Notes: generated by a model from the sequence alone, not told the origin. Numbered from the stretch's first letter, positions 1-64,000 are shown. The stretch is 64,000 nucleotides of DNA from Eukaryota sp. TZLM1-RC (GCA_040285825.1 JAUPSS010000004.1:3603658-3667657), one strand, 5' to 3'. Numbers and translations are program-made.

Positions 1-142
1 AGATGATTGATCAAGAAGGTTAAACAAGTTTATTAAAGCATCATTCAGCAACAGTACGGAGGGGCTTCACTAGTGAGGTAGCTAGATTACACCAATTACT
101 GGACAAAAGACACAAATAATCAACACAAACAGTACAGATAAC

Positions 143-2002
143 CTAGTCAAGCAAAGCTGCCAACTCTGGGTCCATGGGAAGACCCTGCATGGATTGAGCC
201 ACATGATCAACTCCTCTTTGCATAGCAGGAGGTAGATCTATCTTCTCCAACTTCTTTCTGGGAACAACAGCCTCATCCAAGGACCATTGAAGATTCTGAA
301 GAGCGTGGTGATCTTCCCTTGAATGAGGAATTTTCCACAGTTCATAACAACTTTGTGCAATGGTCACGTGTTCATCAGGAGGAGTGATTCCATGAATCAT
401 TCTGTTATAGACCGCTTCCAGAGAGCCTATTTGATGATGACAGTGATCAACAGCAGATTTACTGAGATAGGTGAAGAATTCAGATTCACACTTGTTAAAG
501 TCAAACAAAGCTCTGACATCAATACCCCCAACGTCTGTTCTTGAACGCTGCTGCCTTGTCCTCTCTTGGCGATGTATTTCCAACAGGTTGTTAGTCTCTG
601 TTAACTTTTCAATGATGGAAAGACGTGCATCCTCCCTTAGATTTTGTATCTGCCACTCACTTCCTCCAAAATGAAGACCCTGGCAAACGATATAACGCTC
701 CGAATTACCAGGTCTTGAAGTGACAGGCTTGAAAATAGAAAATCTGGTGAATGAGATGTATAAAAGATATAATAAAGATACTGTGAATGGAGAAAACACA
801 TCAAAAACTTTTAAAACAAAAGATCCTCCATGACGGAGAATTCGAAACATCGACACTATTTGGCCAAGTACCAGCTGTTTCATCAACAATTCCTGAAGAT
901 TCCACCAATCAGAAACGTCAGAACCTCCATCAGCAACCACCACGTCAACCCCACGCGACCGGTTAACAACTATAAAAGCAAATCTCTCAACATTTTTTGT
1001 GTTGGTGATATCTCCGCTCCCCTTTGGCTCAATTTGATCAAAATGAACCCGATCACCACTTTTGATATATTTATCATTACCGAAAAGTATTTGCAAATGT
1101 TTCCCATTCTCGGCTCTTTCGTAAGCAACTGTATTAAAATCATGAATCCTCCATGTATCCCGGTCATGTGCTAATGAAAAGCCATATCCTCTGGCCCTAC
1201 CCCCAGTTCTCCATATAATATACTCAGAAAAACCACCAGGAGCAGCACAAAGATCTGCGAATAAAAGGTAGTTCTTATCAGCTGGATGACCTCGGAGATA
1301 AGGACGTAAAAAGCCATAAGCCGAGTCGATATTGGCCATCTTTACCGCAGCTCTGTTAATGAAACAAGCTTTTCCAATCTGCTCATAAGGATTCATCTCA
1401 TTCCTCGCCCTTCTGAAACCTGCAGCATTAACCTTGTATAATTCATCAAACTTGGACTTAGTTTCACCCAGTTTCTCGACCAATTCAATGGTAACAGGAG
1501 GCTTAAAAGACATTGAGTTCCAAGCAGTTTGCAGGCTTTCTCCCCATTCTCCAATGTACAAATGATAGACCCTGTCGAGGTATGATAGGAGTTCAGTAAT
1601 GTCAATCTTAGAGGACCTATCCAAATGATGTCGAGCTTCAACAATTTGGAAAGTAGAACCCTGGACTTGGTATTCGGGTTCAGGAGGAGGTGGAGGTTGA
1701 GGTATCTCTTCTTCAAAGTCAAGACCGTATCTGTGATACTCATGGACCGGAGGGACCAAAAGGGAAGAGAGTTTCTCGTGAGAGTGCTCAGGGTCGAATC
1801 CGGCAATGCGAAAGAGACTCTTTACCCTAAAAGGGATGTAATTGGAAGTTGAAGAGCTGACCTTTTTTCCATGTGACTTTGCCTTTTCAGTAACGATCTT
1901 TTGAGTAACAGAGGATGAAGATGTTAATTCGTCCTGGACTGTGACATTTATGTGGCGAGAGGCTGTGCCATTCCTTTTGCGACGTTTGAGCAAGTATGAC
2001 AT
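143..2002 (-). CDS. CMTR1: Cap-specific mRNA (nucleoside-2'-O)-methyltransferase 1-like (FtsJ/RrmJ family)
   Basis: FINRAAVKMAN, FADLCAAPGGFSEY, VVADGG, FVLKVFD and KPVTSRPGNSERY give the K-D-K-E tetrad and SAM-binding motif. Confidence 0.9.
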   Translation of the reverse strand: MSYLLKRRKRNGTASRHINVTVQDELTSSSSVTQKIVTEKAKSHGKKVSSSTSNYIPFRVKSLFRIAGFDPEHSHEKLSSLLVPPVHEYHRYGLDFEEEIPQPPPPPEPEYQVQGSTFQIVEARHHLDRSSKIDITELLSYLDRVYHLYIGEWGESLQTAWNSMSFKPPVTIELVEKLGETKSKFDELYKVNAAGFRRARNEMNPYEQIGKACFINRAAVKMANIDSAYGFLRPYLRGHPADKNYLLFADLCAAPGGFSEYIIWRTGGRARGYGFSLAHDRDTWRIHDFNTVAYERAENGKHLQILFGNDKYIKSGDRVHFDQIEPKGSGDITNTKNVERFAFIVVNRSRGVDVVVADGGSDVSDWWNLQELLMKQLVLGQIVSMFRILRHGGSFVLKVFDVFSPFTVSLLYLLYISFTRFSIFKPVTSRPGNSERYIVCQGLHFGGSEWQIQNLREDARLSIIEKLTETNNLLEIHRQERTRQQRSRTDVGGIDVRALFDFNKCESEFFTYLSKSAVDHCHHQIGSLEAVYNRMIHGITPPDEHVTIAQSCYELWKIPHSREDHHALQNLQWSLDEAVVPRKKLEKIDLPPAMQRGVDHVAQSMQGLPMDPELAALLD

Positions 2003-2399
2003 TTAAAGAAGGAAATATGAGATATATGATGTTGCGAGGTGTTGAAGAAACACCGTCTATGAAGAAGTGAACCAACTCAATGATCAAAAGAGAAATGTTC
2101 CTCAGAATCCCCCAATTCTTTCAATTTCTGTTTGAGTTATGAAATAGAGTCACATGAGATTATCATTTTTTATCGAAGGTCTAAAAAACAGTATTCCTGA
2201 AGAAATTGAGTTCCAGCTCGTAAAATAAAGTTTTGTTTCTTTGTTTATCAATTTGTAATCCATCAAGTCAAAACATGGTGAATGAAAACATTGACTACGC
2301 AACCACCAAAAGTTGTTATCACACGAATGCAACACTAATCTAGTTTTCTAATTGTCATTATTATTATTTTACATTCTAATTGTTTCATTTGTTGTTTTT

Positions 2400-2472
2400 T
2401 TGGATCAAGTAAGAGAAGTATTACCGAGACAGCAAGTAAATCAAGATTTTGTAGAGGAAACCGTGATTTAAT
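2400..2472 (+). mobile_element. Degenerate 3' remnant of RLE non-LTR family A
   Basis: agacagcaagtaaatcaagattttgtagaggaaa matches the family A 3' end seen at 4711-4745 and 58740-58775. Confidence 0.6.
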
Positions 2473-2629
2473 ACATCTTCTTAGAAATTTCTCAGTTAAT
2501 ATCTCTTTAGCCTATTCTTATTTGAGTAGTGATTCATGAGCAAGATCGGTAACTCTCAACAACATTAGATCATTGAATTGCACAGTAATAAAAGTTCATG
2601 ATGATTTACAAAAAATTCAAAGCTTTATT

Positions 2630-2645
2630 AGTGTTGAAAAACACC
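2630..2645 (-). promoter_or_regulatory. Histone 3' stem-loop (H4)
   Basis: GGTGTT-TTTC-AACACT just downstream of the stop. The same element follows every histone gene in the window. Confidence 0.8.
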
Positions 2646-2659
2646 CCAAAAAGACAAAC

Positions 2660-2971
2660 CTAAACACCAAAACCATACAAAACACGTCCATGACGTTTCA
2701 AAGCATAGACCACATCCATGGCAGTAACAGTTTTCCTTCTGGCATGTTCACAATAAGTAACAGAGTCACGGATCACGTTTTCGAGGAAAGTACGGAGAAC
2801 AGTCCGGGTTTCATCATAGATAAGTGCAGAGATACGCTTGACACCACCACGACGAGCAAGACGACGAATAGCAGGCTTGGTAATACCTTGGATGTTTTCG
2901 CGAAGAACCTTTCTATGGCGCTTGGCACCACCTTTACCTAAACCTTTTCCACCTTTTCCACGGCCAGCCAT
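2660..2971 (-). CDS. H4: Histone H4 (ATG at 2971)
   Basis: [21 protein letters not shown]...LYGFGV. Confidence 0.98.
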
Positions 2972-3468
2972 TGAGATCGATGAAGATAAAAATACAGGAT
3001 TAGAAAGGAGTTTGATAATTTGAGTTTGATTTTGCAAATTGTCTTGCCAAGATTAATTGTTGTTTCTCAATGGTGATTGTTGGGTTTCAGAGTTCTTCAA
3101 CTTGGTTTATGTAATAGTCGTTATGATTATGACTATGTCAGTACTCGCATTTGTGGAATTTGAGGAGTCTATAGCGCTTATAGTGTGTTGATTTTTGTGA
3201 TAACAAATGTATCAGTATTGGGACAGAAAAACCAATGTATTGACCTCAACAACAGTCAAGTCGCTGAATAGAGGCAAACTTACACAACAGTAAAATTAAA
3301 TACCTTCTATTTATGTCACAATTTGCCATTGGCCAACAACCATTAAGAAACGAAGTCCAGAATTGTGATAATATGGGGACTAATCTTTAATCTCTTCCAC
3401 TTCAGTAACGTCTTACTGTGAAACAAACAGGTTAAGAAAAAACATTATTAAATAAATTTATTACACAT

Positions 3469-3975
3469 TTAGCACAATTTATCAAAAATATTCTTATAAT
3501 CAGAAAGAAAACCTTGTAAATCATTTGGAGAAACGTGCAAATTCCAATCAAGAAGTTTAATAAATTCAACTTCCATAGCATTAAGAATTTCAAGGGAATA
3601 AAAAGAATAACCAATAATTCTCCAGCTAGGATTTTGAAAGGTAGAATCTTCGAAAAACTTGGCAGCAAGCATAAATGCAACAAGGAAACACCGATGGGCA
3701 TTAGTGGAAGAATAGCGAAGCTGAGGAAACTTTGCTTGTATCTTTGAAAGATAGTAGAGGGCAACAAAAGCACATTCCAAAGAGGCTTCTGATTTAGAAA
3801 CAATTCTTCTAATCCAAACAGGAAAACTGACGGAAGGTTCAGAGCCAAATGATGAGTCACAAGTATAGTCTTCCACATCCAAAAGTTGCTCAAGTATGGC
3901 AGAACACGTGTAAACAACAGAGGAGAGGCATTCATCGGAAAGAGAAACAGGAGAGGTAGCAGTGATACCAGGCAT
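3469..3975 (-). CDS. PHO80/PCL (cyclin P/U)-type cyclin, copy 1
   Basis: Cyclin box ECAFVALYYL...NAHRCFLVAFMLAAKFFED...LNAMEVEFIKLLDWNLHV. Confidence 0.85.
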   Translation of the reverse strand: MPGITATSPVSLSDECLSSVVYTCSAILEQLLDVEDYTCDSSFGSEPSVSFPVWIRRIVSKSEASLECAFVALYYLSKIQAKFPQLRYSSTNAHRCFLVAFMLAAKFFEDSTFQNPSWRIIGYSFYSLEILNAMEVEFIKLLDWNLHVSPNDLQGFLSDYKNIFDKLC

Positions 3976-4087
3976 CAATGATCAGTGGAGAGAAACATCT
4001 GGCATGAAGAATCATCGCCATTAGTAGTAGAGGACAAGACAAGATTGATGAGATGTTTGTCATTGACAAACATTCCTCTAAGTAAAA

Positions 4088-4521
4088 CATACCTGAGCAT
4101 AACAACTACTCTCATTTGTCATGACACTGTCATGACAGACATGACCCTGTACTTAAACGTTATCAAGTATATTTTTCATTAATTTTTTTTAGTTAAATCA
4201 TACTAAATATGCAGTACTTTAAAAAAATCATACTAATTTAAACAAATAACACAACTTCTGCAAACAATCAAACTCTCTTTTTTTTCATCTGCATAAGTTT
4301 CAAAGACGAAGCTCCATGTCGAATGTGTACTATTTTGAGGATAAGTGCAGTTTGAAGCGCTCAGTGGGTGTCTCGTTCAAAGTTGAGGACATTGAAGTTG
4401 ATGAATAAATTTGTCCTTATTGAATATACGTGTATGTTTTGTACAAAAAATTCAATTTGTCATAACACCATGACAGCATTGGTGATATGACACTTTTGAC
4501 ATGACGTCATGCCCAGGTATG
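4088..4521. mobile_element. Non-autonomous hAT-like DNA transposon (MITE), 434 bp
   Basis: Imperfect TIR CATACCTG(A/G)GCAT(A/G)AC, 8-bp TSD aagtaaaa/tagtaaaa, subterminal CATGAC repeats. Absent from the paralogous site at ~23206-23226. Confidence 0.8.
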
Positions 4522-4577
4522 TAGTAAAACCTTGCCTTCATTTTAATGAATTCTCAATTATATTCAATTGATTATTT

Positions 4578-4818
4578 GAATGACTTCCAAAAAATGGTGC
4601 AAGAAAAAACAATGAAAAGATTTGATATATTTTTATGGCGTTCACGGATTCAATTTGCCATTATTAATAGATTACCACCGTTCTTCAATCGAATAAGAGA
4701 AGCTTTAGCTAGACAGCAAGCAGACCAAGATTTTGTAGAGGAAATCTTGGTTCAATGATAGTCGTCCCATTAGTATTGAGTTAATTTAATTAAGTGTGCA
4801 AATTCAATGAATACAAAA
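4578..4818 (+). mobile_element. Short family A 3' fragment (innermost insertion)
   Basis: Family A C-terminus ...QADQDFVEEILVQ* plus 3' UTR. 12-bp TSD aattgattattt at 4566-4577/4819-4830. Confidence 0.8.
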
Positions 4819-4830
4819 AATTGATTATTT

Positions 4831-5483
4831 TAATTCTCAATCTTATTAAAAACCTATAAATCAACATCTAAGTAATCCATATCTCCCAAAACAAAAACAC
4901 TAGCTGCAACTCTCTTATAATGAGATCCAAGAGAAAGCACAGCATCAGAAACCTTCTTCAACATCCCCTTAAAAATGGAAAACAAATTCTATTTTGACAA
5001 AACAATCTGTTGAAATTTCTGTTAGTTCTTCTCTTTACAATCATTTCAAAATCTTTCAAAAAACGTACAGCCGTTGGAGCAAGTGAACCAAATAGAGAAA
5101 ATACAAATGGATACAAATTGAATTTTGCATGCTGTTGACTGGACAATTTGGACAAAGGTTCATTGTATTTTTTGATTTTGAAATTTTCGGCATTTGAAAG
5201 AGGATTATGAATTTTAGAATTAGCAAGCCTTTCATTTGAGACATTACAAAGATCAACAGACATTACATCCAATAAAATGAAGGTTCCATCCAATCCAGGT
5301 TATATTACATCACCTCTTTTATTCTTATGAAAGTTATCTTCAGTATCAAACAGATTTGACAACAGAGGTTCCAAAAAGGATACAATTCTATGAGACTTAC
5401 ACATACAATATAATTGGTCTCCTACAGTATCATGAACCTTGCTTCTAGAAGTAATAAAATGTTTACAATTTAACAAATTAGAA
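4831..5483 (-). mobile_element. 5'-truncated RLE non-LTR retrotransposon, family B
   Basis: ORF 4958-5293 is similar to the C-terminus of 56424-58070. 11-bp TSD attcaattgat at 4562-4572/5484-5494. Confidence 0.85.
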
Positions 5484-7173
5484 ATTCAATTGATGCTTTT
5501 CGTAATTTGGGTTCGTTTGTAGGAAATAATTATGAAATTAGCAAAGAATTGTTTGAAAAGTTGAACTCAATTTCCGAAAAAGATGACCAAATGATGAATT
5601 TAGATACACAGAAACATATCAAATTTACCATTATAAAACTGTGTTTTAGTTCCAACTTTAATCATATATTTCGATCTACAAATCCTCTTATCACTGGCCG
5701 TTTGGCCCAGAAGTTTAATGAATTACCTGCAAAAGTTTTGTCACAATGACAAGGATGTAAAATGTTCCAAATTCCTGATCACGCTTATCTTAGTCCACTT
5801 TATGGCGGTTTAGGTTGGACAAAGGCGTCTATTCTTTCTTCATGTGCTTTTATTGGTGGATGTAGAAATGCAATATTTGTGTTTTCTGATAGATTTGCCA
5901 ATTGGGAAGACTTACGCAAAGTCCTACTGCTTTTGCGTTAAATGATGTAATTTCAAAAATTGAAGTCGATGCCTTCCCCAGTCATCCAATGGTAATATTC
6001 CGGAAAAGAATTTTTTAAATTTGAAATACACTCTTCGAGTATTACAGCAACGGTTGACTGGAATATATGAAAATGATCTTTATAATAATATATGCATTTC
6101 GGCTGTTTTAAATCAAGATCTTCGCTCATTGTTATTGGAAAATGGTGTTTGTGAAAATCAGTCATCAGATTCTTCACTGTTTGAAACCATTGTACCGCGA
6201 AAATTTGGACTGTGTGTTACTGATGAAGTTTGTAACAAAAATGAGATAATATTTGAATATCCCCATTAATCAATTATTATTAAAAGAAAAATGTATTTGT
6301 TCGAATTCACCCCAACTCACTTTGCGCCACGCTCTGAATTGCTCTAAATTGATAACTTATCGTTCTTCATTACATGATGCTGTTAGAGACACTGTTTTCA
6401 ATATGGTACGAACTGCAAGAAGATCGTGTATCAAAGAGCCTTTGCTGAAGGAAACACTGTCATTGAACAGTTTTGGTTCTGATGGTAGAGGTGATGTATA
6501 CTGTGATTGGATTGAGAACCCTGAAGCTGTTGTTGACTTTGTCTCCTGTAATGTTGCAAATGACACTTTGGTTCAAAAAAGAAAACTTAATCCTGTAAGT
6601 GCTCTTGAATTTAAAGCTAAAGAAAAACATAGAAAATATGACAAAGGTATCGGAGAGGCTAATGCTGATAGAAATAGACAACTTTTTTATTGGTTTCCCA
6701 TTTTCGATAAACGGAAGACTATCAGTAGAAGCAGGAACTTTTTTGAATAATTTCCAAAAAATGGTTCAAGAAAAAACAATGAAAATATTTAATTAATTTA
6801 ACTTTTTATGGTGCTCTCGAATTCAATTTGTCATTATTACCAGATTGCCTTGGTTTTTCAATCGAATTAGATAAGCTTTAGCTAGACAACAAGCAGATCA
6901 AGAATTTGTAGAGGAAATCTTTGTTCCATGAATTTCGTCCCATTAATTATGAAGTGTGCAAGTTCAACAAATTAATATGTTCAAAAAATGAATGGAGGCA
7001 AACAGTGTACAATGGCTTGACCTATCTTGTGTGTTGAACTTTTCTTGTTTAAATTAGAGATGGGCAAGAAACCTCACTGTTGTAAATAGAACTTATTAAT
7101 TTTTTCCTTAAATAAAATTTTAAAACGGATTTTATTGAAACAAGTGTTGATAAACACCTCTAATAACCCCAAA

Positions 7174-7581
7174 CTAAAAATCAGAACGAATTCTCTTAGC
7201 CAAGGCCATATCCTTGGGCATAATGGTAACACGTTTAGCATGAATAGCACAGAGATTGGTGTCTTCAAACAAACCAACAAGGTAAGCTTCAGCAGCTTCT
7301 TGAAGAGCAGAGATACCAGAGGCTTGGAATCTTAACTCACCCTTGAACTCTTGGGCAATTTCTCTAACCAAACGTTGGAAGGGTAGCTTACGGATCAAGA
7401 GTTCAGTGGATTTTTGGTACTTTCTAATTTCACGGAGAGCAACGGTACCAGGACGATAACGATGGGGTTTCTTGATACCACCAGTAGCGGGAGCAGCTTT
7501 GCGAGCAGCCTTGGTAGCCAAATGCTTTCGTGGAGTCTTGGTGGAGGTAGTCTTGCGAGAGGTTTGCTTAGTACGGGCCAT
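7174..7581 (-). CDS. H3: Histone H3, copy 1
   Basis: MARTKQT...[16 protein letters not shown]. Stem-loop at 7143-7158. Confidence 0.98.
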
Positions 7582-7967
7582 TAGTGTAGATCAGGATTAT
7601 GTCATTCTGCATTGTAATTGAGCAGAAATTCAGAGCAGGGAAAATGTCTTGCAAGAATCAATTGTCATTTGCTTTTGTTGGATGATTCGTTTTTGGTGGT
7701 TTGGTTGTGTAGACCTAGGGCTTTGTTGTCACTCTTCATTAGATGTGCACTTAATTCTTTTTCTATATGGAACTATTGAAATATTCAATGTGGGTTCTGT
7801 TTAGGAACAACAGGTTTAGCAAATCCCAATTTGATTGAACAATTGTCATTTGTATTTTCTCCAAAACTTCAATCCAGATGGAAACATCAATAAAACATTT
7901 TAAATCAAAATACACAAAAAAAAACAAATTTATCCAGTGTTGAAAAACACCATCAAATACCACAAAT

Positions 7968-8402
7968 CTATTCACCTTCACCAGCAGAGGTAAACTTGGT
8001 AACAGCCTTGGTACCTTCAGAAACAGCATGCTTGGAGAGTTCACCAGGCAACAATAATCTAACAGCAGTCTGAATCTCACGAGAAGAAAGGGTATTCCTC
8101 TTGTTGACACGAGCAAGACGGGAAGCTTCAGTGGCGATACGTTCAAAAATGTCATTGACAAAAGAGTTCATGATTCCCATGGCCTTGGTGGAGATACCAG
8201 TATCAGGATGGACTTGGCGAAGGACACGGTAAATGTAAGTAGCCCATGTCTCCTTGCGGGCCTTCTTGCGCTTGGGGGCAGCAGCGGCAGCACCTCCTTC
8301 AGCAACAGCTTTGCTTACAGCTTTGGCAGGGGCCTTCGATGGGGCTTTGGAGGGAACTCCCTTGATGGATTTGGTAGACTTTACAGACTTTTTTCCAGGC
8401 AT
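7968..8402 (-). CDS. H2B: Histone H2B, copy 1 (ATG 8402)
   Basis: VHPDTGIS...[20 protein letters not shown]. Stem-loop at 7936-7951. Confidence 0.97.
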
Positions 8403-8551
8403 GAGATTGAGAAAATGGTGATGGAGATTCAGTTTTTGCAACAAAAACAAGCTGATTCAATGGTTTGCCACAAACGACAATCTTGCAACAATCAAAAATT
8501 GTCGTGTTGAAATTGAAATTCTATTTTCTTTTCCTCATTAATTCATCTCTC

Positions 8552-8935
8552 ATGGCTGAAGAAACTGGTGCTCGTACTCTCTCCTTCAAAGCTGGACTCC
8601 AATTCCCGGTAGGTCGTATCCGTCGTTACCTCCGTGAAGGTCGCTATGCTGAACGTATTGCAGCTGGTGCTCCCGTCTATATGGCTGCTGTGCTCGAATA
8701 CCTCACTGCTGAGGTCCTTGAATTGTCTGGTAACGCTGCTAGAGATAACAAGAAGACCCGTATCGTCCCCAGACACATTCTCTTGGCTATCCGTAATGAT
8801 GAAGAACTCAGCAAGCTCTTGTCCCACATCATGATACCCTCTGGTGGTGTTCTTCCTCATATTCATTCCGATCTCCTTCCCAAGGGATCCAAGGCTCGTG
8901 TTGAAGCCGAAGAACAAGCTTCTCAGGAAATCTAG
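8552..8935 (+). CDS. H2A: Histone H2A with C-terminal SQEI (H2A.X-type), copy 1
   Basis: [10 protein letters not shown]...IRNDEEL and terminal SQEI. Stem-loop at 8948-8963. Confidence 0.97.
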
Positions 8936-9419
8936 GTTGTTTTGTATGGTGTTTTTCAACACTATTTGGGTAATAAATGTGATTTTATTTTATTTTCTAT
9001 TTACCTCAGCGATTAGTTTTATGAAAAATAATTAAATTAATATATTAATCAATATTAATCAAATATATTACATATTATTTAATAAACTACTGTATGCAAT
9101 AGTTGTGGATCCTCAGTTGTCCATCACTGAAACCAAGCAACAAGAAGATACAAATTCAACAGAAAATAGCATTGGTTCTGGTAGGCATTTAAAGAGAAGA
9201 CGTTTACTCGTCACAGACTTACCTTGAGTAAATCATGCAAAAGCCTGTGAATCAAGCCTGTGGAAAAGAAATAGAAGTGCCACATGGTTATACAACTGAT
9301 GGTTGTATATGTATACATGGTTGAGACAGACCAGAAAAATTAAAACAAAAAACTCCCATTCCATCTACATTGGTGTAAAGAGCACACTTTTTTCATTGTT
9401 ATAGAGAGCATCAATAAGA

Positions 9420-11147
9420 ATGAGTCTTTGTTCTCGGTTCGTAGTCCATGAATCCCAAAATGACATCCTTATTTACCCCTTGGATCCATTACCCCCTCTT
9501 GGTATTGACAGAGATACTGCCGCTATTTCTCAGTTCAACGACATAGAGCAGCCTCCTCGGTCATATGGGCACGAAATTCTAGGCATACTGGGCCTCATTA
9601 CCATCAATTCGTATTCATTTATAATCACAGTCACCTCTGCCAACGTTGTTGCCCAAATAGGCCATCATGAAATCTGGCTTATAGAGTCCATCAACACCCT
9701 CCCTTTACGGACGTACACCTCTACTTCATTCCACACTGCTCATTCGCTGTGTAAAACGGCTTACTCTGAGCGTGGTCTTTACTTTTCCCCGTCCTTGCCC
9801 CTCTCTCTTCCTCTTTCCTCTTCGCTTTACACATCATCTCCCATATGGAGTTGTTCAGATTCATCCTTTGTATTTAACAACTTTGCTGCCGCTACATTTC
9901 TCTCTTCTTGCTCCTCTGACCTCTCATCCTATGTCCTTCCTGTCACCCAGGGATACTTTGGCATGGTACCCAGAGCTATTCTTTGTGGTGATGTTTATCA
10001 TTCTCTCTGCCTGTTCTCACGTAGAGATGTTAGTAATCTTGGAAAAAGGTTCACCAGAAGGGGGGTTGATTTCAACCATTCACATACCCCTGCTAATACT
10101 GTAATCACTGAGCAATCAATCATTTCTGATTGCGGAAGGAGTTTGATTGGATCGTATATTTTAATGAGAGGTTCAATTCCACTCCAATGGAGTCAGACAC
10201 CAGATCTGACTTTGAAACCATCAATCAAAATGATTGAAAATGATTGGAACGACTGTGATGTTTTCAGGTCAGTTGTCGAAGATTTACAAAGATCCTTTGG
10301 CAAGCCTTTGGTTTTTGTTAATCTCATCAACCAAAAGGGACATGAAGGAGATTTGTGTAGAGCCTTTGAAAATTTGATAGATGAGACTAATATTGACGGT
10401 TTTTCCTACTATTATTTTGATTTTCATAAAGAATGTTGTGGGTTTCAATATCAAAAGGTCGCTAGTTTGGTTGAGTCAATCAGCTCAGAATTAAGCTGGA
10501 ATATGGCAGAAAAGGTTCAAAAAGGCATCGTCAGGGTCAACTGTATTGATTGTCTTGATCGAACTAATGTCGTTCAATCATTTTTATCACGATTTGTCCT
10601 TCATCGACAGTTACATTCCATTGGCAGTCTCTCAGTCAACAACATCACCTCAATCAATCAAACACGTGGAGATCTTTCCTATTCGGGAACGTGTAAGTTT
10701 GACAAGGACCTTGAAGCTGCCTTTTCGAACCTTTGGGCCAATAATGGTGATGAACTGAGTCTTCAATACGCAGGAACATTCGCGATGAAGAGAGATTTCC
10801 TAAGAAAAGGGAAAAGGACATTCACTGGGACTTTATTTGATGGCTATTTAAGTATATCCAGATTTATATTAAATAATTTCAGTCACGGTCATGTTCAGGA
10901 CGCTTTGGATTTGGTAATTAGAGGTAGGAAAGGAGAAGTTGTAGGTCAACAAAAGTCAAGGTTTTTGAGCTGTGGAATATGGTCGATGTTACTATTTTTG
11001 GTAACAGGAATGGTTTTTTTGAGAAGAAGTCCTGTCAAGATGGTTTTATTTATTGTATTTGTTTCTTTTTTGTTTAAATATGCGAAAAGGAAATATTTTT
11101 CTAGGTTTGTTGTTAAACCAAGATTATGTTTTAATAAAATAAATTAA
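9420..11147 (+). CDS. SAC1: SAC1 phosphoinositide phosphatase
   Basis: RGSIPLQWSQ, FDFHKEC, catalytic RVNCIDCLDRTN (CX5R) and two C-terminal hydrophobic helices. Confidence 0.92.
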   Translation: MSLCSRFVVHESQNDILIYPLDPLPPLGIDRDTAAISQFNDIEQPPRSYGHEILGILGLITINSYSFIITVTSANVVAQIGHHEIWLIESINTLPLRTYTSTSFHTAHSLCKTAYSERGLYFSPSLPLSLPLSSSLYTSSPIWSCSDSSFVFNNFAAATFLSSCSSDLSSYVLPVTQGYFGMVPRAILCGDVYHSLCLFSRRDVSNLGKRFTRRGVDFNHSHTPANTVITEQSIISDCGRSLIGSYILMRGSIPLQWSQTPDLTLKPSIKMIENDWNDCDVFRSVVEDLQRSFGKPLVFVNLINQKGHEGDLCRAFENLIDETNIDGFSYYYFDFHKECCGFQYQKVASLVESISSELSWNMAEKVQKGIVRVNCIDCLDRTNVVQSFLSRFVLHRQLHSIGSLSVNNITSINQTRGDLSYSGTCKFDKDLEAAFSNLWANNGDELSLQYAGTFAMKRDFLRKGKRTFTGTLFDGYLSISRFILNNFSHGHVQDALDLVIRGRKGEVVGQQKSRFLSCGIWSMLLFLVTGMVFLRRSPVKMVLFIVFVSFLFKYAKRKYFSRFVVKPRLCFNKIN

Positions 11148-11554
11148 ATTAAATTTATTGATTTAGCATCAAATGGTAAAACAATCCGAATTCAACACAA
11201 CTACCAATCTTCTAGTTTCCATATTTTTTCTGCTCAAAAGTCTATTAATTCTAAACTGATTCAATTGATCATCCTATGTGTCATTCTTTTACCAATTATT
11301 ATCACCATAATTGCATTAGTGACAATAGATGTGGTTAATTCAAATTTGTTAACTAGTTAAGAAAATATGTTTTATTAAATTTTTATTGTAACCAGGAATT
11401 AAATCCTTCTGTATTCTTTGTATAATTATTTCCACCCAATAATGCAGGTAATTGAGAGTGGTTAATAGTAATTGAAAAAATTACTAATAGAATACAATTA
11501 GAACTATTTAAATTCAAAACTTTAAAAACCGAAAAAATAATTAAAAAAAGTAAA

Positions 11555-12352
11555 TCAGTGAACATCTGGTCTAATGTATTCAATGAAATCATAAAGAGTA
11601 ATTCGTTTTTTCATTAATTCTTGATAATAAAAATAATGTTTTTGGTTAATAGAAACAGGTCTTAAATTCATTTTTCTAGAAACAATTTCCCTACAATTAT
11701 TTAAATCCAAAGCTTCCGTGAAATCAACAAAACCAGGAGTTGAAAAATGACAAAGACAGTGGTGGAAAGAAACATTTGGGAAAGTGATTGCAATCAAATT
11801 GACTGATTCTGGGAGATTGGCTTTGAATTGAGTAACGACAGGACCTTTCAAACAAATCAATTCTGGGAAAATTAAAGAAATACTATTAAAGGTTTTAAAT
11901 TTAAATCTTTTGAAAATGAATTTGAAAGGAAATGGTAAATTTTCTTGAACATAAGGACAAGATACCAGGGCTTCAGGAAAAACTGCCAATAAAATCAGCA
12001 AGTGAATACAAGATTTGTGGGTTGAAACATAACAGAGTTCTTTACAGATTTTGTCTTTATCATAACGAATCGAATAAAAACCAAGGCAGAAGAGGACAAT
12101 TCTAGAGTAGCACCTAACAAGGAGGGGGGAACATGAAGGGCAGAAGAGTGATATAAGGGAAAGGGAAAAGAAAAAAATTGATAACAATGTGAGTGAAACA
12201 AGACGAGTAACGGTAAGAGGAAAAGAAGCAATAAGACGGAAAGTTGACACAGTGGAAATTGATTGAAAGGGAAGTAGCATGGTGGAGATTTCAGACGGTG
12301 TTGGGAAAGGATCTAATGTAGGATGTACTATGAATAGAGGATTGAGTGGCAT
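11555..12352 (-). CDS. Lysophospholipid acyltransferase/AUP1-like membrane protein (catalytic HX4D degenerate)
   Basis: N-terminal TM segment, LFCLGFYSI, VSTHKSCIH and IFPE resemble PlsC-fold motifs. Confidence 0.5.
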   Translation of the reverse strand: MPLNPLFIVHPTLDPFPTPSEISTMLLPFQSISTVSTFRLIASFPLTVTRLVSLTLLSIFFFSLSLISLFCPSCSPLLVRCYSRIVLFCLGFYSIRYDKDKICKELCYVSTHKSCIHLLILLAVFPEALVSCPYVQENLPFPFKFIFKRFKFKTFNSISLIFPELICLKGPVVTQFKANLPESVNLIAITFPNVSFHHCLCHFSTPGFVDFTEALDLNNCREIVSRKMNLRPVSINQKHYFYYQELMKKRITLYDFIEYIRPDVH

Positions 12353-12905
12353 GATTCAACGGATGTTTGGTGAAATTCACAGAGGTTACTGATTTAAGCA
12401 ATTTTCATTATCAAATGAATTGGTGAATCGAGAACACATTCCAAAAAACTTAGGACAAATACCTTTACCTCAATCCATTGTTAGAATTATAGTTAAGGTT
12501 AATGCCCCTATCAACAATCAAATTTAATTACCAAACTTTAAGGAATAGATAATTGATGTTGTTCCTACCAATATCACTGAACAAGACTTTCCTTCTTTGA
12601 GATTTATTCATGTGCTGAACCCTATCAAAGTCTCCCCTATGTCCAACAAAACTTATCAATCAAGGTTTAATTAAATCTAATCTAATTTAATTTAAATCTA
12701 ATTTAATTTATATTATATCAAAGACTCGTAAATATTGTCTTCATACACCACCAATGGCGGTTCAACAATGTTTTCTTTCAATACAGAAAACTCTTGACTC
12801 TTGCCAAGTATCTTGGACCATGTATTGGCCTGGCTTGGCATGATTTTCATCAAAAGCTGGAATTCAAAAATCCAGCAGTTGTTTCATTAAATTCAATTGG
12901 GTTGT

Positions 12906-14563
12906 TACAAGCAACTGTATGTTTTAAAGAATTATTTACCAAAATTAGTCTCCGACTTAATTTACTTAAATGTGTTTTGTTATCGAATTCTCCAGTTTCC
13001 ACAGTAATTGATGATATTGAAATTCAAGCCAAATTATATTCAATTGATGCTATTCGTCATTTGGGTTCGTTTTTAGGAAATAATGATGAAATTACCAAAA
13101 AATTGTTTGAAAAGTTGAACTCAATTTCTGACAAAATTGACCGAATGATGAATTTAGATATAAAAAACACATCAAACTTACCATTATAAGACTGTGTTTT
13201 AGTTCCAATTTTAATCATATATTTCGATCTACAAATCCTCTCGTCACTAGACCTTTGGCTCAGAAGTTCAATGAGTTACGTGCAAAAGTTCTGTCTCAAT
13301 TACTGGGATGTAAAATGTTTCAAATTCCAGATCATGCTTACCTTAGTCCACATTATGGCGGTTTAGGGTGGACGAAGGCTTCTATTCTTACCTCGTGTGC
13401 TTTTGTTGGTGCATGCAGAAATGCAATCTTTGAGTTTTCCGAAAGATTTGCAGATTGGGAAGATTTATTGATGACAACGCAAAGTTCCACTGTTTTTGCA
13501 TTAAATGAAGAAATTTCAAAAATTGATGTAGAAAAATGGGGTCGATGTTTTCCCCAATCATTCAATGGCAATATTCCAGAAAAAATGTTTTAAATTTGAA
13601 GTACACTCTTCGAACATTACAGAAACGATCGACTGCAATGTATGAAAAAGATCTTTATAAAAATATATGCAGTTCGACTGTTTTCAATCAAGATCTTCAC
13701 TCATTGCTATTGAAAATGGTGTTTGCCAAAACCAGTCATCGGATTCTTCACTTTTTGTAACCATTGTACCACGAAGATTTGGACTGTGTGCTGACAATGA
13801 AGCGATTGTAACAAAAATTAGATTATATTAGAATATTTCCATTGACCAATTATTATCAAAAGAAAAATGTATTTGTTCGAATTCACCTCAACTCACTTTG
13901 AGCCATGCTCTGTATTGCTCTAAATTGATAACTTATCGTTCTTCATTACATGATGCTGTTAGAGACACTGTTTTTTTTCAATATAGCACAAACTGCAAGA
14001 ATATCGTGTATCAAAGAGCCTCTGCTGAAGGAAACACTTTTTCTGAATAATTTTGGTTCTGATGATAGAGGTGTTGTACACTGTAATTGGATTGATAATT
14101 CTGAAGCTATTGTTGACTTTGTTTCATGTAATGTTGCAAATGATACTTTGGTTCACAGAAGAAAACTTAATCCTGTGACTGCTCTTGATTTTAAAGCAAA
14201 AGAAAAACATAGAAAATATGATAAAGATATTGAAGAAGCTAATGCAGGAAGAAATACACAGCTAGTATTTATTGCTTTTCCATTTTCGATAAACGGAAGA
14301 TTATCAGTTGAAGCAGAAACTTTTTTGAATGACTTCCAAAAAATGGTTCAAGAAAAAAGAATGAAAAGATTTGATATATTTTTATGGCGTTCACGGATTC
14401 AATTTGCCATTATTAATAGATTACCACCGTTTTTCAATCGAATAAGAGAAGCTTTAGCTAGACAGCAAGCAGACCAAGATTTTGTAGAGGAAATCTTGGT
14501 TCAATGATTGTCGTCCCATTAGTTATGAGTTAATTTAATTAAGTGTGCAAATTCAATAAATAC
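12906..14563 (+). mobile_element. 5'-truncated RLE non-LTR retrotransposon, family A, frameshifted
   Basis: RHLGSFLG, GGLG, knuckle and endonuclease motifs. Ends in the family 3' terminus attcaataaatac. Confidence 0.85.
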
Positions 14564-14619
14564 GTTTAGGTTTTTTTATTGGGTTGTCAATATAACCAAT
14601 TTTGATCAAATTCTCGCAT

Positions 14620-15660
14620 TCTTCTTTGAAAGTTGCCCAATATGTTGACATATATATAGGGCGTGTTCAATGTCATTAGAATAAATGGTCTTTATATTTT
14701 GAATTTGAACAATACTATTCTGCTGAGATGATAGGTTAAAATTTCTAATGGTCATCCGTTTAACAAGCAGTTGAAGATCTGCCAGAAAACGTAAAGAAGT
14801 TGGAGCAAGTGACCTAGTTGTGAAACTACATGTGGATACGAATTACATTTTACATAGTGTAGGGGGGAAAATTTAGATAAAGATTCAATATAGCTGTTGA
14901 TTCTGAATTCTGCAACATTTCCAAGATGAATGAAAGGATTAACAGACAGCACATCTACTCACAAAAAGGTTCATCTAACCCAAATGAAATAACATCACCT
15001 CTATTATTCTTATGAAAATCATCTTCACCATCAAAAAGGTTTGGCAATTGAGATTTTAAAAAAGGATTCAATTCTATGAGACTTGCACTAACAATATAAT
15101 TGGCCTCCTACAACATGATAAACCTTGCTTTTAAAGGTAAAACCTTGTTTACAATTGAACAAATGAGAAGTTTAAAAATTTCGACTTCATCCACAAATTC
15201 AGTTATAAAGTAAATGACCAGGGCAGACAAGGGAACGAAGTCTCATATTCAATGTACAGTCAGACTCAGTTAAGAGAGTTCCATAAACTTGAGGAATGAT
15301 TGTTAAAAAAATGGATAAAACACAATTTCACATACCTTGTACAAAAAATGCAAAGACGGGATTATCTAAGCCATGTGTGAAATCAAAATCCAGGTTTTTG
15401 AAATCAAAATTGCTGAGACAAAACATTTCTGAAGCTTTTTCCAACAATGGTTCAAATTGGAAGGAGAGCGGTCCAGATTTGGGCTGGTAATCTTGCAAGC
15501 TCAGAATAAAACTTATTCAGATATGTACTGGAATTGGTCGCTACATTGGTCGGTATTGACAATTTTGAGTACCTCTACGATAAAATTTGTGAATATTTAT
15601 TTTCCTCCACCAAAACAGGGCTGATTGGCACAAAATTTTGGACTTTGTAAGTGCAACACT
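14620..15660 (-). mobile_element. Degraded family B-like non-LTR copy
   Basis: Reverse complement contains gattttcataagaataatagaggtgatgttat as at 57588-57620. Boundaries approximate. Confidence 0.65.
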
Positions 15661-16172
15661 TCCAATGGTTGATAGTTTCTGTTTTACCTCAAATAAGGCA
15701 ATGTTGTATATTTAGTGATTCAAAATAAAGAAAGAGATAAACTTTACTGAACAATCCATTATTCATTGTTATTCCATCTTATTCCTTGTTATCCTTCTTA
15801 TTTGGTAAAAACGGTGAAGAGCTGAACGACATTCGCAGAATGAATAGTGTGTTGATATAAAGACTTTGGCACACCTTTAAACTCCAATTATTTAGCTCAA
15901 CAATTGTATCAGAGACAGTTGGAGTTAGTTTATGTGAGTTTAAATTCAGTTAAAAACTAAGATTGCCCTGATGCTCATTTGCAACAAGTTTTGGTTGGGT
16001 GAAGTGGAATTCATTGGAAGGAAGGGTTAAATAGCATGCCCTCTTAACCCGTCCTGTTCTGATCATTTTTTAAACACTATTCCGATGAAGATTCAGAATT
16101 TTATGTTTCTTCATGTCAATTACATCTTAATGCCTTTTGAACCACTATCAAGATCTCATTCCACTCTGTTCG

Positions 16173-18329
16173 ATGACTGATAGTAAAATCATCAATGTCT
16201 TGATTGCATTGGTACCAGATTATCTACACAACCCTTCTTCAACTGATGTCTCCATCTTCCAATACCCGTCTCTTCCCCAATCTGTTCTCTTGAATTTACA
16301 AATGGTATATTGTCTCGATCTAAGCAGTGTCGATTCTTTGTTCGATATATACAAGTGGTTGCGACAACGACCAGTGCCATGTGGGAATGGTGATAAGGTG
16401 TTTTCCTTATTTGACGAGGATCATCAATTAATTTCGGATTTCCAATCTTTATTCCACCTACGAACGATAAAGGCATTCAGATGGACCTCTGAATTGATTG
16501 ACACTGTTCGTTCCTTCTACTCTAACCCTAACCCCAACCCCAACCCCAACCCCAACCCTTATTTCGATGCCTTTGATTACCATGACATTTTGGAGTCTTT
16601 GACATTGTTAGAGGAACAGCATGCTCTTACGAATGAATTGAATTCGCTTTCTATTTCAAACATAAACTTGGTCCAAAATGTTCTCAAACAAGGTTCAGAA
16701 TCACCAAGACTTTATGAGAAAGTCAACCAAATTCCCACGTTTCATTTCAAACGACTTCTTGAGGCAGTCGTCGCGAGTAATGATGACTTTGGGGTTTTTA
16801 TTGTAAGAGATAAGGATTATAGAAGGTCAATCACAAAGCCGAAAACTGCTAAAATTGAAACTTTAAAACAATCTTTTTTGATTGAATTTCTAAACAACCA
16901 TCATTTTCCAGATGATTGTTCAGTGTCTCTTATTGAAAATCCTTCTGTTCAGAAAGTCAGGAAAGGATCCTCACCTCCAAACTCTATACTTTATGGTGTT
17001 GGAGTCAATCCCCATGAAGCAGTGAGGAATGTCTTGTTTCATTTCCCGGCACTTTGGGTTCTTCAGGATGCAGAATTAGTAAAGAAAAGGTTCAAATTGC
17101 TTACCTCCATAGGTACGGTTGTCACATTGACAAATTTTCACGTAGTTATCGAACAAGACTTAATTACTGACCATTCATTCATCCCAACAACTTGGGAAGC
17201 GTCATTCGACACCTCAATCAATCAAACTGATGGGTGTGGTTTGATTTCTATCGAGCTATTGGAAGATATTCTTTTGAAATATAATTGTATCACTGCTACT
17301 GATTTCACTTTGTCAACTGTTGGTTCTCTTCAGTTTAGGTACCAAGGATTCAAAGGAATGTTAAGCGTTGATCCCAATTTAAAGGGAAGGGTTATCATCA
17401 TGAGAGATTCAATGAAAAAGTTTGAGGAAATGGATATATTGAATGGACTGTTCAATATTTTGAATCTTTCTAAAGTGGAAAAGGGTAATTTTAGCATGTC
17501 TTTGGGAATAATTTTGTTCCAATTACAACTTGATAATGAATTGAGACATATTATCTTTCGAAACTTGAACAAAAACAAAGCCATTCAGTGGGACAAGGGC
17601 AACAAAACCAAACCAAAGTTTAAACTGGATTGTTTGTTCTTCACCAAGGCTGTTGCTGATCGTTATTGGACGAGTAATTCTCGAACAGCTTCATTGAGGG
17701 TGTCCGATGACTTTTCGCTTCCTCCATGCTCGTCTCTCTCTATCAGAAGTAGTTGTATCGTCCGGAAGTGTTTAGTTTTCCGGTATCCTTGCGTTTCCAG
17801 AGCTGACATTTTACCTTTAACCTTCATTGAACGCCATTCGTCCCCAATCAATACAGTGGTGTTTTCTGCTAACCTAACCATCGTCCCTACTGGATACCAT
17901 CTCGCTGGTGGGGACTTTGATGGAGATGATTACTATTTTCTGCATGATAAGTCTGCGGTTGAGTCTGCTTTTGAAAAATTAGGATGCAAGCAGGAGTTTC
18001 AATCTTCATTTGACCATTCCCCTCTTACATGTAACGAGAAACCTAAGCCATCCGAATCTCTAAGTCCTTTTGATAAGTTTGAAGATACAGGACGGTGGTA
18101 CAATTTGATCATGAGTTGTGGCGCTTGGAATGTAGATGATGTCTGTGCCATTTATTACAAAGTACTGGATGGTGCTGCGTTTGATTATGAGGAAAAGGAA
18201 CTCGAAATGAATATTCAACGGCTGATCAGAAAGTCGAACCAAAAAGTTGAACTTAATTCTATTCTTGGATGGATAAATGAGGCACGTTTACAAAGTGGCC
18301 ATTCAAAATTGGACCACATAAGTTGTTAA
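16173..18329 (+). CDS. Eukaryotic RNA-dependent RNA polymerase (RNAi, two-barrel type), compact
   Basis: TDGCGLIS, QFRYQGFKGML, MRDSMKKF, VFRYPC, VVFS and catalytic AGGDFDGDDY. First in-frame ATG at 16173. Confidence 0.88.
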   Translation: MTDSKIINVLIALVPDYLHNPSSTDVSIFQYPSLPQSVLLNLQMVYCLDLSSVDSLFDIYKWLRQRPVPCGNGDKVFSLFDEDHQLISDFQSLFHLRTIKAFRWTSELIDTVRSFYSNPNPNPNPNPNPYFDAFDYHDILESLTLLEEQHALTNELNSLSISNINLVQNVLKQGSESPRLYEKVNQIPTFHFKRLLEAVVASNDDFGVFIVRDKDYRRSITKPKTAKIETLKQSFLIEFLNNHHFPDDCSVSLIENPSVQKVRKGSSPPNSILYGVGVNPHEAVRNVLFHFPALWVLQDAELVKKRFKLLTSIGTVVTLTNFHVVIEQDLITDHSFIPTTWEASFDTSINQTDGCGLISIELLEDILLKYNCITATDFTLSTVGSLQFRYQGFKGMLSVDPNLKGRVIIMRDSMKKFEEMDILNGLFNILNLSKVEKGNFSMSLGIILFQLQLDNELRHIIFRNLNKNKAIQWDKGNKTKPKFKLDCLFFTKAVADRYWTSNSRTASLRVSDDFSLPPCSSLSIRSSCIVRKCLVFRYPCVSRADILPLTFIERHSSPINTVVFSANLTIVPTGYHLAGGDFDGDDYYFLHDKSAVESAFEKLGCKQEFQSSFDHSPLTCNEKPKPSESLSPFDKFEDTGRWYNLIMSCGAWNVDDVCAIYYKVLDGAAFDYEEKELEMNIQRLIRKSNQKVELNSILGWINEARLQSGHSKLDHISC
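16522..16559 (+). repeat. Telomere-like (CTAACC/CCAACC)n tract encoding Asn-Pro repeat
   Basis: ctaaccctaaccccaaccccaaccccaaccccaaccct, translated NPNPNPNPNPNP. Confidence 0.8.
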
Positions 18330-18749
18330 CAAGGCCAAAACTTTAATTTATTGAGTATATAGATGGGAACGCTTAAAAGGTGTTGCTGATGAATGAAAGC
18401 AAGAAATTTTTTATTGTTTAAAGGAAATGGAATTTCGAACTTCATCTACTGTGTTGTATTATGTTGTGGCAAAATGAAGAAAAAGCCACAGTTTTCCACA
18501 GTTTAATATTTGTATCTTTTATTTCATTTTATTTTCATTTCTGTTTTCAAAACATTGAGTTGAAATTCATGTTTCAAATTACAAATTCAACTATGAAGAA
18601 CCTTTTTCTGCAAAAGCAAGCATCCAGCAATAATTACTTTTAATTATTTCGTTTTCCCATCCTGAGGTATATCGCTCCTGATTTTCTTTCAAAATGTTAC
18701 AAGCTTATGTAATCCCTGCTAGTTGAAAATGGTCAAGGAGAGTAACTCT

Positions 18750-19870
18750 GTACTAATGGGTTATAAACAATGGCGAATAGAAACAATACATGACATTGTA
18801 GTTGATTATTGCTAGCAATGGATTTGGTACCAAGGAATTTGGACCAAAATACTTTGGTCAAAATGGTAAAATTTCCAACTTTTCTCCAACAGTTTGGAGA
18901 TTTACCAATAAAGCTAGAAATTTCCTAATTCATATATGATTACAACTAGCACGTCTTCTGGCAACAAAATGAGAAATGATGATGAATCACCTGTCTACAT
19001 TATGCTGGTTGCTGGGTGATTGTAAATCCCTCAGTGGACTGACATAGAAATGATGTAACTAACGAGTGTCTTGTCCAAGACATCCATATGTTTCTGCACT
19101 GTGAGAAATCAGAAAACATTCAATTTGTTCCAACAAATATTATCATTTGTGGCACTTATGGAAATGATGGTTTTGGCGTTGCAAAAAACAGCGTGGACTT
19201 ATCTGAGGAAACAGTCCTGTTGAATACTGATCCAATTGAATGGTGAAAAGGTAACAAAGGTGCTTTTCGAAAAATATATCCTTTGGCTTTGAGTTTTCTA
19301 GCAAGTCCTGTAGCACCAAAAGTTCCAAGTGAATCATTCTTTTCAATCAATGGCTCCATTCACACATCCAAACGTGCCAGAATGTTCTCTCTTTCACTTG
19401 AAAACTTATCTGAGTTGTAACTATGGTTGAAAAAGATCAAATTAAAATCCTCGAGTCTCTGAAGTAAAAAACAGGTATTCGAATCAGTGCTTTATGGTAT
19501 AAATTGTCAGTATAATATGTTTTTCAAAGCTACATAAGAAATACTACAAAGGCTAAGAAAGAAATGAATGTGTTAGCACAAAGCAAAATTGGACTAGTAA
19601 CAGTGTGAATCAACTTTTGATAATGTGTAAATGGCACAAAAGTGGGAATGGACATGGAACTGGTAGACTCAGGTTGAAAAAACCATAAGGTTATTTGCGA
19701 GGATCGAGTATCAAGTGACTTCATGAAGAGTACTTGACCTTCGATGTAATAAACCACAGTGCTCAATAAGAGAGAAGATTGATGTAGGATAACGACCCGG
19801 AATTGGGCACATAAAAGCACTGCTAACCAATATTAAACACATCAAAAGAGTTACAGTCATTTTTGTACAT
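18750..19870 (-). pseudogene. Possible decayed paralog of the LtaS/sulfatase-like gene
   Basis: Broken frames give DKSTLFFATPKPSF, DKTLVSYIISMSVH and EDVLVVIIY in the same order as KVYFSSTDPAF, SLFAWLLTVSTH and TVVVFVGDH of 25957-28329. Weak. Confidence 0.3.
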
Positions 19871-20399
19871 AACGTATGACGAAAGAAACAAACAGTTGTT
19901 AGAATGGAGAGTGTGCGAAATCGGAACGCGAACAGGTCAACATATTCAACCAATTCAGAGCTGATGATTCCCCTAATGTAGAACGTGTTCGGCAGCTTTA
20001 AATACTATGAGGAAGTATGTAGCTTTCGGATTACGTACTTCTAGGACTAATCATGGCAGTTCATAGGCTACGTCTTCGTTGAAGAAACCTCAAACTATGG
20101 CAAGATTGTCCATAAAAGCGTTGTGTTTTATAGACAGAATTTCTTACTTTTGTCATTTGCTCACCATCTTATTTTGAACAACGCACTTCCTCATACATAG
20201 TTTGTCTTGTCATCAAACTCTATGATCAGTCACTTTTCTTGTTTTAATCTTCTTTTTTCAGAGTTACGATTGCTTCATCACCACGTTTTTACAAAAAGTC
20301 GTATTACACATATTTTGGAACCCTAGTAACCTCACTGTTCACGAAGTCGAGTTCTTCTAACAGACTTCTTCCACATGAATTATTATACGTTGGGAAAAG

Positions 20400-22000
20400 A
20401 GTTGTTGTGAATACTTTTCAAAATCACCCAGAACTAGTATTTCAATATTTGGCTAATGATGTCAATGTCCCCTTTATCAATTATGATCAGTCTGGTTTTC
20501 GTTTTTTGGGTTGTTATCTCGGGAATATTGATGAAGTCAAAGGCCAACTTTCGACTCTGTTGACTCAATTTGGAAATGAATTAGAATCAATAGAAAATTT
20601 AAATATTGAGAAACATTTGAAATTCTTTTTCCTAAAAATTTGCTATTCTGAAAATTTACTCATATTTTGAGATCAACATCACCATCAATTTCTTTGGAGT
20701 TTTGTCGCATTTTAATGAACAAAGAACCAATTTTTTAGCAAAAATATTGGAAATTGATGCATCTCAGTTACGAAGCCACATTTTTTGTGGTACAAATTTT
20801 GGTGGTCTTGATTTTCATAAATCAAGCTACCATTGTAAAGCTGCCTTTATTGGAGGTGGAAAGATTTTTATTTATGAATTTGTGAATCGTTTTCCTGAAA
20901 ACAATTCATCTCATTGAAAATTGTGGCAGCTCTTATCTTATTTCTTTGCAACAGAAAATTGAAACTCTTTCACCCAATATTTGGGCTAAATGTTTCCCCT
21001 CTGATATTGTGGAACTTCCTTCAAGAAGCTTTCTCTCCTTACCACTGACTTTTGCAAAATTGCAGAAAAAAACTTGAAAGTTTTAGAAAACTTGGATTAT
21101 ATTGTACGTCTTAGCTTGGCTAAGGAAAACAATCCCGTTCTTGCAAACTTTTTGATTGATCTTGAAGACAGTTGCTCAAGTTGCCTAATCTCCCAAATTC
21201 CCAACATTTATGGCCTTCTACTTAATGATCACCAATGGACCACTGCAATGAGAATGAGATGTTTTCTATGGCCTTGTCCATTACCAAATGATTTAATTTG
21301 TCGCTGCAAGAGTGTTGTTACGCTTTCCCATATTTTAAACTGTAAGTATTTTATAACTTATCGCTCACTTGTTCATGACTCAGTTCGTGATCAATTATAT
21401 GCCATGCGCAAAAGTTTCAATATAGAGGCATTTATTGAGCCACTAGTACGTAAGCTGTCTTCAGATCAAACTGATGATTCCTTTGGTAAAAGAAGGGCAG
21501 ATTTAGTAGCTCCAGGGATCGATGGTGTTCTCAATGTTGTAGATGTTGTCTCAGTTGATGTTTGCAAAAATTCTGCTGCTCGTTTAGTGTATTCAGCTGA
21601 TTCGCCGTTATCTAACGCCGAAAAAAACAAGATAAAAAATATGAAGAACCTTTGGCACAGTTAGGTAGAGTGGAACATGTGAAATATCAGTTTGTGCCGT
21701 TTGCAATTTCACTTTTTGGCAATATTGGACCTTCAGGGTTGCACTTTTTTGAAAATTTTAAAAAAGTGTTACTGAACAGGTCTGGTAAAACAATGAATTC
21801 CACTTTCTGGTTAAATGGAATTGTTTTTTTGCATTTTCAAGTCTATTCCAACAATGATTTCAAAGGCGCTTTTAGCTATTGGTGTAGAATATGAACGTAA
21901 TGCTGTGAGTAGGTTCAGTAATAGTGACGCTTGTTTGGAGGATATTGAATTCCAGATGGGTTTTTTATCTCAATCAATATTCCAGTTTTCTAAAAAAAAC
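20400..22000 (+). mobile_element. 5'-truncated RLE non-LTR retrotransposon, family C
   Basis: FRFLGCYLG, FGGLDF, CRCKSVVTLSHILNC, RRADL...VDVVS...AEKNK, then an A-rich tail. Frameshifted. Confidence 0.85.
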
Positions 22001-22078
22001 AAATTCTAAAGTAATGATTTTTAATTTTAAAGAATGAGCTCATCATAAGCAACATTTATTCACAACAATGAAAGCAAC

Positions 22079-22288
22079 CTACTCTCTTCTACCCTGTTGT
22101 TGCTGAGGCTGTTCAGGCTGACCCTTGCGTTGTTGTTGTTGACCAGGACGCATCTGTTCACCTTGTTGGGGACCTTGACCGGGCTGTTGGGGTTGTTGGC
22201 GTTGTCCCGGTTGCTCTCCCATTTGACCAGGTTGTTGGGGTTGTTGGGGCTGTTTTTGCTGTTGTTGTTCAGGCTCTGTGATTAGCAT
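22079..22288 (-). repeat. Gln/Pro/Gly-rich low-complexity coding remnant
   Basis: QQPQQPGQ repeats. The upstream frame is interrupted by stops. Confidence 0.5.
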
Positions 22289-22602
22289 TCCGTTGCTTGC
22301 ATACGTTGAGGTTGTTGCATTGGAATTGATGACCTTTCAGAGAGCACCATCAAGTTGAATGTTTACCTACAGTGTCTGTAGATGGACATTACAGTACTCT
22401 TTCCCTCATTCGTTTACACTTTGATTCAATGCTGCCAATTGGAAACTGTTGGACCGATTGTTCAGCATTAGCAAAGTGAATGACAAATCTCCGAGATGTT
22501 TTGAGATTAAAGGAGTAATAAACAAATATTAAGATCTATACTTTTCCATACAAAATCAATAAAGGTTAAGAAAAAACATTATTAAATAAATTTATTACAC
22601 AT

Positions 22603-23109
22603 TTAGCACAATTTATCAAAAATATTCTTATAATTAGAAAGAAAACCTTGTAAATCATTTGGAGAAACGTGCAAATTCCAATCAAGAAGTTTAATAAATT
22701 CAACTTCCATAGCATTAAGAATTTCAAGGGAATAAAAAGAATAACCAATAATTCTCCAGCTAGGATTTTGAAAGGTACAATCTTCGCAAAACTTGGAAGC
22801 AAGCATAAAGGCAACAAGGAAACAGCGATGAGCATTAGTGGAAGAATAGCGAAGCTGAGGAAACTTTGCTTGTATTTTTGAAAGATAGTAGAGGGCAACA
22901 AAAGCACATTCCAAAGAGGCTTCTGATTTAGAAACAATTCTTCTAATCCAAACAGGAAAACTGACGGTAGGTTCAGAGCCAAATGATGAGTCACAAGTAT
23001 AGTCCTCCACATCCAAAAGTTGCTCAAGTATGGCAGAACACGTGTAAACAACAGAGGAGAGGGATTCATCGGAAAGAGAAACGGGAGAGGTAGCAGTGAT
23101 ACCAGGCAT
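22603..23109 (-). CDS. PHO80/PCL-type cyclin, copy 2
   Basis: Differs from copy 1 at about six residues. Confidence 0.85.
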   Translation of the reverse strand: MPGITATSPVSLSDESLSSVVYTCSAILEQLLDVEDYTCDSSFGSEPTVSFPVWIRRIVSKSEASLECAFVALYYLSKIQAKFPQLRYSSTNAHRCFLVAFMLASKFCEDCTFQNPSWRIIGYSFYSLEILNAMEVEFIKLLDWNLHVSPNDLQGFLSNYKNIFDKLC

Positions 23110-23416
23110 CAATGATCAGTGGAGAGAAACATCTGGCATGAAGAATCATCGCCATTAGTAGTAGAGGACAAGACAAGATTGATGAGATGTTTGTCATTGA
23201 CAAACATTCCATATGGGGAAACCTTGCCTTCAATTAATGGATGCAACCAGTGTATAATGGCTTGACCTATCTTTTGTGTTGAACTTTCCTTGTTTAAAAA
23301 AGAGATTATCAAAAAACCTCGATGTTGTAAATGGAACCTATAATTTTTTTGATTGACACAATTTTAAAACAGATTTTATTGAAACAAGTGTTGATAAACA
23401 CCTCCTAAAAACAAAA

Positions 23417-23824
23417 TTAAAAATCAGAACGAATTCTCTTAGCCAAGGCCATATCCTTGGGCATAATGGTAACACGTTTAGCATGAATAGCACAGAGATT
23501 GGTGTCTTCAAACAAACCAACAAGGTAAGCTTCAGCAGCTTCTTGAAGAGCAGAGATACCAGAGGCTTGGAATCTTAACTCACCCTTGAACTCTTGGGCA
23601 ATTTCTCTAACCAAACGTTGGAAGGGTAGCTTACGGATCAAGAGTTCAGTGGATTTTTGGTACTTTCTAATTTCACGGAGAGCAACGGTACCAGGACGAT
23701 AACGATGGGGTTTCTTGATACCACCAGTAGCGGGAGCAGCTTTGCGAGCAGCCTTGGTAGCCAAATGCTTTCGTGGAGTCTTGGTGGAGGTAGTCTTGCG
23801 AGAGGTTTGCTTAGTACGGGCCAT
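23417..23824 (-). CDS. H3: Histone H3, copy 2
   Basis: Protein identical to copy 1. Stem-loop at 23387-23402. Confidence 0.98.
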
Positions 23825-24208
23825 TAGTGTAGATCAGGATTATGTCATTCTGCATTGTAATTGAGCAGAAATTCAGAGCAGGGAAAATGTCTTGCAAGAA
23901 TCAATTGTCATTTGCTTTTGTTGGATGATTCGTTTTTGGTGGTTTGGTTGTGTAGACCTAGGGCTTTGTTGTCACTCTTCATTAGATGTGCACTTAATTC
24001 TTTTTCTATATGGAACTATTGAAATATTCAATGTGGGTTCTGTTTAGGAACAACAGGTTTAGCAAATCCCAATTTGATTGAACAATTGTCATTTGTATTT
24101 TCTCCAAAACTTCAATCCAGATGGAAACATCAATAAAACATTTTAAATCAAAATACACAAAAAAACAAATTTATCCAGTGTTGAAAAACACCATCAAATA
24201 CCACAAAT

Positions 24209-24643
24209 CTATTCACCTTCACCAGCAGAGGTAAACTTGGTAACAGCCTTGGTACCTTCAGAAACAGCATGCTTGGAGAGTTCACCAGGCAACAATAATC
24301 TAACAGCAGTCTGAATCTCACGAGAAGAAAGGGTATTCCTCTTGTTGACACGAGCAAGACGGGAAGCTTCAGTGGCGATACGTTCAAAAATGTCATTGAC
24401 AAAAGAGTTCATGATTCCCATGGCCTTGGTGGAGATACCAGTATCAGGATGGACTTGGCGAAGGACACGGTAAATGTAAGTAGCCCATGTCTCCTTGCGG
24501 GCCTTCTTGCGCTTGGGGGCAGCAGCGGCAGCACCTCCTTCAGCAACAGCTTTGCTTACAGCTTTGGCAGGGGCCTTCGATGGGGCTTTGGAGGGAACTC
24601 CCTTGATGGATTTGGTAGACTTTACAGACTTTTTTCCAGGCAT
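24209..24643 (-). CDS. H2B: Histone H2B, copy 2
   Basis: Protein identical to copy 1. Stem-loop at 24177-24192. Confidence 0.97.
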
Positions 24644-24792
24644 GAGATTGAGAAAAATGGTGATGGAGATTCAGTTTTTGCAACAAAAACAAGCTGATTC
24701 AATGGTTTGCCACAAACGACAATCTTGCAACAATCAAAATTGTCGTGTTGAAATTGAAATTCTATTTTCTTTTCCTCATTAATTCATCTCTC

Positions 24793-25176
24793 ATGGCTGA
24801 AGAAACTGGTGCTCGTACTCTCTCCTTCAAAGCTGGACTCCAATTCCCGGTAGGTCGTATCCGTCGTTACCTCCGTGAAGGTCGCTATGCTGAACGTATT
24901 GCAGCTGGTGCTCCCGTCTATATGGCTGCTGTGCTCGAATACCTCACTGCTGAGGTCCTTGAATTGTCTGGTAACGCTGCTAGAGATAACAAGAAGACCC
25001 GTATCGTCCCCAGACACATTCTCTTGGCTATCCGTAATGATGAAGAACTCAGCAAGCTCTTGTCCCACATTATGATTCCCTCTGGTGGTGTTCTTCCTCA
25101 TATCCATTCCGATCTCCTTCCCAAGGGATCCAAGGCTCGTGTTGAAGCCGAAGAACAAGCTTCTCAGGAAATCTAG
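24793..25176 (+). CDS. H2A: Histone H2A (SQEI), copy 2
   Basis: Protein identical to copy 1. Stem-loop at 25189-25204. Confidence 0.97.
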
Positions 25177-25956
25177 GTTGTTTTGTATGGTGTTTTTCAA
25201 CACTTTTTGGCTAATAAATTGGACTACTTTTCTTCTCTTTTTTCCATTATCTACTTCTTTATTTGGTCTTGCAACTAAATAGAAAACGTCAAGAAATAAA
25301 TGGGTAGAAGACATTTAGCAGTGAATTCATTATTACCCCAGCCACAAAGCTAGTTTGATTCAACAACATCGATGTTTCAATCATTATGATGACTGTTTCT
25401 CGACCCTTGTGTGTTCAGGTTAAACTAAACATTTCGTATTGGGAGAAAATTAATAACTAAGTAAATCGGCTGGGTATTTATGGAAGAATTGTGTCATTTT
25501 TGCTTTGTACAGAAGTGTTCCCAAGTACTTAAGTTTAATGATGTTCAAGCTGTACAAGGATTCATCAATAGTTGGTGTGGAGAATTTTGTTTCTTACGTC
25601 TTTTGATTTGTTTTGCTTTGTAATTACGTAGAAAATAAATAAGTAACCTAAAAGAATTTATTTACTTTACCAATATTAATGATAAACATTCAGTAAAACA
25701 TGTAAGCATTTAATGTAGAGGTAAACGTAAATGAGTCTAAATCAATTTTCCAAAAATAACATTAAACCAATAAATCACATGAAAAGCAAAGAATTAAAAA
25801 GAAAATGAAATTAACCATTTAAAATGTTGAGATATCCTTGACCAAATGACGTCAATAAATGGGAAATAATTCAAAGTATTTCAAGCAATGAAATCGCGGT
25901 AGAAAAAACACTTGAAAAGAAAAATCTCAATTAATCCAAAGCCAAAAGACAATATT

Positions 25957-28329
25957 TTAATCACAGACAATAGGCAACAATTCTTCTTTAATCTTCTTTT
26001 TCCGAAATGAAAACAAATAGAAACGAAAAAAAGGATAAAATTTTCTCAATAAAAATACGAAAAACCAAATAATCACAGAGACTAATAGAAAAATTCCAAT
26101 AAACACCCATCCGATTAAAATTTCAACTTCTTTATGTTCAACCTCCACATCAAAACTGGAGGAATCATTTACCAGCTTCATAAAGACTTCATTCTTGAGC
26201 AAATCTTCGTGCCAAACTTTGTTATTGTCCATAACCCTTATCCAGGCTTCTTTCATTGCCAATATTAATTCAAAATAACCGTCCTGCTCTATTTGGATGG
26301 TATGAGGGTCAACAAAAGTAGGCCTATCACGTGAAGTCTGAATTTTTCTTCCCCCGCTCCAATCAATTCTGATTATTGAGCTATCTGTACCAAATTCAGC
26401 ACCCACAGAAAGCAACGAAAGCGTCTTCCTATCACCATAATCAAGACCATCGTTCAACAGACTCCTACCGAACCCATGTGTGGTCTCCTCTCCCGAACCA
26501 ACTAAATCAACAATGGTTGAGGCAATATCAAAAGTTGACACAGGGTGATTAATTATAGTCCCAGGAGGTGGAATTTTTAAATTTTTACGATCCTGATCAG
26601 ATCCAAGAAAAGAGATCAATGCTGACGAATAGAACGTCTGATCATTAAATTTTAAAGGAGATGACAAGCAATCTGGGCATGAATCCTGAAGGTCATGACC
26701 ATAAGCCGAATGATCTCCAACAAAAACAACCACAGTAGGACGATCTCTGGTCTTCAGAAACTCTGTTAATCTAGAGACTAAATGGTAGTCAGAATACTCC
26801 AAAGCTCTGACGTAGCGGTCAAGCCAAGTCTTTGGTAATTCTGACCCTACATTTTGAGCTGAATCAAAAGTGGTGTAAGGCAAGTGAGTCGACACAGTCA
26901 ACAACCAAGCAAAAAGAGACTTGTTTGTCTGATTACTTCTGTCAAACTGCTTTACACTTTCAATTGTTTGGTCAATTAAAATTCGATCGTTATTAAAGTT
27001 TCTTGTATAACCAGATCCCGCATCTTGAACGTTGTTTTCGTAATTAAAAACCACATCATCAAACCTGCTAGTCTTTAACCACTTATCTTTACCATCAAAA
27101 GCAGGGTCTGTAGATGAAAAGTAAACTTTATGGTAATGACCTGGTGATCTGTCAACCAAATCAACAATATTATCAAATACCACCCTTGTTCTAGAAATAG
27201 AGCTAACATGAGGGTTAACAAACGCTTGATTGTAAATAGAAAACCAACTGTTTGAGGTTGGACAAGATGTAGTCACTGTTTGTTTATAATAGACACCAGA
27301 TTCTGTAAATAATTCTTTTAAATGAGGAGTTGAATTACTAATGGAATTGTTGTTAATAGAAACAAAATTCCCTGCCAATGACTCCCAAAGAACGAAGAAC
27401 ACATCAGGATAAACGATATCATCGCTAGCTGGGGGTTGGTAATCAAGACATTTGGGGTGGTAGGGATCAAGTGAGCACAATTTTGACAGGGAACCATGCA
27501 CAAGTGGAAAGTTGTCGGAGAGCCAAAACCTGTCAGTGGGCAAAGGGAACATGTTACGTAGTAAAGAGACTTTAGCGTCGAGGTTAGGATGGAGTGTAAT
27601 GTTGTAGCGTTGAGCATCGAAGGGAGATTCGGTGTGGAAAAGGGGGAAGAAAAAGTGAGTGGTAGGTGGAGTAGAAAGCTTGACAAGGTTATTAGATGAA
27701 GACAAAAGAAAAGGAGACAGGACCAGACAGAAGAGAGAAGACACGATGAGAAGGGCATGAAAGACGAGAAAAGGAAAAAGGTTGGATTTGAAAGACAAAC
27801 GCCTCGAGAGAAAAGCATGGTATAGTATAAGAACAATTATTGAACCAAACAACAGACAGCTGATTACAGTGGTGGAGATCCAATCCAGTTGAATGGCCAT
27901 TTTAACAGAGTCTAAGAGAAGAGAAAAGATGGATTGGGAAGGAGCTGACGAGGGAGAGGAATGGACATATAGAAAGAGAGTGGAGGGTTTTAGGGCGAGT
28001 CCAGCAATTGTTTTAAGAAGGGAATCAACTGCAGGTATAAGGTTAAAAAGAGTCAAAGATGAGTAGAAAAACACGTAGAAAGAGTAAAGCGGGAGTCCTA
28101 AGGCTCGGAAAAGAAGATAAGTAAGGGAAATAAGAATGAATGAGAAAAAGGCAATCCATAAAAACCACACAAGAGACCAAAATAACAGAGAGTATTGAGA
28201 GAGAAAGCCTTGTTGCGCAAGAAGGTATATGTGTAAACTAAGGTTGATGACAACAATAAACAGAAATTGAAGAAGAAATGGGAACTCAAAGTGCTTTAAA
28301 GACAGAGGTGATAGGAAAGATTTGGCCAT
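25957..28329 (-). CDS. LtaS/phosphoglycerol-transferase-like membrane protein (alkaline phosphatase/sulfatase superfamily)
   Basis: Multiple N-terminal TM helices, then PDVFFVLWESL, CPTSNS (Thr nucleophile position), STHLPY, VFVGDH, STFDIASTI and FGRSLL. Confidence 0.75.
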   Translation of the reverse strand: MAKSFLSPLSLKHFEFPFLLQFLFIVVINLSLHIYLLAQQGFLSQYSLLFWSLVWFLWIAFFSFILISLTYLLFRALGLPLYSFYVFFYSSLTLFNLIPAVDSLLKTIAGLALKPSTLFLYVHSSPSSAPSQSIFSLLLDSVKMAIQLDWISTTVISCLLFGSIIVLILYHAFLSRRLSFKSNLFPFLVFHALLIVSSLFCLVLSPFLLSSSNNLVKLSTPPTTHFFFPLFHTESPFDAQRYNITLHPNLDAKVSLLRNMFPLPTDRFWLSDNFPLVHGSLSKLCSLDPYHPKCLDYQPPASDDIVYPDVFFVLWESLAGNFVSINNNSISNSTPHLKELFTESGVYYKQTVTTSCPTSNSWFSIYNQAFVNPHVSSISRTRVVFDNIVDLVDRSPGHYHKVYFSSTDPAFDGKDKWLKTSRFDDVVFNYENNVQDAGSGYTRNFNNDRILIDQTIESVKQFDRSNQTNKSLFAWLLTVSTHLPYTTFDSAQNVGSELPKTWLDRYVRALEYSDYHLVSRLTEFLKTRDRPTVVVFVGDHSAYGHDLQDSCPDCLSSPLKFNDQTFYSSALISFLGSDQDRKNLKIPPPGTIINHPVSTFDIASTIVDLVGSGEETTHGFGRSLLNDGLDYGDRKTLSLLSVGAEFGTDSSIIRIDWSGGRKIQTSRDRPTFVDPHTIQIEQDGYFELILAMKEAWIRVMDNNKVWHEDLLKNEVFMKLVNDSSSFDVEVEHKEVEILIGWVFIGIFLLVSVIIWFFVFLLRKFYPFFRFYLFSFRKKKIKEELLPIVCD

Positions 28330-28977
28330 TGCATTGGAAGAACTATATGTGACAGAGATAGGGTGAATTTGAACTTTGAAAATTGATTCAATTTAATTGA
28401 ATAACATTGCTTGGCTAGACTCCTTCTAGAGATAACCATTGGACAACACTTGTTAATATACGTGTAACGTTTGTGAGATTGACGTTTCTTTATTGTCCAT
28501 TTCAGTTTTCGGCATTTTATTAATGCCCAAAAATTATCTGTTTTAAATAACATTGCGGATCTAGCTCACAGTACCGATACCTTTATACACAAAAAAAGGT
28601 TTAAAATATCGAAAATTTATTATTATTTCAAAAACAAGGTCTTGAACCCTTTCCATTTGCTCCAAGCAAATTCAGTTTTTGTTTTCATAAAGAACTGGTT
28701 ATCATGGGGATTTCCTTGATTATTACTATAGATTATTGAATTATTATTGTGATAGAATCAATGAAAACTAAATTGAAATCAAATTCCTGAAAAGAATTGT
28801 TGAATCTTATCTTCTTTGGTTATGAACCACTGTGTTCAGCAATTTCTGCATCGATATGCGATCAAAAAAACATAACTCTATAAAAAAGAATTAAAATAAC
28901 AAACCAACAAATTAATGTTCAATTTACATATTAATAAAAGCAAAAAACACAAAATACAACAGGAAGAAAACTCTAAT

Positions 28978-29508
28978 CTACATCAAAATACAACAGGAAG
29001 ATCCGCGATCAGCTCTTATTTGTTTCACCAATTGGGCAAAACTTTCCGTAACGTTGGTCTTGGTCTTGGCTGAAGCTTCAAAGAACACTGCCCCTATGGA
29101 CTTAGCAAAGGTTTGAGCCTCTTCCAAACTAACTTTTCTTTCGTTATTTAAATCAGACTTATTGCCAACCAGAACAACGGGAACAGAATCCGTTTCTTTA
29201 ACTTTAAGTACTTGTTTGAAAAGCATTTTGGCCTCCTCAAAGGAAGACTTGCAAGTTATGGAGTAAACCAGGAGAAAACCATCACCTTGAGCGAAAAAAC
29301 TGTCTCTCAATGAGGCAAAATCGTCCTGACCTGCAGTATCAACAATTTCAAGAGGCACTCTACGTCCATCGATAGTTATCTCAGTCCGAAAGGAATCAGC
29401 AACTGTAGGATCGTAATATTCAAGAAACTGAGAAGATACAAGTTGAAGTGTAAGACTGGACTTCCCAACACCACCACCTCCAATGACAACTAGTGAATGA
29501 GAAGACAT
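28978..29508 (-). CDS. Ras-family small GTPase
   Basis: GGGGVGKS, YDPT, DTAGQ, NKSD, EASAK and C-terminal CaaX (CILM). Confidence 0.95.
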   Translation of the reverse strand: MSSHSLVVIGGGGVGKSSLTLQLVSSQFLEYYDPTVADSFRTEITIDGRRVPLEIVDTAGQDDFASLRDSFFAQGDGFLLVYSITCKSSFEEAKMLFKQVLKVKETDSVPVVLVGNKSDLNNERKVSLEEAQTFAKSIGAVFFEASAKTKTNVTESFAQLVKQIRADRGSSCCILM

Positions 29509-29525
29509 CAACTAGTAGCACCCTG

Positions 29526-32500
29526 ATGTCAATAGTAGTGGATGTAGTAGCGGATGTAGATGAAATGAATCAAATTGCACTATTTACAACAATGCTGCTT
29601 CAATTCCAAGCAGACTGTAAGAGACTTGCTACACTTTTTGAGTCTTGGCATGACTGGAGCAGAGTACAGCAGCTGTTTGATAACTACCACAGAAAACTTC
29701 CCATTCAATTATGTGACTTTCTTGTGGAGTTTGCTATCAGTCTCCATAGTCAACAGATCTCTGTTATTCCAATCCTCAACCACTGCATCTATCCTATTCT
29801 CCCTATTCTCAATCCTCCAAATCTCTCCCAAACACTTGATACCTCCTCTTTCCCCTCCACTGAGCACCTAGTCAGCTTTGTTTCAATGAAATTGGTGCAG
29901 ATGGAATTAGAAATTGCTTATTTTCAGTGTATAATAGACCCCTCTTTTTCTTTAGATTCTTTTATTAATTATTTAAATAATAGTTCAGGTTTAATTATAG
30001 AATTAGCTAATATCTGCATTCAAATAGATGATTTCAATCTTGCATCAAGAGTAATGAATCTGTCTCTTACGATTAGCCGACACTATCTCAATTCGTCATC
30101 ACCCAAAATGAGCTCTTCTACCAAAATTTCCTCTTGTCTATCAGATTTACTCAACATCATTCTCTTATTTGACTCGTTGCCAAAATTAGTGTCCCCAAAG
30201 TATTCAAATTTCTTAATTCAAACTGGAATTCAGATATGTCAATGTTTATTATTTTACGAACCTGCTGATTTGCCTAAAATATTTGATTTTTTAACAAAAT
30301 TAGAAGATAAAATTGTTTTTATTGAGGATATTAATAAGGAGAGGTTACCAAATGGTCTCGGTTTGTCGTCAGATGACACCTTGAAAATTTCAAACTGTCG
30401 ACATCGACTATCAGGATTACGAGCTCTTCTTTCCCGACTTGATCAATCAAAGTCGAAATCAACTGTTGATATTGAAACACTTCCTTATTTTGCTCAGAAT
30501 TTCACCGAATTTCTTGTCAATTCTCTTTATAAAGTATTTACTGATACAAAACTCGATTTTTCCGATCTGAAATCACTCAGCAATCAGTCATTGATTGTAA
30601 AGGAATTGATTGATGAACTAGATCAGAAATCAGAAGACAATCAGATTTTCGTTGACTTGAGCTCTTATGAATTTTTGAACCTGTTTATTCAAATTTTGGC
30701 CGGAAACTCTGAGAATTTGTCGAAATCAGATGTTTCAACTGATACTAACCTAAATACTGCATTATCAATTCTTGAGCAATGGAAATCAGAAGAATTCTTT
30801 CGTAATTTTGAACATTTGACTAGCCCTGCCATGTTTATTGATCTCTTTTCCAAATATTTGCCCAATCTCCCTTCAAAGTTAGCCAGTAGCTTCTGTTTGT
30901 TTTTAGTTAGAGGGTTTGATTCCAAGTTCATCTATAACCAAATTTCATGCCAAGTGCTGTATCAGTCATGTTTATTTCTATCAAACTCTAATCTATTAAG
31001 TTGTTCATTTTTAGTTCCAATTTTGTTGAAGCTAACTCAAGAAAGTTTAACATTTGATACCGGGCTGTCTCCAATTGAGTTGGGTGAATTAAACCTAAGG
31101 TTAGTTGTCAGACTTCGAGAACGAATTTCTGTTTTGATTTCTGAATTTAATTCTGGGCTTACATTAACTGGAACGCCCGAATTTTTCGGTCTTGAGAAGT
31201 CAAACTTTTCTGATCTCTTTTCCAAATATTGCAGTTTACACACTGAAATTCTTTTTACGTTCTATTTTTCTTTACTCTGGATCAATAGGAAACCTTCAAA
31301 TTCACTCAAGGAAACTCATCAATCATTAATCAACAGCACGTCAGATGATTATTTTCGAAGAGTCCTTGTTGACCTTTCCTTTGTTCTGGTTAGAGCTCGC
31401 TCCTTAGTCCCAGGAGATGATGCATGGTTAGCCTTGGAAAGTGAGTTGGAAATGATTGTTAGTCAAGCAATTAATCATTTTGATTATGAAACGTCATCGA
31501 TTAGTGAAATGATTAATAGGAAAGAGTTTATTACTATTGCAAGTAGACTGGAAGGGTCAATATTGTTACAGAATTCCCACGACCCCTCACAATCTTTGAT
31601 CCCCTTAGCATGCATTGCTTCTGTTTCGGATAAACTGACTTTGTCATGTTTAAAATCATCAAAAGCGAACCAAATATTTGGCGTGGGATCATCGTGGGCT
31701 CACTTGACAAGTGTCACCAAAAATTCCAAAATTTGGGCACCTTCTAATCCTGCGAGATCAATTTTGATTGGTTTCACTGACAAAAACCAAGAAATAACTA
31801 CAATAGGAAAGGTTCTGCCAACGTTACCTTTGTCGGTCTTTGACATTCTTGTGCAGTCTTGCAAAGTCTCCTCCATTATTGACCATTATGGACCAATCAA
31901 AAAGTCAATGAATTTCTTGCTTCATAATTGTTTTTTGCACTGGAATAAGCTTGACCACCCTAATAGTTCTCAGCTTTCGTTTCTTAAGCTAAATACTGAT
32001 GTCTATGATAGAATGTCGACTCACACCAAGTGTCAGTGTGCTGTTCTTGTCTTTACTTGGGTAGAGAGGAGATCACCTGACAAGTTGACAAGTTGTTCTG
32101 AAATTTTGAAATGTCTTGAAGTTCTTTTGTTAGTTTTGGAGGGTATTCCGTCTGAATTTAACATTTCAAACAAAATTGCAAAATTAATCACCAAGCTACT
32201 TTCTTTACCTCCACTAATTAATTGTAAATCTCCAGTTAATTCTTTCACCACTTTATGCAATTCTGCTTTAAGCAAGGTTTTTGAAATTAATTCTAATCTA
32301 ATAAGTGGAGAATTAATTGTCAAATATTCTACTAATCACATTCACTTTCCTGATTTGATTAAGTATTTGATTGATGATGACGGTATCGTTGTGGAATCAT
32401 TAGTAGATCAAAATTTGAATGATTTTGACACGATTTCTTTTGTTCTAAATAAGTCTAAACTTTTAGTTTTCTACCACAAACATAACTACCAAAGTAATCA

Positions 32501-35450
32501 GCGTGACCGTTTTGTGACTCTTACCAACTATTTACTGTCTATTTTGGACAAGATTTCTGCAAAACTAAATGTTAATGATAAGAAAGTTGACAAAAAAGAA
32601 GGTAAAAAGCAATCTGACAAGGTAAAGAGCTCAGAGTCGGATGGGTTGAAAATTTTAAAACATTACCGAAATTTCAAACAGCGTAAATTAAAACAGAGTC
32701 TATCTTCAAGCATAATTCAACCAAAAGCTTTACTTTTAATGCTGAAATTCCTTTTGACAGGTGAACTTAAATCAGGAATTAAAAGTGTCATTTTATTTTC
32801 AAGAATTCAATCAAATTCAATTGTTGAGCTACTCCCAAATATTGCTGGTTTTATTAGTCAAATTAATAGTTTTGAAGCCTTTAACTTACTTTACCACTGT
32901 GACTATCTTTTTGAATACGAAAATGAACCATTTATGTTTTTGCTTTTTCAGATCTTTAGTACAATCAAGAGCCAGCCTTACTATCAAAATTCCAAAAATT
33001 TAAAATATTTGGTTGAAATTTATGAAAAAAGTCTATCAAGTTCTTCTATTTATTCTTTTATCAATTCCTTTTATAACTCAAACTTGGCACTGTATTATCA
33101 AAAATCAAAACAAGATCCAAGTTATTATAGCGATTTAATTCAACAATCAAAGCTTGTCAATAACACCCAGTATTTTTCTCTTTTTTCTTTAAATGCAGTT
33201 CTGAACAAATTAACTGATCCGAATTTTTCGAAAAAAAGTTTATCGACAGTCATTAATGATCTTTTAACGATAATCGACACATGTACTGAAAAATTTGACA
33301 CTATTGACAACTTTGAGCTACCATGCGCCTCAGTAACCACAACAAATCCTGTTGAAAAGTCACTTTTAATAAGGTCCAAGTATAAGTCTTTTTTTAATTC
33401 ATTTTCTATAACGAATTCTATGTTATTAATTAGAGCCTCTGTTTATTTATCATTTGTTTCTAACCAAGAAACTTTAACCAATTCTGCACTGGCACTGGGA
33501 AGTTCTTTGCTTTTGGGCTATGCTGCGGACTCCAATCAACGACCAATCAGTTTCTTTGATTGCTCTCAATGTCGTGATTTGGTTGTCGATGATCTCTTTA
33601 GAGCGTTCTCCCTAAGTTTTGAATTTGCTACTCCTAATATTCAAAGTTTTTTGGTTTTTTTGTCCAAAAGTTTGGTCAAGGCGGTTCTTGGTCTTGGTAA
33701 TTGCCAATTAGTTCTCCCACTTTCTCTTCTGGGACTTTCTTTAAGTAAATCTATTGGTAATATTTACAATCTTTTCGTTTGTCTCTTTGCCAATATCAAT
33801 GCTAAGTTGGGGTATTTAGAAAATTCTATTACCTTTTTTGTTGACCATTTTTATGGATCAAATTCTGATTACAAAAGTGCCGTTGAACTTCTTATCAATC
33901 AAAAACACAATCAAAATGATTGCGATGACGTTTTGTTCAACTTTACTCGTTGTTTTTTGCTATCCAAAGATGGATCTCAGCTCAATTCTTCAGAGTTTAA
34001 TTCTCTTTTAACCAAGATTTCTGCTACACCATTTCCCAATTATTTAAAAGCTTTTAGAGCTTTTATTTTATTTAATTGTTATAATTCTGTTTCTCAATCC
34101 TTTTCTTTGACTAGTACTTTATTAAGAGAGTCTGAAGAGTACAATGATGATGAACTTTCACAATTTCTTGAACTCTCAGAATTTGAATTTGAATTGGTTT
34201 TCCAAACTGTTTTTTCTATCAATGCTTACAAAATTGGGAATAACATCAAGGACTTGAATAGTTTTGTAAAAGGTAAGTTGTTAACAGAGTTGAAAAGGGG
34301 AAAGTATTGGAGCCTTTATACAGAGGTTATTCTAACTTTATTGGTACATGACTACTATTTCGACGTTTCAAATTTTGGAAAAACTCTATCTCAAGAATTT
34401 TGCTTAAGTTCTAATCCCATTTCTGTGGATTATTGTAAGTTATATTTGGCCACAATCTCCAGACTTCTTTCACCTGAAAATTTCGACTTGTCACTCGCTT
34501 GTCAGTTGTTAAATGAGATTTATTCATTTGTTTCAGGTTATTTTGAAGAAATTATTTACAATAACTGTTTTACTCCCATGGTCGGAATTTTTATTGTTTT
34601 TCTACGAATTTATTTTTCGTTGCCCGCTAGCCAATCGGAAATCATGTCCAATTTGAATTTTGATCGTCGTCTTTTAATTAATCAATTGATTAAAATTGTT
34701 AAGATAGTTCCTGTAGTTTTCAGGCATCATTTCGAGGATTTGTTCTTTATCTCTTATTATCACCAATTAGATCTGAATACAGCAGAAATGGAAGAAAAAG
34801 CTTTCAGTAGTGCTGAATCTCTGTTTCCTGTTTTTAATTATTTAAGTTCATTTTACTTAAGTTCCAAGAACCCCGAAAAAAGTTTAATATATTCTTATCG
34901 ATATAAAGTTTTCAAAACTATTAACCATGAATTATCAAAACAAGTTACTTCTCCTCTCCTTAAGCGACCTTTACCAAGCTGGGCCTTGCAATCGTATTTG
35001 ATTTCCTTAATTAGGACTCATTCTACTGTTTCTGGTTTATTTTTATTTGGAAATTTAATTGTTGTGGATTCTTTCAATTATTTGTTAATTAAAAACCAGT
35101 TGAATAATATCATTTCCAACAAAGTTGAGGTCAAAGGCTCTACTGGGGTAGTTTTTCAACTATTTTCTCTTCATTCTGTAAAGATTTGGTTTATTTCTAA
35201 TGATCTTCCTGTAAAAAGTATTATTAAGTCGTGTAAAGATTTAGATGAATTAAGTTTACGATTAATAAAACTGAAAAAGGAAGGTAATAATGATTTCTCT
35301 TGTATTCTTAATGAATTTATTGGATTTTCTGTAGATGTGGAATTGGATTTTGATTTCTTAAAAAGATTACTTAATTATCAAAGTCACGTTTTCATTGGAG
35401 ATAATGACACAGACAATGACCGATTGTCAGTGATTACCAAGGCGATTTAA
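29526..35450 (+). CDS. Large helical protein, possibly CFAP54-like (axonemal central apparatus)
   Basis: ~1970-aa open frame, Leu/Ser-rich. Segment IFGVGSS...IGFTDKNQEITTIGKVLPTLPL is reminiscent of CFAP54. CDS is likely real; identity is uncertain. Confidence 0.45.
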   Translation: MSIVVDVVADVDEMNQIALFTTMLLQFQADCKRLATLFESWHDWSRVQQLFDNYHRKLPIQLCDFLVEFAISLHSQQISVIPILNHCIYPILPILNPPNLSQTLDTSSFPSTEHLVSFVSMKLVQMELEIAYFQCIIDPSFSLDSFINYLNNSSGLIIELANICIQIDDFNLASRVMNLSLTISRHYLNSSSPKMSSSTKISSCLSDLLNIILLFDSLPKLVSPKYSNFLIQTGIQICQCLLFYEPADLPKIFDFLTKLEDKIVFIEDINKERLPNGLGLSSDDTLKISNCRHRLSGLRALLSRLDQSKSKSTVDIETLPYFAQNFTEFLVNSLYKVFTDTKLDFSDLKSLSNQSLIVKELIDELDQKSEDNQIFVDLSSYEFLNLFIQILAGNSENLSKSDVSTDTNLNTALSILEQWKSEEFFRNFEHLTSPAMFIDLFSKYLPNLPSKLASSFCLFLVRGFDSKFIYNQISCQVLYQSCLFLSNSNLLSCSFLVPILLKLTQESLTFDTGLSPIELGELNLRLVVRLRERISVLISEFNSGLTLTGTPEFFGLEKSNFSDLFSKYCSLHTEILFTFYFSLLWINRKPSNSLKETHQSLINSTSDDYFRRVLVDLSFVLVRARSLVPGDDAWLALESELEMIVSQAINHFDYETSSISEMINRKEFITIASRLEGSILLQNSHDPSQSLIPLACIASVSDKLTLSCLKSSKANQIFGVGSSWAHLTSVTKNSKIWAPSNPARSILIGFTDKNQEITTIGKVLPTLPLSVFDILVQSCKVSSIIDHYGPIKKSMNFLLHNCFLHWNKLDHPNSSQLSFLKLNTDVYDRMSTHTKCQCAVLVFTWVERRSPDKLTSCSEILKCLEVLLLVLEGIPSEFNISNKIAKLITKLLSLPPLINCKSPVNSFTTLCNSALSKVFEINSNLISGELIVKYSTNHIHFPDLIKYLIDDDGIVVESLVDQNLNDFDTISFVLNKSKLLVFYHKHNYQSNQRDRFVTLTNYLLSILDKISAKLNVNDKKVDKKEGKKQSDKVKSSESDGLKILKHYRNFKQRKLKQSLSSSIIQPKALLLMLKFLLTGELKSGIKSVILFSRIQSNSIVELLPNIAGFISQINSFEAFNLLYHCDYLFEYENEPFMFLLFQIFSTIKSQPYYQNSKNLKYLVEIYEKSLSSSSIYSFINSFYNSNLALYYQKSKQDPSYYSDLIQQSKLVNNTQYFSLFSLNAVLNKLTDPNFSKKSLSTVINDLLTIIDTCTEKFDTIDNFELPCASVTTTNPVEKSLLIRSKYKSFFNSFSITNSMLLIRASVYLSFVSNQETLTNSALALGSSLLLGYAADSNQRPISFFDCSQCRDLVVDDLFRAFSLSFEFATPNIQSFLVFLSKSLVKAVLGLGNCQLVLPLSLLGLSLSKSIGNIYNLFVCLFANINAKLGYLENSITFFVDHFYGSNSDYKSAVELLINQKHNQNDCDDVLFNFTRCFLLSKDGSQLNSSEFNSLLTKISATPFPNYLKAFRAFILFNCYNSVSQSFSLTSTLLRESEEYNDDELSQFLELSEFEFELVFQTVFSINAYKIGNNIKDLNSFVKGKLLTELKRGKYWSLYTEVILTLLVHDYYFDVSNFGKTLSQEFCLSSNPISVDYCKLYLATISRLLSPENFDLSLACQLLNEIYSFVSGYFEEIIYNNCFTPMVGIFIVFLRIYFSLPASQSEIMSNLNFDRRLLINQLIKIVKIVPVVFRHHFEDLFFISYYHQLDLNTAEMEEKAFSSAESLFPVFNYLSSFYLSSKNPEKSLIYSYRYKVFKTINHELSKQVTSPLLKRPLPSWALQSYLISLIRTHSTVSGLFLFGNLIVVDSFNYLLIKNQLNNIISNKVEVKGSTGVVFQLFSLHSVKIWFISNDLPVKSIIKSCKDLDELSLRLIKLKKEGNNDFSCILNEFIGFSVDVELDFDFLKRLLNYQSHVFIGDNDTDNDRLSVITKAI

Positions 35451-35829
35451 TTCATTTTAATTCATTTTCATTCAAACAAATTCTTTAATAAACTGTATTT
35501 TATTTTATTTTATTTTATTTTATTGAAAAAACCCTTTCAACTCTTTAAAAGGGTTGTTTCAATTAAATTAATAACCAAACAATTGTAATTTGTTGTTCTT
35601 ACAATAAGCAGTTGCTTTTTTTAAATGAGTATATAAACTTTAATATTTTGAAGAGAAAACATTTTCAGAGTAATTAAATTGTAGATCAGAAATATTTTTT
35701 AACAAAAAAGAAATTAATTTTTAATTTGTTTTGTTTTGTTTTGTTTTGTTTCTTCGTAGAATAAATAATTATTGTTGACAAAAAAGATAAAAAAAGATAA
35801 AATGATTGAAAACACTTGAAAAGAAGCCT

Positions 35830-36008
35830 CAGCCTGTTTATGTGGTTGTTGTTCCTTTCCAAACCGAAAACACCTTTGGTTTGGCCCCAGTGCATCAACT
35901 TCACACAGTAAGAGCCATGATGTAGTGCCAAAGGATCACAATTCAGCTGATGAGCCGTTGATCCTGAGACCCAGTCCAGAACCTCTTTGAACTCTTCTTC
36001 TCAGTCAT
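35830..36008 (-). pseudogene. Myb-repeat gene remnant
   Basis: MTEKKSSKRFWTGSQDQRLIS*IV then frameshift to SFGTTSWLLL fits WTxxEDxxLxxxVxxYGxxxW. Confidence 0.45.
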
Positions 36009-36361
36009 TTCCTTAACCCTAACCCGAACCCTAATTCAATATCTACCTTTTTGACACAATATTCACCACATCAAATCAGGTATAGCACCAGTAGGATGTC
36101 ACCCTCATCGAACTTCACTAACTCAATTTTCTCTTCTCATGGAACATCTAAGTGGATGCAGGTCCTTGGTATTTGCTGACAGAAAATTGTAAAATTGCAT
36201 TAAACAGTTCCTTTACCTAACGTTACATTCTTTTGTTAGTTCAACCTTTCAATTTTCCTATTCAAAGCCTTTCTATGGACTAGTTGTTGGAACTCAACCA
36301 TCGAGCAATGCTGAACAAGAGGTAACTATCTGCACAGGGGATTTAATTATAATCAAAGTCA

Positions 36362-37241
36362 TTGAATGAGACTTATCGTCCTAATGTTGCTTATTTCGTA
36401 CTTAAAGGTGTTTTTTCAAAAAATATTAATGCATATTCTTCCAAAGAAATTCAACGAAAAAGTGATTTGCGAAGGAGAATAATGAATACTTATTTTAGCC
36501 ATCTTTGTGACCCTACTCAATCACATTATTCAAAAGCTTCGTGAGGAAAGTTTTGCTACTGTTTTAAAGATTAGTGATTTAAAAGAACACCCTTTTGTTC
36601 AGTTACCAGATGAAGAGACGATATTGAAGTTGTCAACTTTACTCCTTCTTCAATCCGTTTCAAATGAAATAGACGACGAAGGGAAAGAACTTCGCCAACA
36701 AATAATGAAGGACGCGGAAGCTCACCTTGAACCTACAGATTACTGTTTGTTTGAGCAGCTCCCTCCTTTATGGACGCAGACCCCAAAGAGAGGAAGAAAC
36801 GTTGGGTTTCTGACTCGGGGATGCAAAGGGGACTTATGGAGCCAAACACAATAAAAGTCCACTACATTCGAGGTTACGAATGGAGATTCTACCTCCACTA
36901 TTATCGTCCTACAATGCAAAGATACGGTCTTTGCTCCTCTGATATTTTTAGTCGTAAAGCCAGTACTTTAACAACAAAAGACGACACCTTCAGGTTTCTG
37001 AGGTTTGTTACTTTGCTTACTGTTGTTTTTGATCCAACATAGACCCTGCATAATCATGAGCGAATCTATTCTTCGATTCTATGATACCTTTACTAAACGA
37101 CTCTACCACGTTTCTCGTTTACGAAAAAGGGAAGAAGCAAAGCATCTTTATGTAGCGACTAAAACATACACAACAAAGTATTCAAACACACAGATCTTGG
37201 AACGAGGCCCTTTTCAGTTATTGCTGACTACCTTATACTAA
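36362..37241 (+). pseudogene. Fragmented ORF of unknown function
   Basis: Four consecutive overlapping ORFs in shifting frames. No motif recognised. Confidence 0.3.
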
Positions 37242-37539
37242 CATTGTTCTGGGAAAGTCATAGCACATCAATTGTCGATCTTCAAAATATGTTTGTGTGA
37301 ATTTCAATCACTACAAAGATAATTGTAGACAATAGAAAACACTAGAATTTAGTATTTAGTGCTCAGTATTTATAGTTATTTAGTTAATTGTTCATAGTTT
37401 TGTTTCATATTCATATTAGCTGATTTATTTTGAAAAAGGGAAGAAGCAGTGTTGGCGCCCTAAGGCTTATATGTTATGACTAGAAAATAAATCAACTTTT
37501 CCTCATTGTCTTTATCTTAACCAAACTTTTCCAACCTAC

Positions 37540-38290
37540 GGCATCATTTGGACACCTAACAAAAAATTTGCGAAAGCGGGATTACCTTTTTTGGCCGAGC
37601 CAAGACGAACAGTGAAAACCAATCCCTCAAAAATCATTGTTAATTTCTGTGGCAATTTTTTACACAATACCCTAAATTTTCTAGCGTTCTAGATAGTATT
37701 CCATGTACATCATTAGGAAAACATTTACTTTAACTGTCATGGGGCAAACAATTGAAGAACTTTTTCTCGTAAACAATACTTACACACAAAATTTTTCCTC
37801 CACCAAGGACCAGCTTGACAAAGGATCGAAGATTTAGTGAAATCAGTACCAGCATAACCTAATTTATTTGGGTGAATGATGAAAACACATGACTTCGAAT
37901 TATTCACAACAATAAAAGATGTCAAAATTATGTCTTTTCAATGTTTAAACCAGGGGCAAAATTTATATGAAATATTTGGAGATATTTTTGAGATGTTTTT
38001 TTACCTCCGTAACAAATTTTCAAGATAAAAACTGAATATGTTTCGGAAGTCTAAAAGAAGAAATTGTAACAAGTACAATACCCAATTTAATAAAAAAAAG
38101 TTTATTAAATTCACCAGTAATTTTGGGAACATTTCCAAGCCAGCAGCCTAGGAAAGGAGAAGCATCTGAGGAATAGTTTCCGAAAGGAATTTCAACACCA
38201 TCAATAGTTAAAACTAACTTTTTCATTTCCTTTGATTAGACACTTGTCGGGCTTTAGCAAAAGACCAATACTTTTATAAAAAAATGAATC
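37540..38290 (-). mobile_element. Highly degraded family B-like non-LTR copy
   Basis: IPFGNYSSDASPFLGCWLGNVP and FTKSSILCQ match 56424-58070. Confidence 0.7.
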
Positions 38291-39131
38291 TTCAGAAGCA
38301 ATTTCATTCAAACCATTTTATAAAAGTAGATGATTTATGTAACTGTTGAATTGATTGGAGAGAGTCAAAAAAGGAAAATTGTCCGGAAAATATTATATGA
38401 ATTGTGACAATGCATATTCAATAAATATATTATATGACAATGCATTAACCAATTCCATAAATTTATGAAATCAACCTTAAAAGTTTATTGAAAAACATAA
38501 AACTATATAAAACTACTATTTATCAAAACTACAAGTTAATCCAAATGCGTTTTCTACTTTGTTGAGGGTCGACAAAAACTTCAAGGTGGTGATGCTCCAG
38601 TTTATGTGGCCAAGTCATGAAAACTAAGTCTTACAATGTCAAGCAAAGGTTGTCTTAGGTCTAGACGATTACTATTACTCTAGTTATTACGATTGGTTTC
38701 CGTTGATTTCAAGTTTTAGAACAAAGCATTTCTTCACCTTCATGCAGAGGTAACAGTTGTGGAAAAATCAAAATCAAACAATTCTATTTTTAATTCAAGG
38801 GTTTATACTATTAAATTTTATAGTAGAGATATCTACAACAACAGTAGTCAGTGCAATATAATGGAAACAGTGACAAAAAGGCTTTACAAAATTTTCAGCA
38901 ACACTACTGAGCAAAATGGTGATAATGACATTCCTTAATTCCGAAAAATTACCAGAAACTAGGTGATGATGTTTCCCAATTTAACCCAATTTTTGGATTC
39001 AATCATGAACATTAGAAATAATGATGACATTTTCCTTCATGTATCCAGATCTAAGAAGTATGGTGGTGTTAGCACAACACGCTCTATAATTTCATCTAAC
39101 GCTGTGTTTTGGAGTGGAACAAAATTTTTTT

Positions 39132-39444
39132 TTAAAACTGGAATATTTATTGAGATAAAAATAACCTTCTAGAATTCAATATCCTCCAAATAAGCGTCAC
39201 TATTACTGAACCTACTCACAGCATTACGTTCATATTCTACACCGACAGCTAAAAGTGCCTTTGAAATCATTGTAGGAATAGACTTGAAAATGCAAAAAAC
39301 AATTCTATTTAACCAGAAAGTGGAGTTCATTGTTTTACCAGACCTATTCAGTAACACTTTTTTGAAATTTTCCAAAAAGTGCAACCCTGAAGGTCCAATA
39401 TTGCCAAAAAGAGAAATTGCAAACGGCACAAACTGATATTTCAC
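39132..39444 (-). mobile_element. Family C 3' fragment
   Basis: Near-identical to 21679-21995 with an A-tail. Flanking repeat acaaaattttttt at 39119-39131/39443-39455. Confidence 0.85.
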
Positions 39445-39609
39445 AAAATTTTTTTGAATGGCTTTGTTTAAGATTTCATTATCAATAAATACGTTCAGTG
39501 AATAGCTCTTGCTGTGTTGTCCAGAAATTACAGTACACTTCTTTTTAAATCATTGTATGATGTATGGAATTCATTTTAATAAAAAGACGATTCAATTAGT
39601 CAATGAATA

Positions 39610-42126
39610 ATGAATTCAAAATCTAATTCATTCACCATTAATCCAATGACATCAATCTACGAAAAGTTCACTTCGTTAGACTCTGAACCCCAAACTGGAG
39701 AGATTTGGTATATTGTCCCAAAGAACTGGTATACACAGTTCATCATCCACGGAAAGAACCTCTATCCTGACCAAAAACCCGATGATGAACTCAAGATACC
39801 TACATCAGACTTAACAACCCTTGGCACAATCAAGCTTCCTCAACACCCAAAGATAACGAGCAAAACTCTCAAACCTGGACTCACTCTTGATCAGGATGTT
39901 GTTTGTATCAATGAATCCCAATGGAACCTCATCTCTGTCTATTTTGGTTCCGATGATCCGATCCGTCGGGAAGTAGTGCCCAAAGCCCCCGATTCTATGG
40001 AGGTGATGGTGGATCTTTATCCATTGAGACTACGCCTTAGACAAGTAGGTTCTGTGCAAGATGAAACCTTAGCAGCCTCCTCAACCTCCTCACTTGGTTT
40101 TTTACGTGAACAGATTGCCTCCAAAAACAAAGTTGATAAAGACAAGGTCAGGCTTTCACTATCCCATCCTGAATTCAAGGCACTCTCATCAGAAGAAGAT
40201 GAACATTCCCTTACTGATTTAGGTATTCAAGACGGCTCCCAACTCAATGTTACCATTATAAAACCCCAATCAATTGACCAGAAAAGTCTTTATGGTACCT
40301 CAAAGGCATTAGTAAGTGAGCAATTCCCCTCATTTTCCACTCAATCCCACCATTACAACCTTCGTAATCATGTAAGGACCCAACCAAAGGGAGTTACAGG
40401 GCTCTCTAATCTTGGAAACACTTGCTTTATGAATAGCATCATTCAATGTGTCTCCCATTGCACTCCTCTCACAGAGTTTTGTTTGTCTGATCAGTTCAAA
40501 AAAGACCTCAATACCACTAACCCTATTGGTTCTGGTGGTAAGATTGCTTCTGCTTGGAGAGAGACCGTAAATGCTTTGTGGAATGGTTCAAGCTCTGTTT
40601 ATACTCCAACAAGGTTAAAGAGTGAGATTGGAAAGGTGGCTCCTCAATTCTTGGGGTACAGACAACATGATAGTCAAGAATTTTTGTTGTTTTTATTGGA
40701 TAATCTACACGAGGATTTAAACCGAATTATTAACAAACCCTATTTTACTGAAGATATTACAACCACTGATGAAGAGGAAATCGCCAGGGAAAGTATTCGT
40801 AGGTACAAAGCAAGAAACGAATCTGTGGTATCTGAATTGTTTACTGGCCTTTTTAAAAGTGAATTACATTGCCCTAGTTGTGATAAGATTGCCGTCACCT
40901 TTGACCCAACTAACCAAATAGCAGTCCCCATTCCAGATCGATCAAATTTCAGCCTAAGTCTCAAAGTTGCCGCTTTTGACTTTCAACAAAAGAAGATGGT
41001 TATTTTCAATGTAAAAGTTAAAACACCAAAGCTAGCCACTGGGGTTTTTATTAAAAAGGAAGTTGCCACTCTTATTGGAGTGCCCGCTGAATCTATTGCT
41101 CTAAGTAAAACTGGTTATGGTGGTACGGAACACAAAGTTAATCTTATTGGTGACCAAGAACGTGTTAATGTTGAGCATACTAACCAAGTAATCGGTAGAG
41201 TTGTCAATTCTGTTGAAAATGGTGGAATTGTTTTAGGAAAAGCTTCAAACTCTAAAATTGTTGCCATTCGCCACTCTTCTCCAAAGAAAACCCACGGAAT
41301 GACTCATTACCACACTTCGTTTCATAATAAGGAAGACTTGTGCACTGTTTTGTTTAGTTTAAACGAAGATTGTTCAGCAGATGATGTTCGTGAGGTTGTC
41401 GAGATTGCTAATCAATCATTGTTGACTGGCGACTGGCAAGCACATGCCAAGGTCACTTTCTCCACCTATGCCACTGGAAAAGCCATTTCTCTATTGGCTG
41501 ATCATGATTTGAAACCTGCAATGACTGGTTATTACTCTTACAATAACAACTCTCCCCTCGAAATTAATGTTAATTGGGATGGTAAAGAAAACTTTAAGTT
41601 GTTTTTCTCTTTTGACCAAGAAAAACAAAATTTCCAATCACCTGAGCTCAACCACATTGAAAGCACTAATGTTTCTATTTACGATTGCTTTGACTTATTC
41701 TCAAAGGCCGAAACTTTGGATGAGCAAAACGAATGGTATTGTCCTCAGTGCAAAGAGCATAAGAAAGCTGATAAGAAGATGGATATATACCATGCTCCTG
41801 ATTTATTGGTTGTCACTTTGAAAAGATTTAAGTATGATTCTTTTTTCAGAAATAAAATTGATGAAGAAGTTGATTTCCCAGTCAGAGGATTGGACCTGTC
41901 AAAATACGTGCAAAGTCAAGATGATTTGATTTATGATTTGATTGGAGTTTCCAACCATATGGGCTCAATGGGTGGAGGTCATTACATTGCTTACTGTTAC
42001 AACCCTGAAGCAAAGAAATGGTTTGAATTCGATGATTCCAGAACCAGGGAAATTTCTGAAGAAAGTGTAGTTAGTAGAATGGGTTACGTGTTGTTTTACA
42101 GGAGAAGAAAAGTCGAATGTGATTAA
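39610..42126 (+). CDS. Ubiquitin-specific protease, USP4/11/15 family (DUSP-UBL-UCH)
   Basis: GLSNLGNTCFMNS, QHDSQEFL, WYCPQCKEH and NHMGSMGGGHYIAY. Confidence 0.93.
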   Translation: MNSKSNSFTINPMTSIYEKFTSLDSEPQTGEIWYIVPKNWYTQFIIHGKNLYPDQKPDDELKIPTSDLTTLGTIKLPQHPKITSKTLKPGLTLDQDVVCINESQWNLISVYFGSDDPIRREVVPKAPDSMEVMVDLYPLRLRLRQVGSVQDETLAASSTSSLGFLREQIASKNKVDKDKVRLSLSHPEFKALSSEEDEHSLTDLGIQDGSQLNVTIIKPQSIDQKSLYGTSKALVSEQFPSFSTQSHHYNLRNHVRTQPKGVTGLSNLGNTCFMNSIIQCVSHCTPLTEFCLSDQFKKDLNTTNPIGSGGKIASAWRETVNALWNGSSSVYTPTRLKSEIGKVAPQFLGYRQHDSQEFLLFLLDNLHEDLNRIINKPYFTEDITTTDEEEIARESIRRYKARNESVVSELFTGLFKSELHCPSCDKIAVTFDPTNQIAVPIPDRSNFSLSLKVAAFDFQQKKMVIFNVKVKTPKLATGVFIKKEVATLIGVPAESIALSKTGYGGTEHKVNLIGDQERVNVEHTNQVIGRVVNSVENGGIVLGKASNSKIVAIRHSSPKKTHGMTHYHTSFHNKEDLCTVLFSLNEDCSADDVREVVEIANQSLLTGDWQAHAKVTFSTYATGKAISLLADHDLKPAMTGYYSYNNNSPLEINVNWDGKENFKLFFSFDQEKQNFQSPELNHIESTNVSIYDCFDLFSKAETLDEQNEWYCPQCKEHKKADKKMDIYHAPDLLVVTLKRFKYDSFFRNKIDEEVDFPVRGLDLSKYVQSQDDLIYDLIGVSNHMGSMGGGHYIAYCYNPEAKKWFEFDDSRTREISEESVVSRMGYVLFYRRRKVECD

Positions 42127-42222
42127 ATAAACAAAGATTTTTGGTAGAATTATTTAAAAGTTGATAGGAAAAGTGTAAATTGAATTAAAAAAATCAGGGA
42201 ATAAAAGAAAAAACGTTAATAC

Positions 42223-43620
42223 CTACTCGTTTGCCTCTGCTAAATCATCACGCTTAACTTGTGCACTATTTTCTTCTACAATTTCAACACTGTCAGCCTG
42301 ATTTGCACTATCAATTGCCTTGTCATCAATGACATCATCACCATTCACCACATCCTCCCCTTCAGGAGGTTTTCTCTTCACAGAAGGCAAGTTCAACATT
42401 AAAGAAGCTTCAGCAACCTTGATTGAAACACTTTGATCATTGGTATTATTCAAAGTCTCAAAGTAGTCATCTGAAACATCAGGGACATACGGTGCCAGAT
42501 CTTTAATTTTATCACACACAGAAAAGAATCTTTTCATTGAAGAAAGGTACAGCAATCTCATATTAACTCCCCAAATGTCAACTCCTTCCTTATCTTGAAA
42601 GAAATTAGAAATACAAACCCCCTCCTGAGTTACTTCCACTGGTTTACATTTCCTAACAACTTCTGGTATTGACTTGAATGGACAAGGGGTATGTTGTTTG
42701 AATGAAAGGGATAATAAAGCGTTGAAAATAGAAGAATAGTCAGTTGGTGGTCGTAATCTTCCTTTTTTATTTTTGAATATATCGGCTTCCACTTCTCTAG
42801 GATTCATTGAAAAGTGAATCAAAGAGTACATCACCAATTTTTTTACAAAGTCAGATATTGGATCCGCTAAGATGCCACAAAAGTTAGTGGTGTAATTGTT
42901 GATTAATTCCTGATACTTTGATTTATCAAAAGAAGAAAACATTTTAGCAATTACTCCTCGCTTATTCAATTTATCTCTAATTTTGAATGAAATAAAATCT
43001 TTCAGTCGTTCTTTTTCTTGATTTCTGGACCTATTTAAATAAAACTTTGTAATTTCTGCTTCAGATACTCTTATGGGCGGAGGTGATTCACCTAGGTCGG
43101 AATCTGAGACATACAAGTCTTCAGAAGTCAAGGGAAATTCAAAGAATTCTCTATTGGTTGGCCAAAAGAAACCCTTTCTTCTTTGATCACTAACCATCAT
43201 CGAAAGAGTGGAATACTGAGGTGGTGACATTGCAGAAAGAACAACGGGTTTCAACTCCTTCAATGCTTGTTTGAAAGGAGTTCGGTTAACAACTTGACGG
43301 TGATAGTCACTCCTTTTTTCTGAGATATTTCTGTCGTCAACGCCCGGGAATCTACGTTTATTACTCTTCGTATTGCCTTGTGGTTTTGACTTTTTTGTAG
43401 AAGCAGATGGTGGAGGTGGTGGGGGAGCAGTTGATGAAGATAAGACTTCTTTACAAACATTAATAGAGACAGACTTGATGAGGTTGTGGTGTTGATCTAT
43501 ATCATCACCAAAGTAAGAACGTAAGTGTTGCTTTATTTGCTTTAATGTAAGTTTATGAGGATCATTCTGACTGACAAACTCCTCAATATAAGGAGCCACA
43601 TCATCCTTACATAATGACAT
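42223..43620 (-). CDS. DEK-C domain protein (putative chromatin-associated)
   Basis: N-terminal DPHKLTLKQIKQHLRSYFGDDIDQHHNLIK resembles DEK_C. Confidence 0.55.
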   Translation of the reverse strand: MSLCKDDVAPYIEEFVSQNDPHKLTLKQIKQHLRSYFGDDIDQHHNLIKSVSINVCKEVLSSSTAPPPPPPSASTKKSKPQGNTKSNKRRFPGVDDRNISEKRSDYHRQVVNRTPFKQALKELKPVVLSAMSPPQYSTLSMMVSDQRRKGFFWPTNREFFEFPLTSEDLYVSDSDLGESPPPIRVSEAEITKFYLNRSRNQEKERLKDFISFKIRDKLNKRGVIAKMFSSFDKSKYQELINNYTTNFCGILADPISDFVKKLVMYSLIHFSMNPREVEADIFKNKKGRLRPPTDYSSIFNALLSLSFKQHTPCPFKSIPEVVRKCKPVEVTQEGVCISNFFQDKEGVDIWGVNMRLLYLSSMKRFFSVCDKIKDLAPYVPDVSDDYFETLNNTNDQSVSIKVAEASLMLNLPSVKRKPPEGEDVVNGDDVIDDKAIDSANQADSVEIVEENSAQVKRDDLAEANE

Positions 43621-43835
43621 AAGCTAGCGGCACAAATGTGTAAAATGGTAATAATCCCTGGAGATTAATGGAGGATGTAGGTGAAATGAATCAAAAGAAA
43701 TATCAATACTTCAATCACATACACATGTCCAAACTTAACCGTCCGCAGATGATCGGCTTTGATCAAAATACGTTGCTTTTGAATACTCTTATTGAGGTCT
43801 TTTAAAAGCTAGGGGTCTTGTATTCAGAAAATACT

Positions 43836-44226
43836 AGCTTACTGCAATCTCCCACTGGTTTCGTGATGGTCTCCTCTCGGGTGGCCTCCTGGGCCACCAA
43901 GGTGATTTTTTGCTACATGGTCTTGGATCGCTTGATATGAGTGGCGTGGAAGTCCTCCACTTCACCTGACCTCGAGCTTTCTTCATCTCTATTGTGGTGC
44001 GCCTTCTACGAGTAGGCTTGACGATATGTGAAAAAGGCAAACGCAAGCTAACACCGTTAGTGGCCACAGAGTACTCTGGTATCTGTCCCGAGATAAGCCC
44101 AAATAGCGGTAGAGGCATTCCAAGAGTTGACCGGCATGATTTCCGGAAGCAAAGGTGTCGATGGTTTGTTGGTTTAAGTTCATAAAGCCCGGGACATAAC
44201 CCGTGAGGGGAGACAGGCATGTAGCT
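43836..44226. ncRNA. Unidentified GC-rich structured island (candidate ncRNA)
   Basis: Ends are complementary (AGCTTACTGCAATCTCCC / GGGAGACAGGCATGTAGCT), with several perfect internal hairpins and no convincing ORF. Confidence 0.35.
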
Positions 44227-45489
44227 TCATACTTCTCATCAGCATTTTGTTGATATTTTACTATCAGGTACTACTATTACTATTTTATGTATAGCAAAAA
44301 CTCTGGTCAGCTGTCCATCAATATAATCACATACTGGCTGCTCAAAGAACTGATAAAGAGAACAGGCACGTGCCGATGACTTCGTGACCCTTACTGGAAG
44401 TAGAAGGTGCACAGACAATCAGAAATGATTGATTTATGAGTTTCAGTTACTTTTAAAATTTGGTTTATCTTCAACTTCTTTTATCCACAACACAATAATA
44501 CATGCACAAACTGATAAATAGACACATTTATAATGGATACTGGATTTTGTTTCCATCATTTTTTGCTTAAAATAGTAATTTGACGTGAAATTTGATGAAA
44601 TTGTGGTAAGTCACAGCAGTTGTTTGTTTAATGTCGAATGTAATAAAAAGTAGAGGACCTTTAATCAACCGCAATGTGGTTCCACACTTTACACAAGTGG
44701 ATTTTACAAAAACAAAGTTTATTGTAACATCATTCTTATGGTCAATTTGAAAACTGAACCCAAATTGAAGCATATAACTATTTAAACCACATGAATTCAA
44801 AGGTAGAAGAGTACCGTCATTAATTCTCTTCACAACAAGCTTGTGATTAAAGTCAGTAATCTTAATTAAAACAAAGTTAATAAAAAGAGGATAGCTTTGA
44901 AATTATTTTTACTAGCAACGGAATCACAAATTTGTTTTCCAAATTTTGAGAGCAAATATACGAACATTAATGGGGAATTTCTTCCTTGGTTTTCTAGGAA
45001 TGTTTTGCAATTTAAGTAAATGCTCAATGTCAGCATTGTTACCAGTTTTCCACGAAGATACAGAAATACCATCGTTTATATGTTTACTTCCTTCAAACCT
45101 TACACATTGAAAATCACGTGTTCGGCTCAAGCTGAAGTTTAAATCATAAAACAGTAAATCCACTCCAACTGCAAGGTGAGCACATCTCAAGAAATCATTG
45201 TAACAATCAATGTTGATAATTAACATTCTTTGAGTAAATCTACAGTATCAAGTAAGGCAATTGAACAAAGCAGAAGCAACACAATTACGGTTCAAATTAT
45301 ACAAACATCAAGCAGGAAGACAACACAGTCTACTGAATTTCATTATATAGACTTAGACTGAGACAGATCAAAAACATGTTTTTAGTTGATGAAGGAAATA
45401 ACTCGAGTTCTTTAAGACTTGCACCTAAAAATATTTCAGATCTTCTGGATGGTGAATTTTTAGATTCATGTCGAAATCATGATACAGAA

Positions 45490-46075
45490 TATTTATTGCA
45501 CTCGTACACTTAACAAAATAAACTCATAACTAATGGGACGAAATTTATTGAACCAAAATTTCCTCTACAAAATCCTAATCTGTTTGATGTTTAGCTAAAG
45601 CTTCTCTAACTCGATTGCAAAACCGAGGCAATCTATTAATAATGGTAAATTGAATCCGAGAGCGCTATCTAACAATATCAAATTTTTTTCTTGTTCTTTC
45701 TTGAACCATTTCTTCGAAATCATTCGAAACAGTTCTTGCTTCTACTGATACTTTTCTGTTTATAGAAAATGGGAAAGTAATAAAAAAAAGTGGTCTATTT
45801 CTATCAGCATTAGCTTCTTCAATATCTTTGTCATGTTTTCTATGTTTTTTTGGGTCTTAAATTCGAAATCATCTACAAGATTAAGCTTTCTTTTTTGAAC
45901 CAAAGTGTCGTTTGCAACATTATATGAGACAAAGTCAACAACAGCTTCAGAGTTCTCAATCCAATCACAGTATATAACACCTCTATCATCAGAGGCAAAA
46001 CTGTTCAATGACAGTGTTTCTTTCAGCAGAGGCTCTTTGATACACGAGAATCTTGCGGTTCGTGCCATATTGAAA
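45490..46075 (-). mobile_element. 5'-truncated family A copy
   Basis: MARTARFSCIKEPLLKETL... and family 3' UTR on the minus strand. Confidence 0.85.
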
Positions 46076-46110
46076 GTTTAATTAAATAAATTAAAATTTC
46101 ATTTTGAATC

Positions 46111-47551
46111 ATGATATTAGAAACAATGAACCTGGCGAAATTTTTATGGTCTCATTACACTATACACTTCCTTCAAATTAAGAATTGTGTCAAGTCTGAA
46201 AGCCTGGTTGATATTATATTTCCAGTTGATGTACATTTTCCTGCTGATGCTGTTGAAAAAGTTCATCGAATATTCTTAAAACCAGCAATTACGATTGCTC
46301 AAATTGATGACAGTAGAGAAGGGAAACCTTATCACGTTACCCCTGTATCAACAAATGTAGGTTCTGGATGTTTTGCAATTGATACAAGATCAATATTCTT
46401 TATTTATTGAATTTGCACGCTTAATTAAATCAATATGGACAATTTTTAGACCAACATTGAGGGACGATTTGTTGCCTAAACAGAAATTGAAAATGTTCGA
46501 TACACAAGATCAAATTCACACATTAAACTACCTGAACAATTTGACTTTTGGTACAATATTATTGATTTAAACCAAACAATGTTCAAACACAAGATTTATA
46601 AATTTAACAACATTATTCAAACAGAGGGACTCAATATTGTGCTGAAATTTGTCCGTCGAGATTTGAAAAGTCAGAAATGTGAGCCATACAACAAGGCCAG
46701 TATTCTCGATTTAATTATTGATGATGTTGAAGTCAATACTTTTCAACACAAACGAATTGTTGTTTGTGATCCTGGAAAACGTGTTTTTCTGTATTTTGGG
46801 AGTAAAACAACGGATCAAGAATTGACCACGGTGCCTGAACATGATACTGAACAGCAAAGAAATGGCCCAGTGAATAAAGACAATAAATTCAAATGGTTGA
46901 GAATGATTCAGATGTCGTGGTCTTTGAAAACAAGGATTAATGAAAAACACAAACGATGGGCAACACAGTATTCTGAGGCAGAACAAGCAAGTCACCAGAT
47001 TATAGAGTCTAACGAAATGTAAATGACAATCGAAAATGTAAACAGCAACTCATCAGCGTTTGTTGCAAATTCACACCTTTGATAGATTTTCCAATTTTGT
47101 GGTTGCCAAACTTCGGCAAGTTTTTTGACAATTGATTTTTACAGTCTTGACCTGTGGAGCATTCACAAAATGCAAGCTTTTATTCACAAACAAAAGACTG
47201 AAAGTTGGTTATTAAAAAACCTTGTTCAACAGTTTGGCAATCCAAAAAAAATTAATACTAATGGGTGATTATGGTAAAAAAGGATGTAAAAATTTAAAAC
47301 ATCATTGGCCTACTCGAGAAATGGAGTGGATGCAATTTCAGGAAAGGAAGGGATTTGAAATATTGATGATTAATGAAGCATTCACTTCAGCAAAATGTCC
47401 TCAATGGCTCAACAATGCGTTTCAATAGAAATAAGCTGGCATGCCTTAAAATGTTTGCAATTGCTGAAGCCATAATGAGTGGTAATGAAAGTCCTCAGTA
47501 TCTGTGCAGAGATTTTTGGCAATTATTCCACCCTTTCCCACAAAACTTGTC
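46111..47551 (+). pseudogene. Fanzor (TnpB-like) remnant, 5'-truncated and frameshifted
   Basis: In order: AIDTRS, FNNIIQTEG, VVCDPGK (46768), LMGDY (47264), INEAFTSAKC (47375), FNRN (D>N) and SPQYLCR. Confidence 0.8.
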
Positions 47552-47656
47552 TGTGATTTTCATTCGAATTCAGGTCTTTTCAACGTCTTACACATCTTAC
47601 TTTGCTATCTTCTGCTTGATCTTACGTGATAACTGTCCATAGGCCTGTTATTATTA

Positions 47657-50600
47657 ATGGATTATGCCTCAATTGAATCTTTAGTTCGATTTCGTTTACG
47701 TAAACCAACTTCCACTAACATTGTGGACATATTACTTCGTTTATCACCTGAATCGTTCCAGGACATACGGCGTCACTTTGGTGGAAAAAGTATCTTGAAC
47801 CTTCACACTGATGACTTTCCCACTTCACTATCTGAGTTTGATTTTGTCAAAGTATTAAAACCACATGTTGTCCAATACTTTTCAGCTGACCTCCAAGATT
47901 CCCCTCTCAGAACTGCTCTCATCAATCTCTTCCACACCATTGACACTTCCTCTTCTGGATCAATCACCTTTGAAGACTTGTCTGAGTACATCATGAGCGC
48001 TCTAGATAGAGGAATGACCAGTGCATCAGACACTCTCACGGTTTTTGCTAGGAAACTTGGTCCTAGTTCACACCGACCTGACTCTCTCTCTTCACCATTT
48101 CATATCCACTTCCCACCCTCCAAAGTTGTTCATATCCATCGTACTTCTTTTGCTTATCTCCTCTCATCCTCAATTGCAATCTATTCTCTTCCCTTCACTC
48201 GTACCCACACCATCCCCGTTGCTTCCCCCACTGCTGTTTGTTCTGCCGGCAAACCTCACACAATTGCTGTAGCCTCTACTTGGAGGGTTTACATCTACGA
48301 CCTCCATACCACCACCATTCTTACCACATTTGACCTTCCCTCTTCGGTTCTTTCGTTAATCCATGTCCCTTTTATAGACTGTCTTTGTTGTGGTCTCGAT
48401 GATGGCCGTATTGCCCTTCTTTTGCTTTCCTCACATGATGTTATAGGGACCACCTTACCTCTTGTTTCTCAGCCCGCCCACGATGCATGGGTCACTTGCT
48501 TGGCTTGTGGTAGTTCTTTCAAAGGAGTTGTTAGTGGTGGTGAAGATGGCAAGCTTTTTGTTTGGACATTGGACTCTATTACTCCAAGTTGCTTTTTGAA
48601 TGCAGGAAGCACGATAAATCTCAAACAACGTAACCTTCGGCCCAAATTAGAATTAGAAGGTGATAATTCTCCAATTACTGCTATAGATATGGCCGAATCT
48701 CTATCAAATTTGATTGTTGTTGGATCACGCAGTGGTCTTGTTACGTTTTACTCTCCTTTTCTATCAAGATCTTGTGGTTCTGTTTCTTTAGGTCGGCCGA
48801 TCGTAAACGTCATCATTTCGCCTTCCTTGTCCTCTGTCCTAGCATTAGATCAAGCTGGTAGGTTAAAGGTAGTTGATATCAAAGTTTTGCGTATAGTTCA
48901 GGTCTTGGGAGAGTCTTCATCTTTAGTTTATCAATCATTTATCCAATCATTTGATTGTTTTCGATCTGATAAGCGTCAGACAAGTGGTACTATTGTTGTT
49001 GTGGACAGGGAAGGAAATTCAACCCTTCTAGATGAAGAACGGAGCTCTGGTGGCTTTGGCTCTTCAATGGCAACAAACTCATTGTATGCTAGTGGAGAGG
49101 AAATTTCAGCTGCGATCAATGTCGTGATTCTAACTGCAACCAACTCTGTGGGGGTCGTTTTCGGAAGTTCTTTATTTTGTTATGACTTGCTTGATGGAAG
49201 ATTCCGTTTTTCTTTGGGAGGTTCCATTTTGAAACTTGTGAATTATTTTTCATTCAATGGAGCCATTTATTATAATTTTAAATCAACCAAAAGTATAACC
49301 GAGACTGTTTCCCCACTCTCAGAGCTCCAATCCTGTTCCTTTCATGAGCAGTCAAGAAAGCTTGTTCTTGGGACGAGTTGCGGAATCTTGTTTAGTTTCA
49401 ATGCGGACAATTGGTCTCCCTTGTTTTATTACAAATTAGCAAATGAACCTGTATTGGATTTAAAATTCTTTGAATCTAATACTGAAAAAGGAAGACAAGT
49501 TAGTCTACTAGTGTACTTCAAATGCCGAATTGTTGTTTTAAATATTACAAAGCCAGACTATCCTTCATGCATTACTGTAATAAGATTCAATTCTAAGATA
49601 GTTGATTCCGAGTTGTATCATGTTGGTGTGAAAACTTTTTTATTCGTGTCCAGTAATGATTCTTTATTTATTTATGAATTGATCAACACTTTGGATTCTT
49701 CTTTTTCTTCATTAATCTGCAAAATTGATTTCGTTTCTGTTCAATATTTACATTATTGTCCTCTATTGAATGTTGTTTTTTGTTTAGTTAAGGAGGGCGA
49801 ATCTGGTTTTGTTCATGTTTTATGTGGACTCTCTTTCAGAATTGTTTGTGTTTTGGGCTTGCCCATGACTTTGGAAGACTCTCACGTTTGCATGGAAACT
49901 TGCCCTGTCAGACAAATACATGATGATAATGAAGAAATCGTTTCAGTCTTTTTAGCAATTTGCAATTTAAATAATTTATTTATTTTTGATTTAAGCAAAT
50001 TAATCAACTCCATCAAGAATTTCAACACGTCTTTGTTAACCAAAAATTCCAAATTCCAATTTGAATTTACTGAACATTTACTTTGTTTCTCATTCAATCA
50101 ACTGCACCCTCTTTTTACTACCACTAATAGAGAAATTAAAGTCTTTAAGATAAGATATGTTACTTCAACTTGTTTTCCTTCTAGCATTTCTTTTTTGAAA
50201 TCAGTACCCAATGCATGTTCATTTACCGTGGGCTTTTCTGATGGAACAATAAAATTAGTTGATGCTCTTAATGCTGATGGTCGGCCCCTTGCTCAGTTAC
50301 ATTCACCTAATCAATCAGATTTGATTGGTTGGCATTTAGAGCGCTCATTATTCATTGATAATCCACATTCTCCTCTCAATGTAGTTTCTGATGGTGATCA
50401 GCAGACCCGAGTTGTTTTTGGAGAGTCGCTATTTGAAATTTCTCGACAAATAGAAACTTTATTGAGTTTCTTCAATCTGGAACCCTCTTTAGATACCTCT
50501 CTATGTCGTTCAACATCCACTGTTTCCCTTGGATCAATTGATTCTGAACAAACATTTGGTTCACCAGCAAGAAACTTTAACTTGAGTTCTCTGGAACCCT

Positions 50601-51154
50601 GCACTGAGTTTGACCATTCTTTGTCATCTATTTCACCTTACTTTTCCAGTTTAAGAAAAGTTACTTCTGAAATCAACACCAATGTTAGTCCATTCTATGC
50701 TAAAAATCGTCATTCCCCATTTAAATCTAGAATGCCCGTGTCTAAAGGTAAAACAAAACGATCAAAATCAACTTTACTTTCTAAATTTGGTGATCTTGAA
50801 TTATTAGAAGATTTATGTTTGATGGATTGCTTAGATGACGACTTTGAACCAAGATCTCCTATGAACCTACAAACCTCTCCAAAAAAAGAAACTCAAAGTC
50901 TACTAACTCCCACGGCATCTGAAATGAATATTTCCTTTGAATTGAATGATAATCTAACCCCTCTGAACAGATCGTTTGACAGGAGGAAGAGCATTTTCAG
51001 CGGAAAGGGTTCTCTTATCGATACCTCTGGTTTCTCAAGTGTTGATGTTCATCAAGACCGCATGCCTTCGTTCACTGAGATGTTTAAAGTGAAAGAAGAT
51101 TTTCTTAGTCCTGGAGAAAAACTCCGTCTTCGATCAAGAAAAGGTCATAGATAG
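47657..51154 (+). CDS. EF-hand + WD40 repeat protein (WDR49/WDR64/EFCAB8-like)
   Basis: EF-hand LFHTIDTSSSGSITFEDL and WD repeat AHDAWVTCL...VVSGGEDGKLFVW. Confidence 0.7.
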   Translation: MDYASIESLVRFRLRKPTSTNIVDILLRLSPESFQDIRRHFGGKSILNLHTDDFPTSLSEFDFVKVLKPHVVQYFSADLQDSPLRTALINLFHTIDTSSSGSITFEDLSEYIMSALDRGMTSASDTLTVFARKLGPSSHRPDSLSSPFHIHFPPSKVVHIHRTSFAYLLSSSIAIYSLPFTRTHTIPVASPTAVCSAGKPHTIAVASTWRVYIYDLHTTTILTTFDLPSSVLSLIHVPFIDCLCCGLDDGRIALLLLSSHDVIGTTLPLVSQPAHDAWVTCLACGSSFKGVVSGGEDGKLFVWTLDSITPSCFLNAGSTINLKQRNLRPKLELEGDNSPITAIDMAESLSNLIVVGSRSGLVTFYSPFLSRSCGSVSLGRPIVNVIISPSLSSVLALDQAGRLKVVDIKVLRIVQVLGESSSLVYQSFIQSFDCFRSDKRQTSGTIVVVDREGNSTLLDEERSSGGFGSSMATNSLYASGEEISAAINVVILTATNSVGVVFGSSLFCYDLLDGRFRFSLGGSILKLVNYFSFNGAIYYNFKSTKSITETVSPLSELQSCSFHEQSRKLVLGTSCGILFSFNADNWSPLFYYKLANEPVLDLKFFESNTEKGRQVSLLVYFKCRIVVLNITKPDYPSCITVIRFNSKIVDSELYHVGVKTFLFVSSNDSLFIYELINTLDSSFSSLICKIDFVSVQYLHYCPLLNVVFCLVKEGESGFVHVLCGLSFRIVCVLGLPMTLEDSHVCMETCPVRQIHDDNEEIVSVFLAICNLNNLFIFDLSKLINSIKNFNTSLLTKNSKFQFEFTEHLLCFSFNQLHPLFTTTNREIKVFKIRYVTSTCFPSSISFLKSVPNACSFTVGFSDGTIKLVDALNADGRPLAQLHSPNQSDLIGWHLERSLFIDNPHSPLNVVSDGDQQTRVVFGESLFEISRQIETLLSFFNLEPSLDTSLCRSTSTVSLGSIDSEQTFGSPARNFNLSSLEPCTEFDHSLSSISPYFSSLRKVTSEINTNVSPFYAKNRHSPFKSRMPVSKGKTKRSKSTLLSKFGDLELLEDLCLMDCLDDDFEPRSPMNLQTSPKKETQSLLTPTASEMNISFELNDNLTPLNRSFDRRKSIFSGKGSLIDTSGFSSVDVHQDRMPSFTEMFKVKEDFLSPGEKLRLRSRKGHR

Positions 51155-51271
51155 GCTTGATTTGATTGATTGGGGAGTCAATCAATTGTAAATATTTAAT
51201 TGTAAATATAATGTTTTTTTGTTTTTTTTTAAATTAATTGTTGTATTTAATATTTTATTGTGTTATTAAAA

Positions 51272-51950
51272 TTACTCTTTCTTATTACCATACACGTCAA
51301 ACTTTGTTAATGTTTGACAAGCACTAACCATTTGAATCACATTCATAAACTGCTTCACTACCATCGGAACTGCCACTATTTTGAGCAATACCAGCACCAA
51401 TGGATGACTAAACCACCGGTAAACATAAGCCAAAACAAAAAACAATTCGTTTCCAAGACAAAGAATGGACATGAACCATCTTTTGGAATAATAAAAGCGG
51501 AGAAGGCGATTCTTGGAGGCTTGAACCTGTTTATGAGAAGTACTGCCAAGAAGGAGGGAGCTTGAGTTAATAATTCAAGAGCCAAACCAATTCATGTGGA
51601 AGTAGTGACTGGAAATGTCAAGGGCGATCAAAACGTTGAAGTGGATCAGATAGGTTGGGTACAGGATCGCCAGTGCAACACATAGACAGGAAGTGGAGAA
51701 GCTTTAGTTAAATAATAAGCTAGTCAAACCGATCAGTGATCATATCAAGTACAGCTCCAAGCTGCGATGATTGGCCTAAAGCACGGGCAACAAAGCCATC
51801 AACACCATCAAGTAAAAAAGAGATGAAGTAAAGGGCAGCACAGAGTCTCCAGTTGGTAAAAGTCCACTTAAAACATATTAGAGAGAGAATGATACGTGCA
51901 TATCCAATGATATTTGGAACGTAGAAATAGACCTTATAATGACTAGACAT
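51272..51950 (-). CDS. PIS1: Phosphatidylinositol synthase; 3 exons (51950-51730, 51701-51588, 51560-51272)
   Basis: VPNIIGYAR and DGVDGFVAR...GAVLDMITDR (CDP-alcohol motif). Removing two GT-AG introns restores LDISSHYFHM...SHK...GNELFF. Confidence 0.92.
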
Positions 51951-52079
51951 CAGCTGATGGCACAAAAATGCTAAGTTTGTTGAGATAATGCTGCCAAAAG
52001 TGAGTTTGTTGATTGCCTAAAATTTATTTATACTTCAATGTTTTTTCACCCATAAAGATTATAAAGATCTCGCCACAAA

Positions 52080-53750
52080 AAGACATCAAATCTTTTATTG
52101 TTTTTTCTTAAACCAATTTGTGAAAATCAGACAAAAAAATTCCTGCTTCTACTGATAGTCTTACGCTTATAGAAATTGGGAAAGCATTAAAAATAAGTGG
52201 TCCACTTCTATCAGTATTGGCTGCTTCAATATCTTTGTCATATTTTCAATGTTTTTCTTGGCCCTCAAATTCGAGAGCATCTACAGGATTGAGTTTTCAT
52301 CTTTGAACCAAAGTGCCATTTGCAACAATTCAGGAGGCAAAGTCAAAAACAGCTTCAGAGTTCTCAATCCAATCACAGTATACATCACCTCTATCATCAG
52401 AACCAAAATTATTCAGAGAAAGTGTTTCCTTCAGCAGAGGCTCCTTGATACACGAAATTCTTGCAGTTCGTGCCATATTAAAAACAGTGTCTCTAACAGC
52501 ATCATGTATTGAAGAACGATAAGTTATCAATTTCGAACAATTCATGGCATGGCGCAAAGTGAGCTGTGGTGAATTCGAACAATTACATTTTTCTTTTGAT
52601 AAGAATTGATTAATGGGGATATTCAAATATAATCTCCTTTTTGTTACGAACGCTTCATTAGTAGCACACAGTCCAAATCTTTGTGGTACAATGGTTACAA
52701 ACAGTGAAGAATCTGATGACTGATTTTCACAAACATCCTTTTCCAATAACAATGAGTGAAGATCATGATTTAGAACAGCCGAGCTGTTCATAATTTTATA
52801 AAGATCATTTTCATACATCACAGTCAATCGTTTCTGTAATTTTCGAAGAGTGTATTTTAAGTTTCAAAGATTCTTTTCCGGAATATTATCATTGAATGAT
52901 TGGGGAAAGCATCAACTCCATTTTTCTACTTCAATTTTTGAAATTTCTTCATTTAATGCAACAACAGTGGAACTTTGCGTTGTCATTAATAAATCTTCCC
53001 AATCTGCAAATCTTTCAGAAAACTCAGTTATGGAACTTCTACATTCACCAATAAAAGCAGACTGAGTAAGAATAGAGGCATACAACCTAAACCCCCATAA
53101 TGTGGACTAAGATAAGCATGATTAGAACGTTGGTACATGTGACACCCTATCAGTTCAGATAAAACATCAACACGCAATTCACTAAACTTTCGGGCTGCAG
53201 GTTTCGAGATAAGAGGATAAATGGGTCGAAATATATGATTGAAATTTGAATTGACACAGAGTCTTATCATGGTAAATTTGAAGCATATCCAATATCATCA
53301 TTTGGTCAATTTTTCCAGAAATAATATTCAATTTTTCAAATACTTGTTTGGAGATTTCATCGTTCTTGCCTATAAAAGAACCTAGAAGACGAATTGGATC
53401 AGTTGAATATAACTTGGATTGAATTTCAATTCCACCACCTATTGTTGAAATACGAAAAATTGAAAGTAAACACATTTAAGTTCAGTCGAAGGCCAATTTT
53501 GTTGAAGAATTCTTCAAAACATAAAGTTGCTTATTTACTATCGTTAACTCGCCTATTACACCACATCACCGATGTAATCAATTATTTTTAAAGAAGGAAA
53601 CATTGAATTCGTAATAAAATTAAATGTATTGCCAGAAAAAGAAAAAATGTCCCAAGGGGACACCTGGTTTAACGTCGCTGGATGATTTCAAAAAAGATTT
53701 AGTAAAAAATAATTCAGAATTGGAGTAGTATATCGTTTGAAATTAAGGTA
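52080..53750 (-). mobile_element. Degraded family A copy including RT remnants
   Basis: DVKPGVPLG (degenerate QGxPL), YIGDVV (degenerate YxDD), RLLGSFIG, knuckle and RGD motifs. Confidence 0.85.
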
Positions 53751-53763
53751 ACAAATTTTACAT

Positions 53764-53854
53764 TTCAAGATTTTGTAGAGAAAATCTTGGTTCAATGATA
53801 GTCGTCCCATTAGTTATGAGTCAATTTAATTAAGTGTGCAAATTCAATAAATAC
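53764..53854 (+). mobile_element. ~90-bp family A 3' fragment
   Basis: Ends in aattcaataaatac. 9-bp TSD attttacat at 53755-53763/53855-53863. Confidence 0.8.
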
Positions 53855-54568
53855 ATTTTACATGAAATGATTCTTGATACCATAATCATTTGTGAATGAG
53901 GAAAACTGTCACTAAACACTAGTTCATTTAACTAGACATATGAACGAAATTTGCCAGATAACTACTTCAATTATGGGTGTTGCTTCAAGCAGACTAATGA
54001 ATCAATAGATAACCAAGTTCACAAATCCACAGTAGTTCCTACAAACATGGAGAAACTGACTGATAAGTGCATCTGCAAACTACACTGTCATGACTCAGTG
54101 AAATTCAAAATGAGAAAATGAAAAAAAATCCTTGGTAAAATTAACTACATAACATGTAGGCTCCCTTTTCGGTCAAGGACATGACTATCTGATTGTACCT
54201 TAACACAACGAAAGGGAAGATCTTTGAGGTAACAGCTCGGCCCATAGGATGTGTGGTTGACGTCGCCCCTCTCAACAGTCTTAACTTCAACAACCTGTTC
54301 TTTGAGGATGCCTCTATGTACTTGTACAGCTTATCTCAACATGATTCACTAGCTGTTATGTACCACGTAACTTGCAAATCTGCTTCAATTTTTGTCACAA
54401 AAAGCACAATGATTTTGTGTTATTGTGTGTGGTTCAGAAGTGATCAAATTAGTCTACTTCAACGAGTAGGCAGCTACTTCGGCAGTATTGATCATTGATC
54501 AGAAGTATTAACAAAGTTTTATAACAAAGCTATAATAAAGATAAATAAACAATAATCTAGTAATTGTG

Positions 54569-55099
54569 TTAGAGTTGTTGCCCATTGAACTGGCCATTGT
54601 ATACTCCTTCACCATGCATTCTCATGAAAACAAACTGGCAAACAGCAACACCAGGCTTCAGAATGAGAGTGTTAGGAGATGCATTGTAAATTTCAAGTAC
54701 TTGTTGATTTTTGATGCCGGGGTTCATAAATCCAGCGGTGATATGAATAGCCATTCCAAAGCGTGCGAAGCGAGACCTACCTTCTAAAATGCCACAATAG
54801 GATGGAGAGAGGTGTATCGTTTCCTTGGTGATACCGAGGCAAAGTTGACCAGGCTTAAGTTCAAAACCCTCGTCATCAGAGACGACAACCTTTTCAGTGT
54901 AAGCCTTGTAGTTGCTGGATTCAATCATCGGTATGGCTTCGTTTCGTTCAGGAAAGAATCTGAATTCATTGTCAAGGTGGAGATCAATAGAGGCGCAATT
55001 AACTCTTGATTTGTTGAAAGGGGTGATGGATATGTCCCCAGACTCAATGGCTGATAGGATTTCGTCTTTACTTAGTACAGCTCCGCAGGGAGAGTTCAT
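54569..55099 (-). CDS. dcd: dCTP deaminase (trimeric dUTPase superfamily)
   Basis: ASIDLHL, LEGRSRFARFG, HITAGFMNPG, VLEIYN, VCQFVF and YNGQF. Confidence 0.88.
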   Translation of the reverse strand: MNSPCGAVLSKDEILSAIESGDISITPFNKSRVNCASIDLHLDNEFRFFPERNEAIPMIESSNYKAYTEKVVVSDDEGFELKPGQLCLGITKETIHLSPSYCGILEGRSRFARFGMAIHITAGFMNPGIKNQQVLEIYNASPNTLILKPGVAVCQFVFMRMHGEGVYNGQFNGQQL

Positions 55100-55759
55100 T
55101 GATTTGATCTAAAGAGGTGGTTGAAAATCACACTTCAATTTCTTCAATTTGACTGTATTACTCTGTTGTCTATTTCAAAGAAAAACAGCAAATGGTTGTG
55201 GTCCAATAAGACATGTGTAATAAATGACACTTTCAATGTTTAAAACTTGTTGAAGTCTTACAAAATATTGTTTCTGTAATTATATTGCAGGTACATGGAC
55301 ACAAACACAGGTTCTTAAACCACAATGAGGAAAATATTGGCTAATGGCGAAACAATATCCCCTATTCAACACAGATTAATCTTCAAACAACTGCTAAAAG
55401 AATTGAAGGATAACGAAAAACTATAGTGCTCACCTTGATACACATTCTATTTAAATACATTGGTTTCAACTACACTCAATTGTTCACTGATCCATCCACA
55501 GACAATTTATCTGAAGCTCAATAGAAGAAAATGGATCTACTCATACAATTAATTAGTGTGGTGCAACAGCAATGAGTTTATTGAGTTGAAGTAAATCAGT
55601 AACTAGTTAATGTCCATGCAATTGATAACTCATGAAACTTGGGAAATATTTACAAATAGAAAGTTGTAACAGAAGGAAAATCAGCTTTGTCGCAATTCAT
55701 CTCCGAAAGTGACAAATGAAAAACGATTATGGATTCTGTTAAACAAGAGAATTAAAAAA

Positions 55760-56193
55760 AAGGTAGTGTAAAAGATTTGGTAAATAAAATGGAACAAAAA
55801 ATTCACCTCACATGGTTTTAGACGCATGGTTTTTTAGCATGGTTTTAAACGGCTGGCAAATAAAGAGGAGCCCCGGGAACGTCTGCTGCCAATCTCCTGA
55901 AAAAGGGACATTGTGTTGTTACCAAATTAGGGGTGTTGTCTTGAGAGCAAATTTATATTTGGTATCCAGAATTGCGCTTTTGGCGCCACACTTGGCATGT
56001 GCTGGAATTGTTTCTACAGAAATCTTCCAGACTAAATGATTGCTGGTTACTCCTTTCATTTCTTCTGAACCATTGAACTGAAGAACAGATTAGCCAGTCG
56101 TTATGAAACGTAAGGTTGAGGGAACGAAGCTTCAACAGTAGCACCAGTCTTTATGTCAAAGCCCACCACTGCAATGACGAAGTTTGTGGTCAT
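55760..56193 (-). pseudogene. Possible uDENN (DENND6/AVL9-like) gene remnant
   Basis: MTTNFVIAVVGFDIKTGATVEASFP resembles the uDENN start; stops follow. 3' extent is uncertain. Confidence 0.35.
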
Positions 56194-56369
56194 GAAAATG
56201 GATTGGATTGGAATTGTGATGAGACTTTGAGATTGATGGCGAATGTTGGTGAAATGAATGAAAAAGAGAAAACCTCCCAAAACCAAGTTGAGGGTTAAAA
56301 ACCAGCCAGAATGGGCCACCAGAAGTCGCGATTGGGGTGACTAGTGCAAAATTTGAGAAATAAGCTCAT

Positions 56370-58896
56370 AAAACTTTAAATATCATTAAACAAAAATACC
56401 CTTCTATAAAAATAGTTGCTTATATGGATGATATATCCTTGATTGGTTCATTTGATTTAGTAGAATTGGTTGCTCAAGTAATTGCCGATTCATATGAAAA
56501 TATTGGGCTTTATCTTAATGCGAGCAAATGCCTTCTGATTGGCTCTTCTGCTCAAGATCTTGTGATAAACGATTCTATTGTCCCTTTTACTAATTATAGT
56601 AGTGATGCTTTTAAGTTCCTTGGTTGTTGGTTAGGAAACGTGCCTCAAATTCAGAATGAATTGCAAGTTATTTTGGAAAAAATGAATATTGAACTTGATT
56701 CAATTTCTTCTTTAGATTTAGAAAAGCATATTAAATTTTTCATGCTTAAAATTTGCTACACTGGGAGAATAACCCACATTTTGAGATCTTGTGCTCCTTC
56801 CACAGCATTAGATTTTTGTCGTTCATTTAATTCATTGAGAACAGAATTTTTTGCTGATTTATTGGATGTAGAACCAGGAATGTTGAAAAGTCACTTATTT
56901 TCTTCAGCAAATTTGGGTGGTATTCGATTTAATAAGTCTTCAATTTTGTGTCAATCAGCATTCTTGGGTGGTGGCAAAAATTTTATTTATGAATTTTCTC
57001 GTAGATTTCCTGATGATTCTCATCTGTTAGTCCCCAATTGCAGTCCCTATTTGTATGAGTTATCTTGTGAACTTGAAAAATTACCGCCACAAATTTGGAC
57101 CAAATGTTTTCCTCAATCAATTCAAGAAATTCCAAACCGATCTCTATTTAATTTACAGTTTTGCTGTAAAAAGCTTCAACAAAAATTGTCAAAGATTTTT
57201 GAAAGCTTGGATTTTGATGTTAGACTTGGCTTGGCCAAGAAAAAGAATCCCGCTTTTGCAAATCTTTTACAAGATATGTGTGACAGTACTTCTTCTGCCT
57301 TAGTAACAACAATTCCACAAGTTTATGGTACTCTCTTCTCCGATTCTGCTTGGACTCTGAATATGAGATTTCGTTCCTTTATCTGGCCTGATAATTTACC
57401 TCATAATTTAATTTGTAAATGTTCTCGAGAAATTACAACTACTCATCTGTTAAATTGTAAACATTTTATTACTTTTAGAAGTAAGGTTCATGATGCTGTA
57501 AGAGACCAGTTATATTGTATGTGTAAATCTCATAGAATTGAATGCTTCTTGGAACCTCTATTGTCAAATCTGTTTGATACAGAAGATGATTTTCATAAGA
57601 ATAATAGAGGTGATGTTATATTACCTGGATTAGATGGAAGTTTTATTTTAGTGGATGTAATGTCTGTTGATCCTTGTATTGCCTCAAATGAAAGGCTAGT
57701 TAATTCTGAAATTCATAATCCCCTTTCAAATGCTGAAAATTTTAAATTCAAAAAATACAATGAACCTTTGTCCAAATTGTTCTGTCTAAAGCATGCAAAA
57801 TACAATTTGTATCCTTTGGTATTTTCCCTTTTTGGTTCACTTTCACCAACTGCTTTACGTTTTTTGGATGATTTTGAAATGATTGTAAAGAGAAGAACTG
57901 GGAGAAATTTTAACAGATTGTATTGGCAAAGTAGAATTGTGTTTTCTATTTTTAAGGGGATGTTGAAGATGGTTTCTGATGCTTTGCTTTCTCTTGGATC
58001 TCACTATGAGAGAGTTGCATCTAGTGTTTTTGTTCTGGGAGAGATGGATTTTTTAGATGTTTATTTATAGGTTTTGAACTAATGAAGCATTTGTAACAAA
58101 AATGAGATTATATTTGAACATCCCCATTAACCAATTATTATCAAAAGAAAAATGTATTTGTTCGAATTCACCTCAACTCACTTTGCACCATGCTCTAAAT
58201 TGCTCTAAATTGATAACTTATCGTTCTTCATTACATGATGCTGTTAGAGACACTGTTTTCAATATGGCACAAACTGCAAGGATATCGTGTAACAAAGAGC
58301 CCCTGGTGAAGGAAACACTTTCTCTGAATAATTTTGGTTCTGATGATAGAGGTGATGTATACTGTGATTGGATTGATAGTTCTGAAGCTATTGTTGACTT
58401 TGTCTCATGTAATGTTGCAAACGATACTTTGGTTCACAGAAGAAAACTTAATCCTGTGGCTGCTCTGGATTTTAAAGCAAAAGAAAAACATAGAAAATAT
58501 GATAAAGAAATTGAAGATGCAAATGTCGATAGAAATACACAGCTGGTTTTTATTGCTTTCCCATTTTCGATAAATGGAAGATTATCAGTTGAAGCAGAAA
58601 CTTTTTTGGATGACTTCCAAAAAATGGTGAAAGAAAAAACAATGAAAAGATTTGATATTTTTTATGGCGTTCACGGATTCAATTTGCCATTATTAATAGA
58701 TTACCGCGGTTTTTCAATCGAATTAGAGAAGCTTTAGCTAGACAGCAAGCAAATCAAGATTTTGTAGAGGAAATCTTGGTTTAATGATAGTCGTCCCATT
58801 AGTTATGATTTAATTTAATCAAGTGTGCAAATTCAATAAATACGATATAGGTTTTGAATAAAGTTAAAATTAAATAAAAAAAAGTGTAATTAAAGA
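56370..58896 (+). mobile_element. 5'-truncated RLE non-LTR retrotransposon, family B (open frame to 58070)
   Basis: VAYMDD (RT), GLYLNASKC, KFLGCWLG, CKC..HLLNC and RGD..D..AENFKFKKY. 12-bp TSD aaataagctcat at 56358-56369/58897-58908. Confidence 0.92.
58079..58845 (+). mobile_element. Family A copy nested in the family B 3' UTR
   Basis: 13-bp TSD tataggttttgaa at 58066-58078/58846-58858. Confidence 0.9.
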
Positions 58897-58920
58897 AAAT
58901 AAGCTCATTATTTTCACTAC

Positions 58921-61900
58921 ATGTCAGACGCACCCCCTGGTCCAAATAAAATTCAGAATTATATGGATTCGCTGCTGAGTGAAACCATCCAGGAGCAAGC
59001 TTGCATTGAGCCCTACTGGGAGCTCATTTCCAGCCCTCCTGAGATTCCACCTTCACAGGTGAGTTCTTGTTCAACCAAATGTAACAAGGGAACTTTTTCT
59101 CATGAAGACTCTCCTTACCATTTGGTTGAAAATAGACTACTTGGTCAGATTGTCTCTTCCTCTTTTTTAATTGAGAAGGGTCGATGTGTCCAAGTAGTCC
59201 ATCATGAAGTTTTTAAAAACTGTTTTTTAATTAATTATTCCACATTTTTGATTAATAAACATTTTTTAAATCCTTCAAGAAAACACACTATCTATGAATT
59301 TGCTGGTCGTGTCTGGGGCACGAACCTGGAAGCTGTTTGTGTTTTCCACATCAGTGTTTCCACCCACAGCCTCTTTATAGAAGGGAGCAATTCATTTTGT
59401 GTTTATTTTGGAAAGATTGATGATCCATCTGATAAAATCTTTTATAATTTTTTTATTAAAAATTATATAAATTTAATTCCTTTTTATAATAACAATATAT
59501 ATTTTAAAAAAATTAATTTATCAGGTGGAGGGCAACAAAGTCTTGATGTTAAAGACAGGTGGTTAGATGATGAACAAATCACTGATTCGATCAACAACTT
59601 TATCAATCAGTCATCAACTCCACAGTCACATCACAAAATACTTGTTTGGTCCATCGCATCAGCCCTATTGTTTTTTAGGGGATATGTTCAAGAGGATTTT
59701 TGCTCACAATTTATCAATTCTGAGGATGGAGAAAATACATTGATTCTTCTACCCTATAATGATGCATTTCATCAATCAAATTTGGTTGTATCTGTTGAGG
59801 AACAATTTACCATTGGTCAACATTGGGTACTTGTTGCATTTTGGATCAAATTCAGAACAGTAAAAGCTTTTCTTTTTGATAATCTTCGTCATAATGAAGA
59901 ACAACATCAAAAAATTAATTCAGTAATTTTTGAAAAACTTGGAATCAATATCAGTCAGAATTTATCAGAATTTTTTCAATCTAATTTGTATGATTGTGGA
60001 ATATTCAATATATTGTTTGCAAAAAGAATGATCAATTTGTTTTTGTCAAATCAGCTCAATTCAATTGATTCAGCTCATGTTAAACATTTTGTCAATCAGG
60101 ACAAAAGTTGTTTTTATAGCTGTGTTGACATTGAACGAAAATCATTTGAGACAAAGAAATGCTCCTCTGTACATAAAAACATCAGAAAAAGGCGAGCTGA
60201 TGTATTGAATAGACCTTGGAAACGTTTAAAAACACTTTTCAATGACAATCCACTGACTCAATTCAAATACCTTTTAGTGACATTATCAAATGTCAAAACA
60301 CAATTTATTCTCAAAATTCTACATTTTGATATTGAAACTTTGGTGTTGGGTAAAAAGCTCAGTGATGAGGATGAAATAATTGTCATTGCTGCATGAAAAC
60401 ATTCCATCTCTTACTGTCAATCTACAAGAAAGATTGTTGCAAATTCTGTTTCTCATATTTTTACTGGAGAACAGATTGAACTAAATCTTTGTTTTTGTGA
60501 TCTTGTAGAAAAATCAACAAGCAGAAATGAACATTATTGCACAGTTGATGATAAAGATATCACTTTATATCATCATTCCTCTGAACAAGAATTGCTGAGT
60601 TCATTTGAAAAATTATTAGAAACTTAAAATCCTCATATAATATGTGGTTTTAATATTCTCAATTTTGACATCCCACATATTATGAAACGTTCTGAAAATG
60701 AGGACTTTTTTAAGGGTGAAATCGGTGCTACTGAATGGGTTCAATTCCATAACTCAAATTTAATAGAATTGAATCACAAACACTTGAACCCCTTAATTGC
60801 TGGTCGATTTGTTGTTGATATTTGTAGTATTTACACAAATTATGACCAACCACGCAAACTAAACACAGTTTATAAAATTTTATTAGGGGAAAGTAAAATT
60901 GACCTTGATCCCCAATATATTGCAAAGTATTGGAAGGTTCATGAAGATGATCCCTTCTCAGATTTTTCCTTATCCCAAAGAAGAACTGCAGTTGCAGTTT
61001 ATTGTTTAAGCGATACAGATTTAACCATGAAATTATTTAATTTCTTTAACAATGACCAATTCATGGAAACTGTTAAACAAAAACCTTATGATGGTTATAA
61101 GGACAGTCTAAAAAATGTCATCAGAGATCCGAAAATGATTGACGTGATCGATGAGGCAGTAATTAGGTGTCAGGAAATTTCTATTGTTGGTTTAGAATTC
61201 ATTTGTGGTTATTATTTGCATCTTTTTGACTTAAACCCAAATGCTATTTTACCAAAAATTGAAACCCAATTATTTCGTGACTCTTTTCTTGTGGTCACGT
61301 CTCAAAGCGATGAGGAAATTTCCCTTAACGCAAATACAAAAACAGTTTTGCAAAATTCTCGTTGTGCCCCGTTGTTGGAATTCTATCACCAACACTTCAA
61401 AGAAAAACTTGTTCCAAAAGTTTTATCAAAAAAAGGAATCAGTAATATTTTGCATTACACAATTGACTGATTGTGAATTTCAAAAATAACATCCAGGAGC
61501 ATTACTTTGATTACTTGAATCGGTTTGTCGATGTTTTTTATGATGTTAAGAGAAACAACAACGTCCTGAAAAAGCAAGAAAAGAAAAACTTCTCATCATT
61601 CATCAGCAAAGTTAAATCCCTCCTTCTAGAAGGATGTAGAGATATTGATGGCGAAACTTCTACAATGAGAAACAAAGTCTCATCAATTACTTCGCTTTTC
61701 ATTAATGACCAGATCCCTCTTTTACTTCCCAGTAATTCTAAAAGGGAAAAGTATTCAAAATTTGATTTTTCGTCAAAATCAAATTATTATTTGAGGGCAA
61801 TGTTTTATATTAATAATTATTTAGAAGATGAGGAGAGTAAACTCTTTCATGCTCTGCCTTTGAAGAATTCTTGTATTCCCTCGTATATCAGAATTGACAA

Positions 61901-63303
61901 GACAAGTTTATTGGACATGTTCTTTGTCCAATTCAAGGACATTCTTGGTCCAAGGTCGTCTTACCAATGCAATAATCAAGCTGCTGATTTGGTTTTATGG
62001 GACACCATTTTAAAAATTGACGAGATTAAAAACACTAAACTTTATGCATAAAATTCCAAGTACATCATGTCTAGTATCGAGACTGATGGAATAGCAGTAT
62101 CATTCATTCAATTTAGAATGGACTTGAAAAAGTACAAAGTAACTGCAAAAGAATTAAAAGATAAAGAAAAATATATTGATGATCCCAGCATCAATCCTTC
62201 TGAATTTCAAGCTATGACCCTTGCTGCTGCTGATCCAGGAAAATCTGATCTACTCTATTTTTCTGCCAATTTAGCTACTGGAATGACTCATTCAAAAAAA
62301 ACCTGAGAGAGATAAATACGTTCATTTCAGGTACACTCAAAATCAACGAAGATTTGAGTCGAAAAGTTCCAAATTCAAAAGAATAAGAGACAGCATACGC
62401 AATGACACTCTTATCACAATAAGTAACTCCACTGGTAGAGTGATTGATCTATCCAATTATGAACCATCTGAAGAACAACAACAAAGAATGGATTTAAACA
62501 GCAGTATAATTAATCAAATGACTGAAAGAACAATTAGTTTATTAAGAGGTGAAGTGCCTCAAGAAATCAATATTCCTCACGAAATTGATTACTCATTCAA
62601 TTTGAGAAATAATGATCACACGACTAAATCTGTAGCAGAATGGGAGGCAACATTATCCCAATTCAATTCCAAAAGCTGCAGGTTTGATAGATTTATGGAG
62701 TACATCAAACAAAAGAATTTTGTGAATAGTATCGTTGGTCAAGTCTATCATCAAAAAATATTTAGGAAACTAAGATGGTGGACTGAGATTAATCGCACAA
62801 GATCCGAGGCAAAAATGATCCAAAGATTCAAATCTGTAATTGGTGATCCCAGCCAAGTAGTTATTGGAATCGGAGACTGGGAACAACGAAAACACATGAA
62901 ATTCAAAGAACCTACCAAGGGAAAAGGTTTGAGAATTCTATTTAAAAAGGCTGGTTATAAGGTCTTTTTGATTGATGAGTTTCGAACCAGTTGCTGTTGT
63001 TTCAACTGTAAGAGAGCGGAGAAGACAGTTGAAACATTCAGATGGTGCAGAAATCCTAGGCCATGGAAGAGGCATGAGATGTCTATTCGTCACGGGCTTA
63101 CCATGTGTAAATCATGCGAAAGTTTGTGGAATAGAGATCGAAATGCTTCGTTGAATATGTTGGCAGTGATGGAAGCACATGTAAATGGTGGAGATAGACC
63201 GGAATACCTGCAGAGAGTCAAGGTTGGGGGAGGCTCAAAGAAAAAGGTATTGAGAAGAAAATCTTCCACTTCCCAAAAACTCAGTCCCTCTACATCGGTG
63301 TAA
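58921..63303 (+). pseudogene. Ulp1 protease - PolB 3'-5' exonuclease - Fanzor1 fusion gene (3 in-frame stops, 2 frameshifts)
   Basis: Ulp1: WLDDEQI, QHW, FD, QSNLYDCG. Exonuclease: FDIET, GFNILNFD, YCLSD. Fanzor: NNIQEH, IETDG, DPG, RYTQNQRR, GDW, IDEFRTS, two Cys pairs, NRD, RPEYL. Confidence 0.9.
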
Positions 63304-63343
63304 AAAGGACACTTATTTATTGTTATAGACAATATCTGTTTCA

Positions 63344-64000
63344 ATGGTTTCAGTTTGTCTCGGATCTTCAACATGTTATTGTGCTTATAAACATCCAGAC
63401 ACTGGTCGTGTTCACTTAATACCAGATCAAAATTCAGGTGCACCAGGTTTTTCTCTACTCGTTTTACGTTCCAATGACTCTATGTATGACTCTTATGTAT
63501 CAATTGACACTCAATCTTCAGAGAATGCGTTGGACATGTGTTGTGGTGAATCTGATAACAAGAAAATGCTTATTTTTGTTCCAATTATCAAACGCTTGTA
63601 CAACAGCATTTCCAACTTTATAGATTTACGCTACGAGCCAGTGTACATCACCTTTTCTAATGGTATTAAGCAGATTTTGGGTGAACCACTGCTAAAACGC
63701 CTCTTTTCGCAAGTTTTTCCAACATACTCATTACGACTAGAATCTGAATGTATTGCCTCTACATATCAACATTTCAGAGGCCTTGCTGGCCATGCCAAAT
63801 ATCTTGTTTTTGATTGGGGTTATAGGGATTTAAAGTTTTCTGTTGTGGATTTCAATTTATTTGGAAAACGTGAATCTTATTCTGTGAATCATTCTTATTT
63901 AAGTGGATCATTCCTACTTGGTCATTTGGTTGATCATTTCTGCAAGGTTTTTGACACAATGTTTCAATCAAACATCATTGATTACCCACAAGCAGTTCAG
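63344..64000 (+). CDS. Divergent Hsp70-superfamily protein, runs off the window (not in ORF track)
   Basis: Stop-free from ATG 63344: MVSVCLGSSTCYCAY...GRVHLIPD...LRLESECIAS...YLVFDWGY...LSGSFLLGHLVDHF. Confidence 0.65.
   Translation, partial: MVSVCLGSSTCYCAYKHPDTGRVHLIPDQNSGAPGFSLLVLRSNDSMYDSYVSIDTQSSENALDMCCGESDNKKMLIFVPIIKRLYNSISNFIDLRYEPVYITFSNGIKQILGEPLLKRLFSQVFPTYSLRLESECIASTYQHFRGLAGHAKYLVFDWGYRDLKFSVVDFNLFGKRESYSVNHSYLSGSFLLGHLVDHFCKVFDTMFQSNIIDYPQAVQ

Follow-up and report, generated by a model that had tools for sequence, protein, structure and literature searches.

A gene joining a Pol delta-type proofreading exonuclease to a Fanzor1 nuclease lies on the plus strand of the window, the whole 64,000-nucleotide stretch of DNA analysed here from Eukaryota sp. 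TZLM1-RC, and its exonuclease was constrained jointly with the Fanzor by purifying selection. The organism is Skoliomonas litria, a free-living soda-lake metamonad (PMC11603281), and each piece of the gene finds its nearest relatives among hypothetical proteins of TZLM1-RC. The fusion gene is real, and the window copy is dead. With X written at each of five breaks it is 1457 codons long, and from N- to C-terminus it comprises a region ending in LSGG, an Ulp1-like protease, a basic linker, a PolB DEDDy exonuclease and the Fanzor1:

58921 to 59529, plus strand: N-terminal region, amino acids 1-203, ending in LSGG (59518-59529); present in the window, L001 and L173.
59530 to 60045, plus strand: very probable Ulp1/SENP-like (clan CE) cysteine protease; His 59821, Asp 59878, Gln 59977, Cys 59995.
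60091 to 60297, plus strand: linker with a basic, NLS-like stretch (RKRR...KRLK); the putative NLS role is read from the sequence.
60313 to 61047, plus strand: PolB (Pol delta-like) DEDDy 3'-5' exonuclease, amino acids 465-709, recognized by Pfam, PDB and HMM; broken in the window copy by stops at 60394 and 60625.
61078 to 63237, plus strand: complete Fanzor1; TDG 62082, DPG 62232, shifted Glu 62977, C4 zinc finger, RD 63136.
62400 to 62620 (bounds approximate), plus strand: insertion of about 78 amino acids between RuvC-I and GDW; DPG to GDW spans 211 amino acids vs 133-135 in relatives.

A sequence-only reading had proposed a gene of about 1460 codons with ten catalytic or motif sites, and translation of the three forward frames locates every one of them, the RuvC residues D 62232, E 62977 and D 63136 included. 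In the frame that begins at 58921, nothing but the stops at 60394 and 60625 interrupts the reading up to 61468; frame 0 is open from 61467 to 62303 apart from one stop, at 62049; and the first frame is stop-free again from 62287 to 63300, with the ORF stop at 63301-63303. Analyses of the joined gene kept X at the breaks and used no repaired or consensus sequence, and database searches were made with separate pieces. The long ORFs around the fusion gene are ordinary eukaryotic genes.

Ten sister loci (L001-L008, L172 and L173), 87-97% identical in DNA, allow the lesions to be placed. Among the copies examined, the window copy alone carries any of the five. Where it has its three stops the others have sense codons, the frameshift near 61465 is a loss of 4 bases, and that in the A8 run at 62294-62301 is 1 extra base. 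The two frameshifts had been called mutually compensating. Both exist, and they sum to -3, but they are independent private lesions with a stop between them, so the sum is a coincidence without functional meaning. Introns or a variant genetic code were also considered and set aside; the stops are of two kinds and correspond to sense codons in sister copies, which marks them as lesions. Other copies bear stops of their own, differing from those of the window, and neither the window copy nor the ten others include an intact fusion, all being broken or truncated.

The sister copies also settle whether the domains belong to one gene. L001 aligns with the window along the whole element, minus a retrotransposon-like insertion; L173 carries N-terminus, protease, exonuclease and Fanzor; L003 carries protease, exonuclease and Fanzor; L002, L004, L008 and L172 carry exonuclease and Fanzor; and L005-L007 are 5'-truncated, with Fanzor only. 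Exonuclease and Fanzor are colinear in seven other copies, joined in three of these (L001, L003 and L173) by the protease. In L001, protease, linker and ExoI fall within a single stop-free stretch; a second such stretch runs from past ExoI through ExoII and ExoIII into the Fanzor N-terminus. No 2A-peptide motif occurs in the loci of the fusion family. The claim of one gene, as opposed to mere adjacency, is thus borne out by copies that keep a colinear order and remain open at each lesion site, and the recurrence of upstream domains in seven of them means that the arrangement is not a one-off juxtaposition. An assembly artefact would be the other way to dismiss the gene, and short-read contigs contain no span of the window locus; the same domain order nevertheless recurs on five further contigs of the assembly, and short-read contigs of the fusion family reach 29 of 30 bins. 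With independent copies to refute it, a one-off or artefactual origin is extremely improbable. At 60394 and 61465 the short-read contigs carry the open alleles of the other copies; the window's lesions are known from the assembly alone, and any single one of them may be an assembly error. A phmmer search of 1.8 billion representatives with the junction piece returned three Skoliomonas fragments, PolBs and Fanzors, and no intact fusion.

The nuclease part is a Fanzor1, in agreement with the sequence-only reading. Its sole PDB matches are PpFz1 (E 4e-22) and SpuFz1 (E 3e-19), and a Fanzor1 HMM scores 198+303 bits across residues 720-1436. Stand-alone viral Fanzor1s align over the whole length at 30-32% identity, and since this similarity spans amino acids 715-720 to 1436, the nuclease is complete. 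The RuvC-I motif at 62232 reads DPGKS, its D being retained in 8 of 9 copies; the WED motif ETDG lies at 62079-62090, and the protein is nearer to Fz1 than to Fz2; and the shifted RuvC-II Glu precedes the C4 zinc finger and then RD (DEFRTSCCCFNC...CKSC...NRD), with Pfam TNB above its cut-off. The combination of TDG, DPG, shifted Glu, zinc finger and RD marks Fanzor1 (PMC10711439), and it is shared with SpuFz1, PpFz1, giant-virus P0043 and L091; giant-virus Fanzor1 relatives reach 55-60% with the fusion in the C-terminal block. RNA-guided, TAM-dependent cleavage is predicted for the domain. In the window it is broken by the 4-base loss, the stop at 62049 and the extra base of the A8 run. PpFz1 also has a RuvC insertion, of about 100 amino acids, likened to that of the fusion by presence only.

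Preceding the Fanzor is an exonuclease of the PolB, Pol delta-like type without a polymerase domain, and here too the earlier assignment stands. Pfam DNA_pol_B_exo1 (PF03104) matches at 24.1 bits against a cut-off of 23, and at 32.7 bits in the sister copy P0003; all PDB matches are to Pol delta. Over residues 465-709, a profile built from twelve PolB exonuclease domains gives an HMM score of 105-110 bits, a generous figure in that the training set was picked by similarity to the query, and the match includes ExoI, which was absent from the query that found the training domains. The ExoI (FDIET, 60325), ExoII (GFNILNFD, 60646) and ExoIII (YCLSD, 61000) motifs supply four acidic residues and a Tyr, and correspond to the DxE, N-x3-FD and Y-x3-D of Pol delta and other family-B enzymes (PF03104). 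All three are retained in a domain about 35% identical to PolBs, and the acidic residues in every copy that covers them. Individual matches have E values of 2e-6 or worse, and the top one, a Pol delta-like PolB on a gene-dense, virus-like contig, is too weak to name a donor. Similarity to the exonuclease ends at amino acid 709, and that to Fanzor begins at 715-720, about 10 residues on. Family-B polymerases carry a polymerase domain after the exonuclease, whereas the fusion has none and is joined to a predicted RNA-guided nuclease instead.

Selection was gauged by omega against a neutral spectrum taken from 4-fold sites. For the Fanzor, omega is about 0.27 for changes shared among copies and 0.63 for private changes (p 1e-5). 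The exonuclease behaves similarly, at 0.24 for shared changes (8 changes, p 0.05) and 0.66 for private ones (p 0.017). In the protease no purifying selection is detectable (omega 0.82, p 0.30), in a test of low power informed by only 2-3 copies, and the N-terminal region gives 0.59 (p 0.12).

The domain that follows LSGG had been taken for an Ulp1 protease; the case is weaker than that reading had it, and we rate the assignment as very probable. The triad and oxyanion Gln stand in the clan-CE order HW..D..Q-x-DCG, which arises in 16 of 100,000 shuffles of ORF1, and the ESM Atlas gives 0.95, with Peptidase_C48 in 28 of 30 matches; all four catalytic residues are retained in L001 and L003. The Pfam assignments that had been anticipated held for DNA_pol_B_exo1 and TNB, but Peptidase_C48 stays below its cut-off (E 0.096, 12.9 bits vs 20.7). 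Sequence searches with ORF1 and with the protease return only the query itself among proteins of 0.55-1.75 times query length, a range that leaves out full-length fusions. Predicted structures of ORF1 (pLDDT 29) and of the protease (AF2, pLDDT 36) are unusable, and the fold search was empty. The N-terminal region has no match in Pfam, NCBIfam or the Atlas. The LSGG with which it ends lies immediately before the protease and is a candidate Gly-Gly cleavage site; its second Gly is Glu in L001, and among readable copies LSGG is intact in the window alone. A ubiquitin-like fold before LSGG, an idea formed by eye, found no support in Pfam or the Atlas and was dropped.

Whether these first domains contribute to the function of the fusion can be argued both ways. 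The exonuclease-Fanzor may be the functional unit, with the protease and N-terminus as passengers or as independent SUMO/NEDD8 actors, as is thought for the Ulp1 of Mutator/Ginger elements; neither region gives a selection signal, the protease match is weak, and Ulp1 is a common cargo of DNA transposons (PMC2836005). However, so few copies inform the selection test, and in several copies so long a stretch (460 codons) shares the reading frame of the exonuclease, catalytic residues retained and a GG motif directly before the protease domain, that we regard a passenger or independent role as possible but rather doubtful. It can be combined with either reading of the exonuclease discussed below.

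The gene of the sequence-only reading lies in a wider element, whose leader is split and whose right end sits on the start codon of a host ORF:

56063 to 56369, plus strand: left part of the element leader, as far back as shared sequence reaches, 88% identical to the sequence just upstream of the L001 ORF.
56370 to 58896, plus strand: non-LTR-retrotransposon-like insertion, later and not part of the element; absent from L001.
58897 to 58920, plus strand: end of the leader before the ATG, common to L001 and L173.
63225 to 63346, plus strand: conserved right end, candidate omegaRNA scaffold, overlapping the ORF end, with a predicted terminal hairpin.
63344 to 64000, plus strand: host ORF of at least 219 amino acids that begins at the docked ATG and runs off the window.

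The 2.5-kb insertion that splits the leader is flanked by a 12-bp target duplication, AAATAAGCTCAT, at 56358-56369 and 58897-58908, and its DNA is present many times over in the window and loci. The last part of the leader is also found in L173 and, in L004, before a different Fanzor ORF. By eye, the host ORF resembles an Hsp70 ATPase N-terminus; it has no Pfam, NCBIfam or PDB match.

The right ends of the element are fixed at host start codons. Eleven aligned copies are conserved as far as the ATG and unrelated beyond it, and in the window the 3' arm of the predicted 12-bp terminal stem is completed by the ATG at 63344-63346. An ATG lies 5-6 bases past a core motif in 16 of 16 right-end hairpin remnants, and an ORF of at least 90 amino acids opens at it in 14 of the 16, vs 1.4% of random positions; many of the docked ORFs are called genes with Pfam domains. 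Folding of the right end gives a z of about -1.6, which is not significant, and covariation is absent among copies that are too close to one another. 5' truncation points are scattered among the copies. No transposase is encoded in the element, no match to its right end was seen on the left side, and RepHel is absent from the fetched loci. Target-site duplications were not detected (permutation p 0.73) and none occurs within 800 nt, the power of this search being limited in that left junctions are mostly truncation points; a 10-bp match at L007, considered as a target duplication, is within chance overall.

In its sequence features the element recalls the Helitron2-borne Fanzor1s CRe-1/2/3 (PMC3627910), with which it shares non-autonomy, intact 3' ends, 5' truncations and 3' hairpins, although we do not class it as a Helitron. 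It differs in that its truncated copies lack target duplications, no terminal repeat was found, insertion is fixed at a host ATG, and extra enzyme domains are present. The resemblance raises the question of whether the extra domains were captured by chance, in Helitron-like fashion, into one master copy and then amplified without function. CRe-1/2/3 likewise combine unvarying 3' ends with frequent loss of the 5' part, copies 87-97% alike speak for recent amplification, and L004 has, behind the same leader, a Fanzor ORF without the extra domains. Set against this are the in-frame joint of about 10 residues, the retention of three Exo motifs, and the synonymous excess in the exonuclease, and such an origin appears quite unlikely.

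Fanzor1 nucleases use an RNA derived from the right end of their element, and the flanking sequence serves as the guide. As in known Fanzor1s, the right end of the fusion element is omegaRNA-like and overlaps the ORF end. In Fanzor1 reRNAs, bases of the target site join the terminal stem and the RNA extends past them (PMC10711439), as would be the case for the predicted ATG-ending hairpin. We lean modestly toward the view that the dead copy in the window belongs to a multicopy, non-autonomous Fanzor1 element whose active ancestor encoded a protein of about 1460 amino acids, and in which the exonuclease aided copy-in. The omegaRNA from the right end would continue into the opening bases of the host gene, which would act as guide and direct the Fanzor to element-free alleles of the docked gene, to be cut there. 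The tethered Pol delta-type exonuclease would then trim 3' ends, so that the break could not simply re-ligate, and trimming would let mismatched ends prime synthesis on the element-bearing template, favor copy-in (homing), and perhaps yield new, 5'-truncated copies. The Ulp1-like domain would most likely cut the polyprotein after LSGG and free the N-terminal part; alternatively, it may remove SUMO/NEDD8 near the break. Proofreading by Pol delta can take up to 40 nt off an invading 3' end (PMC10868807), and TREX2-Cas9 produces larger deletions (PMC13370227). Cut off from its polymerase, a PolB exonuclease domain may have little activity, which counts against this view.

With both nucleases active, the exonuclease could instead serve destruction, by leaving deletions or by degrading the DNA of rival elements or viruses, or it could trim the 3' end of the omegaRNA or a DNA intermediate of the element. 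The same selection and architecture data would be expected, engineered 3'-5' exonuclease fusions do enlarge deletions, and 55% of the genome is repetitive (PMC11316075). The predicted guides, however, correspond to the opening codons of ordinary host genes, and copy-in is favored over destruction or RNA trimming because deletions at gene starts would harm the host; we therefore consider such a role unlikely. A bolder version of copy-in dispenses with a transposase altogether: the exonuclease-Fanzor would cut gene starts and trim, host repair would copy in the element, starting at its right end, and the protease would mature the polyprotein. Spread of this kind would explain why right ends are fixed at host ATGs but left ends are ragged, and why target duplications are missing. 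We hold it to be improbable; if true, it would amount to a novel way for an element to spread under RNA guidance, and genome editing would gain a natural template.

The exonuclease-Fanzor1 fusion is known so far from Skoliomonas only. A survey covered 163 Fanzor ORFs in 162 viral or metagenomic loci, and none of the 142 Fanzor1 relatives uncut by the locus start matches the exonuclease, protease or N-terminus; in 90% of these, no more than 474 residues precede the C-terminal block, vs about 1265 in the fusion. A viral scan with a single sequence gave no match. Known Fz1 proteins are mostly 600-700 amino acids long (PMC11423790), whereas the fusion has 715 amino acids before its Fanzor begins. 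In the primary Fanzor papers, a structural survey and a 2026 review (main texts, mainly of the open-access literature), no exonuclease and no natural protease fusion is described, and wider literature searches turned up engineered fusions only; the suggestion that the architecture is undescribed agrees with the searchable Fanzor literature. The genome paper makes no mention of Fanzors (PMC11316075). Mutator and Ginger1 transposons (PMC2836005) likewise carry a clan-CE protease in a mobile-element protein, but there Ulp1 is on a DDE transposase, and here, with no transposase, the putative protease stands behind LSGG on an exonuclease-Fanzor.

Fanzors serve as compact genome editors, and engineers deliberately add exonucleases to RNA-guided nucleases. 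TREX2-SpCas9 likewise tethers a 3'-5' exonuclease to an RNA-guided nuclease (PMC13370227), but the Skoliomonas fusion is natural and PolB-derived, and its activity is putative. A natural, selected exonuclease-Fanzor1 fusion means that evolution has made the same combination as engineers, and it supplies a tuned linker and a module for tests in editors. Through the exonuclease, what Fanzors do for their elements becomes testable. Docking at start codons makes host gene starts the predicted guides, and the element ends now occupy the place of the docked genes' promoters and leaders.

The family's right ends are seated on host start codons, and the genes concerned are unrelated; this holds at the sister loci of the same genome (L001-L008, L172 and L173) and in the window, at 63225-63346 and at 9320-9422, where a decayed right end lies just before the SacI-domain gene at 9420. 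Host genes with a right end at the start codon include those for Elongin A, ARS2, UCH, an acyltransferase, a deaminase and ApbA, among others. Two loci each contain a truncated copy of more recent date and, approximately 150 nt upstream of it, the remnant of an older right end whose ATG is a dead end (L005 8676-8704; L006 8481-8509), which suggests that insertion has hit the same spot repeatedly. By eye, the host ORF behind the window copy (63344-64000) resembles a very divergent Hsp70 ATPase domain; profile and PDB searches with this ORF returned no match.

Other Fanzor genes, and one further gene of the window, are as follows.

L004 (sister locus) 1700-1, minus strand: divergent Fanzor-like ORF, called at 651 aa, DLG replacing DPG, without the exonuclease
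Window 46000-47500, plus strand: second Fanzor1, divergent and decayed, DPG present
L083 (viral/metagenomic locus) 3009-5561: viral Fanzor1 ORF, 847 aa, with an in-frame N-terminal P-loop (GPSPSGKS) helicase-like region
Window 16137-18329, plus strand: gene for a eukaryotic RNA-dependent RNA polymerase (Pfam RdRP)

The divergent ORF of L004 starts behind the same ~125-nt leader that precedes the exonuclease-Fanzor element, and the leader is thus common to different Fanzor genes. On its opposite strand is a decayed reading frame (window 56104-56340, minus; L001 7974-8162, minus) that looks by eye like the start of a DENN/AVL9-type protein and had no Pfam match; it is possibly the captured start of a host gene.

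The second Fanzor1 of the window ends shortly before a WD40 gene at 47657, and no exonuclease match was found near it. In one short-read contig the opening codons of the fusion ORF (window 58933) are linked to the exonuclease region (60406) by 31 other letters in place of the 1472 nt that separate them in the window; the contig is a family copy that lacks the protease part. The viral ORF, with its helicase-like N-terminus, may be another natural Fanzor fusion.

The RNA-dependent RNA polymerase gene suggests that RNA silencing is present in the repeat-rich TZLM1-RC genome. A minus-strand ORF at window 54569-55099 has, by eye, the look of a dCTP deaminase.
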